Assembly: GCA_965230975.1 (NCBI GenBank)
Contig: OZ246402.1
Span: 101,771-165,770, forward strand
Origin: an uncultured Candidatus Saccharibacteria bacterium
GTDB taxonomy: Bacteria; Patescibacteriota; Dojkabacteria; J137
DNA length: 64,000 nucleotides
Reading direction: 5' to 3'
Shown: positions 1 to 64,000 of the stretch, piece after piece
Layout of the letters: each line of letters starts with the position of its first letter
How positions within the stretch are numbered: position 1 is the first letter of the stretch
Translations under genes and position numbers: made by a program
The notes under the pieces: model-generated
Told to the model about the DNA's origin: nothing
What the model saw: the letters and a program-made list of their open reading frames with translations, nothing else
Databases searched by the model: none

Positions 1-244
1 AGCAAATTACTTAACACCAGTTTCAAATACTTGTATTTTTCAATTGCAAGCTTTGCTTGGAGAAGATTTTATTGAATCTGGAGCATCTGCAAATGCAGAA
101 AATTTCAAGAATTTTAATTTTACAAAAACCCAACTAAGCATTACCTTTGATGCTTATCAAGTTGGGTCATACGCTATAGGCACACCAGTAGTAGAAATGG
201 ATTTAGCAGATTTTAACCCAATTTTAAAACCTGAATTTAAATAA
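1..244 (+). CDS. C-terminal fragment of a protein truncated by the window start (hypothetical; DUF3298/RsiV-like tail possible)
   Basis: Frame +2 is open from position 2 to the TAA at 242-244. The tail ...QLSITFDAYQVGSYAIGTPVVEMDL... was read directly. No complete domain is visible. Confidence 0.4.
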   Translation, partial: ANYLTPVSNTCIFQLQALLGEDFIESGASANAENFKNFNFTKTQLSITFDAYQVGSYAIGTPVVEMDLADFNPILKPEFK

Positions 245-756
245 TGCATAAGCCTTTATCAAAAAAGCAGATTAAAGATTTAAATGAGAAATTTTCATCT
301 CAAGTGAACCGAAAAGAGCTTGTCTTTGTATTGCAAGATGTAATTGACCCAATAAATGTGGGTTCTATATTTAGAATTGCAGATGGAGTTGGGGCAAAAA
401 TAGTCTTAAGTGGGCAATGTCCTATTCCACCACACAAGCAAATATCAATGACATCACGTGGGTTAGAAAGAAGTGTTGAATGGGAATATATTGAAAAGTT
501 TGAAGATGCAATTTCAAATTTAAGAGAAGATGGATTTTCAATTATAGGATTAGAATTATCGGACACTTCTAAGCTATACTCTGAATACAAATATTCAGAG
601 AAGGTAGCATTAATTCTTGGGAGCGAAGCTCATGGAATTTACAAAAAGAACTTGGATTTGTGTGATGATATTGTTTGTATTCCAATGTTAGGAAAAGGGC
701 CTTCGTTAAATGTTAATGTAGCAGCTGCCATAGTTGGCTATAAAATTATTTCATAA
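244..756 (+). CDS. SpoU/TrmH-family RNA 2'-O-methyltransferase (SPOUT)
   Basis: 170 aa. Motifs LILGSEAHGI and CIPMLGKGPSLNVNVAAAIVGYKI are typical of the SpoU_methylase C-terminal knot. The start overlaps the upstream stop (TAATG). Confidence 0.8.
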   Translation: MHKPLSKKQIKDLNEKFSSQVNRKELVFVLQDVIDPINVGSIFRIADGVGAKIVLSGQCPIPPHKQISMTSRGLERSVEWEYIEKFEDAISNLREDGFSIIGLELSDTSKLYSEYKYSEKVALILGSEAHGIYKKNLDLCDDIVCIPMLGKGPSLNVNVAAAIVGYKIIS

Positions 757-765
757 GAAAAATTT

Positions 766-1269
766 ATGTTAAATCAAACAGATAATGTATTTACAAAGGC
801 ACCTGAACTTTTTAGTACAGGAGGCCTATCACCCGAAGAAAATGTAAGATATTTAGAGCTTACTAAGTCTATACCAAATGGTGTGAGTTACTTTTTGTAT
901 AAAGGGGAATCATATGCAATTAAAAAAAGTACCTTAGCACATGGACCACTACCAAAACTCCCAAGCGACAAGAGACCAATTGTATCTGTGCATATAGACA
1001 TTGCAAAGGTTGATCAATCATTGCTAGCCAACACTAGTTTATTGATAAGCGAAATGTCTGATTCCTATAGACAATTTGAGGAGCATTCATTGTTTGTTTT
1101 ATCCCTTGATCAATCACAAGGGAGTCATACTACTAGCGATCCATTTGTCCCAAGCATTGCTTCTACAGCACCTTACAATCTTTCACTCGAAAGTATGTTA
1201 GTTGAAGCTTTGAATTCAAGAATTGAAGTGCCAAGTTTTATTGGGCAAGCTCAATTAGCAGAACTATAG
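766..1269 (+). CDS. hypothetical protein
   Basis: 167-aa ORF with no recognisable motif. Its 3' end overlaps the convergent gene by 19 nt. Confidence 0.4.
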   Translation: MLNQTDNVFTKAPELFSTGGLSPEENVRYLELTKSIPNGVSYFLYKGESYAIKKSTLAHGPLPKLPSDKRPIVSVHIDIAKVDQSLLANTSLLISEMSDSYRQFEEHSLFVLSLDQSQGSHTTSDPFVPSIASTAPYNLSLESMLVEALNSRIEVPSFIGQAQLAEL

Positions 1270-2405
1270 ACAACAAGGTAATCAAACTTACCCCCAAAAT
1301 CTTTAAGTGTTTTTTCGTTTGAACTTGTTTCCCATGGGTCTGTTAAAATGTATTCATTACCCCTCTTCTCTTTTACTAAAACCCAGTGTTGAAGATTTGT
1401 ATATGGCACCTTTTTAAAACCCATAATTACCTGGTTACCATTTGAAAGTTCATAATCTATTCTTTCTAAACCTTTTACACTATCGTAAGAACCTTTAAAT
1501 GTTAATCCTTGTACAAAATTTGGAATAGAATACCATTTCACATCGCAACCATTAACATAACCTTGAAAGTTGTTTTCTGAAAGTCTACTGTTTAGCTCTT
1601 CGGGACTTAAATCAAAGCCAAAACCTTTTAAAGCCATTGAAATACTAGATACTGCGCAACCAGCAGAACCGATCGTTTGGTTTTCGCAACCACCTAATAT
1701 TAAATCCTTCCAAGAGTCATCTCTTTGGCTGTAAAAAGATGTATTCGAAAAAACAAAATCGACTAAACTACCTTGCGAAACTTTAGAAATCTTTTTAGAA
1801 CTAACATTTATAGAATATTTAGCTTCAGGAATTGACTGATTGTTTTCAAAAATTATCTCGTCTCCATCCCAAACCAAAACAGATCTACCCTCTTTTGAAA
1901 TTGATGGGTTAAGCAAATTATTATCTTTATCATCAAATTTAGTTATTAATAGTTCTTTTTCTAATGTTTGTGGGTTTACAGAATAGATCTCGGTAGGCCA
2001 AATTTTTAAATATGCAAATGCCGAACTATCTTCTTTCCAAACAATTCCGCTAAAAAAGGAGTATTTTTTATCTTTATCTTCAAGATCCTGTTTATCTAAA
2101 AGTCTTTTTTGAGTTCCATCAGAATTTATAATCCAAAGTTTTGCATTAGTAAAGCCTAAATCTTCTACTGTTGTATAAACTATGTATTTATTGTTTGGAG
2201 ATGCGCTTGTTAAGCTAGACATTATTATCTCTTTTTCTGCCTTAACACTTTCTAAATTGAATTGAGTTTCGTGAGATTCTGGTGATTTTTCACTTTCATT
2301 ATTATTGAGACCAATTGCCTGCTCACCATTTTTTGTTGAATAAATAGATATTCCAATTGCAATTAATGCGATTAAAAATACTAAAATAACTAATTTTTTA
2401 AACAT
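1251..2405 (-). CDS. membrane-anchored protein with a beta-propeller-like middle region and a C-terminal C39-like cysteine peptidase domain
   Basis: N-terminal TM segment LVILVFLIALIAIGISIY. C-terminal GGCENQTIGSAGCAVSSISMAL (Cys), QHWVLVKEKRGNEYILTDPWE (His/Asp) resemble Peptidase_C39_2. The middle region has TolB-like YIVYTTVED...LWIINSDGTQK repeats. Confidence 0.5.
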   Translation of the reverse strand: MFKKLVILVFLIALIAIGISIYSTKNGEQAIGLNNNESEKSPESHETQFNLESVKAEKEIIMSSLTSASPNNKYIVYTTVEDLGFTNAKLWIINSDGTQKRLLDKQDLEDKDKKYSFFSGIVWKEDSSAFAYLKIWPTEIYSVNPQTLEKELLITKFDDKDNNLLNPSISKEGRSVLVWDGDEIIFENNQSIPEAKYSINVSSKKISKVSQGSLVDFVFSNTSFYSQRDDSWKDLILGGCENQTIGSAGCAVSSISMALKGFGFDLSPEELNSRLSENNFQGYVNGCDVKWYSIPNFVQGLTFKGSYDSVKGLERIDYELSNGNQVIMGFKKVPYTNLQHWVLVKEKRGNEYILTDPWETSSNEKTLKDFGGKFDYLVVYSSAN

Positions 2406-2426
2406 ATTTAAAAGGATTTTGAATAT

Positions 2427-3416
2427 TTATAGTTTATTTACTAATAAGGCGTGGGTATCTTCATCTAGATCTAGTGTTCCATTCTCCACTGCTTTATTTC
2501 GCATTTTTAAAGATTGTTCTCCTGGATAGTATATTTCATCTACACCATCCGCCTTAGGCAAGGACTTGAGTTCTATAATTGCTTGATCAACTACCTCTTT
2601 AAATTCATAAATTGGTCTAAAGATTTCTGGATTAATCAAAATGAAAAAAGACCCCCACCCACCTTTTGTGTTATAACCTACTCTACTTAAACTTAACGCA
2701 CCTGCTAATAATTCAACTGCCATTCCCAACCCCGAACCTTTATGTTCTGCCATTGCTAGCAATCCTCCATTCCACCCATCTTCTGGCTTGTTTGATGGGT
2801 TACCATTTTCATCTAAAATTGTTCCTGTTGGCAAATCTTTATTTTGCTTTAATGCTTGTAAAATATCTCCATAAGTAATTTTTGTAGAAGCAAAGTCTAA
2901 AATAAATGGATCCTCTTTTGAAGGGATTCCAATTGTTAAAGGATTGGTTCCCCAAATATCTTTTATTGCACCATGCGGTATTAATCCGCCCGATGAATTG
3001 TGAAAACCTATAAATATCAAGTCTTTTTCTACTGCTTTTCGAGCATATATTCCTATGCTACCAGAATTTACTCCAAAGGTAGATGCAACGCTGTACATTC
3101 CGACCTGTTTTGCATTTTCTATTGCGTATTCTAAAAACTTTTCGATTGTATAAATGCCTGACCTCGAATATCCATTTACTCTTAATGAAACACTTGTTTC
3201 TTTTTCTATTACAGGTTCTGGCGAATTAGGGTCAAACATCTCGCTGCCTAGTTTATCTTTAAAATGCTTGATTCTTGATATTCCATGACCCTTTTTACCT
3301 AGAAGTTCTGCTTCTACTAAATGTAATGCCACAATTTCGGCCTCTTCTTTTTGAAATCCGATTTCAATTAGTTTTGAAATTGCTAAGTTTGTTAATTTTG
3401 ATATTTCGATTTTCAT
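2427..3416 (-). CDS. Ldh_2 family malate/L-lactate/(sulfo)lactate dehydrogenase
   Basis: 329 aa. N-terminal LVEAELLGKKGHGISRI and the overall length and composition are typical of the Ldh_2 family (pfam02615). Confidence 0.75.
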   Translation of the reverse strand: MKIEISKLTNLAISKLIEIGFQKEEAEIVALHLVEAELLGKKGHGISRIKHFKDKLGSEMFDPNSPEPVIEKETSVSLRVNGYSRSGIYTIEKFLEYAIENAKQVGMYSVASTFGVNSGSIGIYARKAVEKDLIFIGFHNSSGGLIPHGAIKDIWGTNPLTIGIPSKEDPFILDFASTKITYGDILQALKQNKDLPTGTILDENGNPSNKPEDGWNGGLLAMAEHKGSGLGMAVELLAGALSLSRVGYNTKGGWGSFFILINPEIFRPIYEFKEVVDQAIIELKSLPKADGVDEIYYPGEQSLKMRNKAVENGTLDLDEDTHALLVNKL

Positions 3417-3438
3417 AAGTATTTACAGTAATAATTTA

Positions 3439-3525
3439 CGGAGAGTGTGAGATTCGAACTCACGATCCAATTGCTTGGACACTCGTTTTCGAGACGAGCC
3501 CTTTCGGCCACTCAGGCAACTCTCC
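3439..3525 (-). tRNA. tRNA-Ser (anticodon CGA), type II with long variable arm
   Basis: The reverse complement reads GGAGAGTTGCCTGAGTGGCCGAAAGGGCTCGTCTCGAAAACGAGTGTCCAAGCAATTGGATCGTGAGTTCGAATCTCACACTCTCCG. It has a 7-bp acceptor stem, a GTTCGAATC T-loop, a CTCGAAA anticodon loop (CGA), and no encoded CCA. Confidence 0.8.
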
Positions 3526-3750
3526 CCAAACACAGTTAGTAGTTTGAGTTTGAAATATACAAAAATTTGTAATTTTTGTATGCTCGGAACGCTAACGCTA
3601 TTAAAATCCGTTTCGTTTGATCTTTATTGTTCAATTATACCTCGACATTTACACAAAAAGTTATATTATAGTTGTAGAAAAGAAGCAATATTGCTAACCC
3701 AATTTTCTAAAATGGATTATAATCAACCTAATAGTATTTAAAAGTTACTT

Positions 3751-4179
3751 ATGGAAATTAAGAAAGTAGAATTACTAAATAAAGAGGGCTTAGAAAAATT
3801 CCTAAGCATTGGATCTGGTTGTGTAATTATTAACAACAACAAAGTCTTATTGGTAAGAGGTATTGGTGGTGATTCTTTTAAATTCCCAGGAGGGCATATT
3901 AAAGATGATGAAAATTTAAAACAATCTGCTCAAAGAGAGTGTGAAGAAGAGATTGGTTGCAAAGTAGAAACAGTAGGAGACCCAACATTTTTTTTGTTTA
4001 AAGCAAGTGATGATTTAAGTATTGTACTTGTTCACTACATGGCTAAAATCGTAGAAGGAGAACCAAAACCAACTACAGAAATAGATGAGATTCAGTGGTT
4101 TGATGTAAATAAACTTCCCCTAAACGTTTTTGAAAATGTTAAACCTGTATTAGATTTCTTTAAAAAAGAGATTATTTAA
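3751..4179 (+). CDS. NUDIX hydrolase
   Basis: Nudix box GGHIKDDENLKQSAQRECEEEIG (GX5EX7REUXEEXGU). Confidence 0.8.
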   Translation: MEIKKVELLNKEGLEKFLSIGSGCVIINNNKVLLVRGIGGDSFKFPGGHIKDDENLKQSAQRECEEEIGCKVETVGDPTFFLFKASDDLSIVLVHYMAKIVEGEPKPTTEIDEIQWFDVNKLPLNVFENVKPVLDFFKKEII

Positions 4180-4180
4180 A

Positions 4181-4924
4181 ATGAACAAAGCTATTCGATT
4201 TTTAAAATACAATCGAATTAGAATCTTACAAATAATACTAGCCTTTTTAGTTGTCATAATAATCTTTGCATCTGTTTGGATAGCTACACCTTACAAAGCA
4301 TCTACAAATGCAATAACCAATTTGGTCTCCACAGACACTTTTGATTACCTGGATAGCGGTAATTTAGAATTTATACCTAAAGATGCAAAAAAGAATGGCG
4401 TAATATTTTACCCTGGAGGACGTGTAGAGGCACAAGCTTATTCTTATATTTGCAAAGAGATAGCAACAAATGGATACCCATGCATTATTGCAGTTATGCC
4501 ACTTAATCTAGCCGTTTTTAAAATAAATGCTGCTAGTGAAATAATTTCAAAGTTCGACAAAGTTGAAAGTTGGGTTATAGGAGGCCACTCACTTGGGGGG
4601 TCTATGGCTGCCAGATATGTAAAAGATAACCCAAACAAAATAAACGGCATTTTCTTTTTAGCATCTTATTCTGATGTAGATCTTTCCAAAACTAATTTAA
4701 AAGCCCTAACCATTGTTGGAACTGAAGATTCTGTTTTGAATGCTCAAGCATACAAAGATAACTACTCAAATTTTCCTGAAGACAGAAGCATTAACGTAAT
4801 ACAAGGAGGTAATCATTCTCAGTTTGGAGATTATGGATTGCAAGATGGTGACTTGGAACCTCAAATTGAGGTATCGGATCAACACAATATAGTTGTTGCG
4901 GAAATTCTTAAATTATTAAATTAA
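4181..4924 (+). CDS. membrane-anchored alpha/beta-hydrolase (esterase/lipase-like)
   Basis: N-terminal TM segment. Nucleophile elbow GGHSLGGSMAA (GxSxG), with downstream Asp/His (GGNHSQFGD). Confidence 0.65.
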   Translation: MNKAIRFLKYNRIRILQIILAFLVVIIIFASVWIATPYKASTNAITNLVSTDTFDYLDSGNLEFIPKDAKKNGVIFYPGGRVEAQAYSYICKEIATNGYPCIIAVMPLNLAVFKINAASEIISKFDKVESWVIGGHSLGGSMAARYVKDNPNKINGIFFLASYSDVDLSKTNLKALTIVGTEDSVLNAQAYKDNYSNFPEDRSINVIQGGNHSQFGDYGLQDGDLEPQIEVSDQHNIVVAEILKLLN

Positions 4925-4928
4925 AAAT

Positions 4929-5360
4929 ATGTTCGAAATTTTTAATGTTAGTGTAAACCCTTTTGTTATTGGGATTGCGGCTTTCGTATACTTTTTATTC
5001 TGTTTATTAGTTTTCAGCAATAATGGTTTTGGCAAATTTTTAAGAAACCTATTTAAGTCAAGTAAAACTGAATTTTCTGTTAATCAAAAAAATTTAATAC
5101 TGCTTTTTATAACTTCTTTAATAATTGCCGGTGGTTTAAATTCAATATTACAATACTCTGCAATGTTAAGTGGTTTAAACTTGTTGCAAAATATTTTTGC
5201 AACAGCTTTTATGACAGCAACTACAATCTCAACACCGGCGATTTTTGTGACAACACTTTTAGAAAATAAAGATAAAAAAAACATACTGCTGGTATATTTT
5301 TACAATCTAATTGGCTTTATATTAATTTGTGCAATACTCTCTTTACTTCAAACAATATAA
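4929..5360 (+). CDS. hypothetical polytopic membrane protein
   Basis: 143 aa with 4 predicted hydrophobic helices and no motif. Confidence 0.4.
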   Translation: MFEIFNVSVNPFVIGIAAFVYFLFCLLVFSNNGFGKFLRNLFKSSKTEFSVNQKNLILLFITSLIIAGGLNSILQYSAMLSGLNLLQNIFATAFMTATTISTPAIFVTTLLENKDKKNILLVYFYNLIGFILICAILSLLQTI

Positions 5361-5404
5361 ACTTGGTAATTACATTAGATTTAGATAAATGATAAACTTA
5401 ATAT

Positions 5405-6760
5405 ATGATTACCTTGCAAAAGGCTTTGCCCACAATCTTAAAAAGGATAGCAAATAACATCGAAATTATTCTTGCGAGTTTAATAATTTTCGTAGCTCCG
5501 TTAGTTGTTAACTATAATGATTTACCTAAGGGATATGAAATCCCCAAAGTTGTTTTTTTTCAAATTTCTACACTTATACTGTTCGCGATTTTTCTATCCC
5601 GAACAGTATTTAGTTTTACAAATAGCAAGCCTCTTAGGCTAGAAAAATCGCTTGTAGTTTTGATTATTACAATTGTATTAATAATAATTTCATCTTTAGT
5701 CTCTCCTTTTAGCAATGGATTTGATATAGAGTCGCTTAAAAGCAACATATCTTTAGTAGGTAATTCTTTTAGATTGCAAGGTGCATATACCCATGTTTTA
5801 ATGGCAATTTTTGCATACATTATTTATAAAAGAGCTAATAGGAAGAATGTAGGTTTAATATTTGTTGCACTTTTTCTATCTTCGCTTATTCAAGCTGGGG
5901 TGTCTTTTGGGCAACTTTCATATTTTATTAAAGTTGATCCCAAAGTTATTTTTGAAGGGTACTATATTAACGGCACATTTGGGCAAGCCAACTTTTATTC
6001 TGGTAGGATAATGCTTGGAATTTTATCTGCAATTTTTTTAACAACAATCGCTGGTAATTTTATTAGTCGATTTAAAAAATTTAAAATAGCACTTAATATA
6101 ATAGTATTTGCACTTCTTCCTATTTCTACCATTTTTTTAATTGTTGGATTGTTTATATCTTTTTCTACATGGGGAATAATTTCAAGCATATTATTGGTTT
6201 TCTTATTAATTCTTTACGAGATATCTGTTTTAAAAAAGTTTAAAAAATATCATTTTGGTTATTTGTTTGGAGTAATTTTTTCTATTGGGTTAATTACAGG
6301 AGCTATGTTTCTTGCTAAACAATATTACGATAATGTAGAAAACTTCAGACTGTTAATTTGGCAAAAGATTTTTGAAATTTCTAAAAAAAGTCCTGTTCAG
6401 AATATTATTTTTGGCTTTGGATTTGATACTTTAGGAGAAGTTTTCAAAATATTTGGTGAGTTTAAAGGCTTATATGTTGATAGGGCTCACAACTTCTTTT
6501 TAGATATTTATTCTCAAGCAGGATTATTATCTCTTGTAGGATTTTTAGGTCTTTATGTATTAAGTGCTTTGAAATTTGTATTTAACAAATCTTCTAGAAC
6601 TTTAACCTATTTGTTCATTGGCTGTATTGTTTGGATCTTTAGAAGCTTTGTTCATGAAAGCGGGATTGTTAACCTGTATGACTTTTTAATTCTGTTTGCT
6701 GCCACACTGGCTTTGCAAAGGGATTTTAGTATTGGCTTTATAAAAGTTGCAAAAAAATAA
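5405..6760 (+). CDS. O-antigen ligase-like (Wzy_C family) polytopic membrane protein
   Basis: At least 10 hydrophobic helices. The periplasmic-loop motif RAHNFFLDIYSQAGLLSLVGFLG matches the Wzy_C signature aHN.yLq...E.G..G. Confidence 0.45.
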   Translation: MITLQKALPTILKRIANNIEIILASLIIFVAPLVVNYNDLPKGYEIPKVVFFQISTLILFAIFLSRTVFSFTNSKPLRLEKSLVVLIITIVLIIISSLVSPFSNGFDIESLKSNISLVGNSFRLQGAYTHVLMAIFAYIIYKRANRKNVGLIFVALFLSSLIQAGVSFGQLSYFIKVDPKVIFEGYYINGTFGQANFYSGRIMLGILSAIFLTTIAGNFISRFKKFKIALNIIVFALLPISTIFLIVGLFISFSTWGIISSILLVFLLILYEISVLKKFKKYHFGYLFGVIFSIGLITGAMFLAKQYYDNVENFRLLIWQKIFEISKKSPVQNIIFGFGFDTLGEVFKIFGEFKGLYVDRAHNFFLDIYSQAGLLSLVGFLGLYVLSALKFVFNKSSRTLTYLFIGCIVWIFRSFVHESGIVNLYDFLILFAATLALQRDFSIGFIKVAKK

Positions 6761-6763
6761 CTC

Positions 6764-8554
6764 TTACATTTTTTCTACAGTCTCGATTCCTAATAAGGAA
6801 AGTCCGTTTTTCAAAACTTGTCCTGTTGCCCATGTTAATGCCAATCTTGCATTTTTATCTTCTTGCTCCGCTTTTAAGATTGGAAGTTCTGTATAAAATC
6901 TATTAAAGAGTTGGGCGAGATTGAATAAATATAAAGCAATATTGTTTGGTGCATAATTTAATGTTGCATCTTTTACAACTTGAGGGAATTTATATAATTC
7001 CTTTAGCAAAGATTGCTCTAAATCATGATCCAAACCGTTAATACTGCTGTAAATATTTTTAAAATCACCTTTTGAAATTACTGACCTAGACCTAGAGTAT
7101 GTGTATAGAATATATGGGCCTGAATCACCTTCTAAAGAAATGGTGTTGTCTATATCAAATATTTGATCCTGAGTTCTACTTACCTTTAACAATGAATACT
7201 TTATTGCTGCTACTGCTATTTTTTCGGAAATATCTTCTAATTCTTCTTTAGAAAACTCCGTTGTGATGTATACTTTTATTTTCTCTTTTGCAATATCAAT
7301 CAAGTCATTTACATAATATTGAGTTCCACTTCTAGAAGACATTTTTTCTGATTCACCTTTTGCATTTTTTACCAATACAAAACCGTAGGGTATGTGGTGA
7401 AAGTCTTCGTACTTACCAAATCCTAGTTGTGAACAAACTGCAAACATCTGTTTCATTGCTAAAGATTGTTCTGGTCCAATAACCCAGTAAAGTTCATCAG
7501 GGTTGAAAGTGGTTCTCTTTAAATATGATAGTTCTAAATCTTGAGTAATATATAAAGATGTACCATCATTTTTTATGACTATTGTATCTGGCAATTTAAA
7601 GTCTTTTAAGTTTGTAAGAATTGCACCATCTTCAAGTTTTCTAAATATACCTTCTCTTAAACCTCTTTCAACATGGTTTTTACCTTGTTTATAAATATCA
7701 CTTTCATGCCATATTTTGTCAAACTTCCAGCCCCCTACTCTAGATAAGGATTGTTTGTAACCTTGCCAAACCCATTCCTGTGTTAACTTCCAAAGAGCAT
7801 GGTTTTTTGGTTCTTCTGCTTCCCAATCTACAACCATTTGCCTAACTTTAGATTCTACGTCTGAATTGTTCTTAAAATCCTCAGAGCCTTTTGTATATAG
7901 TTTGTCTACAAATCTACCTGGGTTCATATTTTCGGACTCAGGAGTTTTCCACTTTTCTTGATTTTCAAACCAGTAATTTAAATCTGTAGGTAAGGATTCG
8001 TCTTTTTTTGCGAATTTTAAATAACCCCACATTAACCTTGCTATTGCAATCCCTCTGTTGTTATCTATACAATCCCTGTAAACTTTTGCTCCATTTGCTT
8101 CTAGCAAATATGATATAGATAAACCCGTTACTGTATTTTTTAAATGACCTAAGTGATACTCTTTATTAGGATTTGGCGAAGTATGTTCTATTAAGATTGT
8201 TTTGCCTTTTTTTTCTTTGTTATGACCATAAGTTTCTTTAGCCTCAAAGATATGTTGCAAAACCTGTTTATAGTAATCTTTAGATATTTTTATATTAATA
8301 AATCCAGGTTTTGCAACACTTAATGATTCAACAAAGGGTAATTTAGCAGTCTGCAAATCAGATTTAATCTCCTCTGCTATGTCTAATGGGTTTCTTTTCA
8401 AAACCCTAGAAAGAGACATGGCTATATTTGTAGCTAAATCTCCAAATGACAAATCTTTAGGTGATTCTATAACAAATTCAACATCTCTAATATCAAAAAG
8501 ATTAGCAATGCTATTTTTTATTGAGTTTTCAATTATTTGATTTATATTTTCCAC
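6764..8554 (-). CDS. argS: arginine--tRNA ligase
   Basis: 596 aa. Class-I HIGH motif (PNPNKEYHLGHLKN), KMSKS-like motif MSSRSG, and an anticodon-binding C-terminus. Confidence 0.9.
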   Translation of the reverse strand: MENINQIIENSIKNSIANLFDIRDVEFVIESPKDLSFGDLATNIAMSLSRVLKRNPLDIAEEIKSDLQTAKLPFVESLSVAKPGFINIKISKDYYKQVLQHIFEAKETYGHNKEKKGKTILIEHTSPNPNKEYHLGHLKNTVTGLSISYLLEANGAKVYRDCIDNNRGIAIARLMWGYLKFAKKDESLPTDLNYWFENQEKWKTPESENMNPGRFVDKLYTKGSEDFKNNSDVESKVRQMVVDWEAEEPKNHALWKLTQEWVWQGYKQSLSRVGGWKFDKIWHESDIYKQGKNHVERGLREGIFRKLEDGAILTNLKDFKLPDTIVIKNDGTSLYITQDLELSYLKRTTFNPDELYWVIGPEQSLAMKQMFAVCSQLGFGKYEDFHHIPYGFVLVKNAKGESEKMSSRSGTQYYVNDLIDIAKEKIKVYITTEFSKEELEDISEKIAVAAIKYSLLKVSRTQDQIFDIDNTISLEGDSGPYILYTYSRSRSVISKGDFKNIYSSINGLDHDLEQSLLKELYKFPQVVKDATLNYAPNNIALYLFNLAQLFNRFYTELPILKAEQEDKNARLALTWATGQVLKNGLSLLGIETVEKM

Positions 8555-8701
8555 ATAGCAATGATAGCAAATATAGTAAATAATTTTAAGTTAGTTCAGC
8601 AAATTAAGGTTTTCTAATATTGATATAAATTTTAGGCAACACCATTTAAATCAGTTTGTTATTCTGATATTCTGTTATAGATTATTCTAGATATTTTAAT
8701 T

Positions 8702-11700
8702 ATGAAACAGACCAAACTATTTCTTATAGCAACTGGCCTATTTGCAGTTTTAATTAGTACGTTTGGGCTTTTGAAAATATTTCATCCTCAAATCTTTGCA
8801 GATGGTGGAGATGTAACTCCGCCTACATTTAATTTTACAAGTGCTCCTACAGGTAATATTAGTGGTTCGAGCGTTACATATACTTTCTCAACAACTGATT
8901 CTGAATCTAGCATAAACAATATTGAGTATGCTCTAAATCCAGGTCCCACTCAAATTGTGCGAAAAATATATGTAGATGGCGTTCAAGTCGGCTCATCTCA
9001 CTACACATCTAATATTCCAGATATACTTGCAGATAACTTTACAATTGGTCAAGCAGGTGGCGTTGGGAGTAATTTTGCAGGTTCTATTGATGAAGTTAGA
9101 ATTTATAACAGGGCTTTAAATTCAAGAGAAGTTGATAACCTTTACGACTATCCGGCAGACACACTTAATGTGAAAATTCCAGTAGGTGGGACTATAGCCT
9201 CTTGGAACATGGATGGAGCATGGAATGGCACCCCCGGTGAAGTAACAGATGATCAAATAGGAATGAATGGGTCAATTCAGAACGGGGTAACGCAATCACC
9301 TGGTATTTTAGATGAAGCTGCAACATTTGACGGCGTAGATGATTACATTTCATTTGGAGATGTTTCATTGTTACCTTCTGGAAATAGTTACTACTCTATT
9401 AGTGCTTGGATTAAACCAGATGCAATGACTACTAGTGGCATTTTGGGTTGGGGAAACTTTGGTGCTACTTCATATGGTAGCAATGGACTTCTTTTACTAG
9501 ATACTGGTATTAATAACTTTTGGTGGGACGATGACTATTCTGAAACAACTGCAGACTTATCTGGTTCTTGGCATCATGTAGTTGTTACCTATGGTCCGGA
9601 CCGAATACCTTTAAACGCACAAGATGGAGTTTATGAAGAAACTTCTGAAGGTGCTACTGTTACCTTAAACGAAGTTGATTTCACTCTAGGAGAAGCTCAA
9701 ACCATAACTTTTTACTCTATAGATGAGTTTGGAAATACAGGCTCTACATCTTATAATTTTACATTTGTAGGTGATTCAGATGTGGATTTACCTAGCATTA
9801 CTTTTACAGAGTCACCTACGGGTCTGCAACCGGCCATTTTTACATATAGTGGAACAGCAACAGATGCTACTTCGAATATATCATACATAGACTGGCAAAT
9901 AGATTCTGGTAGTAGAAGCACTGTCTTTGCACTAGACGGAGATTATGATGAACAATCAGAGGGTTTTGAATTAGAGGTAAAAGCTTCACCTGAATTTGCG
10001 AATATTACGGGTACACACACCATAAAATTCTATGTGGTTGACATTGAGAATAACGAGCAAATGTATAGCTTTAACGTAGATGTTGATAGAGATGCTCCAA
10101 ACTGTACTCCTGGGTGGGTTTATCAAGAAAACCCTTACATAGGTAATACTGTAACATACGCAAATATTCACTGTACAGAAAATAGAGATCAAATAACAGC
10201 TGCTTACTATGATGTTTATCATGCTGTTGAAGGAACCCTAATTAGTCCTCAAAATATTAATCCCGTAGATGGGGTTTTCGATGAAAACTCTGAAGATTTC
10301 ACTTTTACTTTTACATTAGATGCCAATACAGATTTAGATGGGCCAATAATTGTTACTTTTAAAACGGAAGATGAAGCAGGTAATATAAGTTTAGATTTAG
10401 ACCCATTTGTTATTGAGTATGTAGACGATAGCGAACCTGTAATAAATCTAGACCAAGTAACTCCAGACCCGATCTCTGATACTACTCCTAAAATAACTGG
10501 TAGTTGTGTTGACGACACACAGTTTGATACAAACTCCTACATTAAATTAATTGAATATAATGTAGACGGAGGTGCTTGGAGCAATGTTGATTCATTAGAA
10601 GCACCTTATGAAGATAGTTATTCAGAAATATTCTCTTTTGAGCTACCAGAACAGTCAATTGGAAGCCATATAGTCAATATTAGATGTACAGACATGGCAG
10701 ATCAAGTATCTACTGATTCTGATACCTTTGAAATTGTAGCGGTAAACGAGGCATTATCTGCCGGCAACTTTTCTCATACAGATTCATTTACAGACCACAC
10801 TTTTCAAGACATACCCAACTCAACTTTAATTTGGGGTAATGGAAGGCTAAGATTAAAAGAAGATATAACAATTACAAGAAGTGTTATAGATAATGCAGAT
10901 TATCCTAACAGATATGCAGATGTTAGAAGTTATTATGGTGCAGTAAAAGACCCAGACGACTCAAATTTAATTTGGTATACAAAAAACAATAGAATTTATA
11001 AATATTTCATAAATTCTAATACAACTGAGGCATTGGACATGAATACTATTTTTGGATTTGATTTCTTTCAAGAATTACACAAAATTACTGTAAACAAATT
11101 TGGAACAAAGAAACTTTTGTGGGCACCAGATGCATATGGAATGTCTGTATACAACATTACAGATAATCAGACTGTAAGAATAACTATTACCGGTGGAGTT
11201 AACGAACTAGACCCAGATGTAGATAGAGGTAGATTAGGTGCTTACCTTACAACTGGTACACCTGTACCAATGGGTTACACAAACTTTATTTACTATAACT
11301 TTAATAACACGTTAACAAACACAGGAGATGATGTTACAACTCAGTGGCCTATAGATGCAAATTTCAGTGAAACAGATGCTTTAAGAATGTTTAGAGATAA
11401 AACAACAAATACTAACGATGTTTACTTAAGTTACTACACAAATGGCAAACTTGTTAAATTTAATGATAACAACACACCCAGTAACTTTGCAGATGACCAA
11501 GTGCTCAGTTATTCTGGATACACATCAATTTTTGGGTTTAGTTTAGATTCACAAGGAAGACTTATTTTTGGAACTGCTAATAACTCAAACGGAGAATTAT
11601 TTGTTGTTACTAACGATAATAATACCCCTTATATTGGTGGGGACGATACAATAACTAGAATAGCAACAAATAGGCAACTTGGTTTTGGGGGAGTGTTTGG

Positions 11701-14092
11701 AGTTGATTTCATGGAAGGTCAAAATGATGTAGGTGATCAAATTCTAGTAACAATGGCAGGCGGTGATATGGTCTACATTAATTTCAATGATACCTATACA
11801 GACTTATTAGATGATACCTTCATTCCGTTACCGGTTAGAGGAGGAATTAGGCCAGGAGATGTAACGGCTTTAATAATTGATTATGATAACCTATATGTAA
11901 ATATAGATACTTTAGGTTTTTATAAAGTACATTTAAACAGGGGTTGGGTAGATTCGGGAGAAGCCATAGGAGTTCCACAAAGACCTTCGCAAAAATTAAT
12001 ACTTGATAATTTTGTTGCAAGTGCAGAAACAGGAAGTAATATAGTTGCTGGCACTGTTCAAGAGCCTAACTTCTTTGAAAAATTGATAAATGCTTTTATT
12101 CCAAAAGTTAAAGCTGCAGAAAATGGTATAAGTTACTATATTTCTAATGATGATGGAGTAACTTGGCAGGAAGTTACGTTAGGACAAATTAAAAACTTAA
12201 ATCCAAACGACTACAGGGTTAAGTTTAAAATAGTTATGACCGAATTAACTGGACAAAGCCCTACTCTTCAGGATTATACAGTTAGTTTTGCAGGGTATAC
12301 TACACCACAGCAGGCTCAAGAGGCAACATCACTAAGCATTATTGCTCACCCAACATCTGTATTAAAGAACACTAATTTTAATATAACCGTCTCTGCTCTA
12401 GATACTTTGGGATTTGTGGTACCAACCTATTCGAATATCGTTACACTAGAGTTACTTAACAATGGTAATGTGGCATCCGGATTAACTCCATCTTCTATTA
12501 ATATTACTAATGGAACTGCAACAATTACTAATGCACAAGTGCAAAATACAGGAGTCTATAGAATTAGAGCAACTCAAGGTGCTTTGACTGCTCAATCTAA
12601 TCAGCTTACAGTGACCCAACAAAGCTTTATTCCTATATCTGCAAATGCTACATTGTCAGTAATTAACTTTGAGGCAGATAAGTACACAATAAAGAAAGGT
12701 GATTCTGTTACATTAACCTGGACAAGTGCAAACCTTGATACATTAACATTAACCCCTAACAAAGGAGTTGTAGACTCTACCGGTTCTTATACACTATCTT
12801 TAGATGAAACAACAGAATTTACCCTTTCGGGGACTGGTCCAAATGGAGAGCTCTCCTCTAGTCTAACCATTGTTGTACAAGATGAAACTTTACAAGATTT
12901 AACCCTTAAAACTTCTCAAGATATAAGTGTTAAACAAGGTGAAAAAGCTACTATAACATGGCAAACAACTGGTGCAGATACTGTATTTATCGATTTAATT
13001 GGGAAAAATGTAAGTTCTAAAGGTTCTTATGAATTTTACCCTACAGAAGATACGGTTGTCACAATAACCGCATTCCAAGGAGATAAATCTATATCTCAAA
13101 AAATAAAAATAAACGTGTTAAATGATAATAGCGAAGCAAACCAAGTTGTAGGAGTCTTATCACAGGTACCAACAGCAGGTGTATTTGTTTTAGGAATAAT
13201 AAACTCAGGTTTATTAGTAAGCTTATTATTGAACGTACTAACTAGTGTTCAAAGCAAACTTACATTAGACACCTTGTCAAATATACTTAGGATTATTGGT
13301 ATTATTCCATTCAAAAAGAGGCGTGGGTTTGTTTATCAAACAAACACAAGTAAACCGGTTGCTTTTGCAGTATTAAATATCCTAAGCAAAGGGAAAACGT
13401 TAACCTCAATAATTTCAGATCTAAATGGTATTTATTACGAACCATTTTTATCTAAAGGCGAATATATTTTAGATGTAAAGAGAGAGGAACATGCATTCCC
13501 AACCGCAAAGAAGAGGCCTGCACAGTTGACCGAATTTGATTTTTACAAAGGTGAAGAGCTAAACATTACTAGCAATAAGTTACAACAGGCAATTGTAATA
13601 CCAATGGATAAAACTAACATGTCAGATAAGAAGAGTCTAATAAACTGGAATAAAGTTAGCTTGTCGTTAACTAGACTTTTAGTGTGGTTACAATGGACAG
13701 TTTATCCTATGTGTGTACTTGCTCTTGTATTCTTGATTACATCTCCAAACATCGTTAATCTATTAGTATTTGTATTCTACTTTGTAATAGTTGCATTCAA
13801 GCTTAAAGAAAAGTTAAAAACACCATCTTTAGAAGGTTTGGTTTATGATAAAGAAGCCAACAAAGGAATTTCTGGAGTTGTAGTAGAACTTAGAGCAAAT
13901 AATCAATTAGTTGCTCTAGAAATTACAAATTCAAAAGGAAGATATTCTTTCTTTGTTCCAGAAGGTAAATATAGCATCCACTTATCTCACGAGCATTATG
14001 CAATGAGAACAGAATTCGGACAAGTTTTAGAAGTAGATATAAAAGATACAAAAAAGAAAATGAATTTTGGAATGGGTAAACTTTCTGCTTAA
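8702..14092 (+). CDS. giant (1796 aa) surface protein: signal anchor, 2x LamG-like (concanavalin-type) domains, Ig/Big-like and beta-propeller-like repeats, C-terminal polytopic membrane region with two CarboxypepD_reg-like domains
   Basis: N-terminal hydrophobic segment. LamG_3 motifs (NFTIGQAGGVGSNFAGSIDEVRIYNRALNSREVDNLY; ATFDGVDDYISFGD...SAWIKPD). Repeated TLTPNKGVVDSTGSYTLSLDETTEFTLSGTG Ig-like modules. C-terminal TM helices (LVWLQWTVYPMCVLALVFLITSPNIVNLLVFVFYFVIVAF) are interleaved with GISGVVVELRANNQLVALEITNSKGRYSFFVPEGKYSI (CarboxypepD_reg-like). Confidence 0.7.
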   Translation: MKQTKLFLIATGLFAVLISTFGLLKIFHPQIFADGGDVTPPTFNFTSAPTGNISGSSVTYTFSTTDSESSINNIEYALNPGPTQIVRKIYVDGVQVGSSHYTSNIPDILADNFTIGQAGGVGSNFAGSIDEVRIYNRALNSREVDNLYDYPADTLNVKIPVGGTIASWNMDGAWNGTPGEVTDDQIGMNGSIQNGVTQSPGILDEAATFDGVDDYISFGDVSLLPSGNSYYSISAWIKPDAMTTSGILGWGNFGATSYGSNGLLLLDTGINNFWWDDDYSETTADLSGSWHHVVVTYGPDRIPLNAQDGVYEETSEGATVTLNEVDFTLGEAQTITFYSIDEFGNTGSTSYNFTFVGDSDVDLPSITFTESPTGLQPAIFTYSGTATDATSNISYIDWQIDSGSRSTVFALDGDYDEQSEGFELEVKASPEFANITGTHTIKFYVVDIENNEQMYSFNVDVDRDAPNCTPGWVYQENPYIGNTVTYANIHCTENRDQITAAYYDVYHAVEGTLISPQNINPVDGVFDENSEDFTFTFTLDANTDLDGPIIVTFKTEDEAGNISLDLDPFVIEYVDDSEPVINLDQVTPDPISDTTPKITGSCVDDTQFDTNSYIKLIEYNVDGGAWSNVDSLEAPYEDSYSEIFSFELPEQSIGSHIVNIRCTDMADQVSTDSDTFEIVAVNEALSAGNFSHTDSFTDHTFQDIPNSTLIWGNGRLRLKEDITITRSVIDNADYPNRYADVRSYYGAVKDPDDSNLIWYTKNNRIYKYFINSNTTEALDMNTIFGFDFFQELHKITVNKFGTKKLLWAPDAYGMSVYNITDNQTVRITITGGVNELDPDVDRGRLGAYLTTGTPVPMGYTNFIYYNFNNTLTNTGDDVTTQWPIDANFSETDALRMFRDKTTNTNDVYLSYYTNGKLVKFNDNNTPSNFADDQVLSYSGYTSIFGFSLDSQGRLIFGTANNSNGELFVVTNDNNTPYIGGDDTITRIATNRQLGFGGVFGVDFMEGQNDVGDQILVTMAGGDMVYINFNDTYTDLLDDTFIPLPVRGGIRPGDVTALIIDYDNLYVNIDTLGFYKVHLNRGWVDSGEAIGVPQRPSQKLILDNFVASAETGSNIVAGTVQEPNFFEKLINAFIPKVKAAENGISYYISNDDGVTWQEVTLGQIKNLNPNDYRVKFKIVMTELTGQSPTLQDYTVSFAGYTTPQQAQEATSLSIIAHPTSVLKNTNFNITVSALDTLGFVVPTYSNIVTLELLNNGNVASGLTPSSINITNGTATITNAQVQNTGVYRIRATQGALTAQSNQLTVTQQSFIPISANATLSVINFEADKYTIKKGDSVTLTWTSANLDTLTLTPNKGVVDSTGSYTLSLDETTEFTLSGTGPNGELSSSLTIVVQDETLQDLTLKTSQDISVKQGEKATITWQTTGADTVFIDLIGKNVSSKGSYEFYPTEDTVVTITAFQGDKSISQKIKINVLNDNSEANQVVGVLSQVPTAGVFVLGIINSGLLVSLLLNVLTSVQSKLTLDTLSNILRIIGIIPFKKRRGFVYQTNTSKPVAFAVLNILSKGKTLTSIISDLNGIYYEPFLSKGEYILDVKREEHAFPTAKKRPAQLTEFDFYKGEELNITSNKLQQAIVIPMDKTNMSDKKSLINWNKVSLSLTRLLVWLQWTVYPMCVLALVFLITSPNIVNLLVFVFYFVIVAFKLKEKLKTPSLEGLVYDKEANKGISGVVVELRANNQLVALEITNSKGRYSFFVPEGKYSIHLSHEHYAMRTEFGQVLEVDIKDTKKKMNFGMGKLSA

Positions 14093-15063
14093 ATTGCTAC
14101 ACCAGCTCCTCCAAAGGGGGAGCTGTCATTGTCTAAGCTATATTTCTCAAGAATAAAATTTATTGTTACATCTATTAGGCTTAAAAATTTATTGTAAAGT
14201 TCATGACTATTTTCCAATAAATATCGTATCTCTGCTATTGGATCTTCGTGGACAGTATCTAGTATTTCATCTCCTCTACTTTTAGAAAGCATACGATAAT
14301 AATCATATGCTAAATCTTTGTAACGATTTCCTGTTGAATAATCAATAATTTTTAATATAAAGATTTTAAGTAACTCTTCTATAAATATTTCTAAACTTTC
14401 AAAATCTACATATTGGAGCATTAAATTTTTAGAAGTAATTCTTAAATTATTTAAAATATATTCTTTTAACAAAAAAATAACCTCTTCCCTATCTATACTG
14501 CTATTTACAAGATTAATATTCTTATTTTCTAAAACCCATCTTACAAGGTTATCATCTAAATAATCTTTTACTGGTTGTTGGGGCTTAACTTTATCTGATT
14601 CAAAAAAAACATCCGGCGATTTTGCTGTTGAATAATCTAATACTGTTCCAATAAGGTTGTTTATATAGTCAAAGTCTGGATCTATCTCATTAGTGTAATT
14701 TGAATCTTCTAAATACTGCTTTATAAATTTTACCTCTCCATTTACAATAAAAGCTGTTATTTTACCTCCATCCACTTTTATCTGTATTTGAAACGAACCA
14801 TTCGATATGGTAGTTCTATTAATCTTCCTAACATCATTTATATAGTCAGACAGTGCCTCAAGTATTAAAATTGATACTCCATTAATATCAGACTCTCTTG
14901 AAAAATGATCCTGACTAGACCCTCTAATAGTTGATTCATCTGTCCATAAATTTATAGATAGATTACCAAATGGAAAATCTACTTTATAAATTTCAATTTT
15001 TACTAATCCGAGACCTTCTAAATTATTTGAATCTCCTAAGGGGTGTGCAAAGTATCCAAACAT
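14089..15063 (-). CDS. hypothetical protein (convergent with, and overlapping by 4 nt, the giant surface-protein gene)
   Basis: 324-aa ORF, soluble, no recognisable motif. It ends ...SSPFGGAGVAI. Confidence 0.45.
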   Translation of the reverse strand: MFGYFAHPLGDSNNLEGLGLVKIEIYKVDFPFGNLSINLWTDESTIRGSSQDHFSRESDINGVSILILEALSDYINDVRKINRTTISNGSFQIQIKVDGGKITAFIVNGEVKFIKQYLEDSNYTNEIDPDFDYINNLIGTVLDYSTAKSPDVFFESDKVKPQQPVKDYLDDNLVRWVLENKNINLVNSSIDREEVIFLLKEYILNNLRITSKNLMLQYVDFESLEIFIEELLKIFILKIIDYSTGNRYKDLAYDYYRMLSKSRGDEILDTVHEDPIAEIRYLLENSHELYNKFLSLIDVTINFILEKYSLDNDSSPFGGAGVAI

Positions 15064-15148
15064 GTAGTTTTTTATTAACTGTAGGGGATTATATTTGACA
15101 CTTTAAAAGACGTCAAACAATATTTCTTAATTTTAAATAAAAATAGTT

Positions 15149-15772
15149 TTAAACTAAATTTGATTTAATTTCTAAAGACACTTCTTCTATGGACTTTGAT
15201 GCGTCAATCTCTATTAAAATACCTCTCTGTTTATATTTATTAACTATATCTTCAGAATCTTTATAAAAGTCTTTAAGCCTATTAAGCGCAAACTCTATTT
15301 CAGAATCATCGGTTCTTTTAACTAATCTATGTTCAATTTCTGCAGGAGGTGGATTGGTTTCTGAATTATAAATCTCGCCCGTTACAGGGTCTCTCAGTCT
15401 GTTTTTGAGCCTTTTGATTGCCTCTTCATCAGATAATTTAAAATAAAATACTTTGTCTAAATTATCTCCATAGTTTTCTAAAGTTTTATCTAACAACTCT
15501 ACTTGGGTAGATCTTCTAACACCTCCGGTTAAAACAAAATTATCAAAAGTAGATTCTTTTAAATAAACCTCTAACAAACCATAAATTAACATATCTGGAG
15601 CAAAACCTTTATTCATTTCGTTTTTTAAAGAGACCTGCATTGGCGTATCTCCTTCTGAAATCTGCCTTAACAAATCTCCTGTAGATACAATGTTATAGCC
15701 CTGATTTTTCATTAAAATATTTGCTTGAGTGTCTTTACCGCTCCCTGAAGGACCTATAAAAAGAATAACCAT
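15149..15772 (-). CDS. adk: adenylate kinase (short-lid type)
   Basis: P-loop GPSGSGKDTQA, NMP-binding STGDLLR, and a lid region R..DD (RTDDSEIE). Confidence 0.8.
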   Translation of the reverse strand: MVILFIGPSGSGKDTQANILMKNQGYNIVSTGDLLRQISEGDTPMQVSLKNEMNKGFAPDMLIYGLLEVYLKESTFDNFVLTGGVRRSTQVELLDKTLENYGDNLDKVFYFKLSDEEAIKRLKNRLRDPVTGEIYNSETNPPPAEIEHRLVKRTDDSEIEFALNRLKDFYKDSEDIVNKYKQRGILIEIDASKSIEEVSLEIKSNLV

Positions 15773-15791
15773 ACTTTTTTATTAAAAATGA

Positions 15792-16535
15792 TTAAAGAAA
15801 TATTACAAATATAAAATTAATAATTAGTGCCAAGAATGAAAGGCCAGCTAATAAAAATGAAATTTTATATATAATATTTTCTAATGACTTTGAGAAATTA
15901 TTTCTATAACCAAGAGCATGTGGTAATAACAACCCTAACAACAACCCTGTAATTAAACCTCCTAAATGAGCCCAGTTATTTATATTTGTTCCGGGCATTA
16001 ACCCAAAGAATAATGAAAATAATACCAATGGAATTATATCTTCAAAAGAAAATGGAAACGAAACTCCAAACCTAGAACGTCTTAAAGTACCACCTAATAA
16101 CAAACCCATAAGTGCAAAAATGCCACTAGAAGCACCTACCGAAAGTATATTTGTATTAGTTTGAAATATTACTCTTTCCGAAAAAAATATAACAAATGTT
16201 AATAGCGAACCTCCCAAAGAGCCTAAAATATAGGTTAATGCAAGAACTTTTTCATTATAAAAATTTGTAACAATAGAACCTAATCTATACAGAGAATACA
16301 TATTTATTAATATATGAAAAAGGTCAAAGTGTAAAAAACCAGAAGTAATTAATAGCCAAACTTGACCAACACTTACCATTTGATAATCAAAACCACCTAT
16401 TAAAGAAACTAAATCATAACTCGCTCTACTGCTAGGAGACATTGACAATAGCAAATTGGCAACTAAAAACATTAGTATGTTTAATACTATTAATATATTT
16501 AACCAGCTAAATTGGATTTTAAATTCAAATTTCAT
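15792..16535 (-). CDS. rhomboid-family intramembrane serine protease
   Basis: 6-7 TM helices. Catalytic GASSGIFALMG (GxSG) and the downstream His in AHLGGLITG. Confidence 0.85.
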   Translation of the reverse strand: MKFEFKIQFSWLNILIVLNILMFLVANLLLSMSPSSRASYDLVSLIGGFDYQMVSVGQVWLLITSGFLHFDLFHILINMYSLYRLGSIVTNFYNEKVLALTYILGSLGGSLLTFVIFFSERVIFQTNTNILSVGASSGIFALMGLLLGGTLRRSRFGVSFPFSFEDIIPLVLFSLFFGLMPGTNINNWAHLGGLITGLLLGLLLPHALGYRNNFSKSLENIIYKISFLLAGLSFLALIINFIFVIFL

Positions 16536-16700
16536 AAGTTAAACAATTATAAGCTAAGTTTTGATTTATGACTACTTTCATAAATTAATACAGAATAATG
16601 TCCAAAATAGAATTTATCAAAAACTTAAATGACGCCCGACGCCCCCCAAGGATTATTTGAATTATCGTAACAAATTACATCCAAAGTTTGGCGAATTAGA

Positions 16701-16732
16701 TAAAAACAGGACCCAAACAAAGTTGGGGTCCG
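16701..16732 (-). terminator. putative rho-independent terminator for the minus-strand gene ending at 16754
   Basis: On the minus strand this reads GGACCCC-AACTTTGTT-TGGGTCC followed by TGTTTTTATCT. Confidence 0.4.
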
Positions 16733-16753
16733 TAAGAAATTAACTTATTTTTA

Positions 16754-17545
16754 TTAACTTAATGCAGAAGCGTAAATACTACTATTAATGAATTCATCCT
16801 GATATATAAATTCGTATATAGGTTCTGGTTTTTGAAGCAGATACCCTTGCATGGTATTTGTCTTTTCTTCTGACTTTGTCTTTTTAGTATTATAAAATTT
16901 AACCTTACAATCAATTTTATATTTTGGATTAGCAACAATTTCTACCTTTGCATTTTTTGAGATTAAATAATATGCAAGACCCTTTTCTCTTCTAAACATT
17001 TCATAATTTGTTTTGTCATGATTAATTGCAGCAACCTTTGCAAATACAACCGGAGTAACTCCTGTATTAAAAAAAGTATAAAAATAACCAGTTGGAATGC
17101 TAAGTCGTTCACCTTTTCTTAAAGTGAAAATGCCAACTTCATCTACATAAGTTTCAAATTGAAGTGGATCTAACTTTTCTCTGTTTTTTTGAATTAGTAC
17201 TGTTAAATTACCGCTTAAAACCTCAATCATAGAATCATAATAACCATCTTTCGCATCGCTATAGAATATATGAGTTTTTATAAACTCTATGCCTAATAAC
17301 CCAATTGGCAAAACGACTACATCATAAGAAACATTTGGATTGCTAGGTTTACCATTTGTTAAATTATGATACTGTCTATAAACTTTTTCTGGATATCTTA
17401 AAGATTTATTTAAAAGTATTGGAATTATCTCTTTTAAAGTCACTAATTTTTCTGATTCGAATCTAACTTCTGGTGATGTGTGTATTTGACAATGCTCTTC
17501 ATCAAACTTTAAAGGGAGACCGCTAACTTCGAATAAATCTACCAT
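16754..17545 (-). CDS. hypothetical protein, possibly cupin-fold (weak resemblance to archaeal-type glucose-6-phosphate isomerase with metal ligands substituted)
   Basis: 263 aa. IKTHIFYS and RLSIPTGYFYTFFNTG loosely align with the TKGHFHAK / VPPYWAHRTVNIG of cupin PGIs, but the His ligands are missing. Confidence 0.3.
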   Translation of the reverse strand: MVDLFEVSGLPLKFDEEHCQIHTSPEVRFESEKLVTLKEIIPILLNKSLRYPEKVYRQYHNLTNGKPSNPNVSYDVVVLPIGLLGIEFIKTHIFYSDAKDGYYDSMIEVLSGNLTVLIQKNREKLDPLQFETYVDEVGIFTLRKGERLSIPTGYFYTFFNTGVTPVVFAKVAAINHDKTNYEMFRREKGLAYYLISKNAKVEIVANPKYKIDCKVKFYNTKKTKSEEKTNTMQGYLLQKPEPIYEFIYQDEFINSSIYASALS

Positions 17546-17726
17546 TCTTGTTAAGCTAAGAGTTAAAAATTTTTGGAAAGTTAATTTCTTAACATTCTAG
17601 TTAGAAGAGGCAAAAATGTCAAACTTAGCTAAGTTATACTAATTTAGCAAGCAATAAAAAACACGTAGATAACAGTTTTGATTAAAAAAACTGAAATAAA
17701 ATAATTTACCGTTTTAGTAAGTGGGT

Positions 17727-18824
17727 TTATTTACTGTTTTTTAAATTGTTCCACAGTTCTCGCTGTTCTTTACTTAAGTGAGTTGGAATATTCACTACTA
17801 GTTTCACATACTGATCACCTTGAGAATTTCCCTGAAACTTAGGGCCACCTTTTTCTTTTAATCTTAAAACTCTGCCCGATTGAGTTCCTTCAGGTACTTT
17901 CATCATTACATCTCCGTGAACTGTAGGGATTTGGATTTCACCCCCAAGAACTGCTGTAACAACATCTATTTCTTGATCTAGATAAATATCATTACCTTTT
18001 CTTTCAAGCCTTGGGTGAGATTTAACTTCAAGAGTTACAAATAAGTCTCCGGCAGCTCCACCCTTTTTACCAAAGTTACCCCTCTCTTTAAATCTTAAGG
18101 TAACTCCATCTGGTATCCCCGCAGGAACTTTTAAGCTAAATTTCTCTTTTGTTTTTACCAAACCATCTCCTTTACAATTCGGACATTTTTCTTCTGGCAC
18201 TTCACCTGACCCATCACAATTCGGGCAAGTTGTCACAACCTGCATTCTTCCAAAAAAGGTGTTTTGAACTTGTGCAACTTGCCCGCGACCGTTACATGTT
18301 GCGCAAGTTTTCTTTTTCCCTCCCTTGGCACCAGTTGCGTTACAAACACTACATTTTCCATTTCTTTCATATGTCAGTTCTTTTTCAACACCAAACACTG
18401 CTTCCATAAAATCAATTTGCATAGAAAATTGTAAGTCAGAGCCCCTGCTATCAGACCTTGAAGCTCTTTGTGAACCTCCACCAAAATCAAAACCTCCAAA
18501 ACTGCTCCCAAACAAATTACCTAAAAGATCGTCTAAACCACCCATACCACCAGAGAAACCTTCCATGCCACCAAAAGGTGAGCTTCCACCGTTAAAAGCC
18601 TGAGTTCCTGCAAAGCCGTATTGATCATAAGCAGATCTTTTTTGCTCATCAGATAACACATCGTAAGCTTCTTGAACCTCTTTAAATTTAGTGTCTGCAT
18701 CTGCAGATTTATTTCTATCTGGGTGAAATTCTTTTGCAAGTTTTCTGTATGATTTTTTTATCTCTTCTTTTGAAGCAGACTTTGATAAGCCCAAAACTTC
18801 ATAGTAATCTCTCTTATTTGCCAT
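17727..18824 (-). CDS. dnaJ: molecular chaperone DnaJ
   Basis: J-domain with HPD ([13 protein letters not shown]), a G/F-rich linker, four CxxCxGxG zinc-finger repeats ([32 protein letters not shown]), and a C-terminal substrate-binding domain. Confidence 0.9.
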
Positions 18825-18975
18825 ATTTTTAATTTTAACATTGGCATTATATCAATTAGCAGTTGATAGTGAAAAGTGATAATTACAAATTTATTAGTTA
18901 TTTTAATAATTGTGGCAATTTAATGTAGAATAAGTTGTAATCAACTTAGTATTTATTAAATTTTAAAAACTTCTT

Positions 18976-19485
18976 ATGAAATTATTACTAATATCTGGCG
19001 CTACACGACCTGGCAATATGACTAATCGAGCTGTTAAATTAGTCTGTGATTATATAAAATCAAAATACCCAAATGTTGATTTAACACTGGCCTCTCCTGC
19101 AGATTATAAGCTTGAGTACGATGATAAAAATCAAAATCCTGACTATATAAATCTTGTTAATGACTCAACTGCATTTATTATCATTACTCCTGAATATAAC
19201 CACGGGTATCCAGGAAAGTTAAAGAGTTTACTTGATTGTGCCTTTAACGAATATAAGGGAAAACCTGTTTTACTTGGTGGCGTTTCAGATGGCCCCTTTG
19301 GTGGAGCAAGAGCTATTGAAAATTTATCACCTGTAATGAAATGCCTAAGCTTAGTTATGTCAAAAAATGATCTTATATTCCCAAACATAAATAAAATAAT
19401 TGACGAAAACGGAAATAGCTTGGACCCACAGCACTACGAAAGGGTGACAAAAACTATAGATGAGTTTATAATCCGAGCTAACTAA
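18976..19485 (+). CDS. NAD(P)H-dependent FMN reductase / flavodoxin-like fold protein
   Basis: MKLLLISGATRPGNMT...FIIITPEYNHGYPGKLKSLLD matches the FMN_red family pattern. Confidence 0.7.
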   Translation: MKLLLISGATRPGNMTNRAVKLVCDYIKSKYPNVDLTLASPADYKLEYDDKNQNPDYINLVNDSTAFIIITPEYNHGYPGKLKSLLDCAFNEYKGKPVLLGGVSDGPFGGARAIENLSPVMKCLSLVMSKNDLIFPNINKIIDENGNSLDPQHYERVTKTIDEFIIRAN

Positions 19486-19518
19486 AACTCTAGTAGCTTA
19501 TATAAGCCAAATTTTGAC

Positions 19519-20877
19519 TTGAAAACCGAAGATATTGTTGATTCTATAGATATCGATAAAAACCCAATAGAAATTAAAAGCTTAGAAAACATTCGATCCC
19601 GATTGGAAAGTTTGAAGTGGCTTATTGAAAAGAAAATTTTTAACGAAATTATTGCAGACATTACTGCCCTACTTGTTTCACTAGATACTACAACCCAAGA
19701 AGGGAAAGATTTTAATAAAGCAGTAGAAGTTATTGCATCACTACTAACCAAACCAATCGAAGAAGGTTTTGTATTTTTTCAATGTATTCAAGATACAGAT
19801 AACAAACCTTTCATTATAATTTCTCCCGATAAAAGCTTTGCTGCATCTATATTCTTAAATGCAACACCAAAAAATATTCACACTGTTTTATTTCATGCAC
19901 ATATAGATGTTGTAAATACAACCCATTTAGCTGGCCAAAATAGTGTAAAACTAGCGACAAACAAATTTACTTGTACAGAATACATGTTTGGTAGAGGAAC
20001 AAATGACATGAAAGCCCAGGTTGCTTTAATGATTATGCTTATTCACTATTTCTATTACATGCAAAACTCTAACTTTTGTTGCATTATTTCAAGTGACGAA
20101 GAGATTTTTAGCCCAAGGCAAAAAGAATATATAAGAAGAATCAAAAATACTGGGATTTCTATTGATTTAGAACCTAATGGACACTCTACCGGCTTTGTTG
20201 ACCAGGTTTCTACAGAACCAAGCTTAACCTTTGTTCGAAATGAATTCATAAGCTGGCTACCTGATATTAATAGTACCGAATATAGACAAGTAAAAGATTC
20301 TTTTTTGAAAATTATTAAAATCAGGGCCTTAAGCGTACTAAACAAGAAATATATAAATACCAAATTTAAAATTAACATCATGTATTATGGCTCAGTACTA
20401 GAAGTTAATATATCCCCAGAACCAAGGGAAGAACTAGAGGAAATTGCTAGACTTGTTAAAAATGATTTTAAAAAATATTTTGACATTAATTGCCGTACAG
20501 ATAATACTCAAACATCAAGCCAAACTGTGCAATTAATGACTAATCATACCTATATAAATTTGATAAATAGAGTTTTTAAAGATTTAAATATTCCAAAAAG
20601 ATATGCAGAATTCCCCTCTAAAATTGCAACTACTCGAGAAAGTGCAGATGGGTATGCATTAACAATGTTCGAAGCTGGCTTTGGAACAGCTTTAACTTGT
20701 AGTTTTGAAAAAGAAATTGTAAATAAAAGCAGGGCAAAAAGTCAACTCATGTTTTCGAGCATTATTGAAGAAGGAGAAAGACATAGCCAAACTGAAATGG
20801 CATCTTTTAATGATTTAAACTCTGCGTTTTGGGTAATGGCAGGGATATGCAATCAAGCAATCGAACTTGAAAGCTGA
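19519..20877 (+). CDS. M20-family metallopeptidase/deacylase-like protein (divergent)
   Basis: LFHAHIDVV (HxDVV), MFGRGTNDMKAQVA (GRGxxDxK), IISSDEEI (EE metal/catalytic pair), and a late ERHSQTE His. A TTG start is possible a few nt upstream. Confidence 0.55.
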   Translation: MKTEDIVDSIDIDKNPIEIKSLENIRSRLESLKWLIEKKIFNEIIADITALLVSLDTTTQEGKDFNKAVEVIASLLTKPIEEGFVFFQCIQDTDNKPFIIISPDKSFAASIFLNATPKNIHTVLFHAHIDVVNTTHLAGQNSVKLATNKFTCTEYMFGRGTNDMKAQVALMIMLIHYFYYMQNSNFCCIISSDEEIFSPRQKEYIRRIKNTGISIDLEPNGHSTGFVDQVSTEPSLTFVRNEFISWLPDINSTEYRQVKDSFLKIIKIRALSVLNKKYINTKFKINIMYYGSVLEVNISPEPREELEEIARLVKNDFKKYFDINCRTDNTQTSSQTVQLMTNHTYINLINRVFKDLNIPKRYAEFPSKIATTRESADGYALTMFEAGFGTALTCSFEKEIVNKSRAKSQLMFSSIIEEGERHSQTEMASFNDLNSAFWVMAGICNQAIELES

Positions 20878-21163
20878 GGTTAAATCATTTCAGTAGCTGA
20901 ATTATTCCAATTTTATTAAACAAGGCTAGACAATCAAAAAAGCCATGATATAATGACCCAGCTCTATTTTCCAAAATAGAAACCAAAATAATTTGTCAAA
21001 TTCAACACTTACAAATTAAAATTAGTACAGCCAGAGAATACCTCAGGCAAACAAGTTTGATGCAAGAAACCTATGGTGCAGAACTCTGTTTTTCAGAGAT
21101 AATAACACAACTGTCAAATGCAAATAACATTTTTCAGTTATTTTATTTATTACCTTTCATAAA

Positions 21164-21517
21164 ATGAATACGGTAACAAATGCGGTTGCGACAAGTCAAT
21201 TTAACACTACAATTTTTGAACAAATTATTATTAAGAGCAAGGCAGTACAAGAATACCTAACCTCAAATCCAGAGTTTAAAGAGAAACTTATTACAATGGT
21301 GGAAAGCTTTCCAGGTCTTCCTAACTCAATCGAAGATATGATCCTTTACTACTTAAGAACGTTGGAGTATTACGACCTATATGAGTTAGACCCCTTCGAT
21401 CCAAGGTTAGATAGGGTTGATCAAAAATTAGAGGAATTAAGCACAAGGCTGGGTTTAAAATATGAAACCTCTAAAAATGTAAAATTAAAAGCAAGGCAAC
21501 TTCTTGCATATGCATAA
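21164..21517 (+). CDS. hypothetical protein
   Basis: 117-aa ORF followed by a strong terminator. No motif. Confidence 0.4.
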   Translation: MNTVTNAVATSQFNTTIFEQIIIKSKAVQEYLTSNPEFKEKLITMVESFPGLPNSIEDMILYYLRTLEYYDLYELDPFDPRLDRVDQKLEELSTRLGLKYETSKNVKLKARQLLAYA

Positions 21518-21537
21518 AAACATCGACAACGAGATTT

Positions 21538-21566
21538 TAAAAGCGGGCGAAAGCCCGCTTTTTATT
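21538..21566. terminator. bidirectional rho-independent terminator between convergent genes
   Basis: TTTTAAAAGCGGGCGAAAGCCCGCTTTTTATT is a perfect 7-bp GC stem with a GAAA loop, flanked by an A-tract and a T-tract. Confidence 0.6.
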
Positions 21567-21972
21567 AATTAGTTAAAGCCCAAAAGACTAGTTTATAGCC
21601 ATCTGGATCTTCAACTAAAAATTCTTTTCCTCCCCAATGATTCTTTTTTGTTCCAGTAATTATTTTATGAGTTGAAATATTGTCTCTTAAATAGGAGATT
21701 TCACTGACGATAGAAAAGGCCTGGCTAATATCATTTACCTCAACGTAGAAAAGTGTTCCCTGACCTCTTTTTTCAAAATTAGTTAAATATTGATATTCAA
21801 CAAATGGCTCTGTATTCTCATTGCAAAAATGAAACTCAAAATCGCCTAACTGCACTACAACCTTATCATCAGATAACTCAAGAACTTCTGCCCCAATCTC
21901 TTTGTAGAAATAGTGTGTCACATTTACATCTTTACAGTAAAGCACGTTAAAAGAAGAGCCTTTTTTATACAT
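21565..21972 (-). CDS. VOC-family (glyoxalase/bleomycin-resistance fold) protein
   Basis: 135 aa. C-terminal GGKEFLVEDPDGYKLVFW is typical of glyoxalase-fold proteins. Confidence 0.55.
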   Translation of the reverse strand: MYKKGSSFNVLYCKDVNVTHYFYKEIGAEVLELSDDKVVVQLGDFEFHFCNENTEPFVEYQYLTNFEKRGQGTLFYVEVNDISQAFSIVSEISYLRDNISTHKIITGTKKNHWGGKEFLVEDPDGYKLVFWALTN

Positions 21973-22057
21973 AAATAAATTTTAAGAACTTATATTTAAT
22001 TTTAACATTAAGTCTTTTTTTAATTTCAGCTATAATGTGAATTGTTTAAATTAAAAT

Positions 22058-22783
22058 ATGGTTTCAGTAATAATTCCAACTCTTAACGAAGAAAAGTATC
22101 TTCCCGACTTGCTATCTTGCTTAGAAAAACAATCTTTTAAAGAATTTGAGGTTATAGTTGCAGATGCCGGGTCTAAAGATAAGACTGTAGAAATTGCCCA
22201 AAGCTTTGGTGCAAAAGTTGTAGTAGGTGGTATTCCAAGCATTGGTAGAAATAATGGAGCAAATGTTGCAAATGGAGATATTCTTATTTTTATAGACTCT
22301 GATGTTAAATTTGACGAAGAATTTATTAAAAACTCTTTAAGTGAATTTAATGAAAAGAAGTTAGATTTTGCAGTCCCCTACTTTAAAACCGAAAGTGACA
22401 AGCTTAAGTATGCAATCTTTTTTTACAACGCCAATTTTTACAAAAGATTAATGCAATATACAAGGTTTCCAGATGGAACTGGCCAATTCTTTATTGCAAA
22501 ACGAGAGTCTTTTGAAGCTTTAGGTGGTTACAAATCTTTTCATGTTGCCGAAGACACAGATTTAGCTTGGAGAGCTGCAAGAAAAAAGTACAAGGTTGGT
22601 ACAGTAAGTCCAAGATTCTATTCTTCCACACGACGCTTAGAAAAAATTGGCGTGGCGTGGACACTCTTCTTTTGGTCGATTTTAGGGGTATTCATGTTTT
22701 TTGGTGTACTTCACAGAAAAGGAATTCAAGAGTTTGCACTTAAACTTTATGGAGGTTGGGGAAAACACAAAGCTCAAGCTTAA
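22058..22783 (+). CDS. family 2 glycosyltransferase
   Basis: MVSVIIPTLNEEKYL...FEVIVADAGSKDKT...FIDSDV (GT-A fold, DxD). Confidence 0.8.
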   Translation: MVSVIIPTLNEEKYLPDLLSCLEKQSFKEFEVIVADAGSKDKTVEIAQSFGAKVVVGGIPSIGRNNGANVANGDILIFIDSDVKFDEEFIKNSLSEFNEKKLDFAVPYFKTESDKLKYAIFFYNANFYKRLMQYTRFPDGTGQFFIAKRESFEALGGYKSFHVAEDTDLAWRAARKKYKVGTVSPRFYSSTRRLEKIGVAWTLFFWSILGVFMFFGVLHRKGIQEFALKLYGGWGKHKAQA

Positions 22784-23937
22784 TCACCTAAGGCTTGAAC
22801 CAGGGTATTCGCAGTTTCAAGTTTTGAGAATCTCTTCGCAAAAACTTTTAAAGACAATGATATTTGAAGATATTCATCTAAATTCATTTCTAAATAACTA
22901 CTCACCTCTTTTGAAAAATCTTTAGTATCTGCATTCTGATTTAGAATATTAACTCCAGTAATATTCTCAAAATCTTGCACTGTTTCGTTTTCTAACATTA
23001 CGACTGGCGTGCCTGATGCAATAGCTTCTAAAACAGATAAACTTTGAACTTCTAACAAAGATGCACTTACAAATACATTTGATTTGGATAAAACTTCAGA
23101 TATTACACTTTGTGAAGCCTTGCTTATTATCTCTACATCTAGTTTTTGAGCATTTATATATTCTCTTACCTCTTTTGCATAGCTTGCATCAAAATCACTG
23201 CCGATTAAAACCAATTTGGTAGCTTTGGGTAGATTTTCTAAAACTTTTAATAAATATTTTTGATTCTTTCTTTCAGAAATTAACCCAATATACGTTAAAA
23301 CTGGATTATTTAGCAAAAATTTAGGCTTCTCAGAAAAAAGTTCGTAGTCAATTGAATTTGGTACTATTTTTATAGGAACTTTTACACCCATCTTTTTTAA
23401 ATCCGTCTCACTTGCTTTATTAATTGCAATTACACCACTGGATTTATTAATAAACCTTATCACACTTGGCACTAATTGATATTTAGATAGTAGTCTTCCT
23501 ACAATATTTTCTTTAGGTACAAACTCCTCTATTTTTGAAAGTATTACATGTGGGTAAAAAAAGATTTTCTTGCTATTCTTTTTAGAATAATTTAAAGCAA
23601 TTTTTCCAATAGAACCTTCTGTTGTGGTTATAAAAACATCCGGATTAATTTGCTTTAAAGATTTAGTTAAAAAACTTCTTGTTTGAAAACCTTGGTTCAT
23701 AAATCTATCTAGCAAAGCTTTATTTGTTTGTTTGTCTCTTATTAAAGTCCAACTTTTTACCTCTACAGTAGTGTATCCACCCTGGGTTTGATAAATTTTA
23801 TTTTCATCTCCGAGGCAAAAAAGAGTTACATTATGACCTAATTCAGCCAAGCCTTCTACTTTAGATAGTGTGGCACGCAAAATTCCACCTCCTAAAGATT
23901 CAGTTGGATTATATTGAGAAACAAAAGCTATTTTCAT
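22780..23937 (-). CDS. family 4 (GT-B, group 1) glycosyltransferase
   Basis: MKIAFVSQYNPTESLGGG N-terminus, and an E..G.s.LEAIASGTPVV C-terminal nucleotide-sugar motif. Confidence 0.8.
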   Translation of the reverse strand: MKIAFVSQYNPTESLGGGILRATLSKVEGLAELGHNVTLFCLGDENKIYQTQGGYTTVEVKSWTLIRDKQTNKALLDRFMNQGFQTRSFLTKSLKQINPDVFITTTEGSIGKIALNYSKKNSKKIFFYPHVILSKIEEFVPKENIVGRLLSKYQLVPSVIRFINKSSGVIAINKASETDLKKMGVKVPIKIVPNSIDYELFSEKPKFLLNNPVLTYIGLISERKNQKYLLKVLENLPKATKLVLIGSDFDASYAKEVREYINAQKLDVEIISKASQSVISEVLSKSNVFVSASLLEVQSLSVLEAIASGTPVVMLENETVQDFENITGVNILNQNADTKDFSKEVSSYLEMNLDEYLQISLSLKVFAKRFSKLETANTLVQALGD

Positions 23938-24725
23938 TTAAGCTTTTCTATAATCATTAAGTGGCTTATGCCAAAAAAATGAAGTGGAGTTTTTTCTAAT
24001 ACCAAAATTGCGCCTCTAACTACCCTACCCACAATTCCAAATCTTCTTACCATTCCATCAAATCCTGGAAATACGTGTTTATGATAAATTATTGAATACT
24101 CATAACCTTCAACACTCTCTTGAAAAGACCTGGTAGCAGAATCTATTACCATTCTTAGCTCTTTATTTGAGTAATTTCTTACATGTGGTGCAAACTTTTT
24201 ATATATTGATTTTGGCATCCAAGGTAACAAAGGTATATTACCCCAATAGTATTTTTTTCCTATAAACATTCCATGAGTTTCAAATGGCCAACCACTGTTA
24301 GGGGTAAACAATATTATTTTCCCTCCTGGTTTTAGAACACGAAAGCATTCTCTTATTGTTTTTACATCGTCAACAACGTGTTCTAAAACCTCATTTTGAA
24401 AAACGATGTCAAACATATTACTTTCAAATTGAAGATCCTCTGCGGTGCTGACCTTTAAATTTTCCTTTTTAAATTCTGGATTTTGATCTAATGCTTTTTG
24501 TATTGACTCTGGGTCTATATCACTTCCATATACATTTTGTTCGCCTGTTAATTTTGCGAATTCTCTTAACCACACACCCTCTCCACACCCTAAATCTAAA
24601 ATCTTTCTATCTTTAAAATCTACAAGTGTTTTTAATATCTCTAACCTTCTTTGAAAGCCTTTTGAAAATGCAGTACCTGGCTTTCCAAGGTGCGCAAATT
24701 TAGTATCTTCTGGTAATTGTTTCAT
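23934..24725 (-). CDS. class I SAM-dependent methyltransferase
   Basis: Motif I ILDLGCGEGVW, and a post-I acidic loop (YGSDID), then LKPGGKIILFTPN. Confidence 0.8.
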   Translation of the reverse strand: MKQLPEDTKFAHLGKPGTAFSKGFQRRLEILKTLVDFKDRKILDLGCGEGVWLREFAKLTGEQNVYGSDIDPESIQKALDQNPEFKKENLKVSTAEDLQFESNMFDIVFQNEVLEHVVDDVKTIRECFRVLKPGGKIILFTPNSGWPFETHGMFIGKKYYWGNIPLLPWMPKSIYKKFAPHVRNYSNKELRMVIDSATRSFQESVEGYEYSIIYHKHVFPGFDGMVRRFGIVGRVVRGAILVLEKTPLHFFGISHLMIIEKLK

Positions 24726-24769
24726 AAGTCATATTTTAGACTGAAGAATTGAAAAAGTCACCCCGTGAC

Positions 24770-25696
24770 TTAACTTAATTTATCAAAAATATATTCTACA
24801 GCTGCTAAATTCTCATTCATTACACCTAGAGATTGGAAGTATATTATTTCACCTTCATTTTCCCTACCTAAAGATGGATTTAATACAACATGAGAGAGTT
24901 CAGTAAGTTTAGATTTGTCATAACCATCTTGTAAAGCCCAATAAACTGGTCCTTTTTCTTTTTCTAAATCTAGGTGAAAGTCAACAATTGTTTTAGCATT
25001 AAAAACCAAGTCTCTACTTATCTCTTCTGAATGAGCAGTAGAAATGACTAATTGACCGGGATGCAAATCCGAATACGAAAGCAATGATTCTTTTGAATAA
25101 GTTGAAGCTACAATAATGTCTGCACTTTGTATTACTTCTTCTTTGGTTGTCACTTTTACTTCTATACCTGTTTTAGATTTAATATATTCAATTGTATCTT
25201 GATGATTTTGTGGGTTTGAAGTAAAAGCATAAATCTCTTTTATATCTTTAACAGCGACTATTGCCTCAGCTTGTGTTTTCATTTGAGTACCTAAACCTAA
25301 TAAGCCAAGTCTAGTAGAATCTTTCTTTGCTAAATGTTTAACAGCAACAGCTGATTTTGCACCTGTTCTATAAACTACAATATCTGTACCATCTAAAACT
25401 GCTTCTAATTCGCCAGTCCTGAAATTAATTAACATATAGTAGCCTGTAACCACTTTATTCGAGGTTGAATTATTCCATGGCATATAAGGAGATCCCAAGA
25501 CTATAAATCTTTCAGAGTCTAGGTTAGTTGCAGCACCATAAAGATAATCACCCCCCTCTTTAGTATCTACAAAAGATCTGGGAGGTACTGTAATATTTCC
25601 ATGCCCTAATTTTTTATAAGATTCTTCTACCGCACTCACAAGCTCTTTCATATTGTAATTATCAAGAAATTGTTGGTTTGTAATGAATTTGTACAT
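24770..25696 (-). CDS. ornithine cyclodeaminase / mu-crystallin family (or archaeal-type alanine dehydrogenase) NAD-dependent enzyme
   Basis: 308 aa. Rossmann LGLLGLGTQMKTQAEAI, and overall OCD_Mu_crystall-like layout. Confidence 0.6.
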   Translation of the reverse strand: MYKFITNQQFLDNYNMKELVSAVEESYKKLGHGNITVPPRSFVDTKEGGDYLYGAATNLDSERFIVLGSPYMPWNNSTSNKVVTGYYMLINFRTGELEAVLDGTDIVVYRTGAKSAVAVKHLAKKDSTRLGLLGLGTQMKTQAEAIVAVKDIKEIYAFTSNPQNHQDTIEYIKSKTGIEVKVTTKEEVIQSADIIVASTYSKESLLSYSDLHPGQLVISTAHSEEISRDLVFNAKTIVDFHLDLEKEKGPVYWALQDGYDKSKLTELSHVVLNPSLGRENEGEIIYFQSLGVMNENLAAVEYIFDKLS

Positions 25697-25795
25697 GCTT
25701 TTTTAATAATAGATATATTTATAATAACAAGAATTACCCTGATTTAACTCCATGCATAACCGCATATTTTACATTCCATATTAGAAAATGTTAAA

Positions 25796-26611
25796 ATGGT
25801 GTCCGACATGGTGGACGTTAAAGATATAAAGCAAAATTTAATTATTTTAGGGCTAGAAGATTCAGAAGCTCGTATTTACATAGAGCTATTAAACCATGAA
25901 TCTTTAACAGTCCTTGAAATTGCATCATTACTAAACATTCCAAGAACCACTGTTTATAGGATTTGCGAGAAACTAGGTAAAAAACAGTTTGCAGAATGGA
26001 TAATCAAAGAGAATTCTACAAGAATAAAAGCTGTTAAACCTACAGATTTAAAACAGTTAATTGAATCTAAACGTGAAGAAGTTATCTCAGCAGAAACTGC
26101 ACTAAAATCTTTAGAAAGTATGATCTCTACTCCACTTAAAAATCTACCTGGAACACAAGTAAGATATTACCAAGGCAAAGAAGGTTTAAGGCAAATGATG
26201 TGGAATTGTTTAAAAGCTAAGGATGAAATTGTAGGTTGGTCTGTTTATGGTAGAGCTTCTATTATAGGAGAGTCATTTATGGATTCTTATGTAAACGAAT
26301 TTAAAAGAAGAAAGTTAGGAGATAGGGCTATTATGAACGAGAAAGGGCTTGAATATAATAAGATTCCCGAAAATCTAGTCAATCACCAACAGACCTTTGA
26401 AGATATGCGATTTATTCCAGAGAGTAAATTTTATATTGCGGGGGATACTAGTATTTACAACAATGTATTTGCATATTGTGTTTGGAATCACGGAGAAGTT
26501 ATTGGAGTGGAAATTGAAAACCCAGAAATAGTTAAGACTCAAAGATCTATTTTTAATATTCTGTGGGAAATTGCAGAACCAGTAGAGAATATACTTAAGA
26601 CTTCGAATTAA
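25796..26611 (+). CDS. TrmB-family transcriptional regulator
   Basis: N-terminal HTH LGLEDSEARIYIELLNHESLTVLEIASLLNIPRTTVYRICEKL, then a coiled region and a C-terminal effector-like domain. Confidence 0.6.
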   Translation: MVSDMVDVKDIKQNLIILGLEDSEARIYIELLNHESLTVLEIASLLNIPRTTVYRICEKLGKKQFAEWIIKENSTRIKAVKPTDLKQLIESKREEVISAETALKSLESMISTPLKNLPGTQVRYYQGKEGLRQMMWNCLKAKDEIVGWSVYGRASIIGESFMDSYVNEFKRRKLGDRAIMNEKGLEYNKIPENLVNHQQTFEDMRFIPESKFYIAGDTSIYNNVFAYCVWNHGEVIGVEIENPEIVKTQRSIFNILWEIAEPVENILKTSN

Positions 26612-27845
26612 TTATCCCTGCTACCTTCATACCGTTGTACACAGCTGTTTCCATTGTAGGAAATGACAAGTAATCTCCTGTAAAGTAAATATCATCTTTA
26701 CCTTGAAGGCTTCTTAATCTCTTAATATCTTTTACAGGTACAATAGGCATATTTTTTTGAAAGAAGGTAATTGAATGAATTTTTTTTATTTTAGCGTCTG
26801 AGAAATATCTTTTAAGTTCTTTCATCAAAATCATTCTTAACTTTACCTCTTCTAGCTCTTCGTCACTTTCAGACTTAAGATATGCTAATAAATATTTGTC
26901 TGATAATTTTCCAAATGTCATCCAGCTCAAATTAACTAAGCTTGATATCTCGTAATTTTTATATAACGGTTCTGCAAATATTCCAGCCCAAGAACCTCCA
27001 TTTAAAGGTAGCTCTTCCTCTACTTCAAAAATAATTGTGTAATACTTGGTTGTTTCAACCTTACTAATTGAAGTTTTAATAGGCATATTTTTAATGTGAG
27101 GGGTTGCTACCACAATTATATCTGTGGTAATTTCTTGGCCGTTAGCAAGGGTTACAGAACCTTTTTTAAAGCTATCCACTTGAGTATTTAAATGTATATT
27201 TACTCCATTATTACTTAAAGCCTTTGCTAATTTTGAAACAACTTTACTTGTTGGCAATAAATTTCCTGCTGACTCCATCCCTCCTTTTAAAAGCATCATC
27301 TCTAAAAAAGCAATTGCACTTATATAAGAAAGCTTATTGCCAGTTTGATAAGTAAATCCTGTAAAGAAAGAATCCACATATCTATAAATTAAATTCCTTT
27401 TCGAGAAAACTCTTCTAAAAATCTTATATAAAGTTTCTCCTTTCCCATCTGGTGTATAAAATCTTTTTTTATATGAATGTGCAAAAGGAATTGTTAATAG
27501 AATCAAAATTATTATTCTTTTAAAAGAGGTACCTTTCCCAATAATATTTGTTTGAAACTTCTTATATTTATTTCCTACTAACCAAAATCCGTAAACAGGT
27601 TTAAAATCCCTATATTCACCTTCTAAATCCAACTCTTTTACTAGTTGCTTAAAGTATTTATACCACTTGGCAACAATAAATCCACCTACGTCAATTTCTA
27701 CCCCTTCCACATTTACAGACATTACCCTACCACCTAATCTATCAGATGCTTCCACCAATTCTATTTGATAATTCCCTAACTTTGATAACTGATAGCAGGC
27801 TGTCATGCCTGATAATCCGCCTCCAATAACAACTACTTTTTTCAT
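26595..27845 (-). CDS. FAD-dependent oxidoreductase (amine-oxidase/protoporphyrinogen-oxidase-like fold)
   Basis: Dinucleotide-binding KKVVVIGGGLSGMTACYQLSK...EASDRLGGRV. C-terminal FAD motif IYFTGDYLSFPTMETAVYNGMKVA. Confidence 0.75.
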   Translation of the reverse strand: MKKVVVIGGGLSGMTACYQLSKLGNYQIELVEASDRLGGRVMSVNVEGVEIDVGGFIVAKWYKYFKQLVKELDLEGEYRDFKPVYGFWLVGNKYKKFQTNIIGKGTSFKRIIILILLTIPFAHSYKKRFYTPDGKGETLYKIFRRVFSKRNLIYRYVDSFFTGFTYQTGNKLSYISAIAFLEMMLLKGGMESAGNLLPTSKVVSKLAKALSNNGVNIHLNTQVDSFKKGSVTLANGQEITTDIIVVATPHIKNMPIKTSISKVETTKYYTIIFEVEEELPLNGGSWAGIFAEPLYKNYEISSLVNLSWMTFGKLSDKYLLAYLKSESDEELEEVKLRMILMKELKRYFSDAKIKKIHSITFFQKNMPIVPVKDIKRLRSLQGKDDIYFTGDYLSFPTMETAVYNGMKVAGIINSKS

Positions 27846-27965
27846 ATTAATGATGGTTTGTTTGAATATTAAAAAGTATATATTAATAAATTATGCACTT
27901 CCACATTAAATTGACATCTTAAACAAAAATATTGAATAATGGCAAAATAACTCTTACTTATTTTT

Positions 27966-29165
27966 ATGAATGTAGTAGACAAGCTTATACAAAATGCCTT
28001 AGAAAAAGGTGGAAAAGTTGCTACTTTTAAGGTTATTTTGCCAGATGGAACGGTCAAGCAAGCTGGAAAAGGAAAAAAAGATGACTTTGTATTTAGAATG
28101 AAAAGCAAAGAGGTATATTCTGCGGCAATACGAAAAGGCGAATTTGGCATAGGAGAACAATACATGTTGGGAAACTGGGATATTGAAGGTGATTTTATGA
28201 AAGCACTTAAACTTGCAGGGAGTGAAAGCTTAATGAAAGATGCCAGAAGGACAACAGTGTCTAGTGCTAGTCAAAAAGTTTTAAGACTTTTACAAACAAA
28301 CAACAAACACGAATCTTTAAAAAATGTAGCTTATCATTACGATTTAGGAAATGAATTTTATGCAAAATGGTTAGATAAATCTATGACTTATTCTTGTGCA
28401 TATTTCAAAACGGAGAAAGATTCTATAGATAAAGCTCAAGAACAAAAGTTAGAACATATTTGCCGAAAACTAATGCTTAAAAAGGGAGAAACTTTAGTGG
28501 ATATTGGTTCAGGTTGGGGAAGCATGCTTATTTACGCAGCCAAACATTATAGTGTAAAAGGTTATGGTGTAACATTATCAAAAGAACAGGTTGAATATGC
28601 TAACGAAAGAGCAAAAAAAGAGGGTGTTGAAAAGTTGGTTAAATTTGAACTTAAAGACTATAGAGATATCGATGGGAAGTTTGATAAGTTTGTTTCTATT
28701 GGAATGTTTGAACATGTTGGTAGAAAAAACTATAAAGCATTCTTTAAAAAGATAGATGAAATTTTAAACCCAGGAGCAATTGGACTACTTCATAGCATTT
28801 GTACAGACAGACCTTGGCCATATAATGCATATGCCTGGATTGAAAAATATATATTTCCTGGAGGAGAATTACCAACTCCTACTGAGATTCTAAACTACTC
28901 TACTTTACAAAAATTTGTACCTTTAGATTTAGAAAACCTTAGAATGCATTACGCTTTGACTCTTTCTAGGTGGTTAGAAAACTATGAAAAGATTTTTGAC
29001 CAAACAGCAAAAGAAAGAGGTATGCCATTTGCAAGAATGTGGAGGCTATATTTAGCAATGTCTCAATCAAATTTTGAGCAAGGTGATTTAAGGCTTTATC
29101 AATTGACTTTTAGTAAAGGAAGAACAAATAACATTCCTTTAACAAGAGAACATATTTATAAATGA
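27966..29165 (+). CDS. cyclopropane-fatty-acyl-phospholipid synthase family SAM-dependent lipid methyltransferase
   Basis: AYHYDLGNEFYAKWLDKSMTYSCAYF, a SAM motif LVDIGSGWGSMLIYAAKHY, and C-terminal YLAMSQSNFEQGDLRLYQLTFSK. The full CMAS architecture is present. Confidence 0.85.
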   Translation: MNVVDKLIQNALEKGGKVATFKVILPDGTVKQAGKGKKDDFVFRMKSKEVYSAAIRKGEFGIGEQYMLGNWDIEGDFMKALKLAGSESLMKDARRTTVSSASQKVLRLLQTNNKHESLKNVAYHYDLGNEFYAKWLDKSMTYSCAYFKTEKDSIDKAQEQKLEHICRKLMLKKGETLVDIGSGWGSMLIYAAKHYSVKGYGVTLSKEQVEYANERAKKEGVEKLVKFELKDYRDIDGKFDKFVSIGMFEHVGRKNYKAFFKKIDEILNPGAIGLLHSICTDRPWPYNAYAWIEKYIFPGGELPTPTEILNYSTLQKFVPLDLENLRMHYALTLSRWLENYEKIFDQTAKERGMPFARMWRLYLAMSQSNFEQGDLRLYQLTFSKGRTNNIPLTREHIYK

Positions 29166-29195
29166 TACTAACTTAACTTTTTATTTTTATTCATT

Positions 29196-30407
29196 ATGGA
29201 TACAAAAGTATACTTAGATAATTTAATGCGTCTACCTCATAGAGGATCTGCTACTATTGAAGAGAAAAAAGCTGCTGAATATTTAAAACAAGAGTACGAA
29301 AATATTGGATTACCTACCGAACTTCAAACTTTCAAAACAATATTCAAAGGTGGTGTAATTGAATTCTTAGTTCCTGCCGTCGTGTTGACAATATCATATC
29401 TCTTGTTAATGTCTGGATACCAATCCTACGCTATTGCTGTTGGATTTATAGGTTGTATTCTTTACTTTAAAATACCTGCAAATTTTATACTATTACTCAA
29501 GGGATTCTCTAACTCTTACTCTCAAAATGTAGTTGCAAAACTAACTAAACCAAGCGCAAAAAAGACACTTGTTATTGTTGGTCATTACGATACAGCAATG
29601 GAGACTGTTTATATGAAATCGATTGGTAAAGCTTATAATGCACTATTTAAAACAAAGAAACAAGAGAATAAGACTTCTAGACTAGATAGTGACAAGCTTC
29701 CATTCTTTTTAAAAACTCCAGTTATCTTACCTAATCTTGGAATTGTTTTATTATTTGTTACTTTGCTGACTGGTTATAGGAATATTGGATTAGATATTTT
29801 TATTCTTTTTGTATGTGCTTATTGCATATCCTTCCCCTTAATTGTTTGGCGTGCACCGTTTGTTCCCGGTGCTTTTGACAATGGTGTTGCTGCAGCTATG
29901 GTTGTATCTTTAGCTAAGTATTTTGTAAATAACAGACCAGAAAATATAAATGTTATTTTTTTAAATACAGGTTGTGAAGAAAACTCGGTTAAGGGCATTA
30001 ATGATTTTTTAAAGAAAAATTCAATAGAAAAAGAAACTACTTATTTTCTTAACCTGGAGTCTATAGGGGCAGATAAGCCAGTTATTTGCTACGCAGAATC
30101 TGAGCTTTGGACAGGATGGCCAATGAAATATGACAAAGAGGCTTATAAGCTTGCATCGGATTTAATTAAAGAAGACTCTAGATTTGCAAGATTTGAAGAA
30201 ACTTACATACCAGCGCCATCAGATATGATTGTTGTTGTGGAAGAAGGTTACAAAGTTATTACCCAAATCGCATCTTTATCAAAGAAAGGTTTTCCAGAGC
30301 ATTATCATCAAATGAGTGATGTAGAAGAAAACATCGACTGGGATTCTGTTAACCTTTGTTTTGAATTTGCTAAAGAGTTAGTTATAAAGTTTGATAGAAA
30401 TTTCTAA
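29196..30407 (+). CDS. membrane-embedded M28-like peptidase family protein
   Basis: LVIVGHYDTAM (HxD metal-ligand motif) and LNLESIGA (NxDxxG-like), with 4-5 hydrophobic helices inserted between them. Confidence 0.45.
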   Translation: MDTKVYLDNLMRLPHRGSATIEEKKAAEYLKQEYENIGLPTELQTFKTIFKGGVIEFLVPAVVLTISYLLLMSGYQSYAIAVGFIGCILYFKIPANFILLLKGFSNSYSQNVVAKLTKPSAKKTLVIVGHYDTAMETVYMKSIGKAYNALFKTKKQENKTSRLDSDKLPFFLKTPVILPNLGIVLLFVTLLTGYRNIGLDIFILFVCAYCISFPLIVWRAPFVPGAFDNGVAAAMVVSLAKYFVNNRPENINVIFLNTGCEENSVKGINDFLKKNSIEKETTYFLNLESIGADKPVICYAESELWTGWPMKYDKEAYKLASDLIKEDSRFARFEETYIPAPSDMIVVVEEGYKVITQIASLSKKGFPEHYHQMSDVEENIDWDSVNLCFEFAKELVIKFDRNF

Positions 30408-30474
30408 CATCTTTTGTATAAACCCTTTTCAAAGTGATAGAATAAACTGTATTCTAATTAAACGCATATATTGA

Positions 30475-32694
30475 ATGGCTCGGAAAAAACAACATATCAC
30501 TTACGATAGTAAAGAAACCCATACAATAGTTGGTCTTTTAAGCTTTTTGTTTGGATTATTCTTTCTAGTAACTCTTTTTACAAATAGCGAAGCACAAACA
30601 AATTTATTTTCTCAAGTAAAAAACCTGTTTGGTAACTCAACTGCACTAACGGCAATATTTTTAATAACAACAGGGTTACACTTTCTTGGTGCAAAATGGA
30701 GCTTTACAAAAACAAGAAGTCTTTTGGGACAATTTGCATTAGTATTTTTAATACCTGCAGTAATGACAGCATTCTCAAACTCTCCAAGAGAACTCGCCCG
30801 AATTGCCGGTAATGATACTTTAGGTGGCGAAGTTGGTTATTTAATAGTAAATACTGTATTAGGAGACGTTATTCCAACTCAACCAGCAACAAAATTTATA
30901 CTAATCGCTTTAACTTTAATCGCGTTACCTGTAGCACTCTCTTTATCTTTAAGCGAATTATTTGATACATTAGTTAAAATAATTTCTTGGATTAGTGGCT
31001 TGTTTAAATCTAAAGAATCTGAAGAAGACAATTCATCAATTCCCGAAAAAGCATCTACCTTTGGGGATTTTAACAAATTTAGAAAACAAACCGCTCCTTC
31101 AAAGCAAATAGAGGAAAAATCTCACGAAAAACCTGAAGAGATGACTTCATTTAAAAAAATTAGAACAGCAGAATCTGAAGTAGCAAACCAAATTAAAGAA
31201 GGCAAGCTTGGAGATGATGGATTAAGGCAAGATACACTAAAATACCCTAACTGGGTATTACCTAACCTCAGCCTATTAATCCCTTACAAAAAAGGTATTT
31301 CTAAAGAACCTGCAATTGAGCAAAATGCAAAAATTATAGAACAAACATTGGAAAGCTTTGATATTTTAGCCAAAGTTGAAGAATCCTATATTGGCCCATC
31401 TATTATTCAATATGCTTTAAATATTGGTATGGGAATCAATGTAAATAGAATTACAAACCTAAGTGCAAATTTAGCTTTAGCATTAGGTGTAGATTCTAAA
31501 GCGATTAGAATTGACTCTATTCCAGAAACATCGTACTTGGGTATAGAAATTCCAAGGACAAAAAGAGACATGGTTAGAATTAAAGAGCTAATGGAATCTA
31601 GCGAAATGATGGCTACAAAAGCAGAATTGCCTGTTCCAATTGGTAAAGATATAGATGGAAGTGCTGTAATTGCAGATATCAAAAAAATGCCCCATTTATT
31701 AATAGCCGGAGCAACCGGTTCTGGTAAATCTGTATTAACAAACTCGTTTATTACATCTCTATTGTTAAGAAGAACACCAGACGAAGTTAAATTTATTTTG
31801 GTAGATCCAAAACAGGTAGAACTGTCTGACTATAACGGAATTCCGCACTTACTAACCCCTGTTATTACGGACATGGACCAGGTTGTAAATGCTTTAAAAT
31901 GGGCAGTTGGAGAAATGGATAGAAGATACACAAACTTAGCTCATGAACAGGTTAGAAATATAGAAGGCTACAATCAAAAAAAGGGTTTTGCAGCAATGCC
32001 CTACATTGTCATTGTTATTGACGAAATGGCAGATATGATGATGACAGCTAACCGCGTTGAAGCAGAAAATGCAATTGTTAGACTTGCTCAAAAAGCTAGA
32101 GCTGTGGGAATCCACTTGATATTAGCTACCCAAAGACCTTCTGTAAATGTTATTACTGGAATTATTAAAGCGAACATTCCAGGGCGTGTTGCCATGAGTG
32201 TTACTAGTAGTACAGACTCTAGAGTCATTTTAGATAGAATTGGTGCAGAAAGCCTAATGGGCCGAGGAGACTTGTTATACAAAGCCCCAGATAGTCCTAA
32301 ATCCAAAAGACTTCAAGGTACAAATATTGAACAAGATGAAGTTATTAGAATTGTAGACTTTATCAAATCTCAAGCTCCAGAAGTTGAATATATGACAGAA
32401 ATTGTAGAAAAACATGTATTGCCTGGCGAACAAGCAGATGGAATTATAGCTGGAGTTTCTGAAGATAATATGTTTGAACAATCCGTTAGAATAGTAGTTC
32501 AAAGTGGAAAAGGCTCATCATCTTACTTACAAAGAAGATTAAATATTGGCTTTAATAGAGCTGCAAGACTACTAGAAGAGCTAGAAGAAGCAGGTGTAGT
32601 TGGACCAGCTAATGGGAGTAAACCAAGAGAAGTATTAATTACAGATGCAGATGCATTTTTACAAAGCTTAAGAGGTGGAAGTATAACAGAATAA
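30475..32694 (+). CDS. ftsK: DNA translocase FtsK/SpoIIIE
   Basis: N-terminal 4 TM helices and a linker. Walker A LLIAGATGSGKSV, Walker B VIVIDEMAD, and gamma-domain wHTH SSSYLQRRLNIGFNRAARLLEELEEAGVVGP. Confidence 0.9.
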   Translation: MARKKQHITYDSKETHTIVGLLSFLFGLFFLVTLFTNSEAQTNLFSQVKNLFGNSTALTAIFLITTGLHFLGAKWSFTKTRSLLGQFALVFLIPAVMTAFSNSPRELARIAGNDTLGGEVGYLIVNTVLGDVIPTQPATKFILIALTLIALPVALSLSLSELFDTLVKIISWISGLFKSKESEEDNSSIPEKASTFGDFNKFRKQTAPSKQIEEKSHEKPEEMTSFKKIRTAESEVANQIKEGKLGDDGLRQDTLKYPNWVLPNLSLLIPYKKGISKEPAIEQNAKIIEQTLESFDILAKVEESYIGPSIIQYALNIGMGINVNRITNLSANLALALGVDSKAIRIDSIPETSYLGIEIPRTKRDMVRIKELMESSEMMATKAELPVPIGKDIDGSAVIADIKKMPHLLIAGATGSGKSVLTNSFITSLLLRRTPDEVKFILVDPKQVELSDYNGIPHLLTPVITDMDQVVNALKWAVGEMDRRYTNLAHEQVRNIEGYNQKKGFAAMPYIVIVIDEMADMMMTANRVEAENAIVRLAQKARAVGIHLILATQRPSVNVITGIIKANIPGRVAMSVTSSTDSRVILDRIGAESLMGRGDLLYKAPDSPKSKRLQGTNIEQDEVIRIVDFIKSQAPEVEYMTEIVEKHVLPGEQADGIIAGVSEDNMFEQSVRIVVQSGKGSSSYLQRRLNIGFNRAARLLEELEEAGVVGPANGSKPREVLITDADAFLQSLRGGSITE

Positions 32695-32711
32695 ATAATA
32701 ATCTGAATAAA

Positions 32712-32960
32712 TCATTGAAGGTTTGTAGGTTCTATACCTGTTGCATCAACATAAGTTGGGTCAATGCCACTATTTTCAATCTTTTTATTTTCTAAAAAAG
32801 TCTTCACATTTTCTGGGAATATTGTACTTCTTGGCATTGGAATTACAGTTTGATTAACAGTAGACCTGAGTCCCGATGAAATTTGCAATACCTCCCACCC
32901 CACTATTAAAACAAGTATTAAAACACCTGTACCTACCAAATACATAAAAAGCTTGTTCAT
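32712..32960 (-). CDS. small membrane-anchored protein (third gene of pilN/pilO-like operon)
   Basis: 82 aa with a single N-terminal TM helix. Start overlaps the upstream stop (ATGA). Confidence 0.35.
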   Translation of the reverse strand: MNKLFMYLVGTGVLILVLIVGWEVLQISSGLRSTVNQTVIPMPRSTIFPENVKTFLENKKIENSGIDPTYVDATGIEPTNLQ

Positions 32961-33589
32961 TCTGTTAAGTCGTTAAAATAATAGATTATCATCTTTAAAT
33001 TAAGAATATATTCAACATTTGAGGAACCATCACTCTGTGGCACAACAGTTCTGTTTACAGATGCATTATCTATGTTTAAAAGAAGCGCAGATTTTTCTGT
33101 GTCTGAAATAAACTGTAAAACGCTATCTTTAGATCCAATACCTTGGATAGTTAAATACATTGGCACTACACTCTCACCTCCTGCAACTATTGCGACTTTA
33201 TCTATCAACTCTCTATTATCAGGGTCAAAGTTAAAGCTGTTTATAAATACATTTCTTTTGGCTGCCATAGCATTTAAGATATTAATTGTTTTTTCTTGCT
33301 CTTCTCCATTTGGCATAACATTATTAAAATAGTCTACTAGTTCTTTTTTATCATCTTGTTCTAAGGTTAATGATTTTAAATCTTGTAGCTTCTTTTCTAA
33401 ACTTGATATAACTTTATCTCTTTTTGAATTATCTTCTGATTGAGCACCTAAAGAGCTAATTGCAGGAACAACCCCTACTATAGACATAACCACAACAAAC
33501 AAGACAGTTACCCCTGCGGTAAAATAACTTTTGTTTTTTCCTGTAGCAAGAATTTGATTAAGTCTCTCCTGCCAGTTTATTTTGTTCAT
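32957..33589 (-). CDS. PilO-like type IV pilus assembly protein (putative)
   Basis: 210 aa with an N-terminal TM helix and a coiled coil (KLQDLKSLTLEQDDKK). Position downstream of a PilN-like gene, overlapping by 4 nt. Confidence 0.4.
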   Translation of the reverse strand: MNKINWQERLNQILATGKNKSYFTAGVTVLFVVVMSIVGVVPAISSLGAQSEDNSKRDKVISSLEKKLQDLKSLTLEQDDKKELVDYFNNVMPNGEEQEKTINILNAMAAKRNVFINSFNFDPDNRELIDKVAIVAGGESVVPMYLTIQGIGSKDSVLQFISDTEKSALLLNIDNASVNRTVVPQSDGSSNVEYILNLKMIIYYFNDLTE

Positions 33590-34149
33590 ATTTGATCTCT
33601 TTTAGTATCTACAATTTTTGCAACTAGAATATAGCTACCTTTGTTTTGTAAAACCTCTTTTTCACTTAAAGATAGGTCACTTACTGTTACTTGAGTAAAA
33701 CTCTTAGATGACTTTAGTGCTGTTTCTAATACTTTTATATCTGCTAAATCTTCGTACCCCAAAACGCTAACTTGGTCCCCTTTTATTGTTACAACTATTT
33801 CTGAGGATTCATTTTGAATATAAGAAAATATCTCTTGAATTGAATTACTATACTCTTTTGCTTCGTTCCAAACTAATACGTAACTATCTGACTTTGCCTG
33901 AAGCTGTCTAAATTTTGGCTCTAAATCTTGTGCATAGAAATTTAGCTCTTGAGTTAACCGTGCTATTTCTCTATCCTTGTTTTTTGCAGTTGTATCTACA
34001 ATAACTTTAAATACAAATGTAGAAGCAACAATAAGTTCTGTAATTAAGACTACTATTCTAGCCTTCCCAATTAACCAGTCATAAACCCTATCCCACGCGG
34101 TTGCCGGTGGTGTTAATGGTTTTAATAAATTAAAATTCCTCTTTTGCAT
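33586..34149 (-). CDS. PilN-like type IV pilus assembly protein (putative)
   Basis: N-terminal NFNLLKP (the INLLP motif of PilN), then a TM helix and a periplasmic domain. Confidence 0.45.
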   Translation of the reverse strand: MQKRNFNLLKPLTPPATAWDRVYDWLIGKARIVVLITELIVASTFVFKVIVDTTAKNKDREIARLTQELNFYAQDLEPKFRQLQAKSDSYVLVWNEAKEYSNSIQEIFSYIQNESSEIVVTIKGDQVSVLGYEDLADIKVLETALKSSKSFTQVTVSDLSLSEKEVLQNKGSYILVAKIVDTKRDQI

Positions 34150-34212
34150 TTTTCAATATCAAGATAATATGATTCAGAACTATTCTAGCATCATTTTAAA
34201 GACAGTTGGAAA

Positions 34213-34941
34213 ATGATTTTTAAAGAAATTTTAAACATTGGGAGCAATGAGATTGAATTAACTACCCAATCTCAGTTATCTAAAAAAACTATTTCAGAAA
34301 TACAATTCTTAATTGATTTTTTTTCAAAAGAATTAAATCATAATATTAAGGAATCTTCTGCATGGAAATTTAATAATGGGCAAATCAGAATCCCAATTTA
34401 TGTAAAGCCAGAATTTATTCAGTATTTCAAGTTTGTTTATAAAATATTTTCTAATCACCCAGATACTTTTGAACCTTTTTCAATTTCTTTTTTTAAAATT
34501 GATTATGTTAGCTTTGACAATAACTCAGAATATATAATTAAAAATACTGACTTTAAATTTGATACCTCATTTTTTCGATTAAACTTTATAGTTCAATACA
34601 TTGCAGAATACTTAAAAGAAAAAAAGTTTGATACATTTTTAATTCAATGGGATGAGAAATATATTGCATTTGGCAATTATGACTGGGAAGTTCTTCCAGG
34701 GGGTCATAAATATATTTTAAATAACTCTTCTGCTATTTTTTTTCACTACTCACCTTCAGGTTTTGAATCACATAAATTTGGGGCCATTCAAAATGAACTA
34801 AGTGAATCAGATGCACTAGTATTAGGCCAAGATTTATCTGAACTAAAGGTTTTAACCCCTCAAATCAACTACCTAAATACAAAAACTGACTTAAGCAAGT
34901 TTTCTTACGAAAATAATATTAAAGTGGTGTTTTTGGACTAA
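34213..34941 (+). CDS. hypothetical protein
   Basis: 242-aa ORF, soluble, Phe/Tyr-rich, no motif. Confidence 0.4.
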
Positions 34942-35219
34942 TGTTTGTGTTTAAGATTTTCCGGTACAGGGTCAAAGCCTCCTTTGCTTAGTGGATTGCA
35001 TCTTAAAATCCGTTTAAAACCCATCCACCCCCCTTTAAGTAGGCCAAACCTATCAATTGACTGATATGTATACTCTGAGCAACTTGGGGTAAATATGCAC
35101 ACCCTATACCCTCCGGCTAAATATGGAGCCCAAAATGAGTGATCAAAAGATAAAGTCTTTTGATAGATCCTAATTAGTAACTTTGCTATGTTTTTTGGAA
35201 GATTGATTATATTTTTCAC
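34938..35219 (-). CDS. yidD: membrane protein insertion efficiency factor YidD
   Basis: [48 protein letters not shown] is the canonical YidD signature. Confidence 0.85.
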
Positions 35220-35273
35220 AAAATAATTTTAACATCTTAGAATTTTTTAATTACTAAAAATTCTATACTATAA

Positions 35274-35291
35274 GTTATCCACATGGATAAC
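35274..35291. promoter_or_regulatory. DnaA-box inverted pair (oriC / dnaA autoregulatory element)
   Basis: gTTATCCACAtggataac. It contains the perfect consensus box TTATCCACA, and on the opposite strand TTATCCATG. It sits 107 bp upstream of the dnaA start in an AT-rich spacer. Confidence 0.55.
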
Positions 35292-35397
35292 TTTTCATGT
35301 ATAATAAAAAAAACCTTGATGATACTAACTTTCACAACGCACTTTGCATAAAAAGTTTACTCAATAAGTTCAATCTAGTTATACAACTATATAGTTT

Positions 35398-36810
35398 ATG
35401 AAAATTAAAGACGAAAAACAGCTTTGGAAAACTGCCTTAGCACAAATTGAAATAAAAATAGATGCGCCAACTACATTTAGAACTTTTTTCCAAGAAACAA
35501 AACTCATATCTATTGATGGAAATACTGCAAGAATAGGTGTTCCAAATCCATACACCGCAGAGTGGTTAAAAAATAAATACGAAAGAATGATAAAAGACAC
35601 ACTTAGCTATGTTTTTGGAGAAACCTTAAATCCTGTTTTTGAAGTTTTGCAAAGAGTTGATTCTGAACCAGAACCGATTTCCGAAATAATGAATACAGAA
35701 AAACAACCCCTTTTATCTATGGAAAATGGTGTTATGGGAAATGTATTAGATTTGGTTAGAAAAGCTGGCCTTAATCCAAAATACACCATTTCAAATTATG
35801 TAGTTGGTAATTACAATATGATGGCACATGCAGCCGCAATTGGGGTTATTAACAATCCTGGAACTGCTTACAATCCATTATTTATTCATGGAAAAACTGG
35901 GCTTGGTAAAACTCATTTAGCACAAGCAATTGCGCGCTCAATAATAGAGAGAGATCCCTCAAAAAGGATTTTGTATACATCATCTGAGGGTTTTATGAAT
36001 GATATGGTTAAAGGTATTAAAAGTGGCCAAAGTGATAGAAACAGATCAAAGTACAGATCAATAGATTTATTGATCGTTGATGATATGCAGTTAATTTCAA
36101 AATGGGTTCATACTCAAGAGGAATTTTTTAATACTTTCAATGAATTATTTAATAATGGTAAGCAGATTATCCTTATTGCAGATAGAAGACCTGAAGAGAT
36201 TCAAAATATAGAAGCAAGGTTAAAAACAAGAATGCAAGGAGGTATGGTTGTAGATATTCAAAGCCCTGATTACGAAATTAGATTGGCAATTTTAGAAAAG
36301 AAGGCAGAACTTGGTGGAGTTAATTTAAAACCTCATGTTATAGAATTTATTGCCAGGTCAATTACCGACAATGTAAGAGAACTTGAAGGTGCTTTACAAA
36401 AAGTTTCTTTGTTTAATCAAATGAAGCCCAATGGAGATTTAACTTTAGAAGAGGTTGCTCACATGATTGGTAAAGATATTTCTTCAAAACGAGAACAGGT
36501 AAAAGTTCCGCAGGTTTTAAAAGAGGTGGGAAAAACTTTTAATGTTAGTGTTAAAGAGCTTAAGGGACCAAGAAGAACTAAAGATTTGGCACTAGCAAGG
36601 CAAGTTGCCATGTACATTTTAAGAGAGGAATTCAACTATAAGCTTGAAGAGGTTGCCAACTTTTTAAATCGAGAAGATCACACTACAGTGATTCATGCTA
36701 TTGATAAAGTTAAAAGCAAAATGATGTTGCAGGATGGTTTTAATAGACAGGTTGCAAAATTAATAACTACAATACAAGATAGTGCTACTGTAACACAGGA
36801 TATGGAATAG
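35398..36810 (+). CDS. dnaA: chromosomal replication initiator protein DnaA
   Basis: Walker A GKTGLGKTHLAQAI, Walker B LLIVDDMQ, sensor motifs, and a C-terminal DNA-binding domain LALARQVAMYILRE. Confidence 0.95.
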   Translation: MKIKDEKQLWKTALAQIEIKIDAPTTFRTFFQETKLISIDGNTARIGVPNPYTAEWLKNKYERMIKDTLSYVFGETLNPVFEVLQRVDSEPEPISEIMNTEKQPLLSMENGVMGNVLDLVRKAGLNPKYTISNYVVGNYNMMAHAAAIGVINNPGTAYNPLFIHGKTGLGKTHLAQAIARSIIERDPSKRILYTSSEGFMNDMVKGIKSGQSDRNRSKYRSIDLLIVDDMQLISKWVHTQEEFFNTFNELFNNGKQIILIADRRPEEIQNIEARLKTRMQGGMVVDIQSPDYEIRLAILEKKAELGGVNLKPHVIEFIARSITDNVRELEGALQKVSLFNQMKPNGDLTLEEVAHMIGKDISSKREQVKVPQVLKEVGKTFNVSVKELKGPRRTKDLALARQVAMYILREEFNYKLEEVANFLNREDHTTVIHAIDKVKSKMMLQDGFNRQVAKLITTIQDSATVTQDME

Positions 36811-37377
36811 CTATTTAGCTTCTAATAAAAGTTCCTGATTTCTTAAATATGTTAGTTCAACATCGGGACTACACTTGTAATGGTTTCTTAATATGCTGTT
36901 AAGCTTTTCACCTTTTAATGAGTTAAATCTATCTTCGCTTGTTCTAATAATAGTTTCTTTGCCATCCACACTAAACTTTACTTTGTATAATGTAGTTATA
37001 CTTCTTGGAGCTGTTTCTGTAAATATTTCGCAACTTCCAGTATAGTAAGATTCCCCCTCTAATAAATCTTTAGTGCTCACGAATACCATAAAAATACCTA
37101 TTCCAAAAAACACAATTACACCTAATAACCATCTTGTATATATACTATTGCCAAGTTTTTTTCTTCTTTTGAATATTAGATATAAGATACTTCCAGATAC
37201 TGATACTATTGCTAGATTAAGCGTGGCTTGACCAAAATTAATTACCCTCCAATTTTCTAAACTTATTATGTTTTTATAGTCAATAATAAAGTCTGTTGTT
37301 ACTATTAAAAATATAAGTGACAAGATTATTAATATAGTCACTAACGTTTTAATTAAAGTTGTTTCTTTTAATTTCAT
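36811..37377 (-). CDS. hypothetical membrane protein (3 TM helices plus a C-terminal soluble domain)
   Basis: 188 aa. It is convergent with dnaA (stop-to-stop adjacent). No motif. Confidence 0.45.
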   Translation of the reverse strand: MKLKETTLIKTLVTILIILSLIFLIVTTDFIIDYKNIISLENWRVINFGQATLNLAIVSVSGSILYLIFKRRKKLGNSIYTRWLLGVIVFFGIGIFMVFVSTKDLLEGESYYTGSCEIFTETAPRSITTLYKVKFSVDGKETIIRTSEDRFNSLKGEKLNSILRNHYKCSPDVELTYLRNQELLLEAK

Positions 37378-37501
37378 TTATAGGATAACTTAAATATTTA
37401 ATTATACTTTATTGTGTTCTTTGTTGCTAATTTGTATTGCGGCACAATGTTTTTCTTATCTGCAAGTGCTAATATCCTTGTATAAATATTAATCAAGTTT
37501 T

Positions 37502-37981
37502 ATGTTTTTTATTTGGGGATGGGGTCATAGAAAAAACAAAGATTTAGGCTCTGTAAATAAAGCTATTTGTTCTAACTGTTCTAATATTACAAAGTTTAGA
37601 ATGCTAGATCATTCTGAGTGGTTTACCTTCTTTTTTATTCCTATTATTCCGTATTCAAAAAAGAAGTTTGTTTATTGTCCCGTTTGTGATTATGCTATTG
37701 AAATAGACGAAGATAACGCTTTAGAGTTAAAGCAGATTGCAAATCTTAATAATGCTTACGATAAAGGTGACTTAAGTGAAGATGAATACGAGAAGTTAAA
37801 CAATAAGCTTAATAGTATTTTAGAAATTGGCACCGAGACTTTAAAATCGGATGTTGTTTTTAACAAAGTGAGTATAGTACAAGAACCAGAAACAGGCTTA
37901 ACTAAATTCTTAAAAAGCAAAGAGTTAAAAATATTACTCTACTCTGTGTTTGTTATTGCAGTGTTGTATTTGGTGTTTTAG
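37502..37981 (+). CDS. zinc-ribbon plus SHOCT-domain protein with a C-terminal TM helix
   Basis: CSNCSN...CPVCDY forms a Cys4 ribbon. LKQIANLNNAYDKGDLSEDEYEKLNNKL is the SHOCT motif. The C-terminal helix is ILLYSVFVIAVLYLVF. Confidence 0.5.
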   Translation: MFFIWGWGHRKNKDLGSVNKAICSNCSNITKFRMLDHSEWFTFFFIPIIPYSKKKFVYCPVCDYAIEIDEDNALELKQIANLNNAYDKGDLSEDEYEKLNNKLNSILEIGTETLKSDVVFNKVSIVQEPETGLTKFLKSKELKILLYSVFVIAVLYLVF

Positions 37982-38075
37982 CTAAATGCCAGCACCTATA
38001 AAATCAAAGACGATGTTCTCTTTTTCATCATACAAAGCATCTGCAGAGGCTTTAATTCGATATTTGCTCATATTA

Positions 38076-38594
38076 TTATTTACTACCTTTAAAAACTTTT
38101 CCATCTATACTATCTACCCACTCTTCAAGTACATCTTTAGGAAATTTAATATTTATTAAGTGATCTTCTGGAATGGGTGTAAATCCAGAGAGAAGTTCAC
38201 CTAAAGAATATTCCTTATACAAATCCCTAAGTTTGTAATAAAAGAAAGATCTTTCTGGCTCTAAAGCATCTGATAATCTGTGATAAAAAGCCTTATTGTT
38301 TAAAATAAAGTCAAATCCTGTGTATCTCACTTTCTTAAATAAACCAGTCCGATAATTCTTACTGATCCATTCCGCTGGCTTTCGATCATCTATAACTTTA
38401 AAAAGATTTGAGTCGTATTCTTTAGTTACAAAATAATCATATGTAATTACAACATCGTCTAATCTGAAATCCATAATGTTATCATCTAGAATTTCATATT
38501 GCTTTTTTCCTTTAGCATCTTCTGAAATTCCAATAACCAAGTACTTTTTGCCTTTGGTTATAAAGTCTTTGTCTGTTAAGCTTTCCAAGATCAT
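38076..38594 (-). CDS. hypothetical protein; candidate immunity protein for the upstream RHS toxin
   Basis: 172-aa ORF that starts 6 nt after the RHS stop on the same strand. Soluble, no motif. Its position is the canonical one for an Rhs immunity gene. Confidence 0.45.
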   Translation of the reverse strand: MILESLTDKDFITKGKKYLVIGISEDAKGKKQYEILDDNIMDFRLDDVVITYDYFVTKEYDSNLFKVIDDRKPAEWISKNYRTGLFKKVRYTGFDFILNNKAFYHRLSDALEPERSFFYYKLRDLYKEYSLGELLSGFTPIPEDHLINIKFPKDVLEEWVDSIDGKVFKGSK

Positions 38595-38599
38595 ATATT

Positions 38600-41500
38600 T
38601 TATCTAATAATTAAGCTACTCATGCTAGTGATTTTAATCTGCTTACTTATTGGTAATATTGTGCTTTGCAAATAGTGTACTGTATATTTATTACCTCCTG
38701 CAACTCGAACATATTCAACTTTATTCCAAAGTGAGCTAAAGAGACGTGGGTCAGCAAGTTTTTTCCCTCCTGAACTAAATATAATATTTCCTTTTCCTAC
38801 AGCCTCTTCCATAACTAGTTTTTCTGTCAGGTTTGATGGAGAAGACGCATATTTAGGAATGCCCTTTGCAACAACTTTTGAAGCAATGGAGCTAATTCCA
38901 TAGCCTATTGCAGCGGTTACCCCCCCTGTTACACCACCTACAACTACAGCTTGAGCTAAACCTTCGACTGAAAATTGTTTTTCTTGAACTGCAACTTGTG
39001 CAGTATAGATAATAGCACCCGTCGCTGCACCAACTGCAATACCTACTCCAATTGCGCACACTACTGTCGCTAAACAAGCTGCCCCTGCTAACGCACCTGC
39101 CCCTACCGTTAATGCCGTAGACACAGCTGCACCTATTATTTCCCACTTATTTTCTTTGAAGAAATTACCTATCTCTTCCCAGAACATTCCACTAAAATCA
39201 TTCCCATTCAGCGGATCTACTGGATACACATAATCATTCTGTGTTCCACCTTCTACAGGGTCAACTTGCAAGAATCTACCTAATTCTGGAACATAAACTC
39301 TTGCACCCATTTGAATAAAATCAATATCAAACCTAACCTCTGTATCCCTTAAAGCACTACCACCAAAACCATAATCTGTAGTTGCAGCAATTTGAACCCC
39401 AAAAGGATCGTACCTAAAAATACTACCTGTATTCTTAGCAAGCACATTACCAGTTGAACTCATAATACTGTATTCAGAAACATCTGCTTTAACGGTCAAC
39501 CTTAAACCTGGTAAAGAAACATACCTTTCAATAATTGTACCTGCACCATTCTTTAAAACATCTGCAGAACTAGAACTACTACTAAACCCATAAACCTTAA
39601 CACTCTCACCCGAATTAAAATTACTGTTAATAACTCTACCTAAAACATCTCGAGTATATTGAATCCTACTACCCTCTTGAGAAACCGCTACATTTTGATC
39701 TGAAACATCATATTCAAAACTCAAATTACCCATCTCTATTGTATTACCGTGAGAATCATATTGAATCCCAGCAAACTTATTATTAGACGCTTGTATTAAT
39801 TTATCTGCAGCATCGTAACAATACTCGTTAGTAACAGTCACACCCTCAATAGTCAAAGAATCTGATGTCCTATTAAAATTCTTGTTTGAATTTTGAAAAG
39901 AACAATTAGTTGCCTGATTATAGTTATATGCAAATTGCCTATCTCCATAATCTGCTGCAACTAACCTATCTGCTTTATCAAAAGTATAGCTCTGATTATA
40001 AACTTGAGAATCTTGTGTAAACTTTTGAGCTAAAGTCAAACCTGATTGAGATTTAGTCAATTCTTCTGAAATAATTGTTCCATCACTTTGCCTCCAAGTA
40101 TATTTAATAGGCCTTTCTAAAGAATCTCTTGTAGTCCCTAAGTAAGCCAATTGTCCAGCCTCTGGATAAGTAATTGTAGAAACTCTACCTAAAGAATCGT
40201 AACTTACATTTGCATAAACAACTCCATTGTAAAGTTTAGATGTAACTTGAGAATAATCATTGTAAGTCCAAGACTCTGTACCGACTTCAGAAACCTTTTG
40301 AGTTAACCTATTTTGATTATTGTAAGTATAATTTGAAACACTTCCTAATGCATCTGTGTATTTAACTAAATTACCTAAGTAATCGTATTCAGAAATACTT
40401 ACAGTAGAACCATCCGTTACTAATCTTTTTAGTGGATTTCCACCATATGCAAAGTTATTAGTAACAGTCTTACCAGTCTTTTCATTGTTACTTGCAATAA
40501 CCTTGCTTTCTACTCTTCCTCTTGAATCATAATTTGTACAGTTCCATGCCTCGTCATTAATTTTACTCGCAACAACCCTACCAGAAGCATCATAAACAAC
40601 TTGTGTGCTTCTACCTACTTGTAAACCATCTCCATCTGGGTCTACCTCGGTTTTACCCTTTGCAAAACCAGCTTGAGAAACGGGGTCTGATGCAGGTGTA
40701 CATGGATTATCTACACTTTCTGTTGCTCCATAATATGAATATTTAGTAACAGATCCACCTGCTGAAGTTTTTGAAAGTTGCCTAAAGTAACCACTACCTT
40801 GAGGCTCATAACTTGCACTACTTTGATAATTTAAACCATTTGGATCTAAGACTTTATTTGCTACAAGACCGTATGCTGGGTCTTGATAGTTTGTTTTAGT
40901 TTCAATATTGCCGAGTTGTTGATCATAAATAACGTTTGTTGTAGCCAAGTTGTAACCAGGTGCTAAGTTGAGCCATTTATTAGTTTCTGTAATACCAGGG
41001 CCAGAAATTGTTGCATTAATAACAGGTGTAGTACCAAAACTTGCAAAATCTAATCTTACTCTATAAACCTTGCCTGCTTCTAAGGCAATTGAACCAGTTT
41101 TTTCAACACTTGTTGCAGATCTATTTGCCCAATTATCAATAATCAGTTGATCGTTAACAAATAATCTTGCACCGTCTGTATGTTGAAGTTTAAAGTTATA
41201 GGTTCCATTTTGAGCAATGCTTAATTTCCCTGTTAAAGAGAACCCTACTCCATCCATTCCCGCCTCTTTCGTAATGGGGAATGCTTGGTTTCTATAATCA
41301 AAATTCATTACTGCTTTGTCGTTATTGATTCCAAACTTGTGTAATTTTGGACTTCCGAATAACGTTGCTGTTGTTGGAGTATTACTTTTAACTTGATAAT
41401 AAGCAACTGCTGGACCTTGTAACCCCTCATCATATCTAGTTTCTGTTTTTGGAACTTGATTGACATAAGTAGATAATGGTTTTCTATCTGTACCAAACCA

Positions 41501-44500
41501 ACTTGCAGGTGCTGGGCCATAACTTTCTAAAGGTCTATCGTCTGAATCATAAATTGTAGTGCTTTTTAAACCTGTAGGACCAGTTGTACTTAAAATAATA
41601 TCTTTTGCACTATCCCATTCAGTTGTTGTACACAAAGCTATGTTGTCGCAAATCTTTGTAGTTCTATACTTAGAATCAAATTCTAAATATTTTGAATAAC
41701 CTACAGGTTCAGGTATTCCAACTAAATGTTGTTTAGAAGCTCTTGGGTAATATTCTAAGGTATGCTGTAAATTGGAATTCCCCGTATTACTTGGAAAGTA
41801 AACTTTTGTAGCTCTACCTAAAGCATCGTATTCAAAGTTGTAGCTAGCACCTTGTTCGTTTGCATTTCTTAAACCAGCCATTATGCTATCAATCATTCCT
41901 GTGTCTCTTAAAGAAGCTATTCTTCCATCTGTGTAGTAACCATACTCAAAAGATGCATCACCCGGGTAGTCAATTTTGTACAAATTGCCTTTATAGTAAT
42001 TAAACTTTGTCCATTTACCATCTGTTGTATAGAATGCACATAAGTGACCTGTTGGAATAGCATAGTCACCGCTAGTTGCGCTACACTCTGCTTCGCCTTG
42101 ATAGTAAAGTTTTCCAAACCTTGAGGAATCTACACCATCTATAATTCTTCTTAACCTTGTAAACCCACCTACATTTGCATACTCGTACTTTAATCCTGCT
42201 GGATTTTTATCATCATATGCAGTACTGGTTTCTTTTAATTTAAACTGCCCCGAGTTATCTAGTACATCATAAATATAAGTTGTGCCAGCTGTATCTGTAA
42301 AGGTATACGTACCATCATTATTTTTAACTAACCAACCATCCTCATTTACAGGTGATTTGTAACCTCCATTGTTGTAAGTGTATAAAGATTCTGTTCCATC
42401 TGTAGATATCATTACAACATCTTGATTTGCTTTTACTTTTAATGATTCAAAAGGGATAGAGCCATTAGAATCTAATGTTAAGTTCCATCCACTTGGCAAA
42501 GCTTTTACTTCTGGAATTAAATATTTACTTTCAATAACACCATTTAAACTAGGTCCAGTCCATTTTAAGGCTACTGATGCACCACCAGTTTTTTCGTACA
42601 TATCTACTACAATTTTGTTTGGTTGACCTGCCGTTAATTGAACACTGCCAGACCAAGCCTCAGTGTACCCATGGTCTGTCCAATTTTGAGCGATAATATT
42701 TCCATTTAAAGTAAGTCTGGAACCATCATCTGAACCAACTCCAAATGTATAATTGCCAGTAGTGGGAGCTATCACATAACCTTCATATCTAACTAAAAAG
42801 TTATCAACAGGGCCACCTACAACTGGTGAATACCCATCCCAATTATAGTTAATTTGAGGTTCATTTCTTAGTAAGAATCTAGTTGTATTTACATTAAAAT
42901 CATGGGTGCCATTGTCGTAATAATACTTACCTGTTAAACCCGTATTATTACTTAATGGAACAGGTGCTGTTCTAAAATATTCTGAAGGGACTACTTTTTG
43001 TGTACCATCTGGCATTTGAACATAAAGAATCGCTGTTGCTCCACCTCCAAACTCTACCATCTCCATTTTAATTGGCCATAGTTGACCCTCTGTAAGTGCT
43101 ACAGTATTGCCCATCCACTTTGTTCCGCAACATGGTGCATCTAAAATTACTGTGTTATTTCCATAAACTTTTATATTGTCATCTCCCATTACTCCAAATT
43201 TATAGTTACCTGTTGTTGGAGCAACAAAGTAACCTGACCATTGAGCCGAGAAATTATCTACACTTACTATTCCTGGGTAAGGAGACCCAGTTAGCCAATA
43301 ATTATCAATATTTGCATTTATAGTTGAATAGATTGGATCTCCGCTAAAAGTAGTGTTATTCCAATATTTAGCAGATAAACCCTCTCTGGTTATTGTTGGG
43401 GTATTGTATTCTAAGCCGATTCCAATATTCCCACCCAATGCATTCATTGAATGCGAGCTATTTGTTGTATATGCATTACCTGTTGCTAAGTTAACAGCAA
43501 AAGGACCTGCTTCATCGTAAGCTTGTGTAGGGTCTTTTCCTGCTCTAAAGTCCGTTTTGAAAGTTGCACTAAAAGACGGGCTTCCATGTTGATAATAATC
43601 GTCTCTAACGTATACACTCCACCTATATGTCTGACCATTTTGTAAAATACCATCTACCACAGTCATTGTTGGTGATGTAGTAAAACCACTTCTTTGTACA
43701 ATAGTATTATTGCTATCCCACAAAATAAATTCGTGGGTTAAGGTGTCTCCATCAGCATCATTTGCAGGGTTAGCTCTTAGGTTAACAGTTGTTGTTGTTA
43801 CTACAGAATTATCTGCAGGTGCACTTAAAGTAGCGTTATTATTTGGAATGTTGTTATAGGCCAAATTTAGTCTTGCATTGGCTGCATCAAAAGCTTTAAA
43901 TGTATCATATCTGTTTTCCTCTCCCCAAATAATTAACCAACCTCCATAAACTTTATTATCTGACAACCATTGGATTAAAGGTTTCATATCAATGTAACCG
44001 GAGGTTGTCATACGAGCACTCATTATAGGAGACCACCCAACGCAGTTAAAACTTATGCAACTTGCCCATGCAACGTTAATTTGTGCATTTGTATTGTAAA
44101 AACCGTTCCATCGATATGATTTGTAGCCCATTTGCAAATATAAATTTGCTCCTAAAACTTGCTTCCCAATTATTTCATCGTAATTAAATCTAACTACACT
44201 TCTCCAAGATTTTTGACCACCATCATTCAATCCACCTGTATTCATATCGCAATAAACATAATCACATGCATATCCATTACTTTTGTAAGAATAATATGCC
44301 CTAGATCCATTTTCTACTGTTTTTGTTGGGTAAACTGCAGGGTCTATTGATATGGGGAAGTTTTCTGGTTTTAATGATTTTAGCCAGTCTGCATTAAGAC
44401 TTACTTTAACTGTATTACCCTCAATTGTTTGACTTATTACATCTTCTGTAACTGGCCCAATGTTAGTAGCAATAATATATAGTGGTTCAATTACGAAGAC

Positions 44501-45334
44501 TTCATTACCAACTTTAATATTTAAAGCGCCTTTTTCTTCCGTTGAATATGATAATTCACCTCCAACAACTTCAAATTCAAAGTTTGGATTTTTTATGTAC
44601 TTATTTAATACAATATATTCTTTAATATAGTCATCATGAAATTCGTAAACCAAATCTACATTTTCCCAAGCATTTCTATAAATTACTGCACCTTCTAATT
44701 CTTCAGGTTTTACATTATTTATATTTTTGGGTTTGAAAGTTAGTTCTTGACCAGCTACATTAATCGTTATTCCATTAGAAAGTTTTTTATATTTAACATC
44801 TAATTTGCTTGAGTCTATCTCTAAATCTTCTTTGTTCTTTTTTACATTGTTTTTTATCTCTTTAAATGAATCATTCTCTTTTGTAAATCTATCTGTCAAA
44901 CTTTGCTCTACAATATTTAAACCTTCTTGTGTAGTATATTTTTTTGTTTTCTCATCTATATTTTTTGTATTTGAAGTATTTTTCTTTAGGTTTTCTATTT
45001 CTTCATTTTTTATAGACTTTAACTCTTGTTTATTATCGTTTGCAGTTGTACCACTTAACTTATCTGAATAATCAACCCCACTACCTAAAGGATATGGTGA
45101 TTCTTGTACTTTTAATGGGTCTATCCTATCTGCTTTCTTTATTTTGGAGTCTTGATAATTCTTATTCTCTTTGATTGCTTTCGAATTTAATCGAACAAAC
45201 TCAGATTCAGATACTTTCTTGCGTAACTCAATTATATTTTGTGCATTAATGGCTATTGGCTGAAATGTTTGAAATATTACTAAGAGGCACAGCAAGACAC
45301 CTACCCTACTTAAGTGTTTTAGGATTATATCCAT
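38600..45334 (-). CDS. secreted RHS/YD-repeat polymorphic toxin (2244 aa) with three PA14 domains and a variable C-terminal domain
   Basis: Signal peptide [34 protein letters not shown]14 hallmarks [26 protein letters not shown] and [14 protein letters not shown]. More than 15 YD repeats ([28 protein letters not shown], and others). The Rhs core ends [38 protein letters not shown]. The ~190-aa C-terminal tail has glycine-zipper hydrophobic stretches. Confidence 0.85.
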
Positions 45335-45570
45335 ATAATAAAGAGTAAAAAATATAGATTTGGTTTACAGCTATATAAATTTACCCTTTTATACCAAAAT
45401 ATTTTTTACTCCGCATTGTGCCGTGGCGCAAATTTTGAGGTTTTTTTCAAAAAATTCGTTGTGTTTAGAAATTAAATTTAATTATTACATTGAAATACTT
45501 GGTGGTAAAGCTTTATCCCAAGTAAAAAACATCACAGGTAATGTTTGTTACTATTGTCTAATATCATAAA

Positions 45571-45758
45571 TTAATCCATATTACTTTAACAGTTCTAAAC
45601 TTCTCCACCTGGCTATAATGCTTTATAGCTGAAAGCTTTCTAAAAGATATTCCTAAATTACACCAAGATAATTCCACACTAGATAATTTCTATTAAGCTT
45701 GTAGGTAAATAGTTTCAACGAAGATGCGATAGAATTAATCCACTCAACTTTTCCACAT
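45571..45758 (+). promoter_or_regulatory. cluster of DnaA-box-like motifs plus an AT-rich tract upstream of dnaN (candidate oriC half)
   Basis: There are five same-orientation TCCA(C/T) cores: TTAATCCAT, TTCTCCACC, AATTCCACA, TAATCCACT, TTTTCCACA. They score 7/9, 7/9, 6/9, 7/9 and 8/9 against TTATCCACA. An AT-rich stretch follows at 45781-45860. Confidence 0.3.
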
Positions 45759-45866
45759 ATACGAAATGGCGAGATTGCTGATATAATAAAAATATTAGAA
45801 GACATATACACATATCAACATGCCCTATAACTATAAACTTCTACTTTTTAAAATATAATATTAGTT

Positions 45867-47012
45867 ATGGAAATCAAATTAAACCATACAAACTTAGCAA
45901 AGTCTTTACAATATACAAGTAGAGCTGTAAGTGCCAAACCAAACATACCAGTATTGAGTAATGTACTTTTAGATGTAACTAAAAATGGATTAAAACTTTC
46001 TGCAACTAATTTAGACATGGGGATAAACGTGTGGATACCTGGGTTGGTAGATCACGAGGGAAAGATTACTGTATCAGCAAAATTCATTTCTGACTTTGTA
46101 AGTGCATCTAGTGGAGACAATGTAGAGTTAAAATTAGATGGAAGTGTCGTAACTGTTAAAACAGATAAATCAAAAGCAAATTTTAATACAATATTAGCAA
46201 ATGAATTTCCGGTACTTCCAGAAATTTCCGAAACACCTCTCTTTAAAATCTCGGCAAAAGAATTTATGACATCTATGGATAAAGTCATATTTTCCTGCTC
46301 TACCGATATGAGCATTGGTAAGATTCAACAAAGTGGGGTTTTATTTGAACTTAATAAAGAAGATTCAGAAGTAATTTTTGTAGGTTTAGACGGTTTTAGA
46401 CTTTCTAAAAGAAATGCTAAGGTAAAAGATTTAGCAGAAACATTGCCTACAGAACAAATTATAGTGCCTGCAAAATACTTGGCTGAAGTTCAAAAGATTG
46501 CATCAGATTACGTAGATTTAGATGAAATTGAAGTTTATTTAAGTAAAAATAACTCTCAAATAATATTCAAATTTGAAGAGATTGAATTTAGCATTAGATT
46601 AATAGAAGGTCCTTACCCTGAATACAAAAGAATATTACCAGACTCTGCATCATTTACTTTTGAGGTAAAAAGAGGTGATTTAGAGAATGCTATTAAAGTT
46701 GTTAATACATTTGCAAGAAGTAACTTAGGTTACAAGACTTTGTTTGATTTAGATTTAGAAAACTCTGCTATTAAATTAAAATCAATTGTTGCAGAGGTTG
46801 GTGAAAATGAATCTATTGTTAATGTTACAGAAGTTCAGGCCGATACAGACTTAAATACATCTTACAACTTAAAGTTTATTCAAGATGTTGTTTCTCATAT
46901 TAAAGGAGATACTATTATTTTCGAAACAAAAGGCCCTTTGGCTGCGTCAGTATTTAAAGATAAATCAGATGCAAGGTTTGTACATTTGCTAATGCCTTTA
47001 AGAAGAGAATAA
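45867..47012 (+). CDS. dnaN: DNA polymerase III beta subunit (sliding clamp)
   Basis: 381 aa. N-terminus MEIKLNHTNLAKSLQYTSRAVSAKPNIPVLSNVLLDV, with a three-domain length. Confidence 0.9.
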   Translation: MEIKLNHTNLAKSLQYTSRAVSAKPNIPVLSNVLLDVTKNGLKLSATNLDMGINVWIPGLVDHEGKITVSAKFISDFVSASSGDNVELKLDGSVVTVKTDKSKANFNTILANEFPVLPEISETPLFKISAKEFMTSMDKVIFSCSTDMSIGKIQQSGVLFELNKEDSEVIFVGLDGFRLSKRNAKVKDLAETLPTEQIIVPAKYLAEVQKIASDYVDLDEIEVYLSKNNSQIIFKFEEIEFSIRLIEGPYPEYKRILPDSASFTFEVKRGDLENAIKVVNTFARSNLGYKTLFDLDLENSAIKLKSIVAEVGENESIVNVTEVQADTDLNTSYNLKFIQDVVSHIKGDTIIFETKGPLAASVFKDKSDARFVHLLMPLRRE

Positions 47013-47016
47013 ATTT

Positions 47017-47523
47017 TTAGCTTTCAGTAAGTAAACGGTCTATAAGATCTTCAGGTATATTTTCATGACTGTAAACAGTTATTCGGTTATCCCTAAGTAA
47101 TTGAGCTACTACTCCGCTACCTGGAATTTTATTTCCTTTAAACTGACCATCATAAACAATTGAAGATCCACAAGAAGGACTATTCTCTCTTAAAACAGCA
47201 ATAGTGATTCCATTATCAAGACACATCTTTAAAGTGTTTTGCGCACCTTGTATAAATTGATCAGTAACATCTTTTCCTCTACTTCCATCTTCATTCCAGG
47301 TTTCATATATTCTTGCATTACCTGCTAAAACATCTGCGGCAGTTTTTCCTCTTTCTATTTCTGCCGGTTTTCTGGGAGTTGAAAATCCAGCGGAAACTTC
47401 TGCACAAAAATGCACAGCTTTACCATTCTGAATTAGTTTACTCAGTGTTGGTATATCTAAACAAGTCCCATTAAATTTAGTCGGATGCCCAACTAGGCAA
47501 GAACTTACAAGTAATTTATCCAT
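47017..47523 (-). CDS. DUF523-family protein (TudS-like putative thio-nucleobase desulfurase)
   Basis: Cysteine motifs SSCLVGHPTKFNG and ENSPSCGSS are characteristic of DUF523. Confidence 0.55.
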   Translation of the reverse strand: MDKLLVSSCLVGHPTKFNGTCLDIPTLSKLIQNGKAVHFCAEVSAGFSTPRKPAEIERGKTAADVLAGNARIYETWNEDGSRGKDVTDQFIQGAQNTLKMCLDNGITIAVLRENSPSCGSSIVYDGQFKGNKIPGSGVVAQLLRDNRITVYSHENIPEDLIDRLLTES

Positions 47524-47743
47524 AGCATGAGTATAACAATACTAGCCCTCTTTTATCAAAAAGCCACTCGCTTTATGCATCAAGAATATGTAATTGTGGA
47601 TGAAATTATTTACAAATATTCGTATCAAAGTACAGTTTGTTGCGACTAATAATTTACAGATTTACGAACTTTATTAACGTAACATTATGAAGTAAAAGTG
47701 CAAAACTACATGTGAATCCTGTACTCTATTTTAAAAATACTCT

Positions 47744-48862
47744 GTGAAACACTTGTTAAATATATCTTTTAGTACGCTACCCTCTACAAAAGAGATATTA
47801 CTTAGTGGTATATTAGAAGATATGTTCACATTCAAACCTTTTGATAATTCACCAGAAATTTGGGATCAATTAAATGATTCAGATAAATATTCATCATTTC
47901 TTACATCTATTGATTGGATAGATTTTCAAAAATCGCTTGGCAAAGAAATTCAGCAATTTTATATTCTAAAAAACGAGCAACAAGTTGGCCTTGTATATAT
48001 AGAAATTTATAGAAGAAAACTTCAAAAATTTGTATATGCACCATACAACCCTGTTTTTGGAGTTGAAGTTATTCAAGGAGAAAAAGACCTAGAAGAATTC
48101 TTAAATGATTTTAAAAACTTTGCTCAGGAGTTCATTAAAACAAACAATTTAACTCTGTTTAGATTTGATACGCTACTATCAAAAAGTAGTGCGCAAAATC
48201 TCGTTAAAGTGGGCTTTAAACCGTCGAATGCACCCGGTCAGTCCAAAGACAGCTGGGAGATAAATTTAGAGCAATCTGAAGAGGAATTAAGAGGTGGAAT
48301 GAGCAAATCTACAAGATACAACATCAATAAAACATCTAGAGAAGGACTTGAATTTATTCAAGCCTATTCAGATGAACACATAAAAGCTTTTGCTAACTTA
48401 ATGATAGAAACAACAGGAAGAAAAGGTTTTGGTAATTATGATTATTCTTACTTTAAAAAACAGTTTGATGAATTAAATAATAAAAAGAGAATGGATATTT
48501 TCTTAGCTAAAAAAGATGGAAAGTATTTAGCAGGTGCTTTGGTTAATTACCATAAACAAACGGCTTATTACACGCATGGGTGCTCTACTTCTGACAGAGA
48601 ATTATCAAAGTTAAGAGCTCCATATTTCTTGCAGTGGAATGTAATTCAAAAGATGAAGCAAGATGGTTTTACAAAATATAATATGTGGGGAATTTTGCCA
48701 GAAGGTGTTAAAGGCACAATTTCAGGCGTTTCAGAATTTAAAAAAAGCTTTGGTGGATACGAAATAAATTATGTTGGGCCATTTGAGGTTTCAAATGGTG
48801 GATTTAAATATACACTTCACCGACTAATTGATTGGTGGATTTACAGGAAGGATAGGTATTAA
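47744..48862 (+). CDS. FemAB-family peptidoglycan interpeptide-bridge aminoacyltransferase (paralogue 1; GTG start)
   Basis: FLTSIDWIDFQKSLGKE N-terminus, a GNAT-like duplicated fold, and length 372 aa. Confidence 0.55.
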   Translation: MKHLLNISFSTLPSTKEILLSGILEDMFTFKPFDNSPEIWDQLNDSDKYSSFLTSIDWIDFQKSLGKEIQQFYILKNEQQVGLVYIEIYRRKLQKFVYAPYNPVFGVEVIQGEKDLEEFLNDFKNFAQEFIKTNNLTLFRFDTLLSKSSAQNLVKVGFKPSNAPGQSKDSWEINLEQSEEELRGGMSKSTRYNINKTSREGLEFIQAYSDEHIKAFANLMIETTGRKGFGNYDYSYFKKQFDELNNKKRMDIFLAKKDGKYLAGALVNYHKQTAYYTHGCSTSDRELSKLRAPYFLQWNVIQKMKQDGFTKYNMWGILPEGVKGTISGVSEFKKSFGGYEINYVGPFEVSNGGFKYTLHRLIDWWIYRKDRY

Positions 48863-48863
48863 C

Positions 48864-49283
48864 ATGAATCAAAAAGATTTATACAATTTTATTCATTCAA
48901 AAAAATACATGGTTTTGTCTACAGTTAATCGACAAGGAAACCCTGAATCTGGATTAATGGCTTTTGGAGATACAGATAATCTAGAAATCATATTTGGGAC
49001 TTATAGTTCTACCAGAAAATATTCCAACTTAATAGAAAACCCTAATGTTTCAGTTGTAATAGGTACCGACGATGACATGAAATCTATTCAGTACGAAGGA
49101 ATTGTAACTCAAGTAAGTAAAGATTTAATAGACGAAATTGTAAGTCCATACTTCACTAAAAATCCATACTCATTAAATTTCAAGAATAATCTGGAACAAA
49201 CTTACTGGGTAATTAAACCTAAGTGGATCAAGTACACCGATTATAGTCAATCAGAGATATTTACTTATGAGATAACTTATTGA
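48864..49283 (+). CDS. pyridoxamine-5'-phosphate-oxidase-like FMN-binding split-barrel protein
   Basis: LYNFIHSKKYMVLSTVNRQGNPESGLMAFG. The track ORF starts at 48828 inside the upstream gene. ATG at 48864 lies 1 nt after the upstream stop and is the more likely start. Confidence 0.55.
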   Translation: MNQKDLYNFIHSKKYMVLSTVNRQGNPESGLMAFGDTDNLEIIFGTYSSTRKYSNLIENPNVSVVIGTDDDMKSIQYEGIVTQVSKDLIDEIVSPYFTKNPYSLNFKNNLEQTYWVIKPKWIKYTDYSQSEIFTYEITY

Positions 49284-49363
49284 AAAATAAGAATCTAAAA
49301 GTTTATCACCATTAACTTATGGAATCTGAAAATGAAGGTGTATAATAATCAATAAAAATAACT

Positions 49364-50344
49364 ATGGCACATTTTCTACAATCACAAATTTGGAAGGAAT
49401 GTAAAAGGAATTTGGGTAACCAGATATTTGATGTAGGTCAATACTTTTTTCATACTACTAAACTTCCTATATTGCCAAAAACAATTGGATATATGCCAAG
49501 ACCTAACCTACGAGCAATTAATTGGGAAGAATTAGTAAAAAAAGGAATAGAATCTAAAGCTATTTTTATTACAATTGACCCAGAAAATTTAAAAGATGAG
49601 ATACCTAATTCTTTAGAATACGTTAACAAAAAAATAGATAGCTTGCTTGAAAAAAATCCAAGGCTAAAAATAGATGCAAGTTTAGGTAAACCTGTGCACT
49701 TACAAGAAAATATTGTTTTAAATTTGACTATCCCTTCAGAAGAGATTTTAAACTCCATGAAGCAAAAACATAGATATAACCTAAAACTAGCTGCAAAAAG
49801 AGGTGTAGAAGTTGATATTTCTGATTCAGATAAAGCATTAGAAGAATTTTTAATTTTATATCAAGAAACGGTTAATAGACACGAATATAATGGTAGAAGT
49901 GGCGAATATATTTATGAGGTTTGGAAAACCGTGAAAGAAATGTCTAAACATGGAGCAAATCCAGGTACTGATATTCAAATTGCAACAGCCTACTTTGAAA
50001 ATAAACCATTAGCTAGCTGGATGCTATTCTTAGATGGAGATACTATTTATTATCCATACGGAGGATCTAGTGATTTAAATAAAAATGTAATGGCTCCTTA
50101 TGCATTAGTTTGGGCAATTGTTGAATGGGGAAAAGCAAAAGGTTACAAACACTTTGATTTATGGGGAATTAAAAAGAATAAAAACTTTAACCCAGATAGT
50201 GGCGAAGAACTAGAATATGATGGTTATTCTAGATTTAAATTTGGTTTTGGTGGAGAACATGTCGTTCATGCAAATACAGTTGACTTGGTTTTTGACCCAC
50301 TACTTTATAAAGCATTAAAACTTGCACAAAAGATTAGACGTTAA
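49364..50344 (+). CDS. FemAB-family peptidoglycan bridge-formation aminoacyltransferase (paralogue 2)
   Basis: MAHFLQSQIWKECKRNLGNQ is the FemAB N-terminal signature. C-terminal region YALVWAIVEWGKAKGYKHFDLWGI. Confidence 0.65.
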   Translation: MAHFLQSQIWKECKRNLGNQIFDVGQYFFHTTKLPILPKTIGYMPRPNLRAINWEELVKKGIESKAIFITIDPENLKDEIPNSLEYVNKKIDSLLEKNPRLKIDASLGKPVHLQENIVLNLTIPSEEILNSMKQKHRYNLKLAAKRGVEVDISDSDKALEEFLILYQETVNRHEYNGRSGEYIYEVWKTVKEMSKHGANPGTDIQIATAYFENKPLASWMLFLDGDTIYYPYGGSSDLNKNVMAPYALVWAIVEWGKAKGYKHFDLWGIKKNKNFNPDSGEELEYDGYSRFKFGFGGEHVVHANTVDLVFDPLLYKALKLAQKIRR

Positions 50345-51051
50345 TACCCATCTGCCAGTTTAATATTTTCAATTACTTCTAAAGGCAAAGGTTCCATTCT
50401 TGAATCAAGTTCCATGTCGTTAAAAAAATCTTTTTTGTATTCTGCGGCATTACTTTCACAAAGCCATAGATTTTCTTGAAAAGGAACTCTATCTAAAAAC
50501 TCACCTTGAAAATCTGTAACAAAAAATATATAGAAAATTGAATCCTGTACAAATACCCCATCTGTTCTATGTCTTAGCTTGTGATAAATCTTTTCTAATG
50601 TAAAATTCTTAGCAGTTAACCCTGTTTCTTCAAACAATTCTCTTTTTGCAGATTCTTCAAAAGTTTCTCCAAATCTAACTTTTCCACCGATTCTACCAAT
50701 TTGACCAAAATACGGTTGTTTCAATCTACGATTAAGTAAATGCTCTACCTCACCATCTTTTTTAACTCTTCTACCGTTTATCAAAACAGTAACTTTTGGC
50801 TGTCTTTCAACTTCTAAGGTTAATCCATCAATGGTATCAACGTAACCTTTACCTGTATCTGTAAGCGTATATAGGTCTCTTTCTTTGTTGACTAAACTGA
50901 GTTCAATTAGTTTCTTAATATGATAATTTACATGCTCACTTTCTAACCCTTCAATAAGTAACTCATTAAATTTCAAACCTAAAGACCCGGCAAGTTTTCT
51001 TAAGATTTCCTGTTGAAGGTAATGTAAATCTAATGTATTGATAGTATTCAT
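50341..51051 (-). CDS. NUDIX hydrolase with N-terminal winged-helix domain
   Basis: Nudix box GGKVRFGETFEESAKRELFEETGL. The N-terminal region is ~90 aa and HTH-like. Confidence 0.75.
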   Translation of the reverse strand: MNTINTLDLHYLQQEILRKLAGSLGLKFNELLIEGLESEHVNYHIKKLIELSLVNKERDLYTLTDTGKGYVDTIDGLTLEVERQPKVTVLINGRRVKKDGEVEHLLNRRLKQPYFGQIGRIGGKVRFGETFEESAKRELFEETGLTAKNFTLEKIYHKLRHRTDGVFVQDSIFYIFFVTDFQGEFLDRVPFQENLWLCESNAAEYKKDFFNDMELDSRMEPLPLEVIENIKLADGY

Positions 51052-51122
51052 AAGTGCTTAATAAAAATATATACAGGGATTTTAGCTTTTTACTGTAGAT
51101 GTTCAACTGAAATTGTTTTTAG

Positions 51123-52595
51123 TTAATAACGACCCAGATCAAATAGCCACCTTTGAAGATAAGTGCTGGATTCAATCTTTTTATACTCTGAAGCTAACTC
51201 TTTACCAATCCATCTGTAATGCCATGGTTCATAAATATAACCTGTTTGGCTTTGCTTACTTTCAGGGTAAGAGATAACAAAACCAAATCTATAAGCATTA
51301 TTGGCTAGCCAATCCCAGGCCGCTTGATTTCCAGTACATGAATTATTAAAAGAATCGCACCCTGCTCCATTTAAATCTAATGCAGTCCCGAGCTGATGCT
51401 CAGAAAAACCAGCTCTTGCAGAGTAAGTATTAGCTATTGCCTCGGCTTGAGCTCTTGAATAACCTTTAGACATTTCTACACTAGTCCAGTAGTTAAATGT
51501 GTTTAGCTGATCTGTGTAAGATCTATATCCAGAAGTAACCATTAAATTAACTTTATCTGCTCGTGCAGCTTTGTATAATTCATAAAAATCATTAAATGCA
51601 ACTTTATTAATCCTTTGAAATCCTGGAGCAAAATCCACCGATAAAACCTCTGGGGTATAGTCAGGTTTGACAGCATGTGTTTTATCTATTGGGTATAAAG
51701 TACATTCAATACAGGTTCCAATAAAATATCCATTTTCTTCAATAAATTGTTTAATGCATAGATTATCTAAAAATTCTTGAAAGTCTTGAAATTCATAACT
51801 TTGGTTTATGGAGTTGTATTCAAAGTTTAGTTCTCTAGATTTATTACAATTCCCAAGTTTTATATTCAACTTCCCAACTACAAAACTTTCCTGCTCGTTT
51901 AATATAATATGCTCATTTGTAAAATAAGTAATTGAATCAATCCCAATATTTTCTAGCTTGGTTTTGTCTTGAGGGTAAATAAAATTCAAGTCATTTTCAT
52001 ATATTTGTAAAAGGTTTGAAAACTTAGTCTTTATGCTTGCATCTAAAGATTCAATATCTTTTTGACCAAAATAAATAATTTCGTTCTTAGGCTCTAATTT
52101 AGATGAGTATGCATTAAAGTTTTTAGTCAATATTCTGTTTGGTTCTTTATAGTTAATATTCCAAACATAAGTAATATTAGCCCCGCGCTCACCTTTGTTA
52201 ACATAAGAGTAACCTAACGGGAATGAGTCATCATATTTTTGAATATATTTGAAATCTATTGGAATAATATTTTCACTCTGTTCTATTTTTAAGTAAGTTG
52301 GCGAAAAAGACTTATCTAGTTGAGAAAGTTTGTTTATATATGAATTAGCTAAATCATAATCAAACACTTTAAAATCTGTATTTAAATCTAACTTATCTTT
52401 ATTATCGATTAATATGTTGTTTAAAACGTTAAAATAATTAGATACACTCTCTTTAGAAGGGTAATTATAAGTGTTTAAAGCTGCGATTTTTAGATTGTAA
52501 CTATTACTAGATGTAAGAATAAAGCCAACAAGAACTAGTGCTAGTGAAAACCCAAGTAACAGTATTACTGGAAATTTAATCTTAATTTGTTTCAT
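51123..52595 (-). CDS. membrane-anchored M15B (VanY-type) D-alanyl-D-alanine carboxypeptidase family protein
   Basis: C-terminal domain has MVTSGYRSYTDQ, SEHQLGTALDL (SxHxxGxAxD), and EPWHYRWIG. N-terminal TM helix. Confidence 0.8.
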   Translation of the reverse strand: MKQIKIKFPVILLLGFSLALVLVGFILTSSNSYNLKIAALNTYNYPSKESVSNYFNVLNNILIDNKDKLDLNTDFKVFDYDLANSYINKLSQLDKSFSPTYLKIEQSENIIPIDFKYIQKYDDSFPLGYSYVNKGERGANITYVWNINYKEPNRILTKNFNAYSSKLEPKNEIIYFGQKDIESLDASIKTKFSNLLQIYENDLNFIYPQDKTKLENIGIDSITYFTNEHIILNEQESFVVGKLNIKLGNCNKSRELNFEYNSINQSYEFQDFQEFLDNLCIKQFIEENGYFIGTCIECTLYPIDKTHAVKPDYTPEVLSVDFAPGFQRINKVAFNDFYELYKAARADKVNLMVTSGYRSYTDQLNTFNYWTSVEMSKGYSRAQAEAIANTYSARAGFSEHQLGTALDLNGAGCDSFNNSCTGNQAAWDWLANNAYRFGFVISYPESKQSQTGYIYEPWHYRWIGKELASEYKKIESSTYLQRWLFDLGRY

Positions 52596-52608
52596 TAAAA
52601 CCGGAATT

Positions 52609-53811
52609 TTATATATAACTTAAATTCCACATTGCTATCCACCCTACTTGACCATTTCCAAGATCTAATTTTGCCCACAAAGTTTGATTATTTTGTTCTA
52701 ATAAGAAGAACCTTGTACCTGCCACAGCCCTTAAAGCGACTCCAGAAGATGTATATGGTTGATAGTATATATTTGCAAAACCGGCACTATTGTTTTTAAT
52801 AGCAATAATTTGTTTATCTGTTTTTTTTACATTTACCTTTATTTCTATTGCATCTGATTGAACTTTAGCTCCAGAAAATGTTCTTAATTCAAATTGCTCG
52901 GAAACCTCTCCAACATATAGTGGTGCTCTAATTTTAAAATCAAATTTAAGCTCTTGATTTGGTAAAAAACTCTGACCTTCTGCCATTATTTGTGTTTGAG
53001 TTTGACTAGACCACACATTGTTTACATAAAATATACTAGACCCACCATTATTTTTGGTAAGTATAAGTTCTGAGTTTGAATCTGCGTAATTACCATTTTG
53101 CCCACTGTTTTTTAAAGTTAGAGAGACGGTAATTTCTTGCCCAGGGTCAACCTCTTCTGTAGGTAAAACAATTGAAGATATTTGTGCGGAATATTCTTTT
53201 GCAACAGGTGCAAACCCTGTAATTGCGTTAACTAGTTTACTAACGCTACTTTCCCAGTTCCCAAATGCTTTTTCTGCAATTACCTCTATTGTCTTTGCCT
53301 CTTTATTTCTTTTAAATCTCAAGTTTTTAACAGCAGTTTTATTAGGGTTAATATTGTTGTAGTTTGCTATTTGTAAAACCAATTCTTTAAAAGCTTTCTC
53401 CGCTCTTGGATCGATATTTGTGGTTGTTCCTTTATTAATGTAACCAACAATAACGCTATGAGAGCTAAAGTCTGTAATGTTCACTTGTTTTTCATCTCCA
53501 AACTTATTTCCTTTATAAACTATACCAGATTCTGTTATTAGGTAATGAAAAGGCATATCTGGAAACCCTAGCCTATCTACGGTGTAATAGTAAACACCTT
53601 TGTACCACTCAGATTCAGATAAGCTAAAATCTCTATTTATAGTTATTGGAACTATTAAAATATCTGTAGGGTTAGAATATAAACTATCATCTTTTAAAAT
53701 ACTTTCATCTATATTTAAAGCGGTTCTATTTGTTAAATCCAGTGCATGTATAGATATAGGAGAAAATAAGGTTATTGATAAAAGTATTGTAATTAATAAT
53801 ATTGTTTTCAT
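52609..53811 (-). CDS. secreted amidase_2/PGRP-like cell-wall protein with CARDB-like and SH3b-like C-terminal regions (putative)
   Basis: Signal peptide. WYKGVYYYTVDRLGF...HYLITESGIVYKGNKFGD...HSVIVGYI matches the amidase_2 core. VDPGQEITVSLTLKNSGQ is a CARDB-like motif. Confidence 0.4.
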   Translation of the reverse strand: MKTILLITILLSITLFSPISIHALDLTNRTALNIDESILKDDSLYSNPTDILIVPITINRDFSLSESEWYKGVYYYTVDRLGFPDMPFHYLITESGIVYKGNKFGDEKQVNITDFSSHSVIVGYINKGTTTNIDPRAEKAFKELVLQIANYNNINPNKTAVKNLRFKRNKEAKTIEVIAEKAFGNWESSVSKLVNAITGFAPVAKEYSAQISSIVLPTEEVDPGQEITVSLTLKNSGQNGNYADSNSELILTKNNGGSSIFYVNNVWSSQTQTQIMAEGQSFLPNQELKFDFKIRAPLYVGEVSEQFELRTFSGAKVQSDAIEIKVNVKKTDKQIIAIKNNSAGFANIYYQPYTSSGVALRAVAGTRFFLLEQNNQTLWAKLDLGNGQVGWIAMWNLSYI

Positions 53812-53822
53812 TAACTTCTATT

Positions 53823-54731
53823 TTACAGTGTTAGAAGAAAGAGTGTAAGCCCCATTTTATCGTCAATTTCTCCAGACTTTATAGCATAATCTAGGTTAAA
53901 CAGTCTTTCGGTATATGTTTTAAGCTCTTTTAAAGTGAAATTTTTAGATTTTGTTTGAGTTTTTTTTAATATAAAAGATGGGATAGCCAAAGATTTTATT
54001 TGTTCCGAATTGTTTATTGAAACATTTACCTGTGTAATTAGCCTAAACTCTCTCTGTAGCAATGAGATTATTAACTGAGATGTATCTTCATAAGCGGTTA
54101 ACTTTAAAAGTTCATTTATTGCTTTAGATTTATCTCTATTTCCAACATAATCTAAAAAGTTCCACAGGTCTCCTTTCACAGTTAACCCAAAAATCTCTTT
54201 TATATTTTCTACAGATGGCTCGGATAAATTGATAATACTTAATTTTTTTAACTCTTTTTCTAAAACCCACTTGTCAGTACTTACATTTTCTAATATAAAA
54301 TTAATAACAGGCTCGTTCAGTTTTAACTGAATTTTTTTACTATATTCTTTCAACCATATTTTTAATTCAGGGATTTTTGGGAGATCAAAATTTTTAACTA
54401 GCTTGTGTAAATTAAGCGTTTTAAATATTTTAGTCTTAGAATCAAGTGGTTTATCTTGCCAAATAATTAAATCAACATTTTTAAATTGCTCAATATTTTC
54501 TGCAAAATAGGTAGCTATATCCTTAGAATTTAAAATTCTTTTTGCAAAAAAAACAGGCGACGAACCAAAAATATCAATACTTTCAACTTGATAAAGTAGA
54601 TCGTTAAGATTATTAACATCATCTTCGTTAATAATTTTTATATCTTTATTTTTTTCTTTAGAAATTTTAGTTACATGAAGCTTAGCAGTTTTGTAGCTAG
54701 CATATGTATCTTCTCCGGAATAAACAAACAT
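53823..54731 (-). CDS. holA: DNA polymerase III delta subunit-like
   Basis: 302 aa. MFVYSGEDTYA N-terminus (ylltGeD), and a helical C-terminal domain with the DYVGNRDKSKAINELLKL pattern. Confidence 0.5.
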   Translation of the reverse strand: MFVYSGEDTYASYKTAKLHVTKISKEKNKDIKIINEDDVNNLNDLLYQVESIDIFGSSPVFFAKRILNSKDIATYFAENIEQFKNVDLIIWQDKPLDSKTKIFKTLNLHKLVKNFDLPKIPELKIWLKEYSKKIQLKLNEPVINFILENVSTDKWVLEKELKKLSIINLSEPSVENIKEIFGLTVKGDLWNFLDYVGNRDKSKAINELLKLTAYEDTSQLIISLLQREFRLITQVNVSINNSEQIKSLAIPSFILKKTQTKSKNFTLKELKTYTERLFNLDYAIKSGEIDDKMGLTLFLLTL

Positions 54732-55501
54732 TACTGAAATAAGTTAACGTTTACAAATACATCTAAGTATAACTTATCTTTTTGAAATTCTATTCTATTA
54801 ATTTTCACATTGCCATTTTCTGCGAATAACGTGTCTAAAAAGTTGCCAGAAGAGCCTAAACCACTCGCGTTAAGGATAGATAGTATTAGATTATTTGCCG
54901 AGTCATTTGCAAATTCAGGTAAAGTGAGATTTGGTGTGCCAAGCTTGCTTATTGCAATTTTATTATCTTGTACCTTTAGTTTTACATTTGCGTAAATAGG
55001 ATTTGCAGAGTTATCTAAAGCCCAATACATAGATAGTTCTCCACTTTCTAAATCAAACCTTAAATCTTTTAACTGAGTTAATCTCTCTCTAGCAATGGCT
55101 GTAAGCTGATCTTCTGTAATGTAAATATCATTTTGACCATTTTTAATATTGCTAATAATATTTTCTTCTATAAAGGTTGAATCAGTACTAACATACTGAG
55201 GAAGGTTTATACCTGTATTCAAATAACTTACTACTCTATCCCAAATAAAAGCTGGTCTATTTACTATAATTAATAATGAACCAACGCAACATAAAATAAG
55301 TAATAATGATATTAAGCAACCAGCCAAGTTACAACCCATACCTGAAAAACAACCATTCCCTCGTTTGTACTCTATTACCTTTGTTTGTTGAACAATTGGT
55401 TGCGTTGGAGCTACTGGTTGAGCGGGCAAACTATTGCCTGTTGGTGTGCTAGTAACTAAATTGCCCGAAAGTTGTGATTTACTTGGGTTTTTGCTGTTCA
55501 T
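54731..55501 (-). CDS. hypothetical membrane-anchored protein with Pro/Gln-rich N-terminus
   Basis: 256 aa with one TM helix (LISLLLILCCVGSLLIIV). No motif. Confidence 0.4.
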   Translation of the reverse strand: MNSKNPSKSQLSGNLVTSTPTGNSLPAQPVAPTQPIVQQTKVIEYKRGNGCFSGMGCNLAGCLISLLLILCCVGSLLIIVNRPAFIWDRVVSYLNTGINLPQYVSTDSTFIEENIISNIKNGQNDIYITEDQLTAIARERLTQLKDLRFDLESGELSMYWALDNSANPIYANVKLKVQDNKIAISKLGTPNLTLPEFANDSANNLILSILNASGLGSSGNFLDTLFAENGNVKINRIEFQKDKLYLDVFVNVNLFQ

Positions 55502-55538
55502 AATTTAAAATGCTTAAGATTAGTATATCATTATTTTT

Positions 55539-56069
55539 ATGAAGCTCGTTTTTGTATTTTTAACAATTGGAGTTTTTTTTGCACTATTAACAGTTTTTAT
55601 TGTTAATAACTTTTCTCCATTTGATACTGCCAAGCTTGCCGAGATAGTTGAAGATAACACTATTTCTGCAACTTCTCCAGAACAATTAGACACTGAAGTT
55701 TCAGATTTAATAGCGAAAGGGCTGATATTTGATTATTTATCTAATAATGCATATTTAACTTTGATTACTATCTCGGCAAGCTTGGCTTGTTTTATTGCCA
55801 GCATTCACTTGTTTATAGATAAAGTGTTTTTCAAGAGTTTGTGGCAAAATCCATCAGTATTTAATGCTTTAAGAAGAGGGGTTTTGGTTTCTTTAAGTTT
55901 TGTAGTAGTTATTTATTTGAAGTTTTTGAGGGTGGAAGTAATTACATTACTTCTTATACCGGCAAGTGCTTTAGTATTGGAAATTATATATGTAAGTTTA
56001 GAAAAAGATATTATTAAGTTGATTCAAAAAGTTAAAACTCAAAGCAATAAGAATGCTAAAGTCTCTTAA
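55539..56069 (+). CDS. hypothetical polytopic membrane protein
   Basis: 176 aa with 4 hydrophobic helices. Confidence 0.4.
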   Translation: MKLVFVFLTIGVFFALLTVFIVNNFSPFDTAKLAEIVEDNTISATSPEQLDTEVSDLIAKGLIFDYLSNNAYLTLITISASLACFIASIHLFIDKVFFKSLWQNPSVFNALRRGVLVSLSFVVVIYLKFLRVEVITLLLIPASALVLEIIYVSLEKDIIKLIQKVKTQSNKNAKVS

Positions 56070-56760
56070 TTTGATTCTCGTATACTGGATTAATTTTATA
56101 CCCGCAATTGTGCACTGTAACTATTAAATTTTCATAACCTAAATATTCTAGCTTTTTTCTGACTCTGCTAATTAATGTATCAATTGCACTGTCAGATAAT
56201 GCTCTTGTTCGATTCATTATTTTAGATAAGAGCTCTGCTCTTGTATAGAGTTTGCAATCGTTATGGGTAAATAGATTAATTAGGTTGTACTCTGATCTAC
56301 TTAGTGTAAATGTAATACTCCCATTTGAAATTGTTCGCTCACTTTTATTAAAGATAAAGTTTTCAATCTTTACGGTATTGTGTACCTCGGTTTTAGATAG
56401 GTAACTATTTATTTGGGCTATTAGTAAAACGAAATCAATAGGCTTTGGGTGAAATAGTGTTGCCCTTTTTTCAAAACTTTTTACAACATTTTTTTGCTCA
56501 ATATTGTCTGTAATAACAATAATTGGAGTAATGCTGTCGTATTGCCTTATGTTTTCTATAACATCAAAACCGCTAATATCTGGTAGGCCAATATCAATTA
56601 AGAAAAGGGAATATCTGTTTTTAGAGGACTCCGATAAACCCTCTAGACCGCTTTTGACTCTGGTTAATGGGTACCCAGAATTAATAATGAATTTTTCTAG
56701 TAGGAATCCTAAATTAACGTCATCTTCTATTAATAGTATTTTTGGTTTTGAATTGTTCAT
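56056..56760 (-). CDS. OmpR-family two-component response regulator
   Basis: Receiver domain KILLIEDDVNLG...LFLIDIGLPDISG (phospho-Asp), and a winged-helix C-terminus. Confidence 0.85.
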   Translation of the reverse strand: MNNSKPKILLIEDDVNLGFLLEKFIINSGYPLTRVKSGLEGLSESSKNRYSLFLIDIGLPDISGFDVIENIRQYDSITPIIVITDNIEQKNVVKSFEKRATLFHPKPIDFVLLIAQINSYLSKTEVHNTVKIENFIFNKSERTISNGSITFTLSRSEYNLINLFTHNDCKLYTRAELLSKIMNRTRALSDSAIDTLISRVRKKLEYLGYENLIVTVHNCGYKINPVYENQIKRL

Positions 56761-56777
56761 AATAAAAATTATCTAAT

Positions 56778-57542
56778 TCATTTCTTACAAAGTCCTTGCA
56801 ATTTCAAAAAAACTTGAGTTTCTTGACCTTCTACACTCTTAATTTGTATTGTCCCATTTAATTTTTCTTTTAAAGCTTTCTTTACAAAAGAAAGTCCTAA
56901 ACCTAAACTATTTGTTTTTGTGGTGTAACCACTATCAAAAATCTTATTAATTAGAGTAGATGAAATGCCATTTCCATTATCTTTTATACTTATAACAACA
57001 AGTTCGTTTTCAATATACATATCTATTTGAATACTCTTAGTTTGTTTGTTCGTTAACGCTAACTCTTCTATTGCATTGTTAACAATATTCATTAAAACTC
57101 TTTCCAGTGTTAATGGATAGCTTTTAATATAATAATCAGATGATTTGCAAAAGATAATTGAGACCTGAAGTTTACAAGCTTTTGAATGCAAGATCCTTAC
57201 AACATTTTCAATAGTTTCGCTTAAATTAAAAACCTTTTTAACCTCTCTGCTTTTTTTAAACCTCTTAATAGTAGATAGCATCTCTACTGCAGATTCAACA
57301 GATGCTTTACCAGATTTTAAAACCTCTTTTTTGGTTGTATATTTTGGAGATTCTTCCAATAATATAAAGGTTGCTTGTAGTGAAGATAGTGGTGTTGCTA
57401 AATCATGCAAAACATAGTTTGTGATTAAACTTTCTTCTACCTGTTTTTCCAGATTCGCTTTTTTGGAATACTCTTTATTTAAAAGTTTTTCGTATTGTTT
57501 GAACTGAATATTTAAAGCCTTTGGTAGGTGGGTATTTTTCAT
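56778..57542 (-). CDS. sensor histidine kinase (cytoplasmic, no TM segment)
   Basis: H-box LHDLATPLSSLQ. HATPase_c N, G1 and G2 boxes (NIVNNAIE, IKDNGNGI, GLGLSFVKK). Confidence 0.85.
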   Translation of the reverse strand: MKNTHLPKALNIQFKQYEKLLNKEYSKKANLEKQVEESLITNYVLHDLATPLSSLQATFILLEESPKYTTKKEVLKSGKASVESAVEMLSTIKRFKKSREVKKVFNLSETIENVVRILHSKACKLQVSIIFCKSSDYYIKSYPLTLERVLMNIVNNAIEELALTNKQTKSIQIDMYIENELVVISIKDNGNGISSTLINKIFDSGYTTKTNSLGLGLSFVKKALKEKLNGTIQIKSVEGQETQVFLKLQGLCKK

Positions 57543-58432
57543 AATGCATAGTAATTGACGTTATATTCTTTTAAAGAAATTTTAGAAACATCTTTGCCTA
57601 AAACAAATAATGCAGTTGCCCAACCATCTGCATCGGTAGCATTACTTGCCATTACATAAATTGTTTTAAAATCATTTTGAGGTTTGCCAGTTAAAGGGTT
57701 TATTAAGTGGTGAAATTGTTTAACTTTTCTTGCCCAAGACCCACTACATGCTAATGCTTGATTACTAAGATTAACTTTTGAATGAATAACCTCTTTTCCA
57801 GTATCGTCCATTGTTTTTAAACCAATGCTCCACTCTTTATCTTTTTCATTTAAGCCAACAGCCATTAAATCACCACCTGCATCAATTAGAAAATTTTTTA
57901 TATTAAATTTATTTTTTAAAACATTAGTAGCGCAGTCAATAGCATAGCCCTTGCCAATTCCACCTAAATCTATTTTTTGATCTTTACATAATTTAACTTT
58001 GCAATTTTTACTATCTAAGTCTATGTCTTTATAGCTTGGTCTATTTTTTACTCTATCTATAACAATATTGTCCAATTCAGGATTTTCTAGCTTTGAAAAA
58101 TCATAATTTTTATCGTAACCATAAAGTTCTAAAAAGTCTATTACTGTTGGGTCAAAAGCCCCGCCAGTAGCGTTGGCTAAGCTTAACATTTGATTTATAA
58201 GACTAAAGAATTCTGATGTAACTTGAACCCATTCCCCTGCTTTTCTATTTAAGTTAGACAGTTCGCTATTTTCATTAAACCTGGTATAGGCTTTTACAAT
58301 ACGCTCAAATTCAGAAAACCCCTCTTCAATTGCATCTAAAATCGTAACTGTATTTTCTAAATCTTTAACAACTTTAAAAGTTATTAAAGTATTCATAAAA
58401 CTTTTTTGTTTTACAATTAGTTGTTTGCTCAT
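57539..58432 (-). CDS. FAD:protein FMN transferase (ApbE family)
   Basis: KIDLGGIGKGYAIDCA, GGAFDPTV, and a C-terminal ADGWATALFV are typical ApbE motifs. Confidence 0.8.
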   Translation of the reverse strand: MSKQLIVKQKSFMNTLITFKVVKDLENTVTILDAIEEGFSEFERIVKAYTRFNENSELSNLNRKAGEWVQVTSEFFSLINQMLSLANATGGAFDPTVIDFLELYGYDKNYDFSKLENPELDNIVIDRVKNRPSYKDIDLDSKNCKVKLCKDQKIDLGGIGKGYAIDCATNVLKNKFNIKNFLIDAGGDLMAVGLNEKDKEWSIGLKTMDDTGKEVIHSKVNLSNQALACSGSWARKVKQFHHLINPLTGKPQNDFKTIYVMASNATDADGWATALFVLGKDVSKISLKEYNVNYYAL

Positions 58433-58541
58433 TATGTTTTGATTTTAATATAAAAAGGTATATAAACAATGTATTGTGGCACAAATTATCAATAAATTTA
58501 ACATGATATACTAAAGAGTAATATTTATTACCAAAAATTTT

Positions 58542-59141
58542 ATGCACACATTATCACCATTACCTTACAAAACATCAGCTTTAGAGCCTTTTATAGATGC
58601 TTTAACAATGGAAATTCATCATGATAAACACCATCAATCTTATGTAAATAATTTAAACAACTTGTTACAACCATACTCGCAACTTCAGTCAATGAGTGTA
58701 GAAGAGTTGTTAACAAGCATTGAAGCTGTTCCACAAGAGGTTAGACAAGGAGTTATTAATAATGCGGGTGGCCACGCAAATCACACGTTCTTTTGGAACT
58801 TAATTACTCCTGGTGGTGCAAAAACACCATCGGATGAATTACTCGAGATTTTTGATAATGACTTTGGATCTTTTGAAGATTTTAAAACTAAATTTACAGA
58901 AGTTGCTACCAAGCGGTTTGGAAGTGGTTGGGCTTGGTTAGTAAGAAATTTAGAGGGTAAGTTTGAGGTTTACTCTACTGCAAATCAAGATTCTCCTTTA
59001 ATGGAAGGTAAAACACCAATTATAGGGTTAGATGTTTGGGAGCATGCATACTATTTAAAATATCAAAATAGAAGACCAGAATATATAGAGGCTTTTTGGA
59101 ATATTGTAAATTGGGATAAAGTTGAAGAGAATTTGGCATAA
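58542..59141 (+). CDS. sodA: Fe/Mn superoxide dismutase
   Basis: [14 protein letters not shown], and C-terminal [18 protein letters not shown]. Confidence 0.9.
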
Positions 59142-59181
59142 AATAAAGTTATTTATAAACTCTATTTTTTAAATAGTTAAA

Positions 59182-59688
59182 ATGGTTATATACCTACCTG
59201 GGTTTGGCATTCATAATAAATCAGAGATGGAAAGTATCTCTTCTACTTTGCGTTCCAATGGATTTGATGTTTTAACACATGAGTGGAGGCACTGGAAAGA
59301 TGAATCAGTGAAATGGGATGTAAATGCAGAAATCGAACTTATTAAGCAGGAAATAGCAACATCTCAAGTCGATTTTGTAGTTGCAAAGTCTTTAGGTTCT
59401 TATGTTGCGGCAACTATGGTTTGGCAAAAAGTTATTGATCCACAAAAGGTTGTTTTAATGGGAGTTCCCTTAAATGACCTAAGTACTGATGAAAAAGAGT
59501 TTGTGGGTTTGGCAATAAAAAGAATGAGTGGCAAGCTTACAGTTATTCAAAATAGCCAAGATGAACATTGTTCTTTAGAAGACCTGAACTTTTTAATTGC
59601 AAATGTTCAACACGATTTAATAATTAAAGAATCAAATACTCACGAATATAATTACCCGGAAGGGGTTTTGAAGGTTTTACAAAGTTAG
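59182..59688 (+). CDS. alpha/beta-hydrolase-fold protein (putative)
   Basis: FVVAKSLGSYVAA (GxSxG-like nucleophile elbow), short at 168 aa. Confidence 0.4.
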   Translation: MVIYLPGFGIHNKSEMESISSTLRSNGFDVLTHEWRHWKDESVKWDVNAEIELIKQEIATSQVDFVVAKSLGSYVAATMVWQKVIDPQKVVLMGVPLNDLSTDEKEFVGLAIKRMSGKLTVIQNSQDEHCSLEDLNFLIANVQHDLIIKESNTHEYNYPEGVLKVLQS

Positions 59689-60059
59689 GGTGTTTTGATT
59701 TTTAAATTTGGAATATTTTTGTAATGCTTTGTATTTCTAGTCACTAATGTCAAATTATTGTTTATTGCCGTAGAGGCAATTAAGGCATCAAAAAACATTA
59801 AGCCACTGCTCAAATGAAACATCTCAAGTAGATTAATCGCATCTTCTTGGATTTTGTTATCTATAGATATTGGTTCGAATAAAGACAAAAAAAGTTTTAA
59901 ATCTTTCAAATTATCTTTGTTTTTGCTACCTTGCAAAACCTCCCCGTAAGAAATTAATGAGATATTAGAAATTGTATAATACTTTTCTAAAAAAGATAAA
60001 TCACTTTCAATAGCTTTTAAACAGTTAATTAAAACATCTGAATCTATTAAATATTTCAT
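59685..60059 (-). CDS. vapC: PIN-domain ribonuclease toxin (VapC-like)
   Basis: MKYLIDSDVLI (first acidic residue), then FDALIASTAINNNLTLVTRNTKHY. It overlaps the upstream antitoxin via TAATG. Confidence 0.7.
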   Translation of the reverse strand: MKYLIDSDVLINCLKAIESDLSFLEKYYTISNISLISYGEVLQGSKNKDNLKDLKLFLSLFEPISIDNKIQEDAINLLEMFHLSSGLMFFDALIASTAINNNLTLVTRNTKHYKNIPNLKIKTP

Positions 60060-60340
60060 TAAAACCTCCTACGAATCTTATTAACTATCTCTACCCCGTT
60101 CATGTATGGGTAATCTGATTCAAATATACCTTTTGTTTTTTGTGTTAACTTTTTAAAGTCTGGCTGCTTCTTTTTGACTTGTTTTTGTTCTGATTTAAGA
60201 TTTTCTATACAGGTTAAAACCAAACCGGTATCTTTGTTGTTTTCTGTAATTCTATAAGTTAATCCATCTAGTAAAATCGCATCTTTTACAATAGAAAGAT
60301 TTTCTCTTAACTTTGATGAAGGTATGTATTTAATATTCAT
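60059..60340 (-). CDS. Phd/YefM-type antitoxin (partner of the PIN toxin)
   Basis: 93 aa. SSKLRENLSIVKDAILLDGLTYRITENNKDTGLVLTCIENL matches the YefM/Phd fold pattern. Confidence 0.55.
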   Translation of the reverse strand: MNIKYIPSSKLRENLSIVKDAILLDGLTYRITENNKDTGLVLTCIENLKSEQKQVKKKQPDFKKLTQKTKGIFESDYPYMNGVEIVNKIRRRF

Positions 60341-60453
60341 ATTTATATTCTAACATCTTTGTACAAATTGTACAAAGTTAATTTATGTGATACTAAGATA
60401 ACTAGTTTGTGTGGTGACTGAAATATCCATCCATAAATGATATAATCTAATTC

Positions 60454-61647
60454 GTGAAAGAATATTTAACACTAGCAATTGATACATCTTGTGACGAAAC
60501 TTCTGCATCTGTTGTCAGAGGTTTAACTACCCTTTCTAATGTAATGCCATCTCAAATGGAGTTTCATAAAAAATTTGGTGGAGTTGTTCCATCGTTAGCA
60601 AAGTTAGCTCATCAAGACAGAATCGACAATGTAATAAAAGAGGCATTAAAAAAAGCTGGAGTAAATGTAGAAGATTTAGATGCAATTGCAGTAACTTATG
60701 GTCCAGGATTGGCAATCGCTTTAGAAATTGGAGTTAATAAAGCTAAAGAACTGGCTACTGAATATAAAAAGCCTTTGGTTGCAATAAATCACATGGAAGG
60801 TCATTTGTTATCTTCCTTCGCACAAAGAAATTTTGCGAATGCGCTTAAAACCTCTAACTTAAAACTTACAACTTCTTTTCATTCTCTTGGAGTTTTAGTT
60901 TCGGGAGGTCACACAGAGCTTATTTTGGTTAAAGACTTTGGAGTTTACGAAAAGATAGGTGAAACTTTAGATGACTCTTGTGGAGAAGCTTACGATAAGT
61001 GTGGAAGAATTTTAGGGTTGGGTTATCCTGCTGGTCCTACAATTTCTAAATTTTCTAAAGAGCATAGAAAAAACGTAGATATTAAAATTTACAGAAAAAA
61101 CTTAAGCACAATAGTTAGTGTAATTAATAAAAATAATGGAAGTACTTACGAACTACCAATTGCAATGGCAAATTCTGGAGATTTAAACTTTAGTTATTCA
61201 GGGTTAAAAACTGCTTTTAAACAGCTAGTAGAATCTTTGGTAAATAAAAAGTTAACTCATCAAGATGAAGTTGAGGGTGTAGAAAAATCTTTAAATAAAG
61301 AACAAATTTTAGATTTATGCGTCTTAATAGAATCTGCAGCCCTAGGGCAACTTTTAATTAAAGTAGAAAAAGCAGTTAAACAGTATCAACCAAAAGAGAT
61401 TTGGCTTGGAGGAGGCGTTGTTGCAAGTGCAAGATTAAGAGAGTTGATTAGAAATATTTGCAAAGAATATGGTTTAAAACTAAGATTCCCCTACTCTAAC
61501 AAACTAACAGGAGATAATGCTGTAATGATTGCGGTTGCCGCAAATATCAAACTTTCAAAACTAGAATCTATATCTCATAATCCTGAAAATGGAATTTATT
61601 TAAAAGATTTTGAACTTATAGATAGAGATCCAAGCTTAACCTTCTAA
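60454..61647 (+). CDS. tsaD: tRNA N6-adenosine threonylcarbamoyltransferase TsaD (Kae1/Qri7 family) with insertion
   Basis: LAIDTSCDETSASVV, INHMEGH (metal-binding HxxH), and SGGVVAS. A ~60-aa insertion relative to typical TsaD. Confidence 0.85.
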   Translation: MKEYLTLAIDTSCDETSASVVRGLTTLSNVMPSQMEFHKKFGGVVPSLAKLAHQDRIDNVIKEALKKAGVNVEDLDAIAVTYGPGLAIALEIGVNKAKELATEYKKPLVAINHMEGHLLSSFAQRNFANALKTSNLKLTTSFHSLGVLVSGGHTELILVKDFGVYEKIGETLDDSCGEAYDKCGRILGLGYPAGPTISKFSKEHRKNVDIKIYRKNLSTIVSVINKNNGSTYELPIAMANSGDLNFSYSGLKTAFKQLVESLVNKKLTHQDEVEGVEKSLNKEQILDLCVLIESAALGQLLIKVEKAVKQYQPKEIWLGGGVVASARLRELIRNICKEYGLKLRFPYSNKLTGDNAVMIAVAANIKLSKLESISHNPENGIYLKDFELIDRDPSLTF

Positions 61648-61718
61648 ATAAGATATTAAATCTTGTTGAAAATTATATTTAATATTGTATATTATGTATA
61701 TTCTTCAATACATAAACT

Positions 61719-62009
61719 ATGGTAGAAGCACTTCATCTTGTTAAGTCAGATCCAGATCTTGATCTAAAAGAGTTGCAAGAAATTGTTGCTCAGTTAGATA
61801 CAGAAGAATATTTAGAACCTAGCCCCAATGATCTTGAATATTATGATCTTACCTTTTCAATTGATTTATATTCTGTGCAACCATGGCTTAGAGAGCTTTT
61901 AGTATATTTAGGTAGAAATAGAAGCTATCTCACTTTCTTGGGAAGAGAAAAAACTAGGCAAATTATGGAGTTAGCTTTACATGAGCAAGATGCTTTAATA
62001 GAGCAATAG
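61719..62009 (+). CDS. hypothetical protein
   Basis: 96-aa acidic ORF, no motif. Confidence 0.35.
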   Translation: MVEALHLVKSDPDLDLKELQEIVAQLDTEEYLEPSPNDLEYYDLTFSIDLYSVQPWLRELLVYLGRNRSYLTFLGREKTRQIMELALHEQDALIEQ

Positions 62010-62189
62010 ATTTGCTTAACCAAAAAAAATATTTAGCATAAATAAATTAAATTCAATCTTCATTTTTTCAATTTGTGAGCCAATTTTTCAAATTGTGGGC
62101 TAATTTGAAATTTCTTAAGTACAAAATTTCAATTTGTAAGAAGTTTGTAAGAAACACCTATTAAAATGAAGCATACTTAAATTAAAACT

Positions 62190-63707
62190 ATGCTCTCACA
62201 ACTCTATTCTGCATCTTTAGTTGGTTTAGATTGCAAACTTATAACTGTAGAAGTTGATTACAGACGTGGTAATTACGCCTTCCACATTGTTGGGTTGGGA
62301 GATAAATCTGTACAAGAATCTAAAGAACGAGTAAGTGCAGCTATTAAAAATTCAGGTTTTCAGTTTACTCCAATGGTTATTATTGCAAACTTAGCACCTG
62401 CAGAACTCCCTAAAAGTGGCAGTATGTACGATTTACCAATTGCCTTGGGGTACTTATCCTCATCGGGTCAACTGATTGCAGATTTTGCGAAAAGTATGTT
62501 TGTAGGAGAATTAGGCTTAGACGGCTCACTAAAGCGTGTTAACGGAATTTTATCAATCACAGATTTTGCTTTAAAAAGTGGTTTTAAAGAGATTTATGTG
62601 CCATTCGATAATTATGAAGAAGCATCTTATATAAACGGTATAAAAATAAATGCCGTAAAATGTTTAAAAGACCTAGTTTGGCATTTGCAAGGATTTTGTG
62701 AATTAGAAAAGGTAACTACAACCCCGGCTGCACAAGCCAAAGCCATTGCAACTATTGATTTTTCCGAAATAAAAGATCAGTACCACGCAAAAAAGGCACT
62801 AGAGATTTGTGCAGCCGGAGGGCATAACATTATTTTGCATGGTCCACCGGGTTCGGGTAAAACCATGCTTTCTAAGGCTTTGCCCGGAATAATGCCTAAT
62901 TTAACAATAGAAGAATCTATTGAAGTTACAAAGATTTATAGTATTTCTGGTTTAACAAATGAAAAAATATCTTTAATTAAAACAAGACCATTCAGGTCCC
63001 CACACCACACAGCTTCCTATTCGGCGTTGATTGGCGGTGGAATTTACCCAAAGCCTGGAGAAATCTCATTGGCTCACCGGGGAGTTTTATTTTTAGATGA
63101 GTTTCCAGAATTTTCTAATGCTTCAATTGAGGCGTTAAGGCAACCTTTAGAAGATAGAGTTGTTACAGTTTCTAGAGTTAATGCTACCCTTACCTACCCA
63201 GCTAATTTTATATTAGTAGCAGCTATGAATCCATGTAAATGTGGGTTTTATGGAGATTCACACAATAAATGTACATGTTCGATTATGGATTTAAACAGGT
63301 ACAAAAGCCGATTGTCAGGTCCGATTTTAGATAGAATCGATTTGTCTGTAAATGTACCCAAGGTTGAAAACAGTAAATTATTTAAAGATATAAATATTGA
63401 AAATTCAGATACTATTAAGTATAGAGTGCAAATGGCCAGAGATATGCAACTTAAAAGATATAAAGATTTAAATATAATTTGTAACTCAGAGCTAAAACAA
63501 TCAGATTTTGGCAAATACTTAAAAATGAATCCAGATGCCCAAGAATATTTAGAGCTTGCTACCTCAAAAATTAATATGTCCGCCCGGGCTGTTTATAAAT
63601 TAATGCGTGTAAGTAGAACTATTGCTGATTTAGCACAATCTTTAGAAATACAAAAAAAACATTTACTTGAGGCATTTAGCTACAGGGTGAATTCTTTGAA
63701 AGACTGA
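62190..63707 (+). CDS. yifB: YifB/ComM-family Mg-chelatase-like AAA+ ATPase
   Basis: N-terminal ChlI-like domain, Walker A LHGPPGSGKTML, Walker B VLFLDEFPEF, and the C-terminal Mg_chelatase_C domain. Confidence 0.85.
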   Translation: MLSQLYSASLVGLDCKLITVEVDYRRGNYAFHIVGLGDKSVQESKERVSAAIKNSGFQFTPMVIIANLAPAELPKSGSMYDLPIALGYLSSSGQLIADFAKSMFVGELGLDGSLKRVNGILSITDFALKSGFKEIYVPFDNYEEASYINGIKINAVKCLKDLVWHLQGFCELEKVTTTPAAQAKAIATIDFSEIKDQYHAKKALEICAAGGHNIILHGPPGSGKTMLSKALPGIMPNLTIEESIEVTKIYSISGLTNEKISLIKTRPFRSPHHTASYSALIGGGIYPKPGEISLAHRGVLFLDEFPEFSNASIEALRQPLEDRVVTVSRVNATLTYPANFILVAAMNPCKCGFYGDSHNKCTCSIMDLNRYKSRLSGPILDRIDLSVNVPKVENSKLFKDINIENSDTIKYRVQMARDMQLKRYKDLNIICNSELKQSDFGKYLKMNPDAQEYLELATSKINMSARAVYKLMRVSRTIADLAQSLEIQKKHLLEAFSYRVNSLKD

Positions 63708-63750
63708 ATTGGAATTGTTCGCTATATTAATCTGAAATTGCAATAACGTT

Positions 63751-64000
63751 CTATTTTTTAGAAAGAACAATTACCCACTCCCCCACTACTTTTGACTTCT
63801 TAAGTTCTGTTATAACTTCTTGAATGTTTCCTTTTATAACCTTTTGAAACTTTTTGGTCAGGTCGTTTATTGCTGCAATATTTAACTCTGAATTCTCTTC
63901 TGCTATAACTTCTAAGCTTTTTAAAACTCTAAAAGGTGATTCGTAATAAAGAATTGAAGAAGCGGGGGACTCTAAAGCTGCTTTTATTTGCTTTTTAATT
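63751..64000 (-). CDS. rsmI: C-terminal part of 16S rRNA (cytidine1402-2'-O)-methyltransferase RsmI-like protein (truncated by the window end)
   Basis: Minus-strand translation ...LYYESPFRVLKSLEVIAEE...DLTKKFQKVIKGNIQEVITELKKSKVVGEWVIVLSKK* matches the RsmI C-terminus (ELTKKFE...GE.V.V). Stop at 63751-63753. Confidence 0.55.
   Translation of the reverse strand, partial: IKKQIKAALESPASSILYYESPFRVLKSLEVIAEENSELNIAAINDLTKKFQKVIKGNIQEVITELKKSKVVGEWVIVLSKK

Follow-up and report, generated by a model that had tools for sequence, protein, structure and literature searches.

The locus and its gene

The window, a 64-kb stretch of DNA analysed as a whole, comes from an ultrasmall bacterium of the CPR, the closest placeable relatives of which are Candidatus Dojkabacteria. 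On its + strand, the open reading frame at 8702..14092 was confirmed as a real gene, encoding the protein of 1796 aa that had been claimed for it in a first-pass annotation. The neighbouring genes encode arginyl-tRNA synthetase, adenylate kinase and a rhomboid protein. Conserved synteny was looked for around the genes of the large orthologues and none was found. In promoter and terminator scans at the locus, shuffled sequence scored as well as the native DNA, and a search of the PDB with the sequence of the whole protein returned nothing meaningful.

The first 33 residues (8702..8800, + strand) were predicted to be a Sec signal peptide, with MKQTK at the start followed by a hydrophobic core of 19 aa. 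As read off the sequence, cleavage is predicted between QIFA and DGG. The hydrophobic stretch at aa 4-27 reached a Kyte-Doolittle maximum of 2.37 in a 19-aa window, in agreement with the N-terminal signal proposed earlier.

Short direct repeats precede the gene (8661..8689, + strand), and evidence for a function of these was none. They had been described as an 8-bp-periodic ATTCTG repeat that might regulate the gene. Two copies of ATTCTG were present 8 bp apart, at 8661 and 8669, while the third element, at 8684, was ATTCTA. A second strain differed from the query by 18 scattered substitutions, yet its 147-bp upstream region, repeats included, was identical, leaving regulation or phase variation through the repeat unsupported. 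More generally, there was no sign of phase or antigenic variation, although two strains are weak evidence on this point.

The head: one LamG domain within an Ig-like domain

The Pfam model Laminin_G_3 (PF13385) matched the N-terminal region with 67.9 bits (E 1.4e-18), above its gathering threshold of 27.6, so the proposed LamG homology was upheld. The head had been described as a double LamG. The match consisted of two pieces, the first of which (aa 85-148; 8954..9145, + strand) corresponds to the C-terminal third of the domain, with aa 87-144 matching profile positions 93-150 of 151 (54.3 bits). The second piece (aa 163-301; 9188..9604, + strand) corresponds to the N-terminal two-thirds, the match extending from aa 210 to 322 over profile positions 1-112 (37.6 bits). 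No colinear contiguous match was obtained in the native order; only when the pieces were artificially re-joined in the canonical order was there a single match, covering positions 1-150 of 151 with 95.3 bits. The canonical LamG proteins P0014, P0017 and P0023 carry the same two pieces in the opposite order. Two independent LamG domains were ruled out by the complementary profile coordinates, the order in the canonical proteins and the full-length match of the re-ordered sequence, and the apparent pair was thereby reduced to one domain.

The LamG of the query is equivalent to one out-of-phase period of a tandem LamG array, made up of the end of domain n and the start of domain n+1. For this reason it is circularly permuted, with its C-terminal third encoded first, and a single jelly-roll fold is predicted from the sequence. 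The AlphaFold2 model was confident over the N-terminal two-thirds of the LamG (pLDDT about 75-92) and of moderate confidence for the head overall (pLDDT 66). A Foldseek search with the head model gave no significant match, an outcome to be expected when a domain is permuted and its flanks are disordered, and therefore uninformative.

The sequences on either side of the LamG are the two halves of an Ig-like domain, D1. The N-terminal half (aa 35-84; 8804..8953, + strand) aligned to the first half of the following Ig-like domain, D2 (z = 9.7, 0/500 shuffles), and gave a weak OmpL47-type match below the cut-off (E 6e-6). It also matched aa 396-448 of the orthologue P0066, in which the domain is uninterrupted. 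The C-terminal half (aa 302-358; 9605..9775, + strand) aligned to the second half of D2 (z = 5.2) and was colinear with P0066 from aa 455, 6 residues past the end of the N-terminal-half match. With aa 35-84 spliced to aa 302-358, D1 aligned with D2 from end to end (z = 13.6, 0/500 shuffles). At the insertion site, the query has 221 residues compared to 6 in P0066, which is 42% identical. Because the spliced flanks align with D2 and D1 of P0066 is uninterrupted, the LamG (aa 85-301) is, on these alignments, an insertion in a loop of D1. This nested, permuted domain probably arose when an out-of-phase unit was captured from a tandem array.

CPR bacteria and DPANN archaea have giant LamG/DUF2341 surface proteins with tandem Laminin_G_3 domains, such as P0003-P0064. 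These belong to the same LamG_3 family (30-52% identity) and, like the query, are large, carry a signal peptide and are presumed to act at the cell surface. The query differs in its single, permuted LamG within an Ig-like domain and in its stalk and anchor, which are unrelated. The classic circular permutation of a jelly-roll is that between concanavalin A and the legume lectins. Concanavalin A acquires its permutation post-translationally, whereas that of the query is encoded in the gene and is combined with a domain insertion.

The stalk

D1 is followed by the Ig-like domains D2, D3 and D4 (aa 359-464, 465-576 and 577-684; 9776..10753, + strand), which were delimited by pairwise local alignments. 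The z values were 13.6 for D1-D2, 6.8 for D2-D4, 5.7 for D1-D3 and 4.0 for D3-D4. Pfam gave no match on D2-D4; the three domains were kept in the orthologues at 29-45% identity.

The next ~450 aa (aa 685-1140; 10754..12121, + strand) are of a different kind. In a self-comparison of this central region, the top off-diagonal ungapped score was 53, whereas shuffles reached 40 at most, and repeats of ~50 aa were apparent near aa 855, 905, 957 and 1010. Matches to propeller models were all weak, with an E of 0.028 for Reg_prop in the query and, in the orthologues, 0.0066 for SGL and 0.0047 for BNR. A PDB search with a profile of the region came back empty. The central region is probably a beta-propeller.

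A small BNR/Asp-box-like domain follows (aa 1141-1206; 12122..12319, + strand), containing YYISNDDGVTW and recognized by weak BNR and Sortilin-Vps10 matches. It is the best conserved part of the protein across the orthologues (48% identity). Three membrane-proximal Ig-like domains (aa 1207-1308, 1309-1396 and 1397-1473; 12320..13120, + strand) complete the stalk. The second and third of these, IgB and IgC, aligned with z = 7.7 (0/500 shuffles), and the region resembles the repeats of P0018, with Pfam matches of the Ig type that were weak only. The earlier description of the stalk as repeated Ig-like modules of ~90 aa fails for the middle, which is built of the ~50-aa repeats.

Orthologues and exchangeable heads

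Over the region from about aa 302 to the C-terminus, the orthologues were 35-42% identical to the query. Their heads were different. These heads are large, being of the Kelch or LamG type, with a Kelch propeller in P0067. The tip-proximal domains were the least conserved. Since the same stalk and anchor are combined with different heads, we infer that specificity sits in an exchangeable tip, while the stalk and anchor are conserved.

Structure of the C-terminal module

The last ~300 aa had been described as 4-5 very hydrophobic helices interleaved with two CarboxypepD_reg-like domains. Strongly hydrophobic segments were indeed present at aa 1481-1516, 1659-1681 and 1683-1703, and the count was revised to three TM helices and one short amphipathic helix. 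Based on the AlphaFold2 model (mean pLDDT 77.7), in which two 7-stranded sandwiches accompany three long helices and a short one, the module is predicted to consist of the three TM helices, the amphipathic helix and two transthyretin-like sandwiches.

TM1 (aa 1491-1515; 13172..13246, + strand; module residues 27-51 in the model) is a candidate stop-transfer anchor, with a Kyte-Doolittle peak of 2.25 and a family median of maximum hydrophobicity of 2.01. The amphipathic helix (aa 1522-1532; 13265..13297, + strand; module residues 58-68) is followed by a KKRR cluster. The conserved motif LqalGllp..kpqG lies in this region, for which the family median of maximum hydrophobicity is 1.2. Sandwich 1 (aa 1541-1637; 13322..13612, + strand) contains the conserved loop FPxxxxRPxxLxxxDFYKGE and was modelled with a pLDDT of about 76-93. 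TM2 and TM3 form a predicted helical hairpin (aa 1649-1704; 13646..13813, + strand) with a 4-residue loop, TSPN. In the model, the two helices span module residues 185-216 and 220-240, with pLDDT above 87, and their Kyte-Doolittle peaks are 1.93 and 2.22. Sandwich 2 (aa 1710-1793; 13829..14080, + strand) ends the protein.

For the whole protein, CarboxypepD_reg (PF13620) matched in two stretches with 52.7 bits (E 5.6e-14), consistent with the two domains proposed. Sandwich 2 alone scored 35.2 bits, above the cut-off of 32.3, and matched SdrD_B with 29.6 bits. Sandwich 1 alone, at 17.4 bits, fell under the gathering score and so did not stand by Pfam alone; its assignment was supported by its predicted 7-stranded fold and by hhalign, in which the two sandwiches were homologous (98.6%, E 1e-15). 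The Foldseek neighbours of the sandwiches were SdrD B, pilin CnaB, the transthyretin-like domain of carboxypeptidase D and UafA, all of them extracytoplasmic.

The reported lack of a sortase, PEP-CTERM or S-layer anchor was borne out. There was no LPXTG motif in the protein and no match to an NCBIfam sorting domain, and neither the protein nor 21 family members gave an NCBIfam or Pfam match for PEP-CTERM, other curated sorting domains or S-layer (SLH) domains. The nearest LPXTG-like string, VPTAG at aa 1489, lies at the start of TM1, ~300 residues before the end, and the family keeps only its proline. Gram-positive MSCRAMM and pilin adhesins (CnaB/SdrD-B), to which the sandwiches are structurally closest, share with the query a modular Ig-like stalk. 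They have an LPXTG sortase anchor and external sandwiches, whereas the sandwiches of the query, which is without LPXTG, are interleaved with three TM helices and are predicted to be cytoplasmic.

Membrane topology

The mean net charge of the regions flanking the helices was determined for 76 members of the module family. On the N-terminal and C-terminal sides of TM1 it was -0.4 and +2.9, the latter being positive in 93% of members. The value ahead of TM2 was +3.3; it was about 0 in the TM2-TM3 loop of 4 residues and +1.3 past TM3. From hydrophobicity, the positive-inside rule over these members and the AlphaFold2 model, both sandwiches are predicted to be cytoplasmic.

This placement sits against the exclusively extracytoplasmic Foldseek neighbours. 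If the amphipathic segment were also to cross the membrane, there would be four crossings and both transthyretin-like domains would lie outside, as wall-proximal pedestals like the CnaB/SdrD-B domains of Gram-positive adhesins, with the adhesin role unchanged. Besides the structural neighbours, such an arrangement could draw on the maximum hydrophobicity of the segment between TM1 and sandwich 1, which was at least 1.0 (‘putative transmembrane’) in 71% of members and at least 1.6 in 11%. However, it would break the positive-inside rule in 93% of members, since ~10 K+R per protein would be located in flanks outside the cell, with almost none left inside; the amphipathic AlphaFold2 helix is only 11 residues long, and over the query segment the Kyte-Doolittle mean is about 0.5, with no window there reaching 1.6. 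External sandwiches are therefore considered rather unlikely.

The module family

The anchor had been called bespoke, and word-index searches at first gave the same impression of an orphan. With the C-terminal 332 aa as query, one fragment was found, while the full-length protein returned a 99% strain variant and LamG-only matches and nothing else; a 21-sequence profile gave 5 matches. This impression was overturned by an exhaustive HMMER search, which produced 3489 matches at E < 1e-3. The best 148 cluster representatives were re-scored, and ~95 of these, proteins of 400-3658 aa, carried the whole module in one stretch. In these whole-module members it was always at the extreme C-terminus, 0-50 residues from the end. 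The anchor is thus common to many surface proteins. A scan of GTDB with a 6-sequence module alignment gave 3 loci, and a second copy of the module was absent from the rest of the window. The placeable relatives belong to Dojkabacteria and Woesebacteria. A phage origin was rejected, there being no match among 50,697 phage records.

An N-terminal hydrophobic segment or signal was present in 62 of the 84 complete family members. The exported parts of the module-bearing proteins vary; those of 42 members contained extracellular-type domains only, including Big_13 (in 19), FG-GAP, NHL, Kelch, TSP3 and fn3. All motifs of the family were found in the query, namely LqalGllp..kpqG.VfD, FP....RP..L...DFYKGE, IPMD, the P...N...Y hairpin and P.l.G.V.D. 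The query, which also shows the layout and the pattern of hydrophobic segments and charges, is the founding member of an unnamed module family. No entry of Pfam, NCBIfam or the PDB spans the whole module, and nothing was found in the literature on this module in CPR bacteria. The best reading is that the C-terminal module is a conserved, so far undescribed anchor family.

Relation to Pam-like operons

A weak PamT match in one member of the module family led to a comparison with the Pam pilus. This CPR-specific pilus, reported in Saccharimonadia and Microgenomatia, comprises the pilins PamA/B, the membrane-anchored chaperones PamC/D, the tip PamT and the terminator/anchor PamR (bioRxiv 10.64898/2026.03.03.709456). 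Three loci (L003, L008 and L009) share a conserved operon of six genes, the last of which encodes a module member of ~680 aa. Other genes in it are PamT-like or Pam-pilin-like, and two have the layout of membrane-anchored chaperones. The Pam-like matches in these operons were weak, below the curated cut-offs of NCBIfam. In L006, two short module members flank a gene for a collagen/Peptidase_S74 fibre.

The query and the Pam system have in common an anchoring by C-terminal TM helices, achieved with neither a sortase nor an outer membrane. PamR has one TM helix and two FnIII domains, compared to three helices and two transthyretin-like domains in the query module (bioRxiv 10.64898/2026.03.03.709456). 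The preprint does not mention the module, and ‘carboxypeptidase’ has 0 occurrences in it. Membership of the 1796-aa protein itself in a Pam pilus was ruled out, since it had no Pam domain match (CPR_Pam_pilin_C, CPR_pilus_PamT) and the window held no Pam-like genes.

These associations raise the question of whether the query could terminate a polymeric surface fibre, of the Pam type or another, or be its base in the membrane, with the Ig-like domains of the query serving to dock other subunits. The position of the ~680-aa members at the close of the Pam-like operons and the pair of short members around the fibre gene would agree with such a role. It is nevertheless improbable for this protein, the gene of which adjoins arginyl-tRNA synthetase, adenylate kinase and rhomboid genes in a window with no Pam-like gene, and the large heads that the orthologues have of their own (Kelch, LamG) fit a self-contained adhesin. 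For the module in general, its occurrence at the end of smaller Ig-domain proteins that close weakly Pam-like operons suggests that, in this bacterial group, it attaches extracellular fibres to the cell membrane.

Discussion

An attached life on other cells is assumed for CPR bacteria. How they hold their surface structures in place without an outer membrane and, as here, without a sortase signal is, to our knowledge, poorly understood. We favour, with a probability of about 0.62, the reading of the query as a modular adhesin-type CPR surface protein in which the tip varies and the stalk and an undescribed anchor are conserved. An exported, adhesin-like protein is suggested by the signal peptide, by domains that are all of extracellular type, by the head variability among orthologues and by the relatives in Dojkabacteria and Woesebacteria. 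Overall, the first-pass annotation of an adhesin-like, membrane-anchored surface protein of a reduced bacterium is retained, with its bespoke anchor, two LamGs, helix count and description of the stalk given up. The LamG and Ig-like domains on which the adhesin reading draws are generic, and the binding role is putative.

A transmembrane receptor, in which binding by the ectodomain would be relayed via the three-helix bundle to the cytoplasmic sandwiches and a signalling partner, could be accommodated by the predicted position of the sandwiches and by the nearly invariant, binding-site-like loop of sandwich 1 (module F135, P136, R141, P142, D149, Y151, G153 and E154), but is very improbable given that no known output domain was found, that no conserved partner gene lies beside the large orthologues and that the very long and very variable exported parts are more typical of adhesins.

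As an adhesin, the protein would have an ectodomain of roughly 1450 aa exported by Sec until TM1 halted the transfer. The TM2-TM3 hairpin and both sandwiches would remain on the cytoplasmic side, and the protein would be retained by three helices and two folded domains. Such an anchor might be more pull-resistant than one helix and would be independent of sortase. The LamG tip would then bind to a partner cell or surface through a ligand there, which would probably be a glycan.

A broader view of the module, possible though less likely than not, is that it is an undescribed TM anchoring device with cytoplasmic transthyretin-like domains that ties adhesins, Pam-type pili and collagen-like fibres to the cell interior, so far only in the Dojkabacteria/Woesebacteria group of the CPR. 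It would then also be the membrane base of Pam-type pili, not noted in the preprint.

The LamG, permuted and nested in an Ig-like domain, provides a clean natural case of insertion combined with permutation. The swapping of heads on a conserved stalk and anchor marks the probable site of host or ligand specificity. For the family as a whole, the recurrent, unnamed module is a searchable marker for surface proteins in CPR genomes of the Microgenomatia type, and it offers a testable idea of membrane retention, in which three helices and two folded cytoplasmic domains would together hold the protein in place.

Gene, neighbours and upstream region

The large ORF was located at 8702..14092 on the + strand of the window, encoding 1796 aa from an ATG start codon, in exact agreement with the first-pass annotation. 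The window is AT-rich (G+C about 30−35%) and carries housekeeping genes. The large gene has a divergent arginyl-tRNA synthetase gene upstream, and adenylate kinase is also a neighbour. An unannotated, convergent 324-aa ORF (14089-15063, − strand), without a Pfam match, overlaps its stop codon by 4 bp; its counterpart in the sister strain (locus L005) was called as 350 aa and is non-overlapping. Two genes downstream of the large gene lies a gene (15792-16535, − strand) for a rhomboid intramembrane protease, which might process the first C-terminal transmembrane helix (TM1) of the large protein; TM1 starts with a conserved proline. A second giant ORF (38600-45334, − strand; 2244 aa), which combines three PA14 domains with a GLEYA domain and RHS repeats, is a surface or toxin-like protein of a different kind, from which the C-terminal module is absent. 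The sole Rfam match at gathering score across the 64 kb was a tRNA gene (3439-3525, − strand).

Direct repeats were present ahead of the start codon (8661-8689), with ATTCTG at 8661 and 8669 and ATTCTA at 8684. The 8-bp-periodic repeat initially described therefore comprises two copies 8 bp apart and only one further, degenerate copy, for which no function was indicated. The protein of the second strain (P0002, locus L005) differed from the query by 18 scattered substitutions only, and the 147-bp upstream region was identical, short ATTCTG repeats included. This comparison of two strains gave no sign of phase variation.

A permuted LamG domain nested in an Ig-like domain

Pfam matches to Laminin_G_3 (67.9 bits, E 1.4e-18) and CarboxypepD_reg (52.7 bits, E 5.6e-14) were significant, each in two stretches. 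Hydropathy indicated an N-terminal hydrophobic segment (aa 4-27) and three strong C-terminal segments (aa 1481-1516, 1659-1681 and 1683-1703). The domains and the hydrophobic C-terminus first reported thus stood, as did the ORF; several details were wrong, among them the double LamG head.

When the protein was scanned in pieces, aa 87-144 matched only LamG_3 profile positions 93-150, and aa 210-322 matched positions 1-112; the pieces are complementary and in swapped order. In the canonical single-LamG proteins P0014, P0017 and P0023, the part matching query aa 206-297 directly precedes the part matching aa 87-144, while tandem-LamG proteins were colinear with aa 88-300 as the end of one domain plus the start of the next. 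A construct joining aa 163-301 to aa 82-160 gave one full-length match (positions 1-150 of 151, 95.3 bits). The flanks (aa 35-84 and 302-358), once spliced, aligned end-to-end with the next domain, aa 359-464 (score 116, z = 13.6, 0/500 shuffles), each half to its matching half. In the orthologue P0066, which shares 42% identity with the query over about 1500 aa, this first Ig-like domain (D1) is unbroken: query 33-81 corresponds to P0066 396-448 and query 303 to P0066 455, leaving 6 residues between the halves versus 221 in the query. Judged from sequence, the head consists of a single LamG domain that is circularly permuted and sits inside an Ig-like domain.

In an AlphaFold2 model of the head (mean pLDDT 66, pTM 0.62), both LamG pieces were confident (pLDDT about 75−92) and the flanks were not, and Foldseek returned nothing significant; the single jelly-roll fold that the two pieces would form is for this reason predicted from sequence. 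The permuted domain likely arose when a single period of a tandem LamG array was captured out of phase.

Stalk and orthologues

D1 to D4, each about 105 aa long, form a set of four mutually related Ig-like domains without a match in Pfam. Repeats of ~50 aa occur in the central region (aa 685-1140), near aa 855, 905, 957 and 1010; the best off-diagonal score was 53, whereas shuffled sequences reached at most 40. Propeller-type matches were weak both here (Reg_prop, E 0.028) and in orthologues (SGL, 0.0066; BNR, 0.0047), and no PDB relative was found; the region is probably a beta-propeller. Next come a BNR-like domain (aa 1141-1206) and a further three Ig-like domains, of which the last two are clearly related (z = 7.7).

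Orthologues (P0066, P0067, P0072, P0073, P0075, P0077, P0079, P0080, P0121 and P0150) were homologous from about aa 302 or later to the end; the eight closest shared 35−42% identity with the query, P0121 and P0150 about 26−27%. Their N-terminal heads differ; that of P0067 is a Kelch propeller, and the others had no Pfam match. Identity to seven orthologues was lowest at the membrane-distal tip (0.25 in the C-terminal half of D1, 0.29 in D2), compared with 0.35−0.48 in the stalk and 0.44 in sandwich 1 of the module.

The C-terminal module is a family

A word-index search with the module retrieved one fragment only (P0001, 45% identity). An exhaustive HMMER search with a two-sequence profile retrieved 3489 proteins at E < 1e-3, 61 of them at E < 1e-30. 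Among the best 148 of these, re-scored by HMMER, about 95 carried the whole module as a single ~300-aa stretch, always ending 0−50 residues from the C-terminus of proteins whose length ranged from about 400 to 3658 aa; the rest were ordinary CarboxypepD_reg repeat proteins. The anchor is thus not bespoke, contrary to the original proposal. Motifs were conserved in a 76-sequence alignment, the invariant residues including G78, G112, Y124, F135, P136, Y151, G153, P170, N222, Y229 and G282 (module numbering). An N-terminal hydrophobic signal was present in 62/84 complete members, whose exported parts almost never had further hydrophobic segments. In 42 members the exported parts held extracellular-type domains only: Big_13 (19/42), FG-GAP, Big_3_3, NHL, Kelch, TSP3 and fn3.

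Nothing in Pfam or NCBIfam covers the module beyond its CarboxypepD_reg domains, and NCBI names one relative 'carboxypeptidase-like regulatory domain-containing protein'. Relatives could be placed in three MAGs, two of Candidatus Dojkabacteria and one of Candidatus Woesebacteria. The module was found in no phage record. The ORF of Dojkabacteria locus L001 is 76% identical to P0066. In that MAG the gene directly after the 1953-aa orthologue encodes a DUF2207 membrane protein that carries a PEGA/CarboxypepD_reg-like domain (L001:6868-8892), another combination of beta-sandwich and transmembrane helices.

Structure and topology of the module

AlphaFold2, supplied with 21 family sequences, gave a module model (mean pLDDT 77.7) with a low-confidence helix (module 27-51), a short helix (58-68), a 7-stranded sandwich (77-173), two helices with pLDDT above 87 (185-216 and 220-240) and a second sandwich (246-329). 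The module has two homologous units (hhalign 98.6%, E 1e-15), both made up of a basic linker and a sandwich; sandwich 1 has an extra, highly conserved loop. Foldseek against the PDB found single-domain matches only (the transthyretin-like domain of carboxypeptidase D, CnaB and SdrD B; query-normalised TM-score ≤ 0.27) and no solved structure with the whole arrangement.

Mean net charge across 76 members rose from −0.4 ahead of TM1 to +2.9 behind it and was +3.3 ahead of TM2, the last two stretches each being positive in 93%. It was about 0 in the 4-residue loop joining TM2 to TM3, and +1.3 behind TM3. If the exported N-terminal region lies outside, this pattern predicts three crossings and places both sandwiches in the cytoplasm, a location we regard as fairly probable. 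Two points temper this reading: the amphipathic segment shows moderate hydrophobicity across the family (median maximum 1.2), and every one of the structural neighbours is an extracytoplasmic domain.

Small module proteins in Pam-like operons

A conserved operon of six syntenic genes was found in L003 (Woesebacteria; 456-6882), L008 (195-7385) and L009 (616-7774). They encode, in order, a polytopic membrane protein, a PamT-like protein, a chaperone-like protein with a C-terminal transmembrane helix, a protein with a Pam-pilin-C-like end, a second chaperone-like protein and a ~680-aa Big_13 plus module protein (about 640−690 aa across the three loci). Gene 2 matched CPR_pilus_PamT (E 1.2e-6, positions 5-241 of 241) and CPR_Pam_pilin_C (E 2e-8), and gene 4 a C-terminal Pam_pilin_C-like domain (E 7.5e-7), all below the curated NCBIfam cut-offs. 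Genes 3 and 5 combine a signal peptide with a C-terminal hydrophobic helix, except that the second chaperone-like gene of L003 shows the helix only. This layout is shared with PamC and PamD, chaperones of the Pam pilus system, whose pilins are reported from Saccharimonadia and Microgenomatia and for which the single-helix protein PamR is the proposed anchor (bioRxiv 10.64898/2026.03.03.709456). That preprint mentions neither the module nor the last gene of the operon, and the 64-kb window contains no Pam-like genes. At L006:6001-12018, two short module proteins (413 and 446 aa) flank a Collagen plus Peptidase_S74 gene on the opposite strand, the product of which (1101 aa) is tail-fibre-like. 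These operon and fibre-gene contexts of small members support, only by association, an anchoring role for the module, and suggest that it may be linked to pili.

The 1796-aa protein is a modular, membrane-anchored, adhesin-like protein and would function as an adhesin. Its LamG tip is lineage-specific; its stalk and its anchor module are conserved, the latter being hitherto undescribed.

Follow-up and report, generated by a model that had tools for sequence, protein, structure and literature searches.

In CFA-synthase-type reactions, SAM donates a C1 unit to a cis double bond in the acyl chains of phospholipids. Described systems that associate methyltransferases of this kind with a flavoprotein include the following two. 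BfaB and BfaA form the module for 10-methyl (tuberculostearic-type) fatty acids, in which BfaA chemistry takes NADPH (PMC5660069, PMC7791843); the bfaA-bfaB operon is co-directional, typically with a 4-bp overlap (PMC5660069). BfaA (T. curvata; Rv3719) is a VAO/PCMH-type protein matching FAD_binding_4 (PF01565) and no other Pfam family. UfaM and UfaD, with UfaO, act in the pathway to furan fatty acids in Rhodobacter sphaeroides and Rhodopseudomonas palustris (PMC7380195). We failed to find anything relevant in the literature on Patescibacteria and cyclopropane fatty acids.

We analyzed a 64-kb stretch of DNA (the window) from a contig of 1,193,217 bp. The preliminary description had reported two divergently transcribed genes in it, encoding an amine-oxidase-fold FAD protein and a CMAS-family methyltransferase. 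Both reading frames were confirmed by Pfam (Amino_oxidase PF01593, 85.4 bits, and CMAS PF02353, 303 bits, respectively), and they do lie on opposite strands (Table 1). Family matches of this strength do not arise by chance. No fab genes were found among the 28 open reading frames of the 64-kb window that were scanned. An Rfam search of the window gave one tRNA and nothing else.

Table 1. Features of the locus; coordinates are positions in the window.
Feature	Coordinates	Strand	Evidence
TrmB-family winged-helix regulator, 271 aa	25796..26611	+	TrmB, 54.2 bits
FAD flavoprotein, amine-oxidase fold, 416 aa	26595..27845	-	Pfam Amino_oxidase, AlphaFold2, family profile
Divergent intergenic spacer, 120 bp	27846..27965	.	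sigma70-like site for methyltransferase
CFA-synthase-family SAM-dependent lipid methyltransferase, two-domain, 399 aa	27966..29165	+	CMAS profile, PDB matches
M28-family peptidase, 403 aa	29196..30407	+	Peptidase_M28, 88.8 bits

The solved structures closest to the methyltransferase were full-length bacterial CFA synthases (7qos, 266 bits; 5z9o, 242 bits; 6bqc, 231 bits), and the 7qos alignment covered residues 42 to 394. DUF7884 scored 25.6 bits, just below the cut-off of 27. The bicarbonate site of E. coli Cfa (C139, E239, H266, I268, and Y317) is retained completely as C144, E249, H276, I278, and Y329. At the level of sequence, the protein is a catalytically competent CFA-synthase-type enzyme that combines a lipid-binding-type domain at the N terminus with a Rossmann fold for SAM and this complete site, and it appears self-sufficient as a cyclopropane synthase. 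A cyclopropane ring would be its default product; a methylene or methyl-alkene product is also conceivable. The bicarbonate-site residues are also kept in BfaB and TmpB, and the site therefore does not separate product types; nor does pairwise identity, which is 31–38% to all characterised types. In a neighbour-joining tree (not a maximum-likelihood one) with weak deep support, the methyltransferase belongs to an environmental clade of its own, separate from those of Cfa, BfaB, and TmpB, and no product is therefore assignable to it. E. coli Cfa groups in this tree with the methylene-forming TmpB of Desulfobacter, which makes the product type unpredictable from phylogeny. The NCBIfam cut-offs for Cfa equivalogs were missed (PRK11705, 329.2 vs. 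400; CPFASynBruc, 337 vs. 600), as was that of the CfaB model (298 vs. 650).

The Amino_oxidase match of the flavoprotein runs end to end (residues 11–412), and NAD_binding_8 was matched as well. Its AlphaFold2 model was confident (pLDDT 89.1, pTM 0.90), with 3i6d (HemY/CgoX) as the best Foldseek match (TM 0.75). PPO/amine-oxidase-fold structures superpose on the model at TM 0.72–0.77 with 13–21% identity, and the fold search gives no subfamily because PPO, NicA2, PAI, and PDS all fall within this TM range. A single GxGxxG motif occurs at residue 8, and residues 107–125 form a hydrophobic helix; the protein thus carries one FAD-binding motif and lacks an NAD(P)H-binding domain. An indexed homologue search gave 7 matches, and the exhaustive search gave about 60 cluster representatives, so the idea of an orphan protein was dropped. 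The profile of the resulting family has a sharp boundary: members score 399–529 bits, and the next matches score at most 136 bits. None of the 55 family members reached an NCBIfam cut-off; the model matched by most of them (54 of 55) was HpnE. The nearest curated relatives are HpnE, CrtI/CrtD, PDS, PPOX, and PAI, whose substrates are all hydrophobic, and the family profile matches PDS and PAI over the full length. As judged from these comparisons, the flavoprotein is a member of a distinct, uncurated PPOX/CrtI/HpnE-like clade of the amine-oxidase superfamily, mostly from Patescibacteria. Some sources label family members as protoporphyrinogen oxidase. The dN value of the flavoprotein was 0.395 vs. 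0.061 and 0.042 for its neighbours, i.e., a 6–9 times faster non-synonymous change.

The spacer contains a sigma70-like site facing the methyltransferase gene, TTGACA-18-AATAAT at 27911–27940 (+), which matches 11 of 12 consensus positions, more than any other site within 4.2 kb. The number of sigma70-like sites overall (22) is not above that in shuffles (18.4). Both hexamers are kept in the spacer of the related locus L003. On the minus strand, two sites matching 9 of 12 positions are directed towards the FAD gene. The M28 peptidase gene lies 30 bp downstream of the methyltransferase gene on the same strand; no terminator-like site was found between the two, and they are probably co-transcribed. 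An M28 orthologue (59% identity) also adjoins the methyltransferase gene in locus L001, but divergently. The TrmB and FAD genes converge, with a 17-bp overlap at the 3' end of the latter. In locus L056, 40 bp separate a TrmB-family gene from the CMAS gene, which follows it on the same strand; the TrmB-family product aligns with the TrmB protein of the window over the full length (E = 2e-13). Because TrmB directly precedes CMAS there, the window looks as if a gene had been inserted into a TrmB-CMAS pair, and the FAD gene appears to be this insertion. Regulation of the methyltransferase by the TrmB-family protein is possible.

Two related loci, L003 and L002, also contain the FAD-CMAS pair, in surroundings that differ from those of the window. 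The layout is the same in L003. In L002, the FAD gene is divergent to two tandem CMAS genes, and a split transketolase flanks this trio, its N-terminal half on one side and its C-terminal half on the other; the methyltransferase there is 63% identical to that of the window, and the FAD protein 29% identical over its full length (E = 5e-35). The divergent spacers are short, 69–120 bp. Another arrangement was found in L046, where CMAS, a class I methyltransferase, a cytochrome b5-domain protein, and a member of the FAD family are all encoded on one strand. The flavoproteins of the window, L003, and L002 belong to one subclade of the flavoprotein tree, and that of L046 belongs to another. Members of the flavoprotein family are encoded in 45 GTDB loci, of which one contains a CMAS gene at a distance of up to 6 kb and 44 do not; L006, which encodes the closest GTDB relative of the flavoprotein (40% identity), is without a nearby CMAS gene. 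Six of the nine methyltransferase-clade loci (L001, L004, L005, the P0015 locus, L055, and L056) lack the flavoprotein. A flavoprotein encoded near the CMAS gene of L055 was ruled out as a family member, having only 64 aligned columns. Clustering of open reading frames gave no neighbour of the flavoprotein family in more than 6 of 48 loci, the most frequent being a DEAD-box helicase and an SDR.

The preliminary description had regarded the pair as BfaA/BfaB-like, and this specific comparison failed, above all for the flavoprotein. The amine-oxidase-type flavoprotein (PF01593) and BfaA (PF01565) belong to different Pfam families, BLASTP between them gave E = 0.82, the family profile did not match BfaA, and no BfaA homologue was present anywhere in the 64-kb window. 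The nearest relatives of the flavoprotein are instead protoporphyrinogen/coproporphyrinogen oxidases and HpnE/CrtI-type enzymes, an outcome that the preliminary description had itself named as refuting its proposal, and the methyltransferase is outside the BfaB clade of the weakly supported neighbour-joining tree. TmpA homology was also rejected (TmpA is PF01494, geranylgeranyl-reductase-like; BLASTP E = 2.3; family profile, 4.8 bits). The flavoprotein could still be a functional analogue of BfaA, with the methyltransferase making a mid-chain exo-methylene group and the unrelated amine-oxidase-fold enzyme reducing it to a methyl branch. CrtI-fold enzymes can be saturases, with RetSat as a precedent, and non-homologous reductases have been recruited twice already. 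A methylene product is conceivable because BfaB and TmpB share the Cfa bicarbonate site, and the grouping of E. coli Cfa with TmpB suggests that the product type switches easily. However, we regard such a role as improbable: apart from the missing homology to BfaA and TmpA, there is a single dinucleotide-binding motif in the protein and an NAD(P)H domain is lacking, whereas BfaA chemistry takes NADPH; almost every characterised relative is an oxidase, a desaturase, or an isomerase; the methyltransferase is outside the TmpB clade as well as that of BfaB; and the divergent layout differs from the overlapping bfaA-bfaB operon. It is very improbable that we are dealing with a true protoporphyrinogen/coproporphyrinogen oxidase or with a flavin amine oxidase, even though PPO/CgoX structures top both the sequence-profile and the Foldseek matches and the former name is in use for some family members. 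The TIGR00562 score was 42.5 vs. the cut-off of 97.85 and that of PRK11883.1-5 was 56.2 vs. 560; all 55 members remained below the curated PPOX cut-offs (best E = 5e-20), the family scoring at least 399 bits and PPOX-like proteins at most 136 bits by the family profile, and no heme-pathway gene was found among the 28 window reading frames scanned. Classical flavin amine oxidases (MAO/PAO) possess an aromatic cage and, close to flavin N5, a conserved lysine; judged by column conservation alone, lysine is absent from the invariant and near-invariant columns of the 55-sequence alignment.

The explanation we tentatively favour, at somewhat less than an even chance, is that the methyltransferase and the flavoprotein are functionally coupled and remodel membrane lipids in two steps, in a manner specific to this lineage. 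The substrate acyl chains would be largely scavenged, in a genome of about 1.2 Mb that is probably patescibacterial, as judged from its relatives and size. The flavoprotein gene would have been inserted between the TrmB-type regulator and the methyltransferase and would have travelled with CMAS genes as a cassette; its product would be a membrane-associated enzyme with a lipophilic substrate, a facultative accessory dehydrogenating or isomerising acyl chains either where they have been modified or at an adjacent position. Its mode of action would be that of UfaD or the P. acnes fatty-acid isomerase, not that of an NADPH-dependent BfaA-type methylene reductase; coupling, if real, is more likely oxidative or isomerising (UfaD- or PAI-like) than a reduction of the BfaA type. 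In this broader sense the module proposed in the preliminary description stands as a legitimate hypothesis, since the pair is kept in L002 and L003 where the flanks differ, although its BfaA/BfaB specifics fail. Coupling is further suggested by the second, independent association in L046, the short divergent spacers, the hydrophobic substrates of all the nearest curated relatives, the hydrophobic helix combined with a single dinucleotide-binding motif, and the precedent of CMAS-type methyltransferases having recruited three unrelated flavoproteins, namely BfaA (VAO), TmpA (GGR), and UfaD (CrtI). On the other hand, with a probability only slightly lower, the methyltransferase may be a stand-alone cyclopropane synthase, possibly TrmB-controlled and co-transcribed with the M28 peptidase, and the flavoprotein may have a separate job, their adjacency persisting in close relatives by descent. 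The linked flavoproteins of the window, L003, and L002 share one subclade, and linkage may therefore reflect descent rather than selection. The TrmB-CMAS order in L056 also points this way, as do the self-sufficient appearance of the methyltransferase, the 6 of 9 loci of its clade without the flavoprotein, the very different evolutionary rates (fast change being unexpected for an obligate partner), and the family-wide picture, in which the flavoprotein is a CMAS neighbour in only 1 of 45 loci, not in L006, and has no constant neighbour at all. However, the transketolase setting of the L002 trio is unrelated to that of the window, the L046 association, with its cytochrome b5 gene, is independent, and two to three independent co-locations in about 48 loci exceed a chance level of about 1% per locus (a rough inference, not a computed value).

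Patescibacteria are believed to rely on lipids from their hosts. A CFA-synthase-type enzyme is direct evidence that acyl chains are modified after uptake. If the flavoprotein takes part, it would represent a new enzyme family for mid-chain fatty-acid chemistry, which is relevant to membrane biology, lipid biomarkers, and branched fatty-acid production. More doubtful is the further proposal that it is a fourth independently recruited flavoprotein partner, PPOX/CrtI-like and largely confined to Patescibacteria, which oxidises or isomerises methylated or cyclopropanated acyl chains of host-scavenged phospholipids. In that case, a modified fatty acid such as a methyl-branched conjugated diene would be new for these organisms, and the rapid evolution of the flavoprotein would be an adaptation to differing host lipids. 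If it takes no part, the analysis still corrects a tempting mis-annotation, as an FAD oxidoreductase beside cfa does not equal BfaA. It also flags a fast-evolving PPOX-like family to which databases sometimes give the name protoporphyrinogen oxidase in organisms where heme synthesis is unlikely.

With the actinobacterial BfaA/BfaB system, the locus shares the CMAS family, the bicarbonate-site residues of the methyltransferase, and an adjacent flavoprotein gene. The flavoproteins themselves are of different types (VAO and amine oxidase) without similarity, the genes are divergent with a 120-bp spacer whereas bfaA and bfaB are co-directional and overlap, and the methyltransferase is 34–38% identical to BfaB (179–202 bits), which does not exceed the values for Cfa or TmpB. 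HemY/CgoX (3i6d), HpnE, CrtI/PDS, and PAI (2b9w, P. acnes) have the same fold as the window flavoprotein (TM 0.74–0.77) and a similar size of about 420 aa; however, identity is 13–21%, the curated cut-offs are missed widely, and the clade is sharply separated. UfaM/UfaD likewise combine a CMAS-family methyltransferase with an FAD enzyme of the amine-oxidase/CrtI superfamily, UfaD acting on the methylated acyl chain, and in some genomes the flavoprotein gene is clustered with CMAS genes. The UfaD-type reference from L054, defined by synteny with ChrR/sigma-E and DUF1365 and not by experiment, has the Pfam Amino_oxidase domain in common with the window flavoprotein, but the family profile gave it 64.6 bits vs. 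93–148 bits for PPOX-like proteins; the window protein is no orthologue of UfaD (RSP1091). Identity by hhalign was 19%, BLASTP similarity was confined to the FAD-binding ends, and the RSP1089-type CMAS of L054 was 31% identical to the window methyltransferase. The ChrR/sigma-E context is absent from the window, and tblastn of the L054 DUF1365 (UfaO) protein against the whole 64 kb gave nothing at E ≤ 1. An FAD-DUF1365-CMAS cluster is present in the Azospirillum match H60; plasmid matches from Burkholderia (H19) and Paracoccus (H32) were without it and were discarded. Compared with the CFA synthases, the window methyltransferase forms a separate clade, is 38% identical to E. coli Cfa, and scores below the Cfa equivalog cut-offs, but with the enzymes of E. 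coli, Aquifex (7qos), and Lactobacillus (5z9o) it shares the two-domain architecture, full-length alignment, and five of five bicarbonate-site residues.

The two open reading frames of the preliminary description, together with their families and divergent layout, were recovered at the same coordinates, with a spacer of 120 bp between them. The region's best sigma70-like site (11/12) was located in this spacer, upstream of the methyltransferase gene, and its hexamers were kept in the comparison locus L003; the total number of promoter-like sites in the region was not higher than in shuffled sequence. The flavoprotein gene overlapped the TrmB-family regulator gene convergently by 17 bp (26595-26611). 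No terminator was found between the methyltransferase and M28 peptidase genes.

Coordinates of the gene pair, its neighbours and other window features
Feature	Position	Strand	Description
ORF	8702-14092		1796 aa
TrmB-family regulator gene	25796-26611	+	
Flavoprotein gene	26595-27845	-	416 aa; Pfam Amino_oxidase full length, 85.4 bits; N-terminal dinucleotide-binding module
Methyltransferase gene	27966-29165	+	399 aa; CMAS 303 bits
M28 peptidase gene	29196-30407	+	30 bp downstream of methyltransferase; long N-terminal extension
dnaA	35398-36810		
ORF	38600-45334		2244 aa; opposite strand
dnaN	45867-47012		
FemAB-family gene	47744-48862		
FemAB-family gene	49364-50344		
VanY-type D-Ala-D-Ala carboxypeptidase gene	51123-52595		

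The window, with a G+C content of about 32%, is a housekeeping region of a 1.19 Mb contig and includes dnaA and dnaN; these values are compatible with a patescibacterial origin. Heme, carotenoid or fab genes were not identified among the 28 window ORFs scanned. The genes dnaA and dnaN are usually adjacent; in the window they were about 9 kb apart, with one of the two very long ORFs in the interval. The two nearby FemAB-family genes, close to the VanY-type gene, look like a cell-wall cross-bridge cluster.

The best solved relatives of the methyltransferase (METHYLTRANSFERASE) were full-length bacterial cyclopropane fatty-acid synthases from Aquifex (266 bits), Lactobacillus (242 bits), and E. 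coli (231 bits). Thousands of relatives were found at 45-50% identity and a small nearer set at 54-70%; identity to E. coli Cfa, BfaB, and TmpB was 31-38% throughout, and the score was under the NCBI Cfa equivalog cut-offs. The bicarbonate site of E. coli Cfa was conserved at each of its five positions (C144, E249, H276, I278, Y329); since these residues are common to BfaB and TmpB as well, they indicate competence, not product. Compared with the Cfa and BfaB clades, as the preliminary description had proposed, the protein belonged to neither: a bootstrapped neighbour-joining tree placed it in its own environmental clade, outside those of BfaB, of Cfa with Desulfobacter TmpB, and of Marinobacter TmpB. 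Phylogeny is a poor product predictor, because E. coli Cfa grouped with the methylene-forming Desulfobacter TmpB in this tree. We conclude from these comparisons that the protein is a CFA-synthase-type acyl-chain C1-transferase, for which cyclopropane would be the default expected product.

A word-indexed search with the flavoprotein returned the protein itself, one 53% relative, and otherwise matches of ≤26% identity, but the orphan status that this implied was overturned by an exhaustive HMMER search, which revealed about 60 cluster representatives, each 405-435 aa long and 25-53% identical in full-length alignment. An alignment of 55 family sequences contained an invariant GxGxxG and conserved GGR, GGF..PWY, and C-terminal GD..G.PSMETA motifs. 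Members scored 399-529 bits against the family profile and the next-best proteins, PPOX/CgoX-like, ≤136 bits; thus, the clade is sharply delimited. None of the 55 members reached the cut-off of any NCBIfam model; the models matched by most of them were HpnE (54/55), a "hypothetical protein" model, PPOX, and CrtI/CrtD. Among solved structures, the profile matched B. subtilis PPO (95 bits) and plant PPOX, with full-length matches to rice phytoene desaturase and to 2b9w, confirmed as the P. acnes polyunsaturated fatty-acid isomerase. The AlphaFold2 model of the flavoprotein, built from 26 sequences, was confident (pLDDT 89.1, pTM 0.90) and superposed on amine-oxidase/PPO-fold structures with TM 0.72-0.77. 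The protein had one dinucleotide-binding motif, and its most hydrophobic segment was FKRIIILILLTIPFAHSY (residues 107-125). Judging from the family's relatives, we infer a membrane-associated flavoenzyme that would act on a lipophilic substrate, with oxidase, desaturase, or isomerase activity being more probable than NAD(P)H-dependent reduction.

L003 had the same TrmB/FAD/CMAS layout as the window, with 91% identity in the TrmB C-terminus, 89% in the CMAS N-terminus, and 53% in the flavoprotein. For the flavoprotein gene (window 26595-27845 versus L003:358-1605), dN was 0.395, against 0.061 and 0.042 for the two flanking genes, i.e., non-synonymous change was 6-9 times faster than in either; dN/dS was about 0.26 and about 0.05-0.06, respectively. 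The CMAS N-terminus was not unusually conserved among other homologues. The flavoprotein ORF remained intact and kept its cofactor motifs. Its fast change may stem from relaxed constraint or from adaptation to substrates that vary. At another comparison locus (L056:4223-6203), a same-strand TrmB-family gene was located 40 bp upstream of CMAS; its product aligned end to end with the window TrmB at 21% identity (E = 2e-13). In the window, these two genes are parted solely by the opposite-strand flavoprotein gene; the arrangement therefore reads as TrmB, inserted flavoprotein gene, CMAS, and suggests a putative conserved TrmB-CMAS regulatory pair that was later interrupted. In L001 (4675-5888), an M28 orthologue (59% identity, split in two ORFs) adjoined the methyltransferase gene divergently, at the place of the window flavoprotein gene.

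Our tentatively favoured reading is that flavoprotein and methyltransferase are functionally coupled, in an oxidative or isomerising form. That they are unrelated neighbours is a serious possibility, also short of an even chance: a CMAS gene was present within 6 kb of a flavoprotein family gene in 1 of 45 GTDB loci, and the flavoprotein was absent from 6 of 9 loci of the methyltransferase's clade. The GTDB loci represented Dojka-, Magasanik-, Kerfeld-, Uhr-, Peregrini- and Saccharibacteria as well as Bacteroidetes, MAGs labelled Gammaproteobacteria, Bdellovibrionales, Enhygromyxa, and Planctomycetota. Any one gene neighboured the family in at most 6 of 48 loci, and in L006 (Dojkabacteria), which encodes the closest GTDB relative of the window flavoprotein at 40% identity, the surrounding genes were unrelated. 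Four flavoprotein loci from 'uncultured Gammaproteobacteria' MAGs (L009, L011, L016, L024) had the same neighbour genes as Magasanikbacteria loci, and their taxonomic labels may be wrong.

L003, with the layout of the window, and two further loci argue against mere neighbourhood. In L002 (4684-8420), the flavoprotein gene diverged from a tandem pair of CMAS paralogues sharing 71% identity. This trio parted a split transketolase into its N-terminal and C-terminal halves, surroundings unlike those of the window; it looks like an inserted three-gene cassette. Its methyltransferase was 63% and its flavoprotein, aligned full length, 29% identical to those of the window. Because the window, L003, and L002 flavoproteins share a single subclade, part of the pair's conservation may be descent. 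The one GTDB association, L046 (13-3018; a MAG labelled Gammaproteobacteria), involved a different subclade: an E. coli-type CMAS, a class I methyltransferase, a cytochrome b5-domain protein (59.8 bits), and a family member partly masked by N's were encoded on one strand. The novel elements are this uncurated, fast-evolving, and mostly patescibacterial flavoprotein clade and its sporadic association with CMAS genes.

A coupled flavoprotein acting as a BfaA analogue, close to the BfaA/BfaB resemblance proposed earlier, is improbable. Blitzblau et al. (PMC7791843, Additional file 3) supplied the experimentally characterised sequences of BfaA, TmpA, BfaB, and TmpB. BfaA had wrongly been assumed to be an amine-oxidase-fold reductase: T. 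curvata BfaA and Rv3719 matched only FAD_binding_4 (PF01565), of the VAO/PCMH type, and TmpA matched FAD_binding_3 (PF01494), in agreement with its description as geranylgeranyl-reductase-like (PMC7791843). BLASTP detected no similarity of the flavoprotein to BfaA or TmpA (E = 0.82 and 2.3, respectively), and the family profile, whose nearest outside matches were PPOX/CgoX-like, gave TmpA 4.8 bits and left BfaA unmatched; the flavoprotein is therefore not a BfaA. Homologues of BfaA, TmpA, or DUF1365 were absent across the 64-kb window.

Co-location of CMAS homologues with FAD oxidoreductases is already on record in the literature. Our UfaD-type reference came from an Azospirillum plasmid with the gene order ChrR/sigma-E, FAD oxidoreductase, DUF1365, CMAS, an arrangement shared with the RSP1091-1087 operon of R. 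sphaeroides (PMC7380195). It scored 64.6 bits against the family profile, being more distant than PPOX-like proteins (93-148 bits). In its logic, the pair comes nearest to UfaM/UfaD among known systems, rather than to BfaB/BfaA, although the window flavoprotein is not orthologous to UfaD and the window lacks UfaO (DUF1365).

Follow-up and report, generated by a model that had tools for sequence, protein, structure and literature searches.

A probable Rhs polymorphic-toxin module inserted between dnaA and dnaN in a species of Dojkabacteria

In the window analyzed here, a stretch of DNA of 64,000 nucleotides, the genes dnaA and dnaN are separated by what is best explained, and in our view probably so, as an 8.8-kb Rhs polymorphic-toxin module inserted between them in the lineage of this tiny, uncultured species of Candidatus Dojkabacteria. 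We propose that the module combines a Sec-exported Rhs protein with PA14 domains and YD repeats, an immunity gene, a Zn-ribbon/SHOCT gene and a gene of the tm188 family, and that its promoter region came with it, together with an operator-like motif that is shared. It would have landed in the few bases that separate the dnaA stop codon from the first DnaA box of the ancestral spacer, with no site-specific recombination machinery involved. This site is likely to be permissive because dnaN retains its own conserved block of DnaA boxes and promoter and dnaA its own upstream operator; we further infer that the highly conserved flanking genes serve as good arms for homologous recombination. After insertion, the C-terminal toxin and the immunity gene would have been swapped through recombination at the conserved end of the Rhs core, with one further allele resulting from deletion.

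The interval between dnaA and dnaN

The left flank of the insertion is formed by dnaA (35398-36810, plus strand), the product of which matches the Pfam models Bac_DnaA (3.3e-57), Bac_DnaA_C and DnaA_N, and the right flank by dnaN (45867-47012, plus strand), for which all three DNA_pol3_beta domains were matched. The conserved left-flank neighbor yidD (34938-35219, minus strand; Pfam YidD, 4.8e-24) lies beside dnaA, which shows the usual gene context of an origin region. The four-gene gap reported in the preliminary description is real, as the open reading frames are present and both flanks have domain matches. These genes are tm188 (36811-37377, minus strand), coding for a membrane protein whose C-terminal domain is soluble and constituting the terminal gene of the Rhs module; zn159 (37502-37981, plus strand), whose product combines a Zn-ribbon_15 domain, a SHOCT-like segment and a hydrophobic C-terminal tail; imm172 (38076-38594, minus strand); and the gene for the 2244-aa Rhs protein (38600-45334, minus strand).

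The near-universal adjacency of dnaA and dnaN assumed in that description fails in this class: they are adjacent in only six of the 21 related loci that have both genes; 0.9-5.3 kb lies between them in 12 (with open reading frames there except in L018), and dnaN is inverted and upstream of dnaA in three. The DnaA of the window is 55-85% identical to those of Dojkabacteria MAGs and metagenome contigs, and the closest relatives by this measure (85, 82, 73 and 71%) have adjacent dnaA and dnaN with spacers of 281-477 bp (among the adjacent loci, 281 bp in L025, 477 bp in L026, 295 bp in L005 and 314 bp in L027). A neighbor-joining tree of DnaA places the window as sister to L025, followed by L026 and L005, and in the outgroups L019 and L032 the two genes are also adjacent. 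The flanking synteny is unchanged with respect to the relatives (up187-up242-dnaA on the left and dnaN-femX-orf326 on the right), none of the related loci has the island between dnaA and dnaN, and in every relative the DNA up to 10 kb away from dnaA is devoid of cassette genes. The earlier reading of the cassette as an inserted accessory element is hence upheld, in that it is derived relative to close relatives which have adjacent genes with a homologous spacer only. In more distant Dojkabacteria the same spacer is filled with unrelated cargo, including some housekeeping-like genes, and across the 21 loci it looks like a recurrent permissive site with the behavior of a hot spot.

Alignment with these spacers also delimits the island. 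The segment 45599-45866 (plus strand) aligns with the entire spacer of L025, starting 13 nt past the L025 dnaA stop, as well as with the spacers of L026, L027 and L005, and we take it to be the ancestral dnaA-dnaN spacer; the preceding segment, 45335-45598, is not significantly similar to any of the relatives' spacers. The inserted DNA, initially taken to reach 45866, has its actual right end at about 45581-45598, so that, judged by these alignments, the island proper is the segment from 36811 to ~45598, about 8.8 kb. Likewise, the non-coding stretch described at first as a single 530-bp region of the cassette (45335-45866, 532 bp) is composite: the part from 45335 to ~45598 (read on the minus strand) is island-specific, corresponding to the promoter region of the Rhs gene and the right end of the insertion, and the remainder is ancestral spacer. 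Breaks of several contigs at 45826-45837 were considered as the right edge of the island and rejected, as spacer homology starts at 45581-45599 and the breaks fall inside a conserved block. The left junction (36811-36831) comprises the 21 nt past the dnaA stop, which encode the last codons of tm188 and are kept in the allele L004.

The Rhs locus, its alleles and its companion genes

The body of the Rhs protein (39185-45334, minus strand) begins with an N-terminus that by inspection only is signal peptide-like, followed by about 600 aa with no assigned domain, PA14/GLEYA domains, a YD/RHS shell and the Rhs core. PA14 (1.6e-57) is represented by three domains, of which two precede the YD shell and the third lies within it; RHS_repeat (PF05593) is matched at 1.4e-10 with the whole protein and 1.1e-15 with a sub-segment, TIGR01643 at 2.1e-05, and TIGR03696 (Rhs_assc_core) over aa 1975-2050 with 38 bits against a cut-off of 32.5. 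The core contains DPVEG at aa 2025 and DPLNG at aa 2040, with 10 residues between them, and searches of Pfam and NCBIfam recovered no PAAR, LXG or VgrG domain in the protein. The variable C-terminal region (aa 2051-2244; 38600-39184, minus strand) is composed of a glycine-zipper transmembrane linker at about aa 2051-2140, which is also found in many short Rhs-end proteins, and a domain of about 100 aa which has only six other clusters among 1.84 billion representatives and no match in Pfam, NCBIfam, PADLOC or PDB. Its invariant residues include D2195, P2196, W2203, K2205, H2220, Y2221 and K2234; single-sequence AlphaFold models of imm172 and of this domain reached pLDDT values of 33 and 37, too low for the models to be of use. 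Based on the architecture, we propose that it is a putative toxin domain defining an uncharacterized family. Other Dojkabacteria encode full-length homologs (54-58% identity) elsewhere in their genomes, and three of these (P0066-P0068) differ from the window protein after the linker, with P0068 carrying a GIY-YIG domain.

By analogy to WapA-type systems, the Rhs protein would be exported through Sec, its PA14 lectin domains would bind glycans of neighboring cells, the YD shell would undergo autocleavage at DPVEG/DPLNG, and the glycine-zipper linker would aid delivery of the ~100-aa toxin, against which imm172 would protect sibling cells; we infer toxin activity, immunity, Sec export and lectin targeting from architecture only.

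Comparison of alleles of the same species points to replacement at this locus. In L038 the Rhs core end is 89% identical at the nucleotide level to window 39181-39244 and then gives way to a different toxin, at the start of the variable region, followed by a 130-aa gene, a TPR gene, a DUF7674 gene and the 3' end of zn159 (92% identity). L038 is a 2.2-kb contig, the sole yield of a search for longer contigs of the L004 allele. The latter matches window 34583-36831 with 100% identity and is unrelated to the window from there on; in it the alternative toxin module of L038 abuts dnaA, with the 21-nt remnant of tm188 in between. Both alleles have the different C-terminal region directly after the conserved ...DPVNGNDFSG, and in both imm172 is replaced by the unrelated 130-aa, TPR and DUF7674 genes. 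Going by these sequences, strains exchange toxin and immunity genes exactly at the end of the Rhs core, which is the classic form of Rhs polymorphism, and in one allele a deletion has removed tm188 and zn159; the three alleles of the locus in this species would accordingly include a core-end swap, a deletion and, possibly, a nonsense allele. The protein of the window thereby unites a YD-repeat shell, a core with paired DPxxG motifs, a strain-variable C-terminus and a co-varying downstream gene. Rhs-like recombination, earlier suggested as the means of insertion, explains the C-terminal exchange between strains and does not explain the original insertion of the whole cassette. The presence of such alleles in one species provides direct evidence for active evolution under interbacterial conflict in Patescibacteria. 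At the level of the sample only, L038 is linked to another contig, L002, both having come from the same one.

The start of imm172 lies 5 nt past the Rhs stop on the same strand, and its product has no match in Pfam, NCBIfam, PADLOC or PDB; it is a candidate cognate immunity protein, assigned as such by position only, and the gene at the equivalent position in L041 codes for Imm26. The product of zn159 is recognized by Pfam Zn_ribbon_15 (4.7e-10), with SHOCT falling under its cut-off, and a homolog with 43% identity is found divergently upstream of the Rhs homolog in L039. This, together with its retained 3' end in L038, indicates that zn159 is a conserved companion of the Rhs gene. Homologs of tm188 (31-33% identity; E 1e-12 to 1e-18) are encoded in L040 (14378-14938) and L039 (19138-19671), in each case as the last gene of an array downstream of the Rhs homolog. 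The only Pfam match of tm188, to FixH, is sub-threshold; it may be a conserved accessory or immunity-type protein. The locus of the Rhs homolog P0066 (58% identity), on a separate contig of the same MAG as L005, in which dnaA and dnaN are adjacent, is flanked by a Zn-ribbon homolog and has a tm188 homolog at its end. The locus thus points to an uncharacterized toxin family of about 100 aa and two conserved companion genes.

Furthermore, the motif AATTTGTATTGCGGCACAATG is present 53 nt upstream of zn159 (37429-37449, plus strand), with a second copy 80 nt upstream of the Rhs start (45414-45434, minus strand). Exact matches to the pattern AATTTG-N9-ACAATG number just two across the 64-kb window, both in promoters of the island. 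In L039 the motif precedes the Rhs gene, the Zn-ribbon gene and array genes, and in L040 it precedes the Rhs gene, suggesting a candidate operator shared by the genes of the module. More speculatively, and with considerable doubt, we raise the possibility that Dojkabacteria possess a distinct, self-contained Rhs delivery module which is made up of a Sec-exported Rhs protein with PA14 lectin domains, a Zn-ribbon/SHOCT protein and a membrane protein of the tm188 family, has a toxin of a new family, stands under this common palindromic operator and relocates within genomes with no recombinase, the dnaA/oriC junction being a recurrent recombinase-independent landing pad in the class. Were this the case, the target in an episymbiotic CPR bacterium might be the host cell and not kin.

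The origin-like block and competing explanations

The ancestral spacer contains DnaA boxes at 45601, 45670, 45736 and 45749 and an extended -10 element, CTGATATAAT, at 45778-45787, as well as a highly conserved block that extends up to the dnaN start. The boxes at 45736 and 45749 are conserved in 20 loci, and so are the last ~135 bp before dnaN, across the class and regardless of the upstream content. Since matches to TTATCCACA with at most one mismatch are not above chance in the 64-kb window (21 against 21.7 expected), we take the support for DnaA boxes from their conservation across relatives, and on this ground we consider 45599-45866 a candidate for the oriC core and/or a DnaA-regulated dnaN promoter. 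Cumulative GC skew over the 64 kb mainly reflects gene strand and the 6.7-kb Rhs gene itself. At four-fold degenerate sites, which offer too few G/C counts in a short, AT-rich window, the skew reaches only a broad minimum around 47-55 kb, and neither measure locates the origin. About 110 bp upstream of dnaA lies a palindromic pair of DnaA boxes, GTTATCCACATGGATAAC (35274-35291), with a perfect TTATCCACA at 35275; an equivalent palindrome, TTATCCAC(G/A)TGGATAA, precedes dnaA in most relatives. Because the pair overlaps the -35 element of a promoter-like site (TCCACA-16-TATAAT, 35278-35305), it is probably the autoregulatory operator of dnaA.

The suggestion that the cassette splits the presumptive origin is not supported, as the block of DnaA boxes and promoter that precedes dnaN is undamaged and accompanies this gene in every case. 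The insertion adjoins the origin-like block and does not lie inside it, and the origin-like element has therefore been displaced from dnaA, not split. In this reduced-genome CPR lineage, the interval from dnaA to the DnaA-box block is tolerated and repeatedly used for accessory DNA, and it appears to be so because dnaN has its own compact control block that is conserved class-wide. This bears on the annotation of CPR origins and on which origin-proximal positions accept inserts, for instance in the design of genetic tools.

The proximity to this block raises the question of whether the location is adaptive and not merely permissive, either through origin dosage of the toxin and immunity genes or through DnaA-coupled expression of the Rhs gene. 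The promoter region of the latter abuts the DnaA-box cluster, with the first box about 265 bp from the Rhs start, and the gene would, judging from the sequence, be co-oriented with the leftward fork if initiation takes place at 45.6-45.9 kb. However, none of the Rhs homologs in three other Dojkabacteria is near dnaA or dnaN, the cargo of the same spacer in other species is unrelated and includes housekeeping-like genes, and the module has a conserved motif of its own. Ultra-small bacteria that grow slowly are, moreover, not expected to undergo multifork replication, which a large dosage effect would require, and this further counts against an adaptive location, which we accordingly regard as unlikely.

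A permissive landing site being the preferred reading, it may still be asked how the module arrived there. The cassette might be what is left of a self-mobile element (integrative element, prophage or transposon) after site-specific integration beside dnaA. Speaking for this are its presence/absence polymorphism among species, the different site that it occupies in each homolog-bearing genome, and its slightly higher GC content (33.5% versus 31.8%). We nevertheless find this very improbable. In line with what was first noted, neither the island nor the 10 kb to its left and right contains an integrase or transposase; relaxase and phage genes are likewise missing from this DNA, and a search of the borders for repeats yielded only chance-level direct or inverted matches. 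No tRNA target lies near the island (the sole tRNA of the window is at 3439-3525), 36811-38600 has no DNA similarity to plasmids and the Rhs protein no relative on viral contigs, and the non-coding gaps of 94-263 bp are too small to conceal a decayed recombinase gene. No donor site, junction microhomology or within-species empty-site allele was recovered; as all three alleles of the species carry the Rhs locus, the timing of the insertion rests on comparison between species, with DnaA identity of at most 85%.

It is equally improbable that the Rhs locus is ancestral between dnaA and dnaN and that the adjacency in relatives reflects repeated precise deletions. Many distant Dojkabacteria do have genes between dnaA and dnaN, and the L004 allele illustrates that deletions happen at the locus. 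Yet the two genes are adjacent in L025, L026, L005, L027, L019 and L032 alike, with spacers that align end to end with 45599-45866, and because these are successive sisters and outgroups, at least three clean, independent losses would be needed; moreover, the cargo of other clades is unrelated to this cassette, and the genome of L005 has its Rhs homolog elsewhere, with the same companion genes. The insertion is thus better read as a gain in this lineage. The junctions themselves are present in contigs (L001 and L003 cover the left one and L002 a part of it, while the right one is covered by L001/L020 and L021) from at least three separate sequencing runs, with 98.9-100% identity to the window. 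Finally, although a number of short contigs stop or begin close to a junction (L002 stops at 36858, and the first positions of L022, L023 and L024 fall at 45826-45837), an assembly chimera can be dismissed with near certainty, as the 81-kb contig L001/L020 and contigs L003 and L021 from other runs cross the junctions with 99.96-100% identity, and the breaks at 45826-45837 lie within the cross-species conserved block, where co-occurring relatives would tangle the assembly graph.

Comparison with known systems

What is unusual about the island is where it sits; the system itself is of a known kind. With regard to place, integrase-free recombination hot spots have conserved core-gene flanks, and the staphylococcal "oriC environ" with SCCmec is an origin-proximal accessory region. 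As in these, accessory DNA recurs here in the same core-gene interval near the origin, with content varying by species or strain. SCCmec has Ccr recombinases and an att site in rlmH, whereas the island of the window has nothing comparable to either. A further parallel is offered by Mycobacterium tuberculosis, in Beijing strains of which IS6110 has inserted between dnaA and dnaN; these are likewise lineage-specific insertions tolerated in this spacer beside the origin. IS6110, however, is an insertion sequence of 1.36 kb that encodes a transposase, unlike the 8.8-kb toxin module, which has neither transposase nor repeats (PMC3701491).

With regard to kind, the module resembles the WapA/WapI-type Rhs systems, contact-dependent YD-repeat toxins of monoderm bacteria such as Bacillus subtilis, Listeria and Streptococcus suis (PMC8636562, PMC12704120): it shares with them the YD/RHS shell, a core with paired DPxxG motifs and a variable C-terminal toxin, a small downstream gene, here a candidate for immunity, and strain-to-strain replacement of toxin and immunity. 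Like theirs, its N-terminus may be a signal peptide and not a T6SS adaptor. Several features set the window protein apart from WapA/WapI: the PA14/GLEYA lectin-type domains, three in number, of which one lies within the shell region; the ~600 aa toward the N-terminus that have no assigned domain; the glycine-zipper transmembrane linker ahead of the toxin; and the toxin itself, of an uncharacterized family. Its locus, moreover, includes conserved Zn-ribbon/SHOCT and tm188-family companions in a CPR/Patescibacteria host. With the enterobacterial T6SS-linked Rhs systems (PMC3482391, PMC8636562), it shares a conserved core, a displaceable toxin and immunity gene, recombination at the core end and the lack of self-mobility. 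It differs from them in having no PAAR, VgrG, Eag or T6SS and no downstream orphan toxin fragments in the window, and in the distance between its DPxxG motifs, which is 10 residues and not the 17 given for the aspartyl-protease signature of two DPxGx motifs defined in PMC8636562.

The inserted segment and its borders

Relatives of the locus were collected by DnaA from genome and metagenome collections, and dnaN and the flanking genes were placed by tblastn. The window's DnaA is 55-85% identical to the DnaA of MAGs and metagenome contigs mostly labelled Candidatus Dojkabacteria (CPR/Patescibacteria). In the window dnaA (35398-36810, + strand), which has yidD just 5' of it, is separated from dnaN (45867-47012, +; both assigned by Pfam) by four genes in total: tm188 (36811-37377, -), coding for a membrane protein, whose stop codon abuts that of dnaA; zn159 (37502-37981, +), with a Zn_ribbon_15 domain and a SHOCT match below threshold; imm172 (38076-38594, -), without a detectable family; and the gene for a 2244-aa Rhs toxin (38600-45334, -). 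The two housekeeping genes are adjacent in all four closest relatives, namely L025 (DnaA identity 85%, spacer 281 bp), L026 (82%, 477 bp), L027 (73%, 314 bp) and L005 (71%, 295 bp), and a neighbor-joining tree of DnaA places L025 as the window's sister, followed by L026 and then L005. The flanking order is unchanged relative to these genomes, with up187 and up242 to the left of dnaA and femX and orf326 to the right of dnaN. Based on this adjacency and synteny, the proposal of the preliminary description that an accessory cassette was inserted between dnaA and dnaN is upheld, and we interpret the island as a pure insertion without rearrangement. An assembly chimera is ruled out, since both junctions recur in independent assemblies of several runs at 98.9-100% identity.

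Within the window's non-coding stretch, homology to the spacers of these relatives is confined to the right half, with local alignments starting at window position 45599 against L025, 13 nt past the dnaA stop of the latter, and at 45581 against L026; the inserted DNA therefore runs from 36811 to about 45598, or about 8.8 kb. Thus, of the cassette borders originally placed at 36811 and 45866, the left one stands and the right one has to be moved inward. Likewise, only part of the 530-bp non-coding region that had been counted to the cassette belongs to it: the left 263 bp (45335-45598) have no counterpart in the relatives and form, within the island, the upstream region of the Rhs gene, and 45599-45866 is retained ancestral spacer. 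In line with what had been noted from the sequence, there is no integrase or transposase in the island or within 10 kb of it, and flanking repeats do not rise above chance; nor did 36811-38600 display plasmid similarity, the Rhs protein a viral relative, or the island a match to any defence-system model. There is no tRNA near it, the sole tRNA of the window lying at 3439-3525, and its GC content of 33.5%, as against 31.8% in the rest of the window (about 32% for the whole), is no strong anomaly. A 20-nt inverted repeat, 95% complementary, pairs the Rhs 5' leader (45349-45368) with a segment 684 nt into the coding region (44645-44664); by a rough estimate about 0.1 such pairs are expected by chance in a 12-kb region.

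The dnaA-dnaN spacer across the class

Across 21 related loci with both genes, dnaA and dnaN are adjacent in 6; in 12 the dnaA stop is followed by 0.9-5.3 kb of DNA before the conserved DnaA-box/promoter block of dnaN is reached, and all of these but L018 have ORFs of at least 50 aa in that DNA; in the remaining 3 dnaN is inverted and upstream of dnaA. Hence the assumption that the two genes are almost universally adjacent does not hold for this class. The spacer cargo differs by lineage and consists mostly of hypothetical proteins, with some housekeeping-like ones on inspection; none of it, in the related loci compared, is related to the four window genes. All insertion points examined are located 5' of the conserved block before dnaN. 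We propose that the spacer is likely to be a recurrent landing site in this class. It would be permissive because dnaN has its own promoter and box block, and the conserved dnaA and dnaN flanks might favour both spread and allele exchange through homologous recombination. The position of the island is somewhat unusual, with a precedent for lineage-specific insertions in this spacer provided by IS6110 in M. tuberculosis (PMC3701491); IS6110 is a transposase-encoding insertion sequence, and therefore its mechanism differs from that of the island.

In the three Dojkabacteria loci with inverted dnaN (L013, L014 and L017), this gene is encoded 5' of dnaA on the other strand and its conserved box/promoter block faces dnaA, an arrangement suggestive of inversions around the origin within the class. 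Only one recurrent occupant of the interval came to our notice, a conserved gene of 174-276 aa, found in one subclade directly 5' of the dnaN block on the minus strand (L007 12221-13051; L036 2453-3283; L008 11423-11953; L033 11433-11957). Between dnaN and femX the window has a gene of the DUF523/2-thiouracil-desulfurase family (47017-47523, -) that is absent from every related locus, and L026 has two unrelated genes at this junction; consequently, the dnaN-femX interval looks like a second variable spot by the origin region.

The ancestral spacer retained at 45599-45866 holds DnaA boxes at 45601, 45670, 45736 and 45749, all in the same orientation, an extended -10 element CTGATATAAT at 45778-45787, and a remarkably well conserved segment (TATACACATATCAACA ... 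CTATAACTATAAACTTCTAC...) extending to the dnaN start. Twenty loci from across the class conserve the last approximately 135 bp of the spacer, among them loci with adjacent genes, with cargo in between and with the inverted order. In an alignment of these loci (A3), the conservation of this block (45730-45866) exceeds that of much of the coding sequence; it comprises two tandem DnaA boxes, CTGnTATAAT, the near-invariant CACATATCAACA, and CTATAACTA...CTTCTACTTATTAAAA, with no obvious Shine-Dalgarno sequence and no Rfam match to the block, which could be an unwinding element, a DnaA-trio region or a regulatory 5' UTR. A palindromic box pair, GTTATCCACATGGATAAC (35274-35291), lies 5' of dnaA, is likewise conserved in most relatives and overlaps the -35 of a promoter-like site, which fits a putative dnaA autoregulatory operator. 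Since both elements are intact, the island has shifted dnaA about 8.8 kb from the dnaN-proximal box cluster while interrupting neither, and the earlier suggestion that it splits the presumptive origin is not borne out. GC skew cannot place the replication start, because the 64-kb window is too short and the large drop at 38-46 kb is produced by the Rhs gene alone. Three independent short contigs start 30-41 bp 5' of dnaN within the block conserved between species (L022 at window 45826, L023 and L024 at 45837); these starts probably mark a point where co-occurring relatives broke the assembly graph and not a strain breakpoint.

The Rhs toxin and allele exchange

The Rhs protein combines a signal-peptide-like N-terminus, three PA14/GLEYA domains and RHS/YD repeats with an Rhs-associated core (TIGR03696, aa 1975-2050) containing DPVEG at 2025 and DPLNG at 2040. 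The 194-aa extension past the core has two parts, namely a glycine-zipper transmembrane linker (about aa 2051-2140), partly common to the Rhs homologues P0066 and P0067, and a domain of about 100 aa, which an exhaustive search recovered in only six other clusters, where it either follows Rhs ends or forms stand-alone proteins of about 100 aa. Its invariant residues include D-P, W-x-K, H-Y and K, and it has no Pfam or PDB relative. The gene imm172 is assigned as the candidate immunity gene by its position and its co-replacement with the toxin only.

Other alleles illuminate how the locus changes. L038, from another sample, opens at the end of the Rhs core, where its nucleotides are 89% identical to window 39181-39244. 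An unrelated C-terminal region comes next, then genes for a 130-aa protein, a TPR protein and a DUF7674 protein, and the contig returns to the window sequence at the 3' end of zn159 (92% identity). Through dnaA and 21 nt beyond, L004 shows 100% identity to the window, and directly after this come the same alternative TPR, 130-aa and toxin genes, 95% identical to those of L038. As these 21 nt are the last tm188 codons, L004 is a deletion derivative from which the DUF7674 gene, the whole of zn159 and most of tm188 are missing. Furthermore, many short database proteins share the same approximately 45-aa core end and glycine-zipper linker and differ in their toxin tips, which include RNase, Colicin_M and Colicin_E5. 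These comparisons show the toxin/immunity region being exchanged at the core end; the locus evolves in place as Rhs loci do. In one metagenome assembly (L003 4235-4237, equivalent to window 39497-39499) Rhs codon 1946 reads TAG instead of TTG, splitting the gene and leaving a 287-aa C-terminal ORF (cluster P0001); the change reflects either a sequencing error or a nonsense allele in which the gene is pseudogenised. Four short proteins of Actinomycetota (P0034, P0042, P0063 and P0064, from Microbacterium, Curtobacterium and Cellulomonas) are 50-73% identical to the core end, a similarity that may go back to one Rhs lineage shared by monoderm bacteria or to exchange among them.

A probable travelling module with a shared motif

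Three full-length Rhs homologues (54-58% identity) occur in other Dojkabacteria, none near dnaA or dnaN. One of them, P0066 on L039, comes from the same MAG as L005 on another contig, and dnaA and dnaN are adjacent in L005. On L039, where an HTH/GAF regulator gene lies beside the module, the Rhs gene is preceded by a divergently oriented zn159 homologue (Zn-ribbon/SHOCT, 43% identity), and the downstream array of small genes closes with a tm188 homologue, as does that of L040. In light of this we propose that the four island genes are likely to constitute one travelling module. Placement by the origin had been thought to guarantee the toxin locus a gene-dosage benefit, an argument weakened by the homologous modules at other places in other genomes.

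A 21-nt motif, AATTTG-N9-ACAATG, matches the 64-kb window perfectly at exactly two positions, one 53 nt upstream of zn159 (37429-37449, +) and the other 80 nt upstream of the Rhs gene (45414-45434, -), each in a promoter region of the island. In 434 kb of relatives' loci there are five perfect matches, four of which are upstream of module genes, namely the Rhs, Zn-ribbon and downstream peptidase genes of L039 and the Rhs gene of L040; the L039 form is a palindrome, TTGTATT-GT-AATACAA. Across three species, with copies at L039 9802-9822, 9932-9952, 17816-17836 and 19708-19728 and at L040 4263-4283, the motif precedes Rhs, Zn-ribbon and array genes by about 50-80 nt; in L040 its distance to the called start is about 115 nt. 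We read it as a putative shared operator, whose recurrence suggests a dedicated regulator for these modules; the module may thus have brought its own regulation along.

The finding is real: the island is a genuine Rhs polymorphic-toxin/immunity locus, and the kind of system is already known, not new. The closest in logic is WapA/WapI of monoderm bacteria, from which the island Rhs differs in its lectin domains, transmembrane linker, companion genes and uncharacterised toxin family. A WapA-like action would involve Sec export, PA14-mediated binding, autocleavage at the DPxxG pair (as described in PMC8636562) and linker-assisted delivery, with imm172 perhaps protecting sibling cells. The window codes for a second very large protein, a predicted 1796-aa product (8702-14092, +) with Laminin_G_3 and CarboxypepD_reg domains. 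Investment in large adhesin-like proteins seems to be a trait of this organism.

Follow-up and report, generated by a model that had tools for sequence, protein, structure and literature searches.

Does the small gene that directly follows a giant RHS toxin gene encode the immunity protein of that toxin? The question arises for a 172-aa ORF at 38076-38594 on the minus strand of the window (the whole 64-kb stretch of DNA analyzed here), which is preceded on the same strand by a 2244-aa RHS ORF at 38600..45334. A sequence-only reading of this DNA had proposed the ORF as a candidate for the cognate immunity gene, and the analysis presented here supports that view: the ORF is very probably the immunity partner of the upstream RHS toxin in a pair of the Rhs-CT/RhsI type. 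The assignment is built from the position of the ORF, a tail/ORF neighborhood conserved in other loci, co-divergence of the two proteins, complementarity of charge, and a confident predicted fold. Judging by the database searches, the tail and ORF families are both undescribed and very rare.

The RHS protein and its variable tail

Pfam and NCBIfam matches, together with hydropathy, identify the upstream gene as an RHS polymorphic toxin gene. Its product is laid out as a signal-peptide-like N-terminus, three PA14 stretches, a GLEYA domain, RHS repeats, an Rhs-associated core and a variable tail, with Pfam matches to PA14 (E = 1.6e-57), GLEYA (3e-12) and RHS_repeat (PF05593; 1.4e-10). The N-terminus has a hydrophobic core with a Kyte-Doolittle (KD) value of 2.18 and, judged by hydropathy only, resembles a Sec signal peptide; a Pfam search of the protein revealed no PAAR, VgrG, LXG or WXG domain. 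The Rhs-associated core at residues ~1975-2050 (39185..39412, minus strand) is recognized by TIGR03696 (Rhs_assc_core, E = 6.6e-11), the match covering residues 30-105 of the 299-aa C-terminal piece of the protein. The core ends at about residue 2050 in a DPxG-type boundary (DPVEGG...). Rhs proteins diverge abruptly past a DPxGL-type boundary, after which the toxic Rhs-CT follows (PMC3150448).

The 194-aa tail consists of two parts, a Gly/Ala-rich hydrophobic segment followed by a basic C-terminal part. The former, a glycine-zipper-like pre-toxin segment delimited from sequence and hydropathy, spans about tail residues 14-105 (~90 aa; 38870..39145, minus strand), with a highest 19-residue KD mean (KD19) of 2.32 and faint similarity (E~0.08) to Romo1 and a phage holin family. 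The DNA encoding it has a local GC content of 0.44, vs ~0.32 overall. The segment is long in the window and in the visible part of a related locus, L011; in another, L005, the linker is shorter and different. The segment may aid entry of the tail into the target membrane; an independent pore-forming activity is another possible role.

The C-terminal domain (77 aa; 38603..38833, minus strand), defined by an alignment of five tails and by tblastn, appears to represent a new family and is basic, with a pI of about 10 (~9.9). In the 96-aa numbering of the alignment, residues N20, L25, E29, A30, G32, G34, D47, P48 and R49 are invariant in all five tails, as are W55, K57, Y60, V71, H72, Q75, Q84 and K86. 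Among these, E29, D47, R49, K57, Y60, H72 and Q75 are candidate active residues. This ~77-aa domain is likely the catalytic toxin. The domain is small, has a high pI and polar invariant residues, and is paired with a soluble acidic protein, features that favor a target in the cytoplasm, probably a nucleic acid.

Searches of the family libraries leave the toxin without relatives of known function. Neither part of the tail has a match in Pfam, NCBIfam, PADLOC or the PDB, and all five tails searched against Pfam and NCBIfam, including the Ntox/Tox-*, HNH and RelE/YoeB-like RNase families, gave nothing relevant. For the 299-aa C-terminal piece, PHROGs matches were weak and confined to the Rhs-core region and the Gly-rich segment, and a PDB profile search with the tail domain returned E values of at least 0.35. 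The sole return of a word-indexed search of 5.8 billion proteins with the tail was a 100%-identical fragment (P0002, locus L003). A single-sequence AlphaFold2 model of the tail was unusable (pLDDT 40). A RelE/YoeB-like tail was considered and rejected, the hhalign probability against E. coli YoeB being 0.2%.

Locus L003, which comes from a metagenome assembly (Logan SRR12404957) of the same organism, differs from the window in the toxin gene itself. Through a single T->A substitution at window 39498 (L003 position 691), RHS codon 1946 reads TAG there instead of TTG (Leu), which truncates the RHS protein just ahead of the core end and the tail, while the downstream ORF is intact. Either a natural variant that has lost the toxin but kept its immunity gene, or a sequencing or assembly error, could account for this; the variant would agree with a toxin that is dispensable and an immunity gene that is retained.

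A new gene family directly behind the toxin

The candidate immunity gene (RhsI-like) runs from 38594 to 38076 on the minus strand, with an ATG start; in the ORF listing, its product begins MILESLTDKDFITKGKKYLV. On the minus strand, the RHS/ORF junction reads ...AGA TAA AATAT ATG ATC TTG GAA..., so that the RHS stop codon TAA occupies 38602-38600, the spacer AATAT is 5 nt long, and the ORF start codon lies at 38594-38592. The A of this ATG is the sixth base past the RHS stop. The 5-nt spacing suggests that the two genes are co-transcribed and that their translation is coupled; scans for promoters and terminators were uninformative in DNA so rich in AT. The product is acidic (pI 5.5), and its top 19-residue KD mean is only 0.46, for which reason it is predicted to be a soluble, cytosolic protein with neither a transmembrane segment nor a signal peptide. 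The sequence-only reading had described a soluble 172-aa ORF placed 6 nt after the RHS stop on the same strand, and its coordinates, length, sequence and placement are all correct; what it did not give is that this strand is the minus strand.

The lack of a recognizable family, also part of that description, is borne out. The ORF has no significant match in Pfam, NCBIfam, PADLOC or PHROGs, and its best match among PDB sequences has an E value of 0.3, which is not significant. The known immunity families (Pfam Imm*, SUKH/SMI1_KNR4, CdiI) and solved immunity folds likewise showed no significant similarity to it in sequence or fold. A word-indexed search of 5.8 billion proteins returned the ORF itself only, and when phmmer was run exhaustively against 1.84 billion cluster representatives, only seven relatives emerged (E values from 9e-37 to 4.5e-4). 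The family is thus defined by eight cluster representatives, P0001 and P0003-P0009. A profile search for the family added nothing to the phmmer relatives, all eight members gave zero matches in Pfam and NCBIfam, and the best E value in a PDB profile search was 0.21.

Two length classes are apparent among the relatives. P0003-P0005 are 170-171 aa long and share 39-47% identity with the ORF (E about 1e-35 to 1e-37), and P0007-P0009 are a shorter form of 133-153 aa (E 2e-6 to 4.5e-4). P0006, at 308 aa, carries some 135 additional C-terminal residues (~135 aa). This extension, residues ~175-308 of the protein encoded at L010 388-1314, is beta-rich, absent from the other family members, and faintly similar to BsuPI, a proteinase inhibitor (E 0.05); perhaps it represents a second domain, with an immunity or inhibitor function, fused to the first.

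In the alignment, every member of the family shares the start Met and a set of hydrophobic core residues. An AlphaFold2 model computed from the eight-sequence alignment is confident (pLDDT 87.9, pTM 0.83) and predicts a nine-stranded N-terminal beta domain (residues 2-94), helices at residues 95-128 and an extended C-terminal segment. That the ORF is a genuine gene, and no chance reading frame, is attested by the seven protein homologues, the invariant start Met and the confident model. Foldseek found no significant counterpart of the model in the PDB, with a best E value of 0.45 and weak, non-significant partial matches to BAH domains and small ribosomal proteins; against BFVD, the best match (E 0.08) covers just a ~70-residue beta sub-domain. 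If the model is correct, the immunity fold is apparently new.

The toxin tip and the ORF travel together

The sequence-only reading had proposed a search for homologues that co-occur with RHS tails sharing the same C-terminal domain. The contigs of every ORF homologue were fetched and their gene neighborhoods compared, and the outcome is positive: four of the seven homologues (P0004, P0007, P0008 and P0009) lie, in unrelated metagenomic bacteria, directly 3′ of a same-strand gene whose C-terminal end is homologous to the window tail. It is this recurrence that most directly supports the ORF as the cognate immunity gene. The two genes are separated by 4 nt in L011 (P0004) and by 2 nt in both L007 (P0007) and L005/L006 (P0008); in L008 (P0009), the start of the ORF overlaps the stop of the upstream gene. 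By tblastn, the ends of the upstream genes are homologous to the last ~77 aa of the window tail, with E values of 7e-31 (L011), 7e-12 (L008), 6e-10 (L007) and 1e-9 (L005). The C-terminus in L011 reads NLTQQLVLQEAIGKG...LSDPRIISSVWTKMQYV...YTVHYLQN...SKQIKF and that in L005 NIREVLAIKEAQG...LRDPRVITQLWKKMEYV...KVHWLQNKVLPFLQRQYKI, both homologous to the window tail, and the C-termini in L007 and L008 are similar to it as well. One of the four upstream genes also shows the end of an Rhs core: the L005 fragment opens with the Rhs-core end motif YVYPEDPVNEFDLSGE. The pairs of toxin tip and ORF number five including the window, and in the other four the toxin gene is cut by a contig end, so that only part of its architecture is visible.

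The tail and ORF families are adjacent in five of the eight loci. The GC content of the loci ranges from 32 to 54%, vs 32% in the window, so that synteny among close relatives does not suffice to explain the linkage. The two genes form a mobile cassette, as far as the compared neighborhoods tell. The same two subgroups recur in both proteins: long ORFs of ~170 aa are paired with GIPKY...SKQIK tails, and ORFs of 133-153 aa with ...FLQRQYKI tails. Pairwise identities of the tails and of the ORFs are correlated (Spearman 0.77, calculated from 10 non-independent pairs), a correlation that may partly reflect organismal phylogeny and is supportive rather than conclusive.

The remaining three homologues, P0003 (L009), P0005 (L012-14) and P0006 (L010), sit among small ORFs of unknown function on contigs of 1.5-2.6 kb, and no tail-like sequence was found beside them in any frame. 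They look like orphan immunity genes or members of immunity arrays. Such surroundings are typical of orphan immunity genes and immunity arrays (PMC10539506, PMC12247911), and the tail-less homologues do not contradict the immunity assignment. A gene of the uncharacterized DUF7674 family lies directly 3′ of both P0004, which has a tail upstream, and the tail-less P0006 (L011 835-1254, E 6.5e-16; L010 1326-1538, E 8.7e-5). This placement also accords with orphan immunity genes or arrays and suggests that DUF7674 may itself be a component of immunity islands; a literature search found no mention of DUF7674.

Profiles of the ORF and of the tail detected no further loci among genome, metagenome and viral contigs, and tblastn gave no match among plasmids. 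The sequence-only reading had also stated that no further orphan modules follow the ORF. Indeed, the next gene lies on the plus strand and converges on the ORF, and tblastn with the ORF and with the tail revealed no additional copy of either in the 64-kb window.

What else could the ORF be?

A gene so tightly linked to the tail family could also encode an accessory factor of the tail, such as a chaperone, stabilizer or export adaptor acting in the manner of Eag/DUF1795, instead of an inhibitor: tight linkage would be expected of it too, and the hydrophobic Gly-rich segment of the tail might need shielding. The known Rhs chaperones, however, bind N-terminal transmembrane regions and their genes are usually found upstream, whereas the ORF sits downstream and has no Pfam match to any chaperone family. 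The ORF also co-varies with the basic C-terminal domain rather than with the hydrophobic segment (short and different in L005), and free-standing copies that lack a toxin gene are understandable for an immunity protein, not for a chaperone. An accessory role is very unlikely. The same hydrophobic segment raises a different objection, namely that it is itself the toxic part, a pore former, to which the ORF would confer immunity indirectly or not at all. Glycine-zipper pore-forming effectors are known, and the segment has the long Gly/Ala-rich hydrophobic stretch (KD 2.3) and the faint holin/Romo1 similarity (E~0.08) that would suit one. Yet immunity to a pore former is normally conferred by a membrane protein, whereas the ORF product is soluble and acidic, and the ORF family is accompanied from locus to locus by the ~77-aa basic domain rather than by the long zipper; this pore-former reading is very unlikely.

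A further objection is that the ORF is an unrelated gene, housekeeping or hitch-hiking, whose place behind the RHS gene is fortuitous. It could be assigned to no family, and three of its homologues do not adjoin a tail. Against this, two extremely rare families are tightly coupled on the same strand in five of eight loci with GC contents of 32-54%, and neither chance nor housekeeping linkage explains such repeated adjacency. The sequence-only reading had named homologues that never neighbor the tail, or a confident housekeeping assignment, as grounds for abandoning the immunity function; the homologues do adjoin the tail, and the ORF matches no housekeeping family. Mere coincidence of position is scarcely credible, and the cognate immunity gene remains the preferred reading of the ORF.

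Relation to known toxin-immunity systems

The closest frame of reference is the Rhs-CT/RhsI group, exemplified by Dickeya dadantii RhsA/B–RhsI and E. coli RhsA–YibA (PMC3150448). The window locus shares with it the RHS repeats, the Rhs core, a variable tail past a DPxG-type boundary, a small same-strand ORF directly downstream and free-standing immunity copies elsewhere; the RHS/YD repeats and core, the adjacent same-strand ORF and the cassette linkage in other genomes are all present. It differs in that its tail and ORF families are absent from Pfam, NCBIfam and the PDB, in that its RHS protein has no PAAR, VgrG or T6SS link and instead bears a signal-peptide-like N-terminus and PA14/GLEYA lectin-type domains, and in that no orphan CT/immunity cassettes follow and the locus lies between dnaA and dnaN. 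T6SS-delivered Rhs effectors are a poorer match: the window protein has no PAAR/prePAAR or VgrG-linked N-terminus, and its neighbors are dnaN and a Zn-ribbon gene, not Eag or adaptor genes.

In its mode of operation, the system would most resemble the Sec-dependent, T6SS-independent WapA–WapI type of Bacillus subtilis. WapA is a Sec-exported, cell-wall-associated RHS tRNase toxin with an immunity gene downstream (PMC5566331, PMC4436062). Where WapA has an N-terminal export signal in place of a T6SS/T7SS adaptor, the window protein has its signal-peptide-like segment; ahead of the RHS repeats, where WapA has surface-binding domains, it has the three PA14 stretches and GLEYA as putative counterparts; and in both systems a gene for a cytosolic immunity protein, a candidate one in the window, directly follows the C-terminal toxin. 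In contrast to WapA, PA14/GLEYA domains replace the cell-wall-binding repeats, the tail is unrelated to the WapA-CT tRNases, and a long glycine-zipper pre-toxin segment is present. The CdiA-CT/CdiI systems are alike in combining a delivery scaffold, a two-part tail made of an entry segment and a small basic toxin domain, and an acidic immunity gene just downstream; the window system differs in having an RHS shell instead of a CdiA filament and in lacking a VENN motif and CdiB.

Proposed mechanism and significance

We infer that the ORF product binds and neutralizes the tail, and likewise the toxin activity and the export route, as follows. The signal-like N-terminal segment would direct the RHS protein to Sec for export, and the PA14/GLEYA domains could bind glycans on the surface of the target cell. 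The C-terminal tail would be carried within the shell formed by the RHS repeats and released at the Rhs-core boundary (DPVEGG...), the Gly-rich hydrophobic segment helping it to enter or cross the target membrane. Once in the cytoplasm, the conserved basic ~77-aa domain would act, probably on a nucleic acid. In the producer and its siblings, the ORF product, made from the same transcript, would bind the ~77-aa domain one-to-one and block the toxin. The contrast in charge between the acidic, soluble ORF product (pI 5.5) and the basic toxin tip (pI ~10) counts in favor of the immunity assignment.

A more ambitious reading joins these elements into one. The last ~77 aa of the tail and the ORF product would form an undescribed pair in which both folds and the toxin activity are new, not those of a diverged nuclease, deaminase or ADP-ribosyltransferase, and a small-genome, low-GC bacterium would deploy it through a Sec-exported PA14/GLEYA RHS shell, with the glycine zipper giving autonomous membrane entry. 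Taken as a whole, this combination is speculative and rather improbable.

The architecture of the module is textbook and an immunity gene is expected at such a position, so its general significance is modest. The Rhs repertoire nevertheless gains a context-supported toxin/immunity pair, neither half of which is represented in the family libraries now in use, and no solved structure is detectably related to the ORF model. Residues E29, D47, R49, K57, Y60, H72 and Q75, together with the confident model of the candidate immunity protein, offer handles for toxicity and rescue assays, mutagenesis and co-crystallization, and five clean cassettes are usable for experiments. A T6SS-independent, PA14-bearing RHS toxin that probably uses Sec also bears on how bacteria with reduced genomes compete and attack.

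Genomic setting

The module lies between dnaA (35398-36810, plus strand) and dnaN (45867-47012, plus strand), two genes that are usually adjacent. Here they are about 9 kb apart (~9 kb), and the interval holds a 188-aa membrane protein gene (minus strand), a Zn_ribbon_15/SHOCT-like gene recognized by Pfam (37502..37981, plus strand, convergent with the ORF), the ORF and the RHS gene (both minus strand). The 9-kb block gives the appearance of having been inserted between dnaA and dnaN, close to the origin. A search around the RHS block revealed no convincing flanking repeats or att-like sites, and, apart from the bump due to Gly/Ala codons, GC content gives no sign of a foreign cassette. The window contains no rRNA gene. 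The Zn-ribbon and 188-aa neighbors were considered as parts of the module and rejected, as they have no relatives in the other loci. The longest contig that carries the ORF measures 1.19 Mb, and the genome is probably about 1.2 Mb in size.

Further features of the window concern its intergenic DNA and a gene cluster on the far side of dnaA. The motif AATTTG-N6-CGGCACAATG occurs at 37429-37449 (plus strand), about 53-73 nt upstream of the Zn-ribbon/SHOCT gene, and at 45414-45434 (minus strand), about 80-100 nt upstream of the RHS gene; the exact 10-mer CGGCACAATG has these two sites only in the 64-kb window. The motif may serve both genes as a shared operator or promoter element and so co-regulate them. 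At 32712-34149 (minus strand) and 30475-32694 (plus strand), three short, tightly packed or overlapping minus-strand ORFs of 187, 210 and 82 aa adjoin an FtsK gene. Each has an N-terminal hydrophobic segment and no precomputed Pfam match, and together they look like a small membrane-protein operon.
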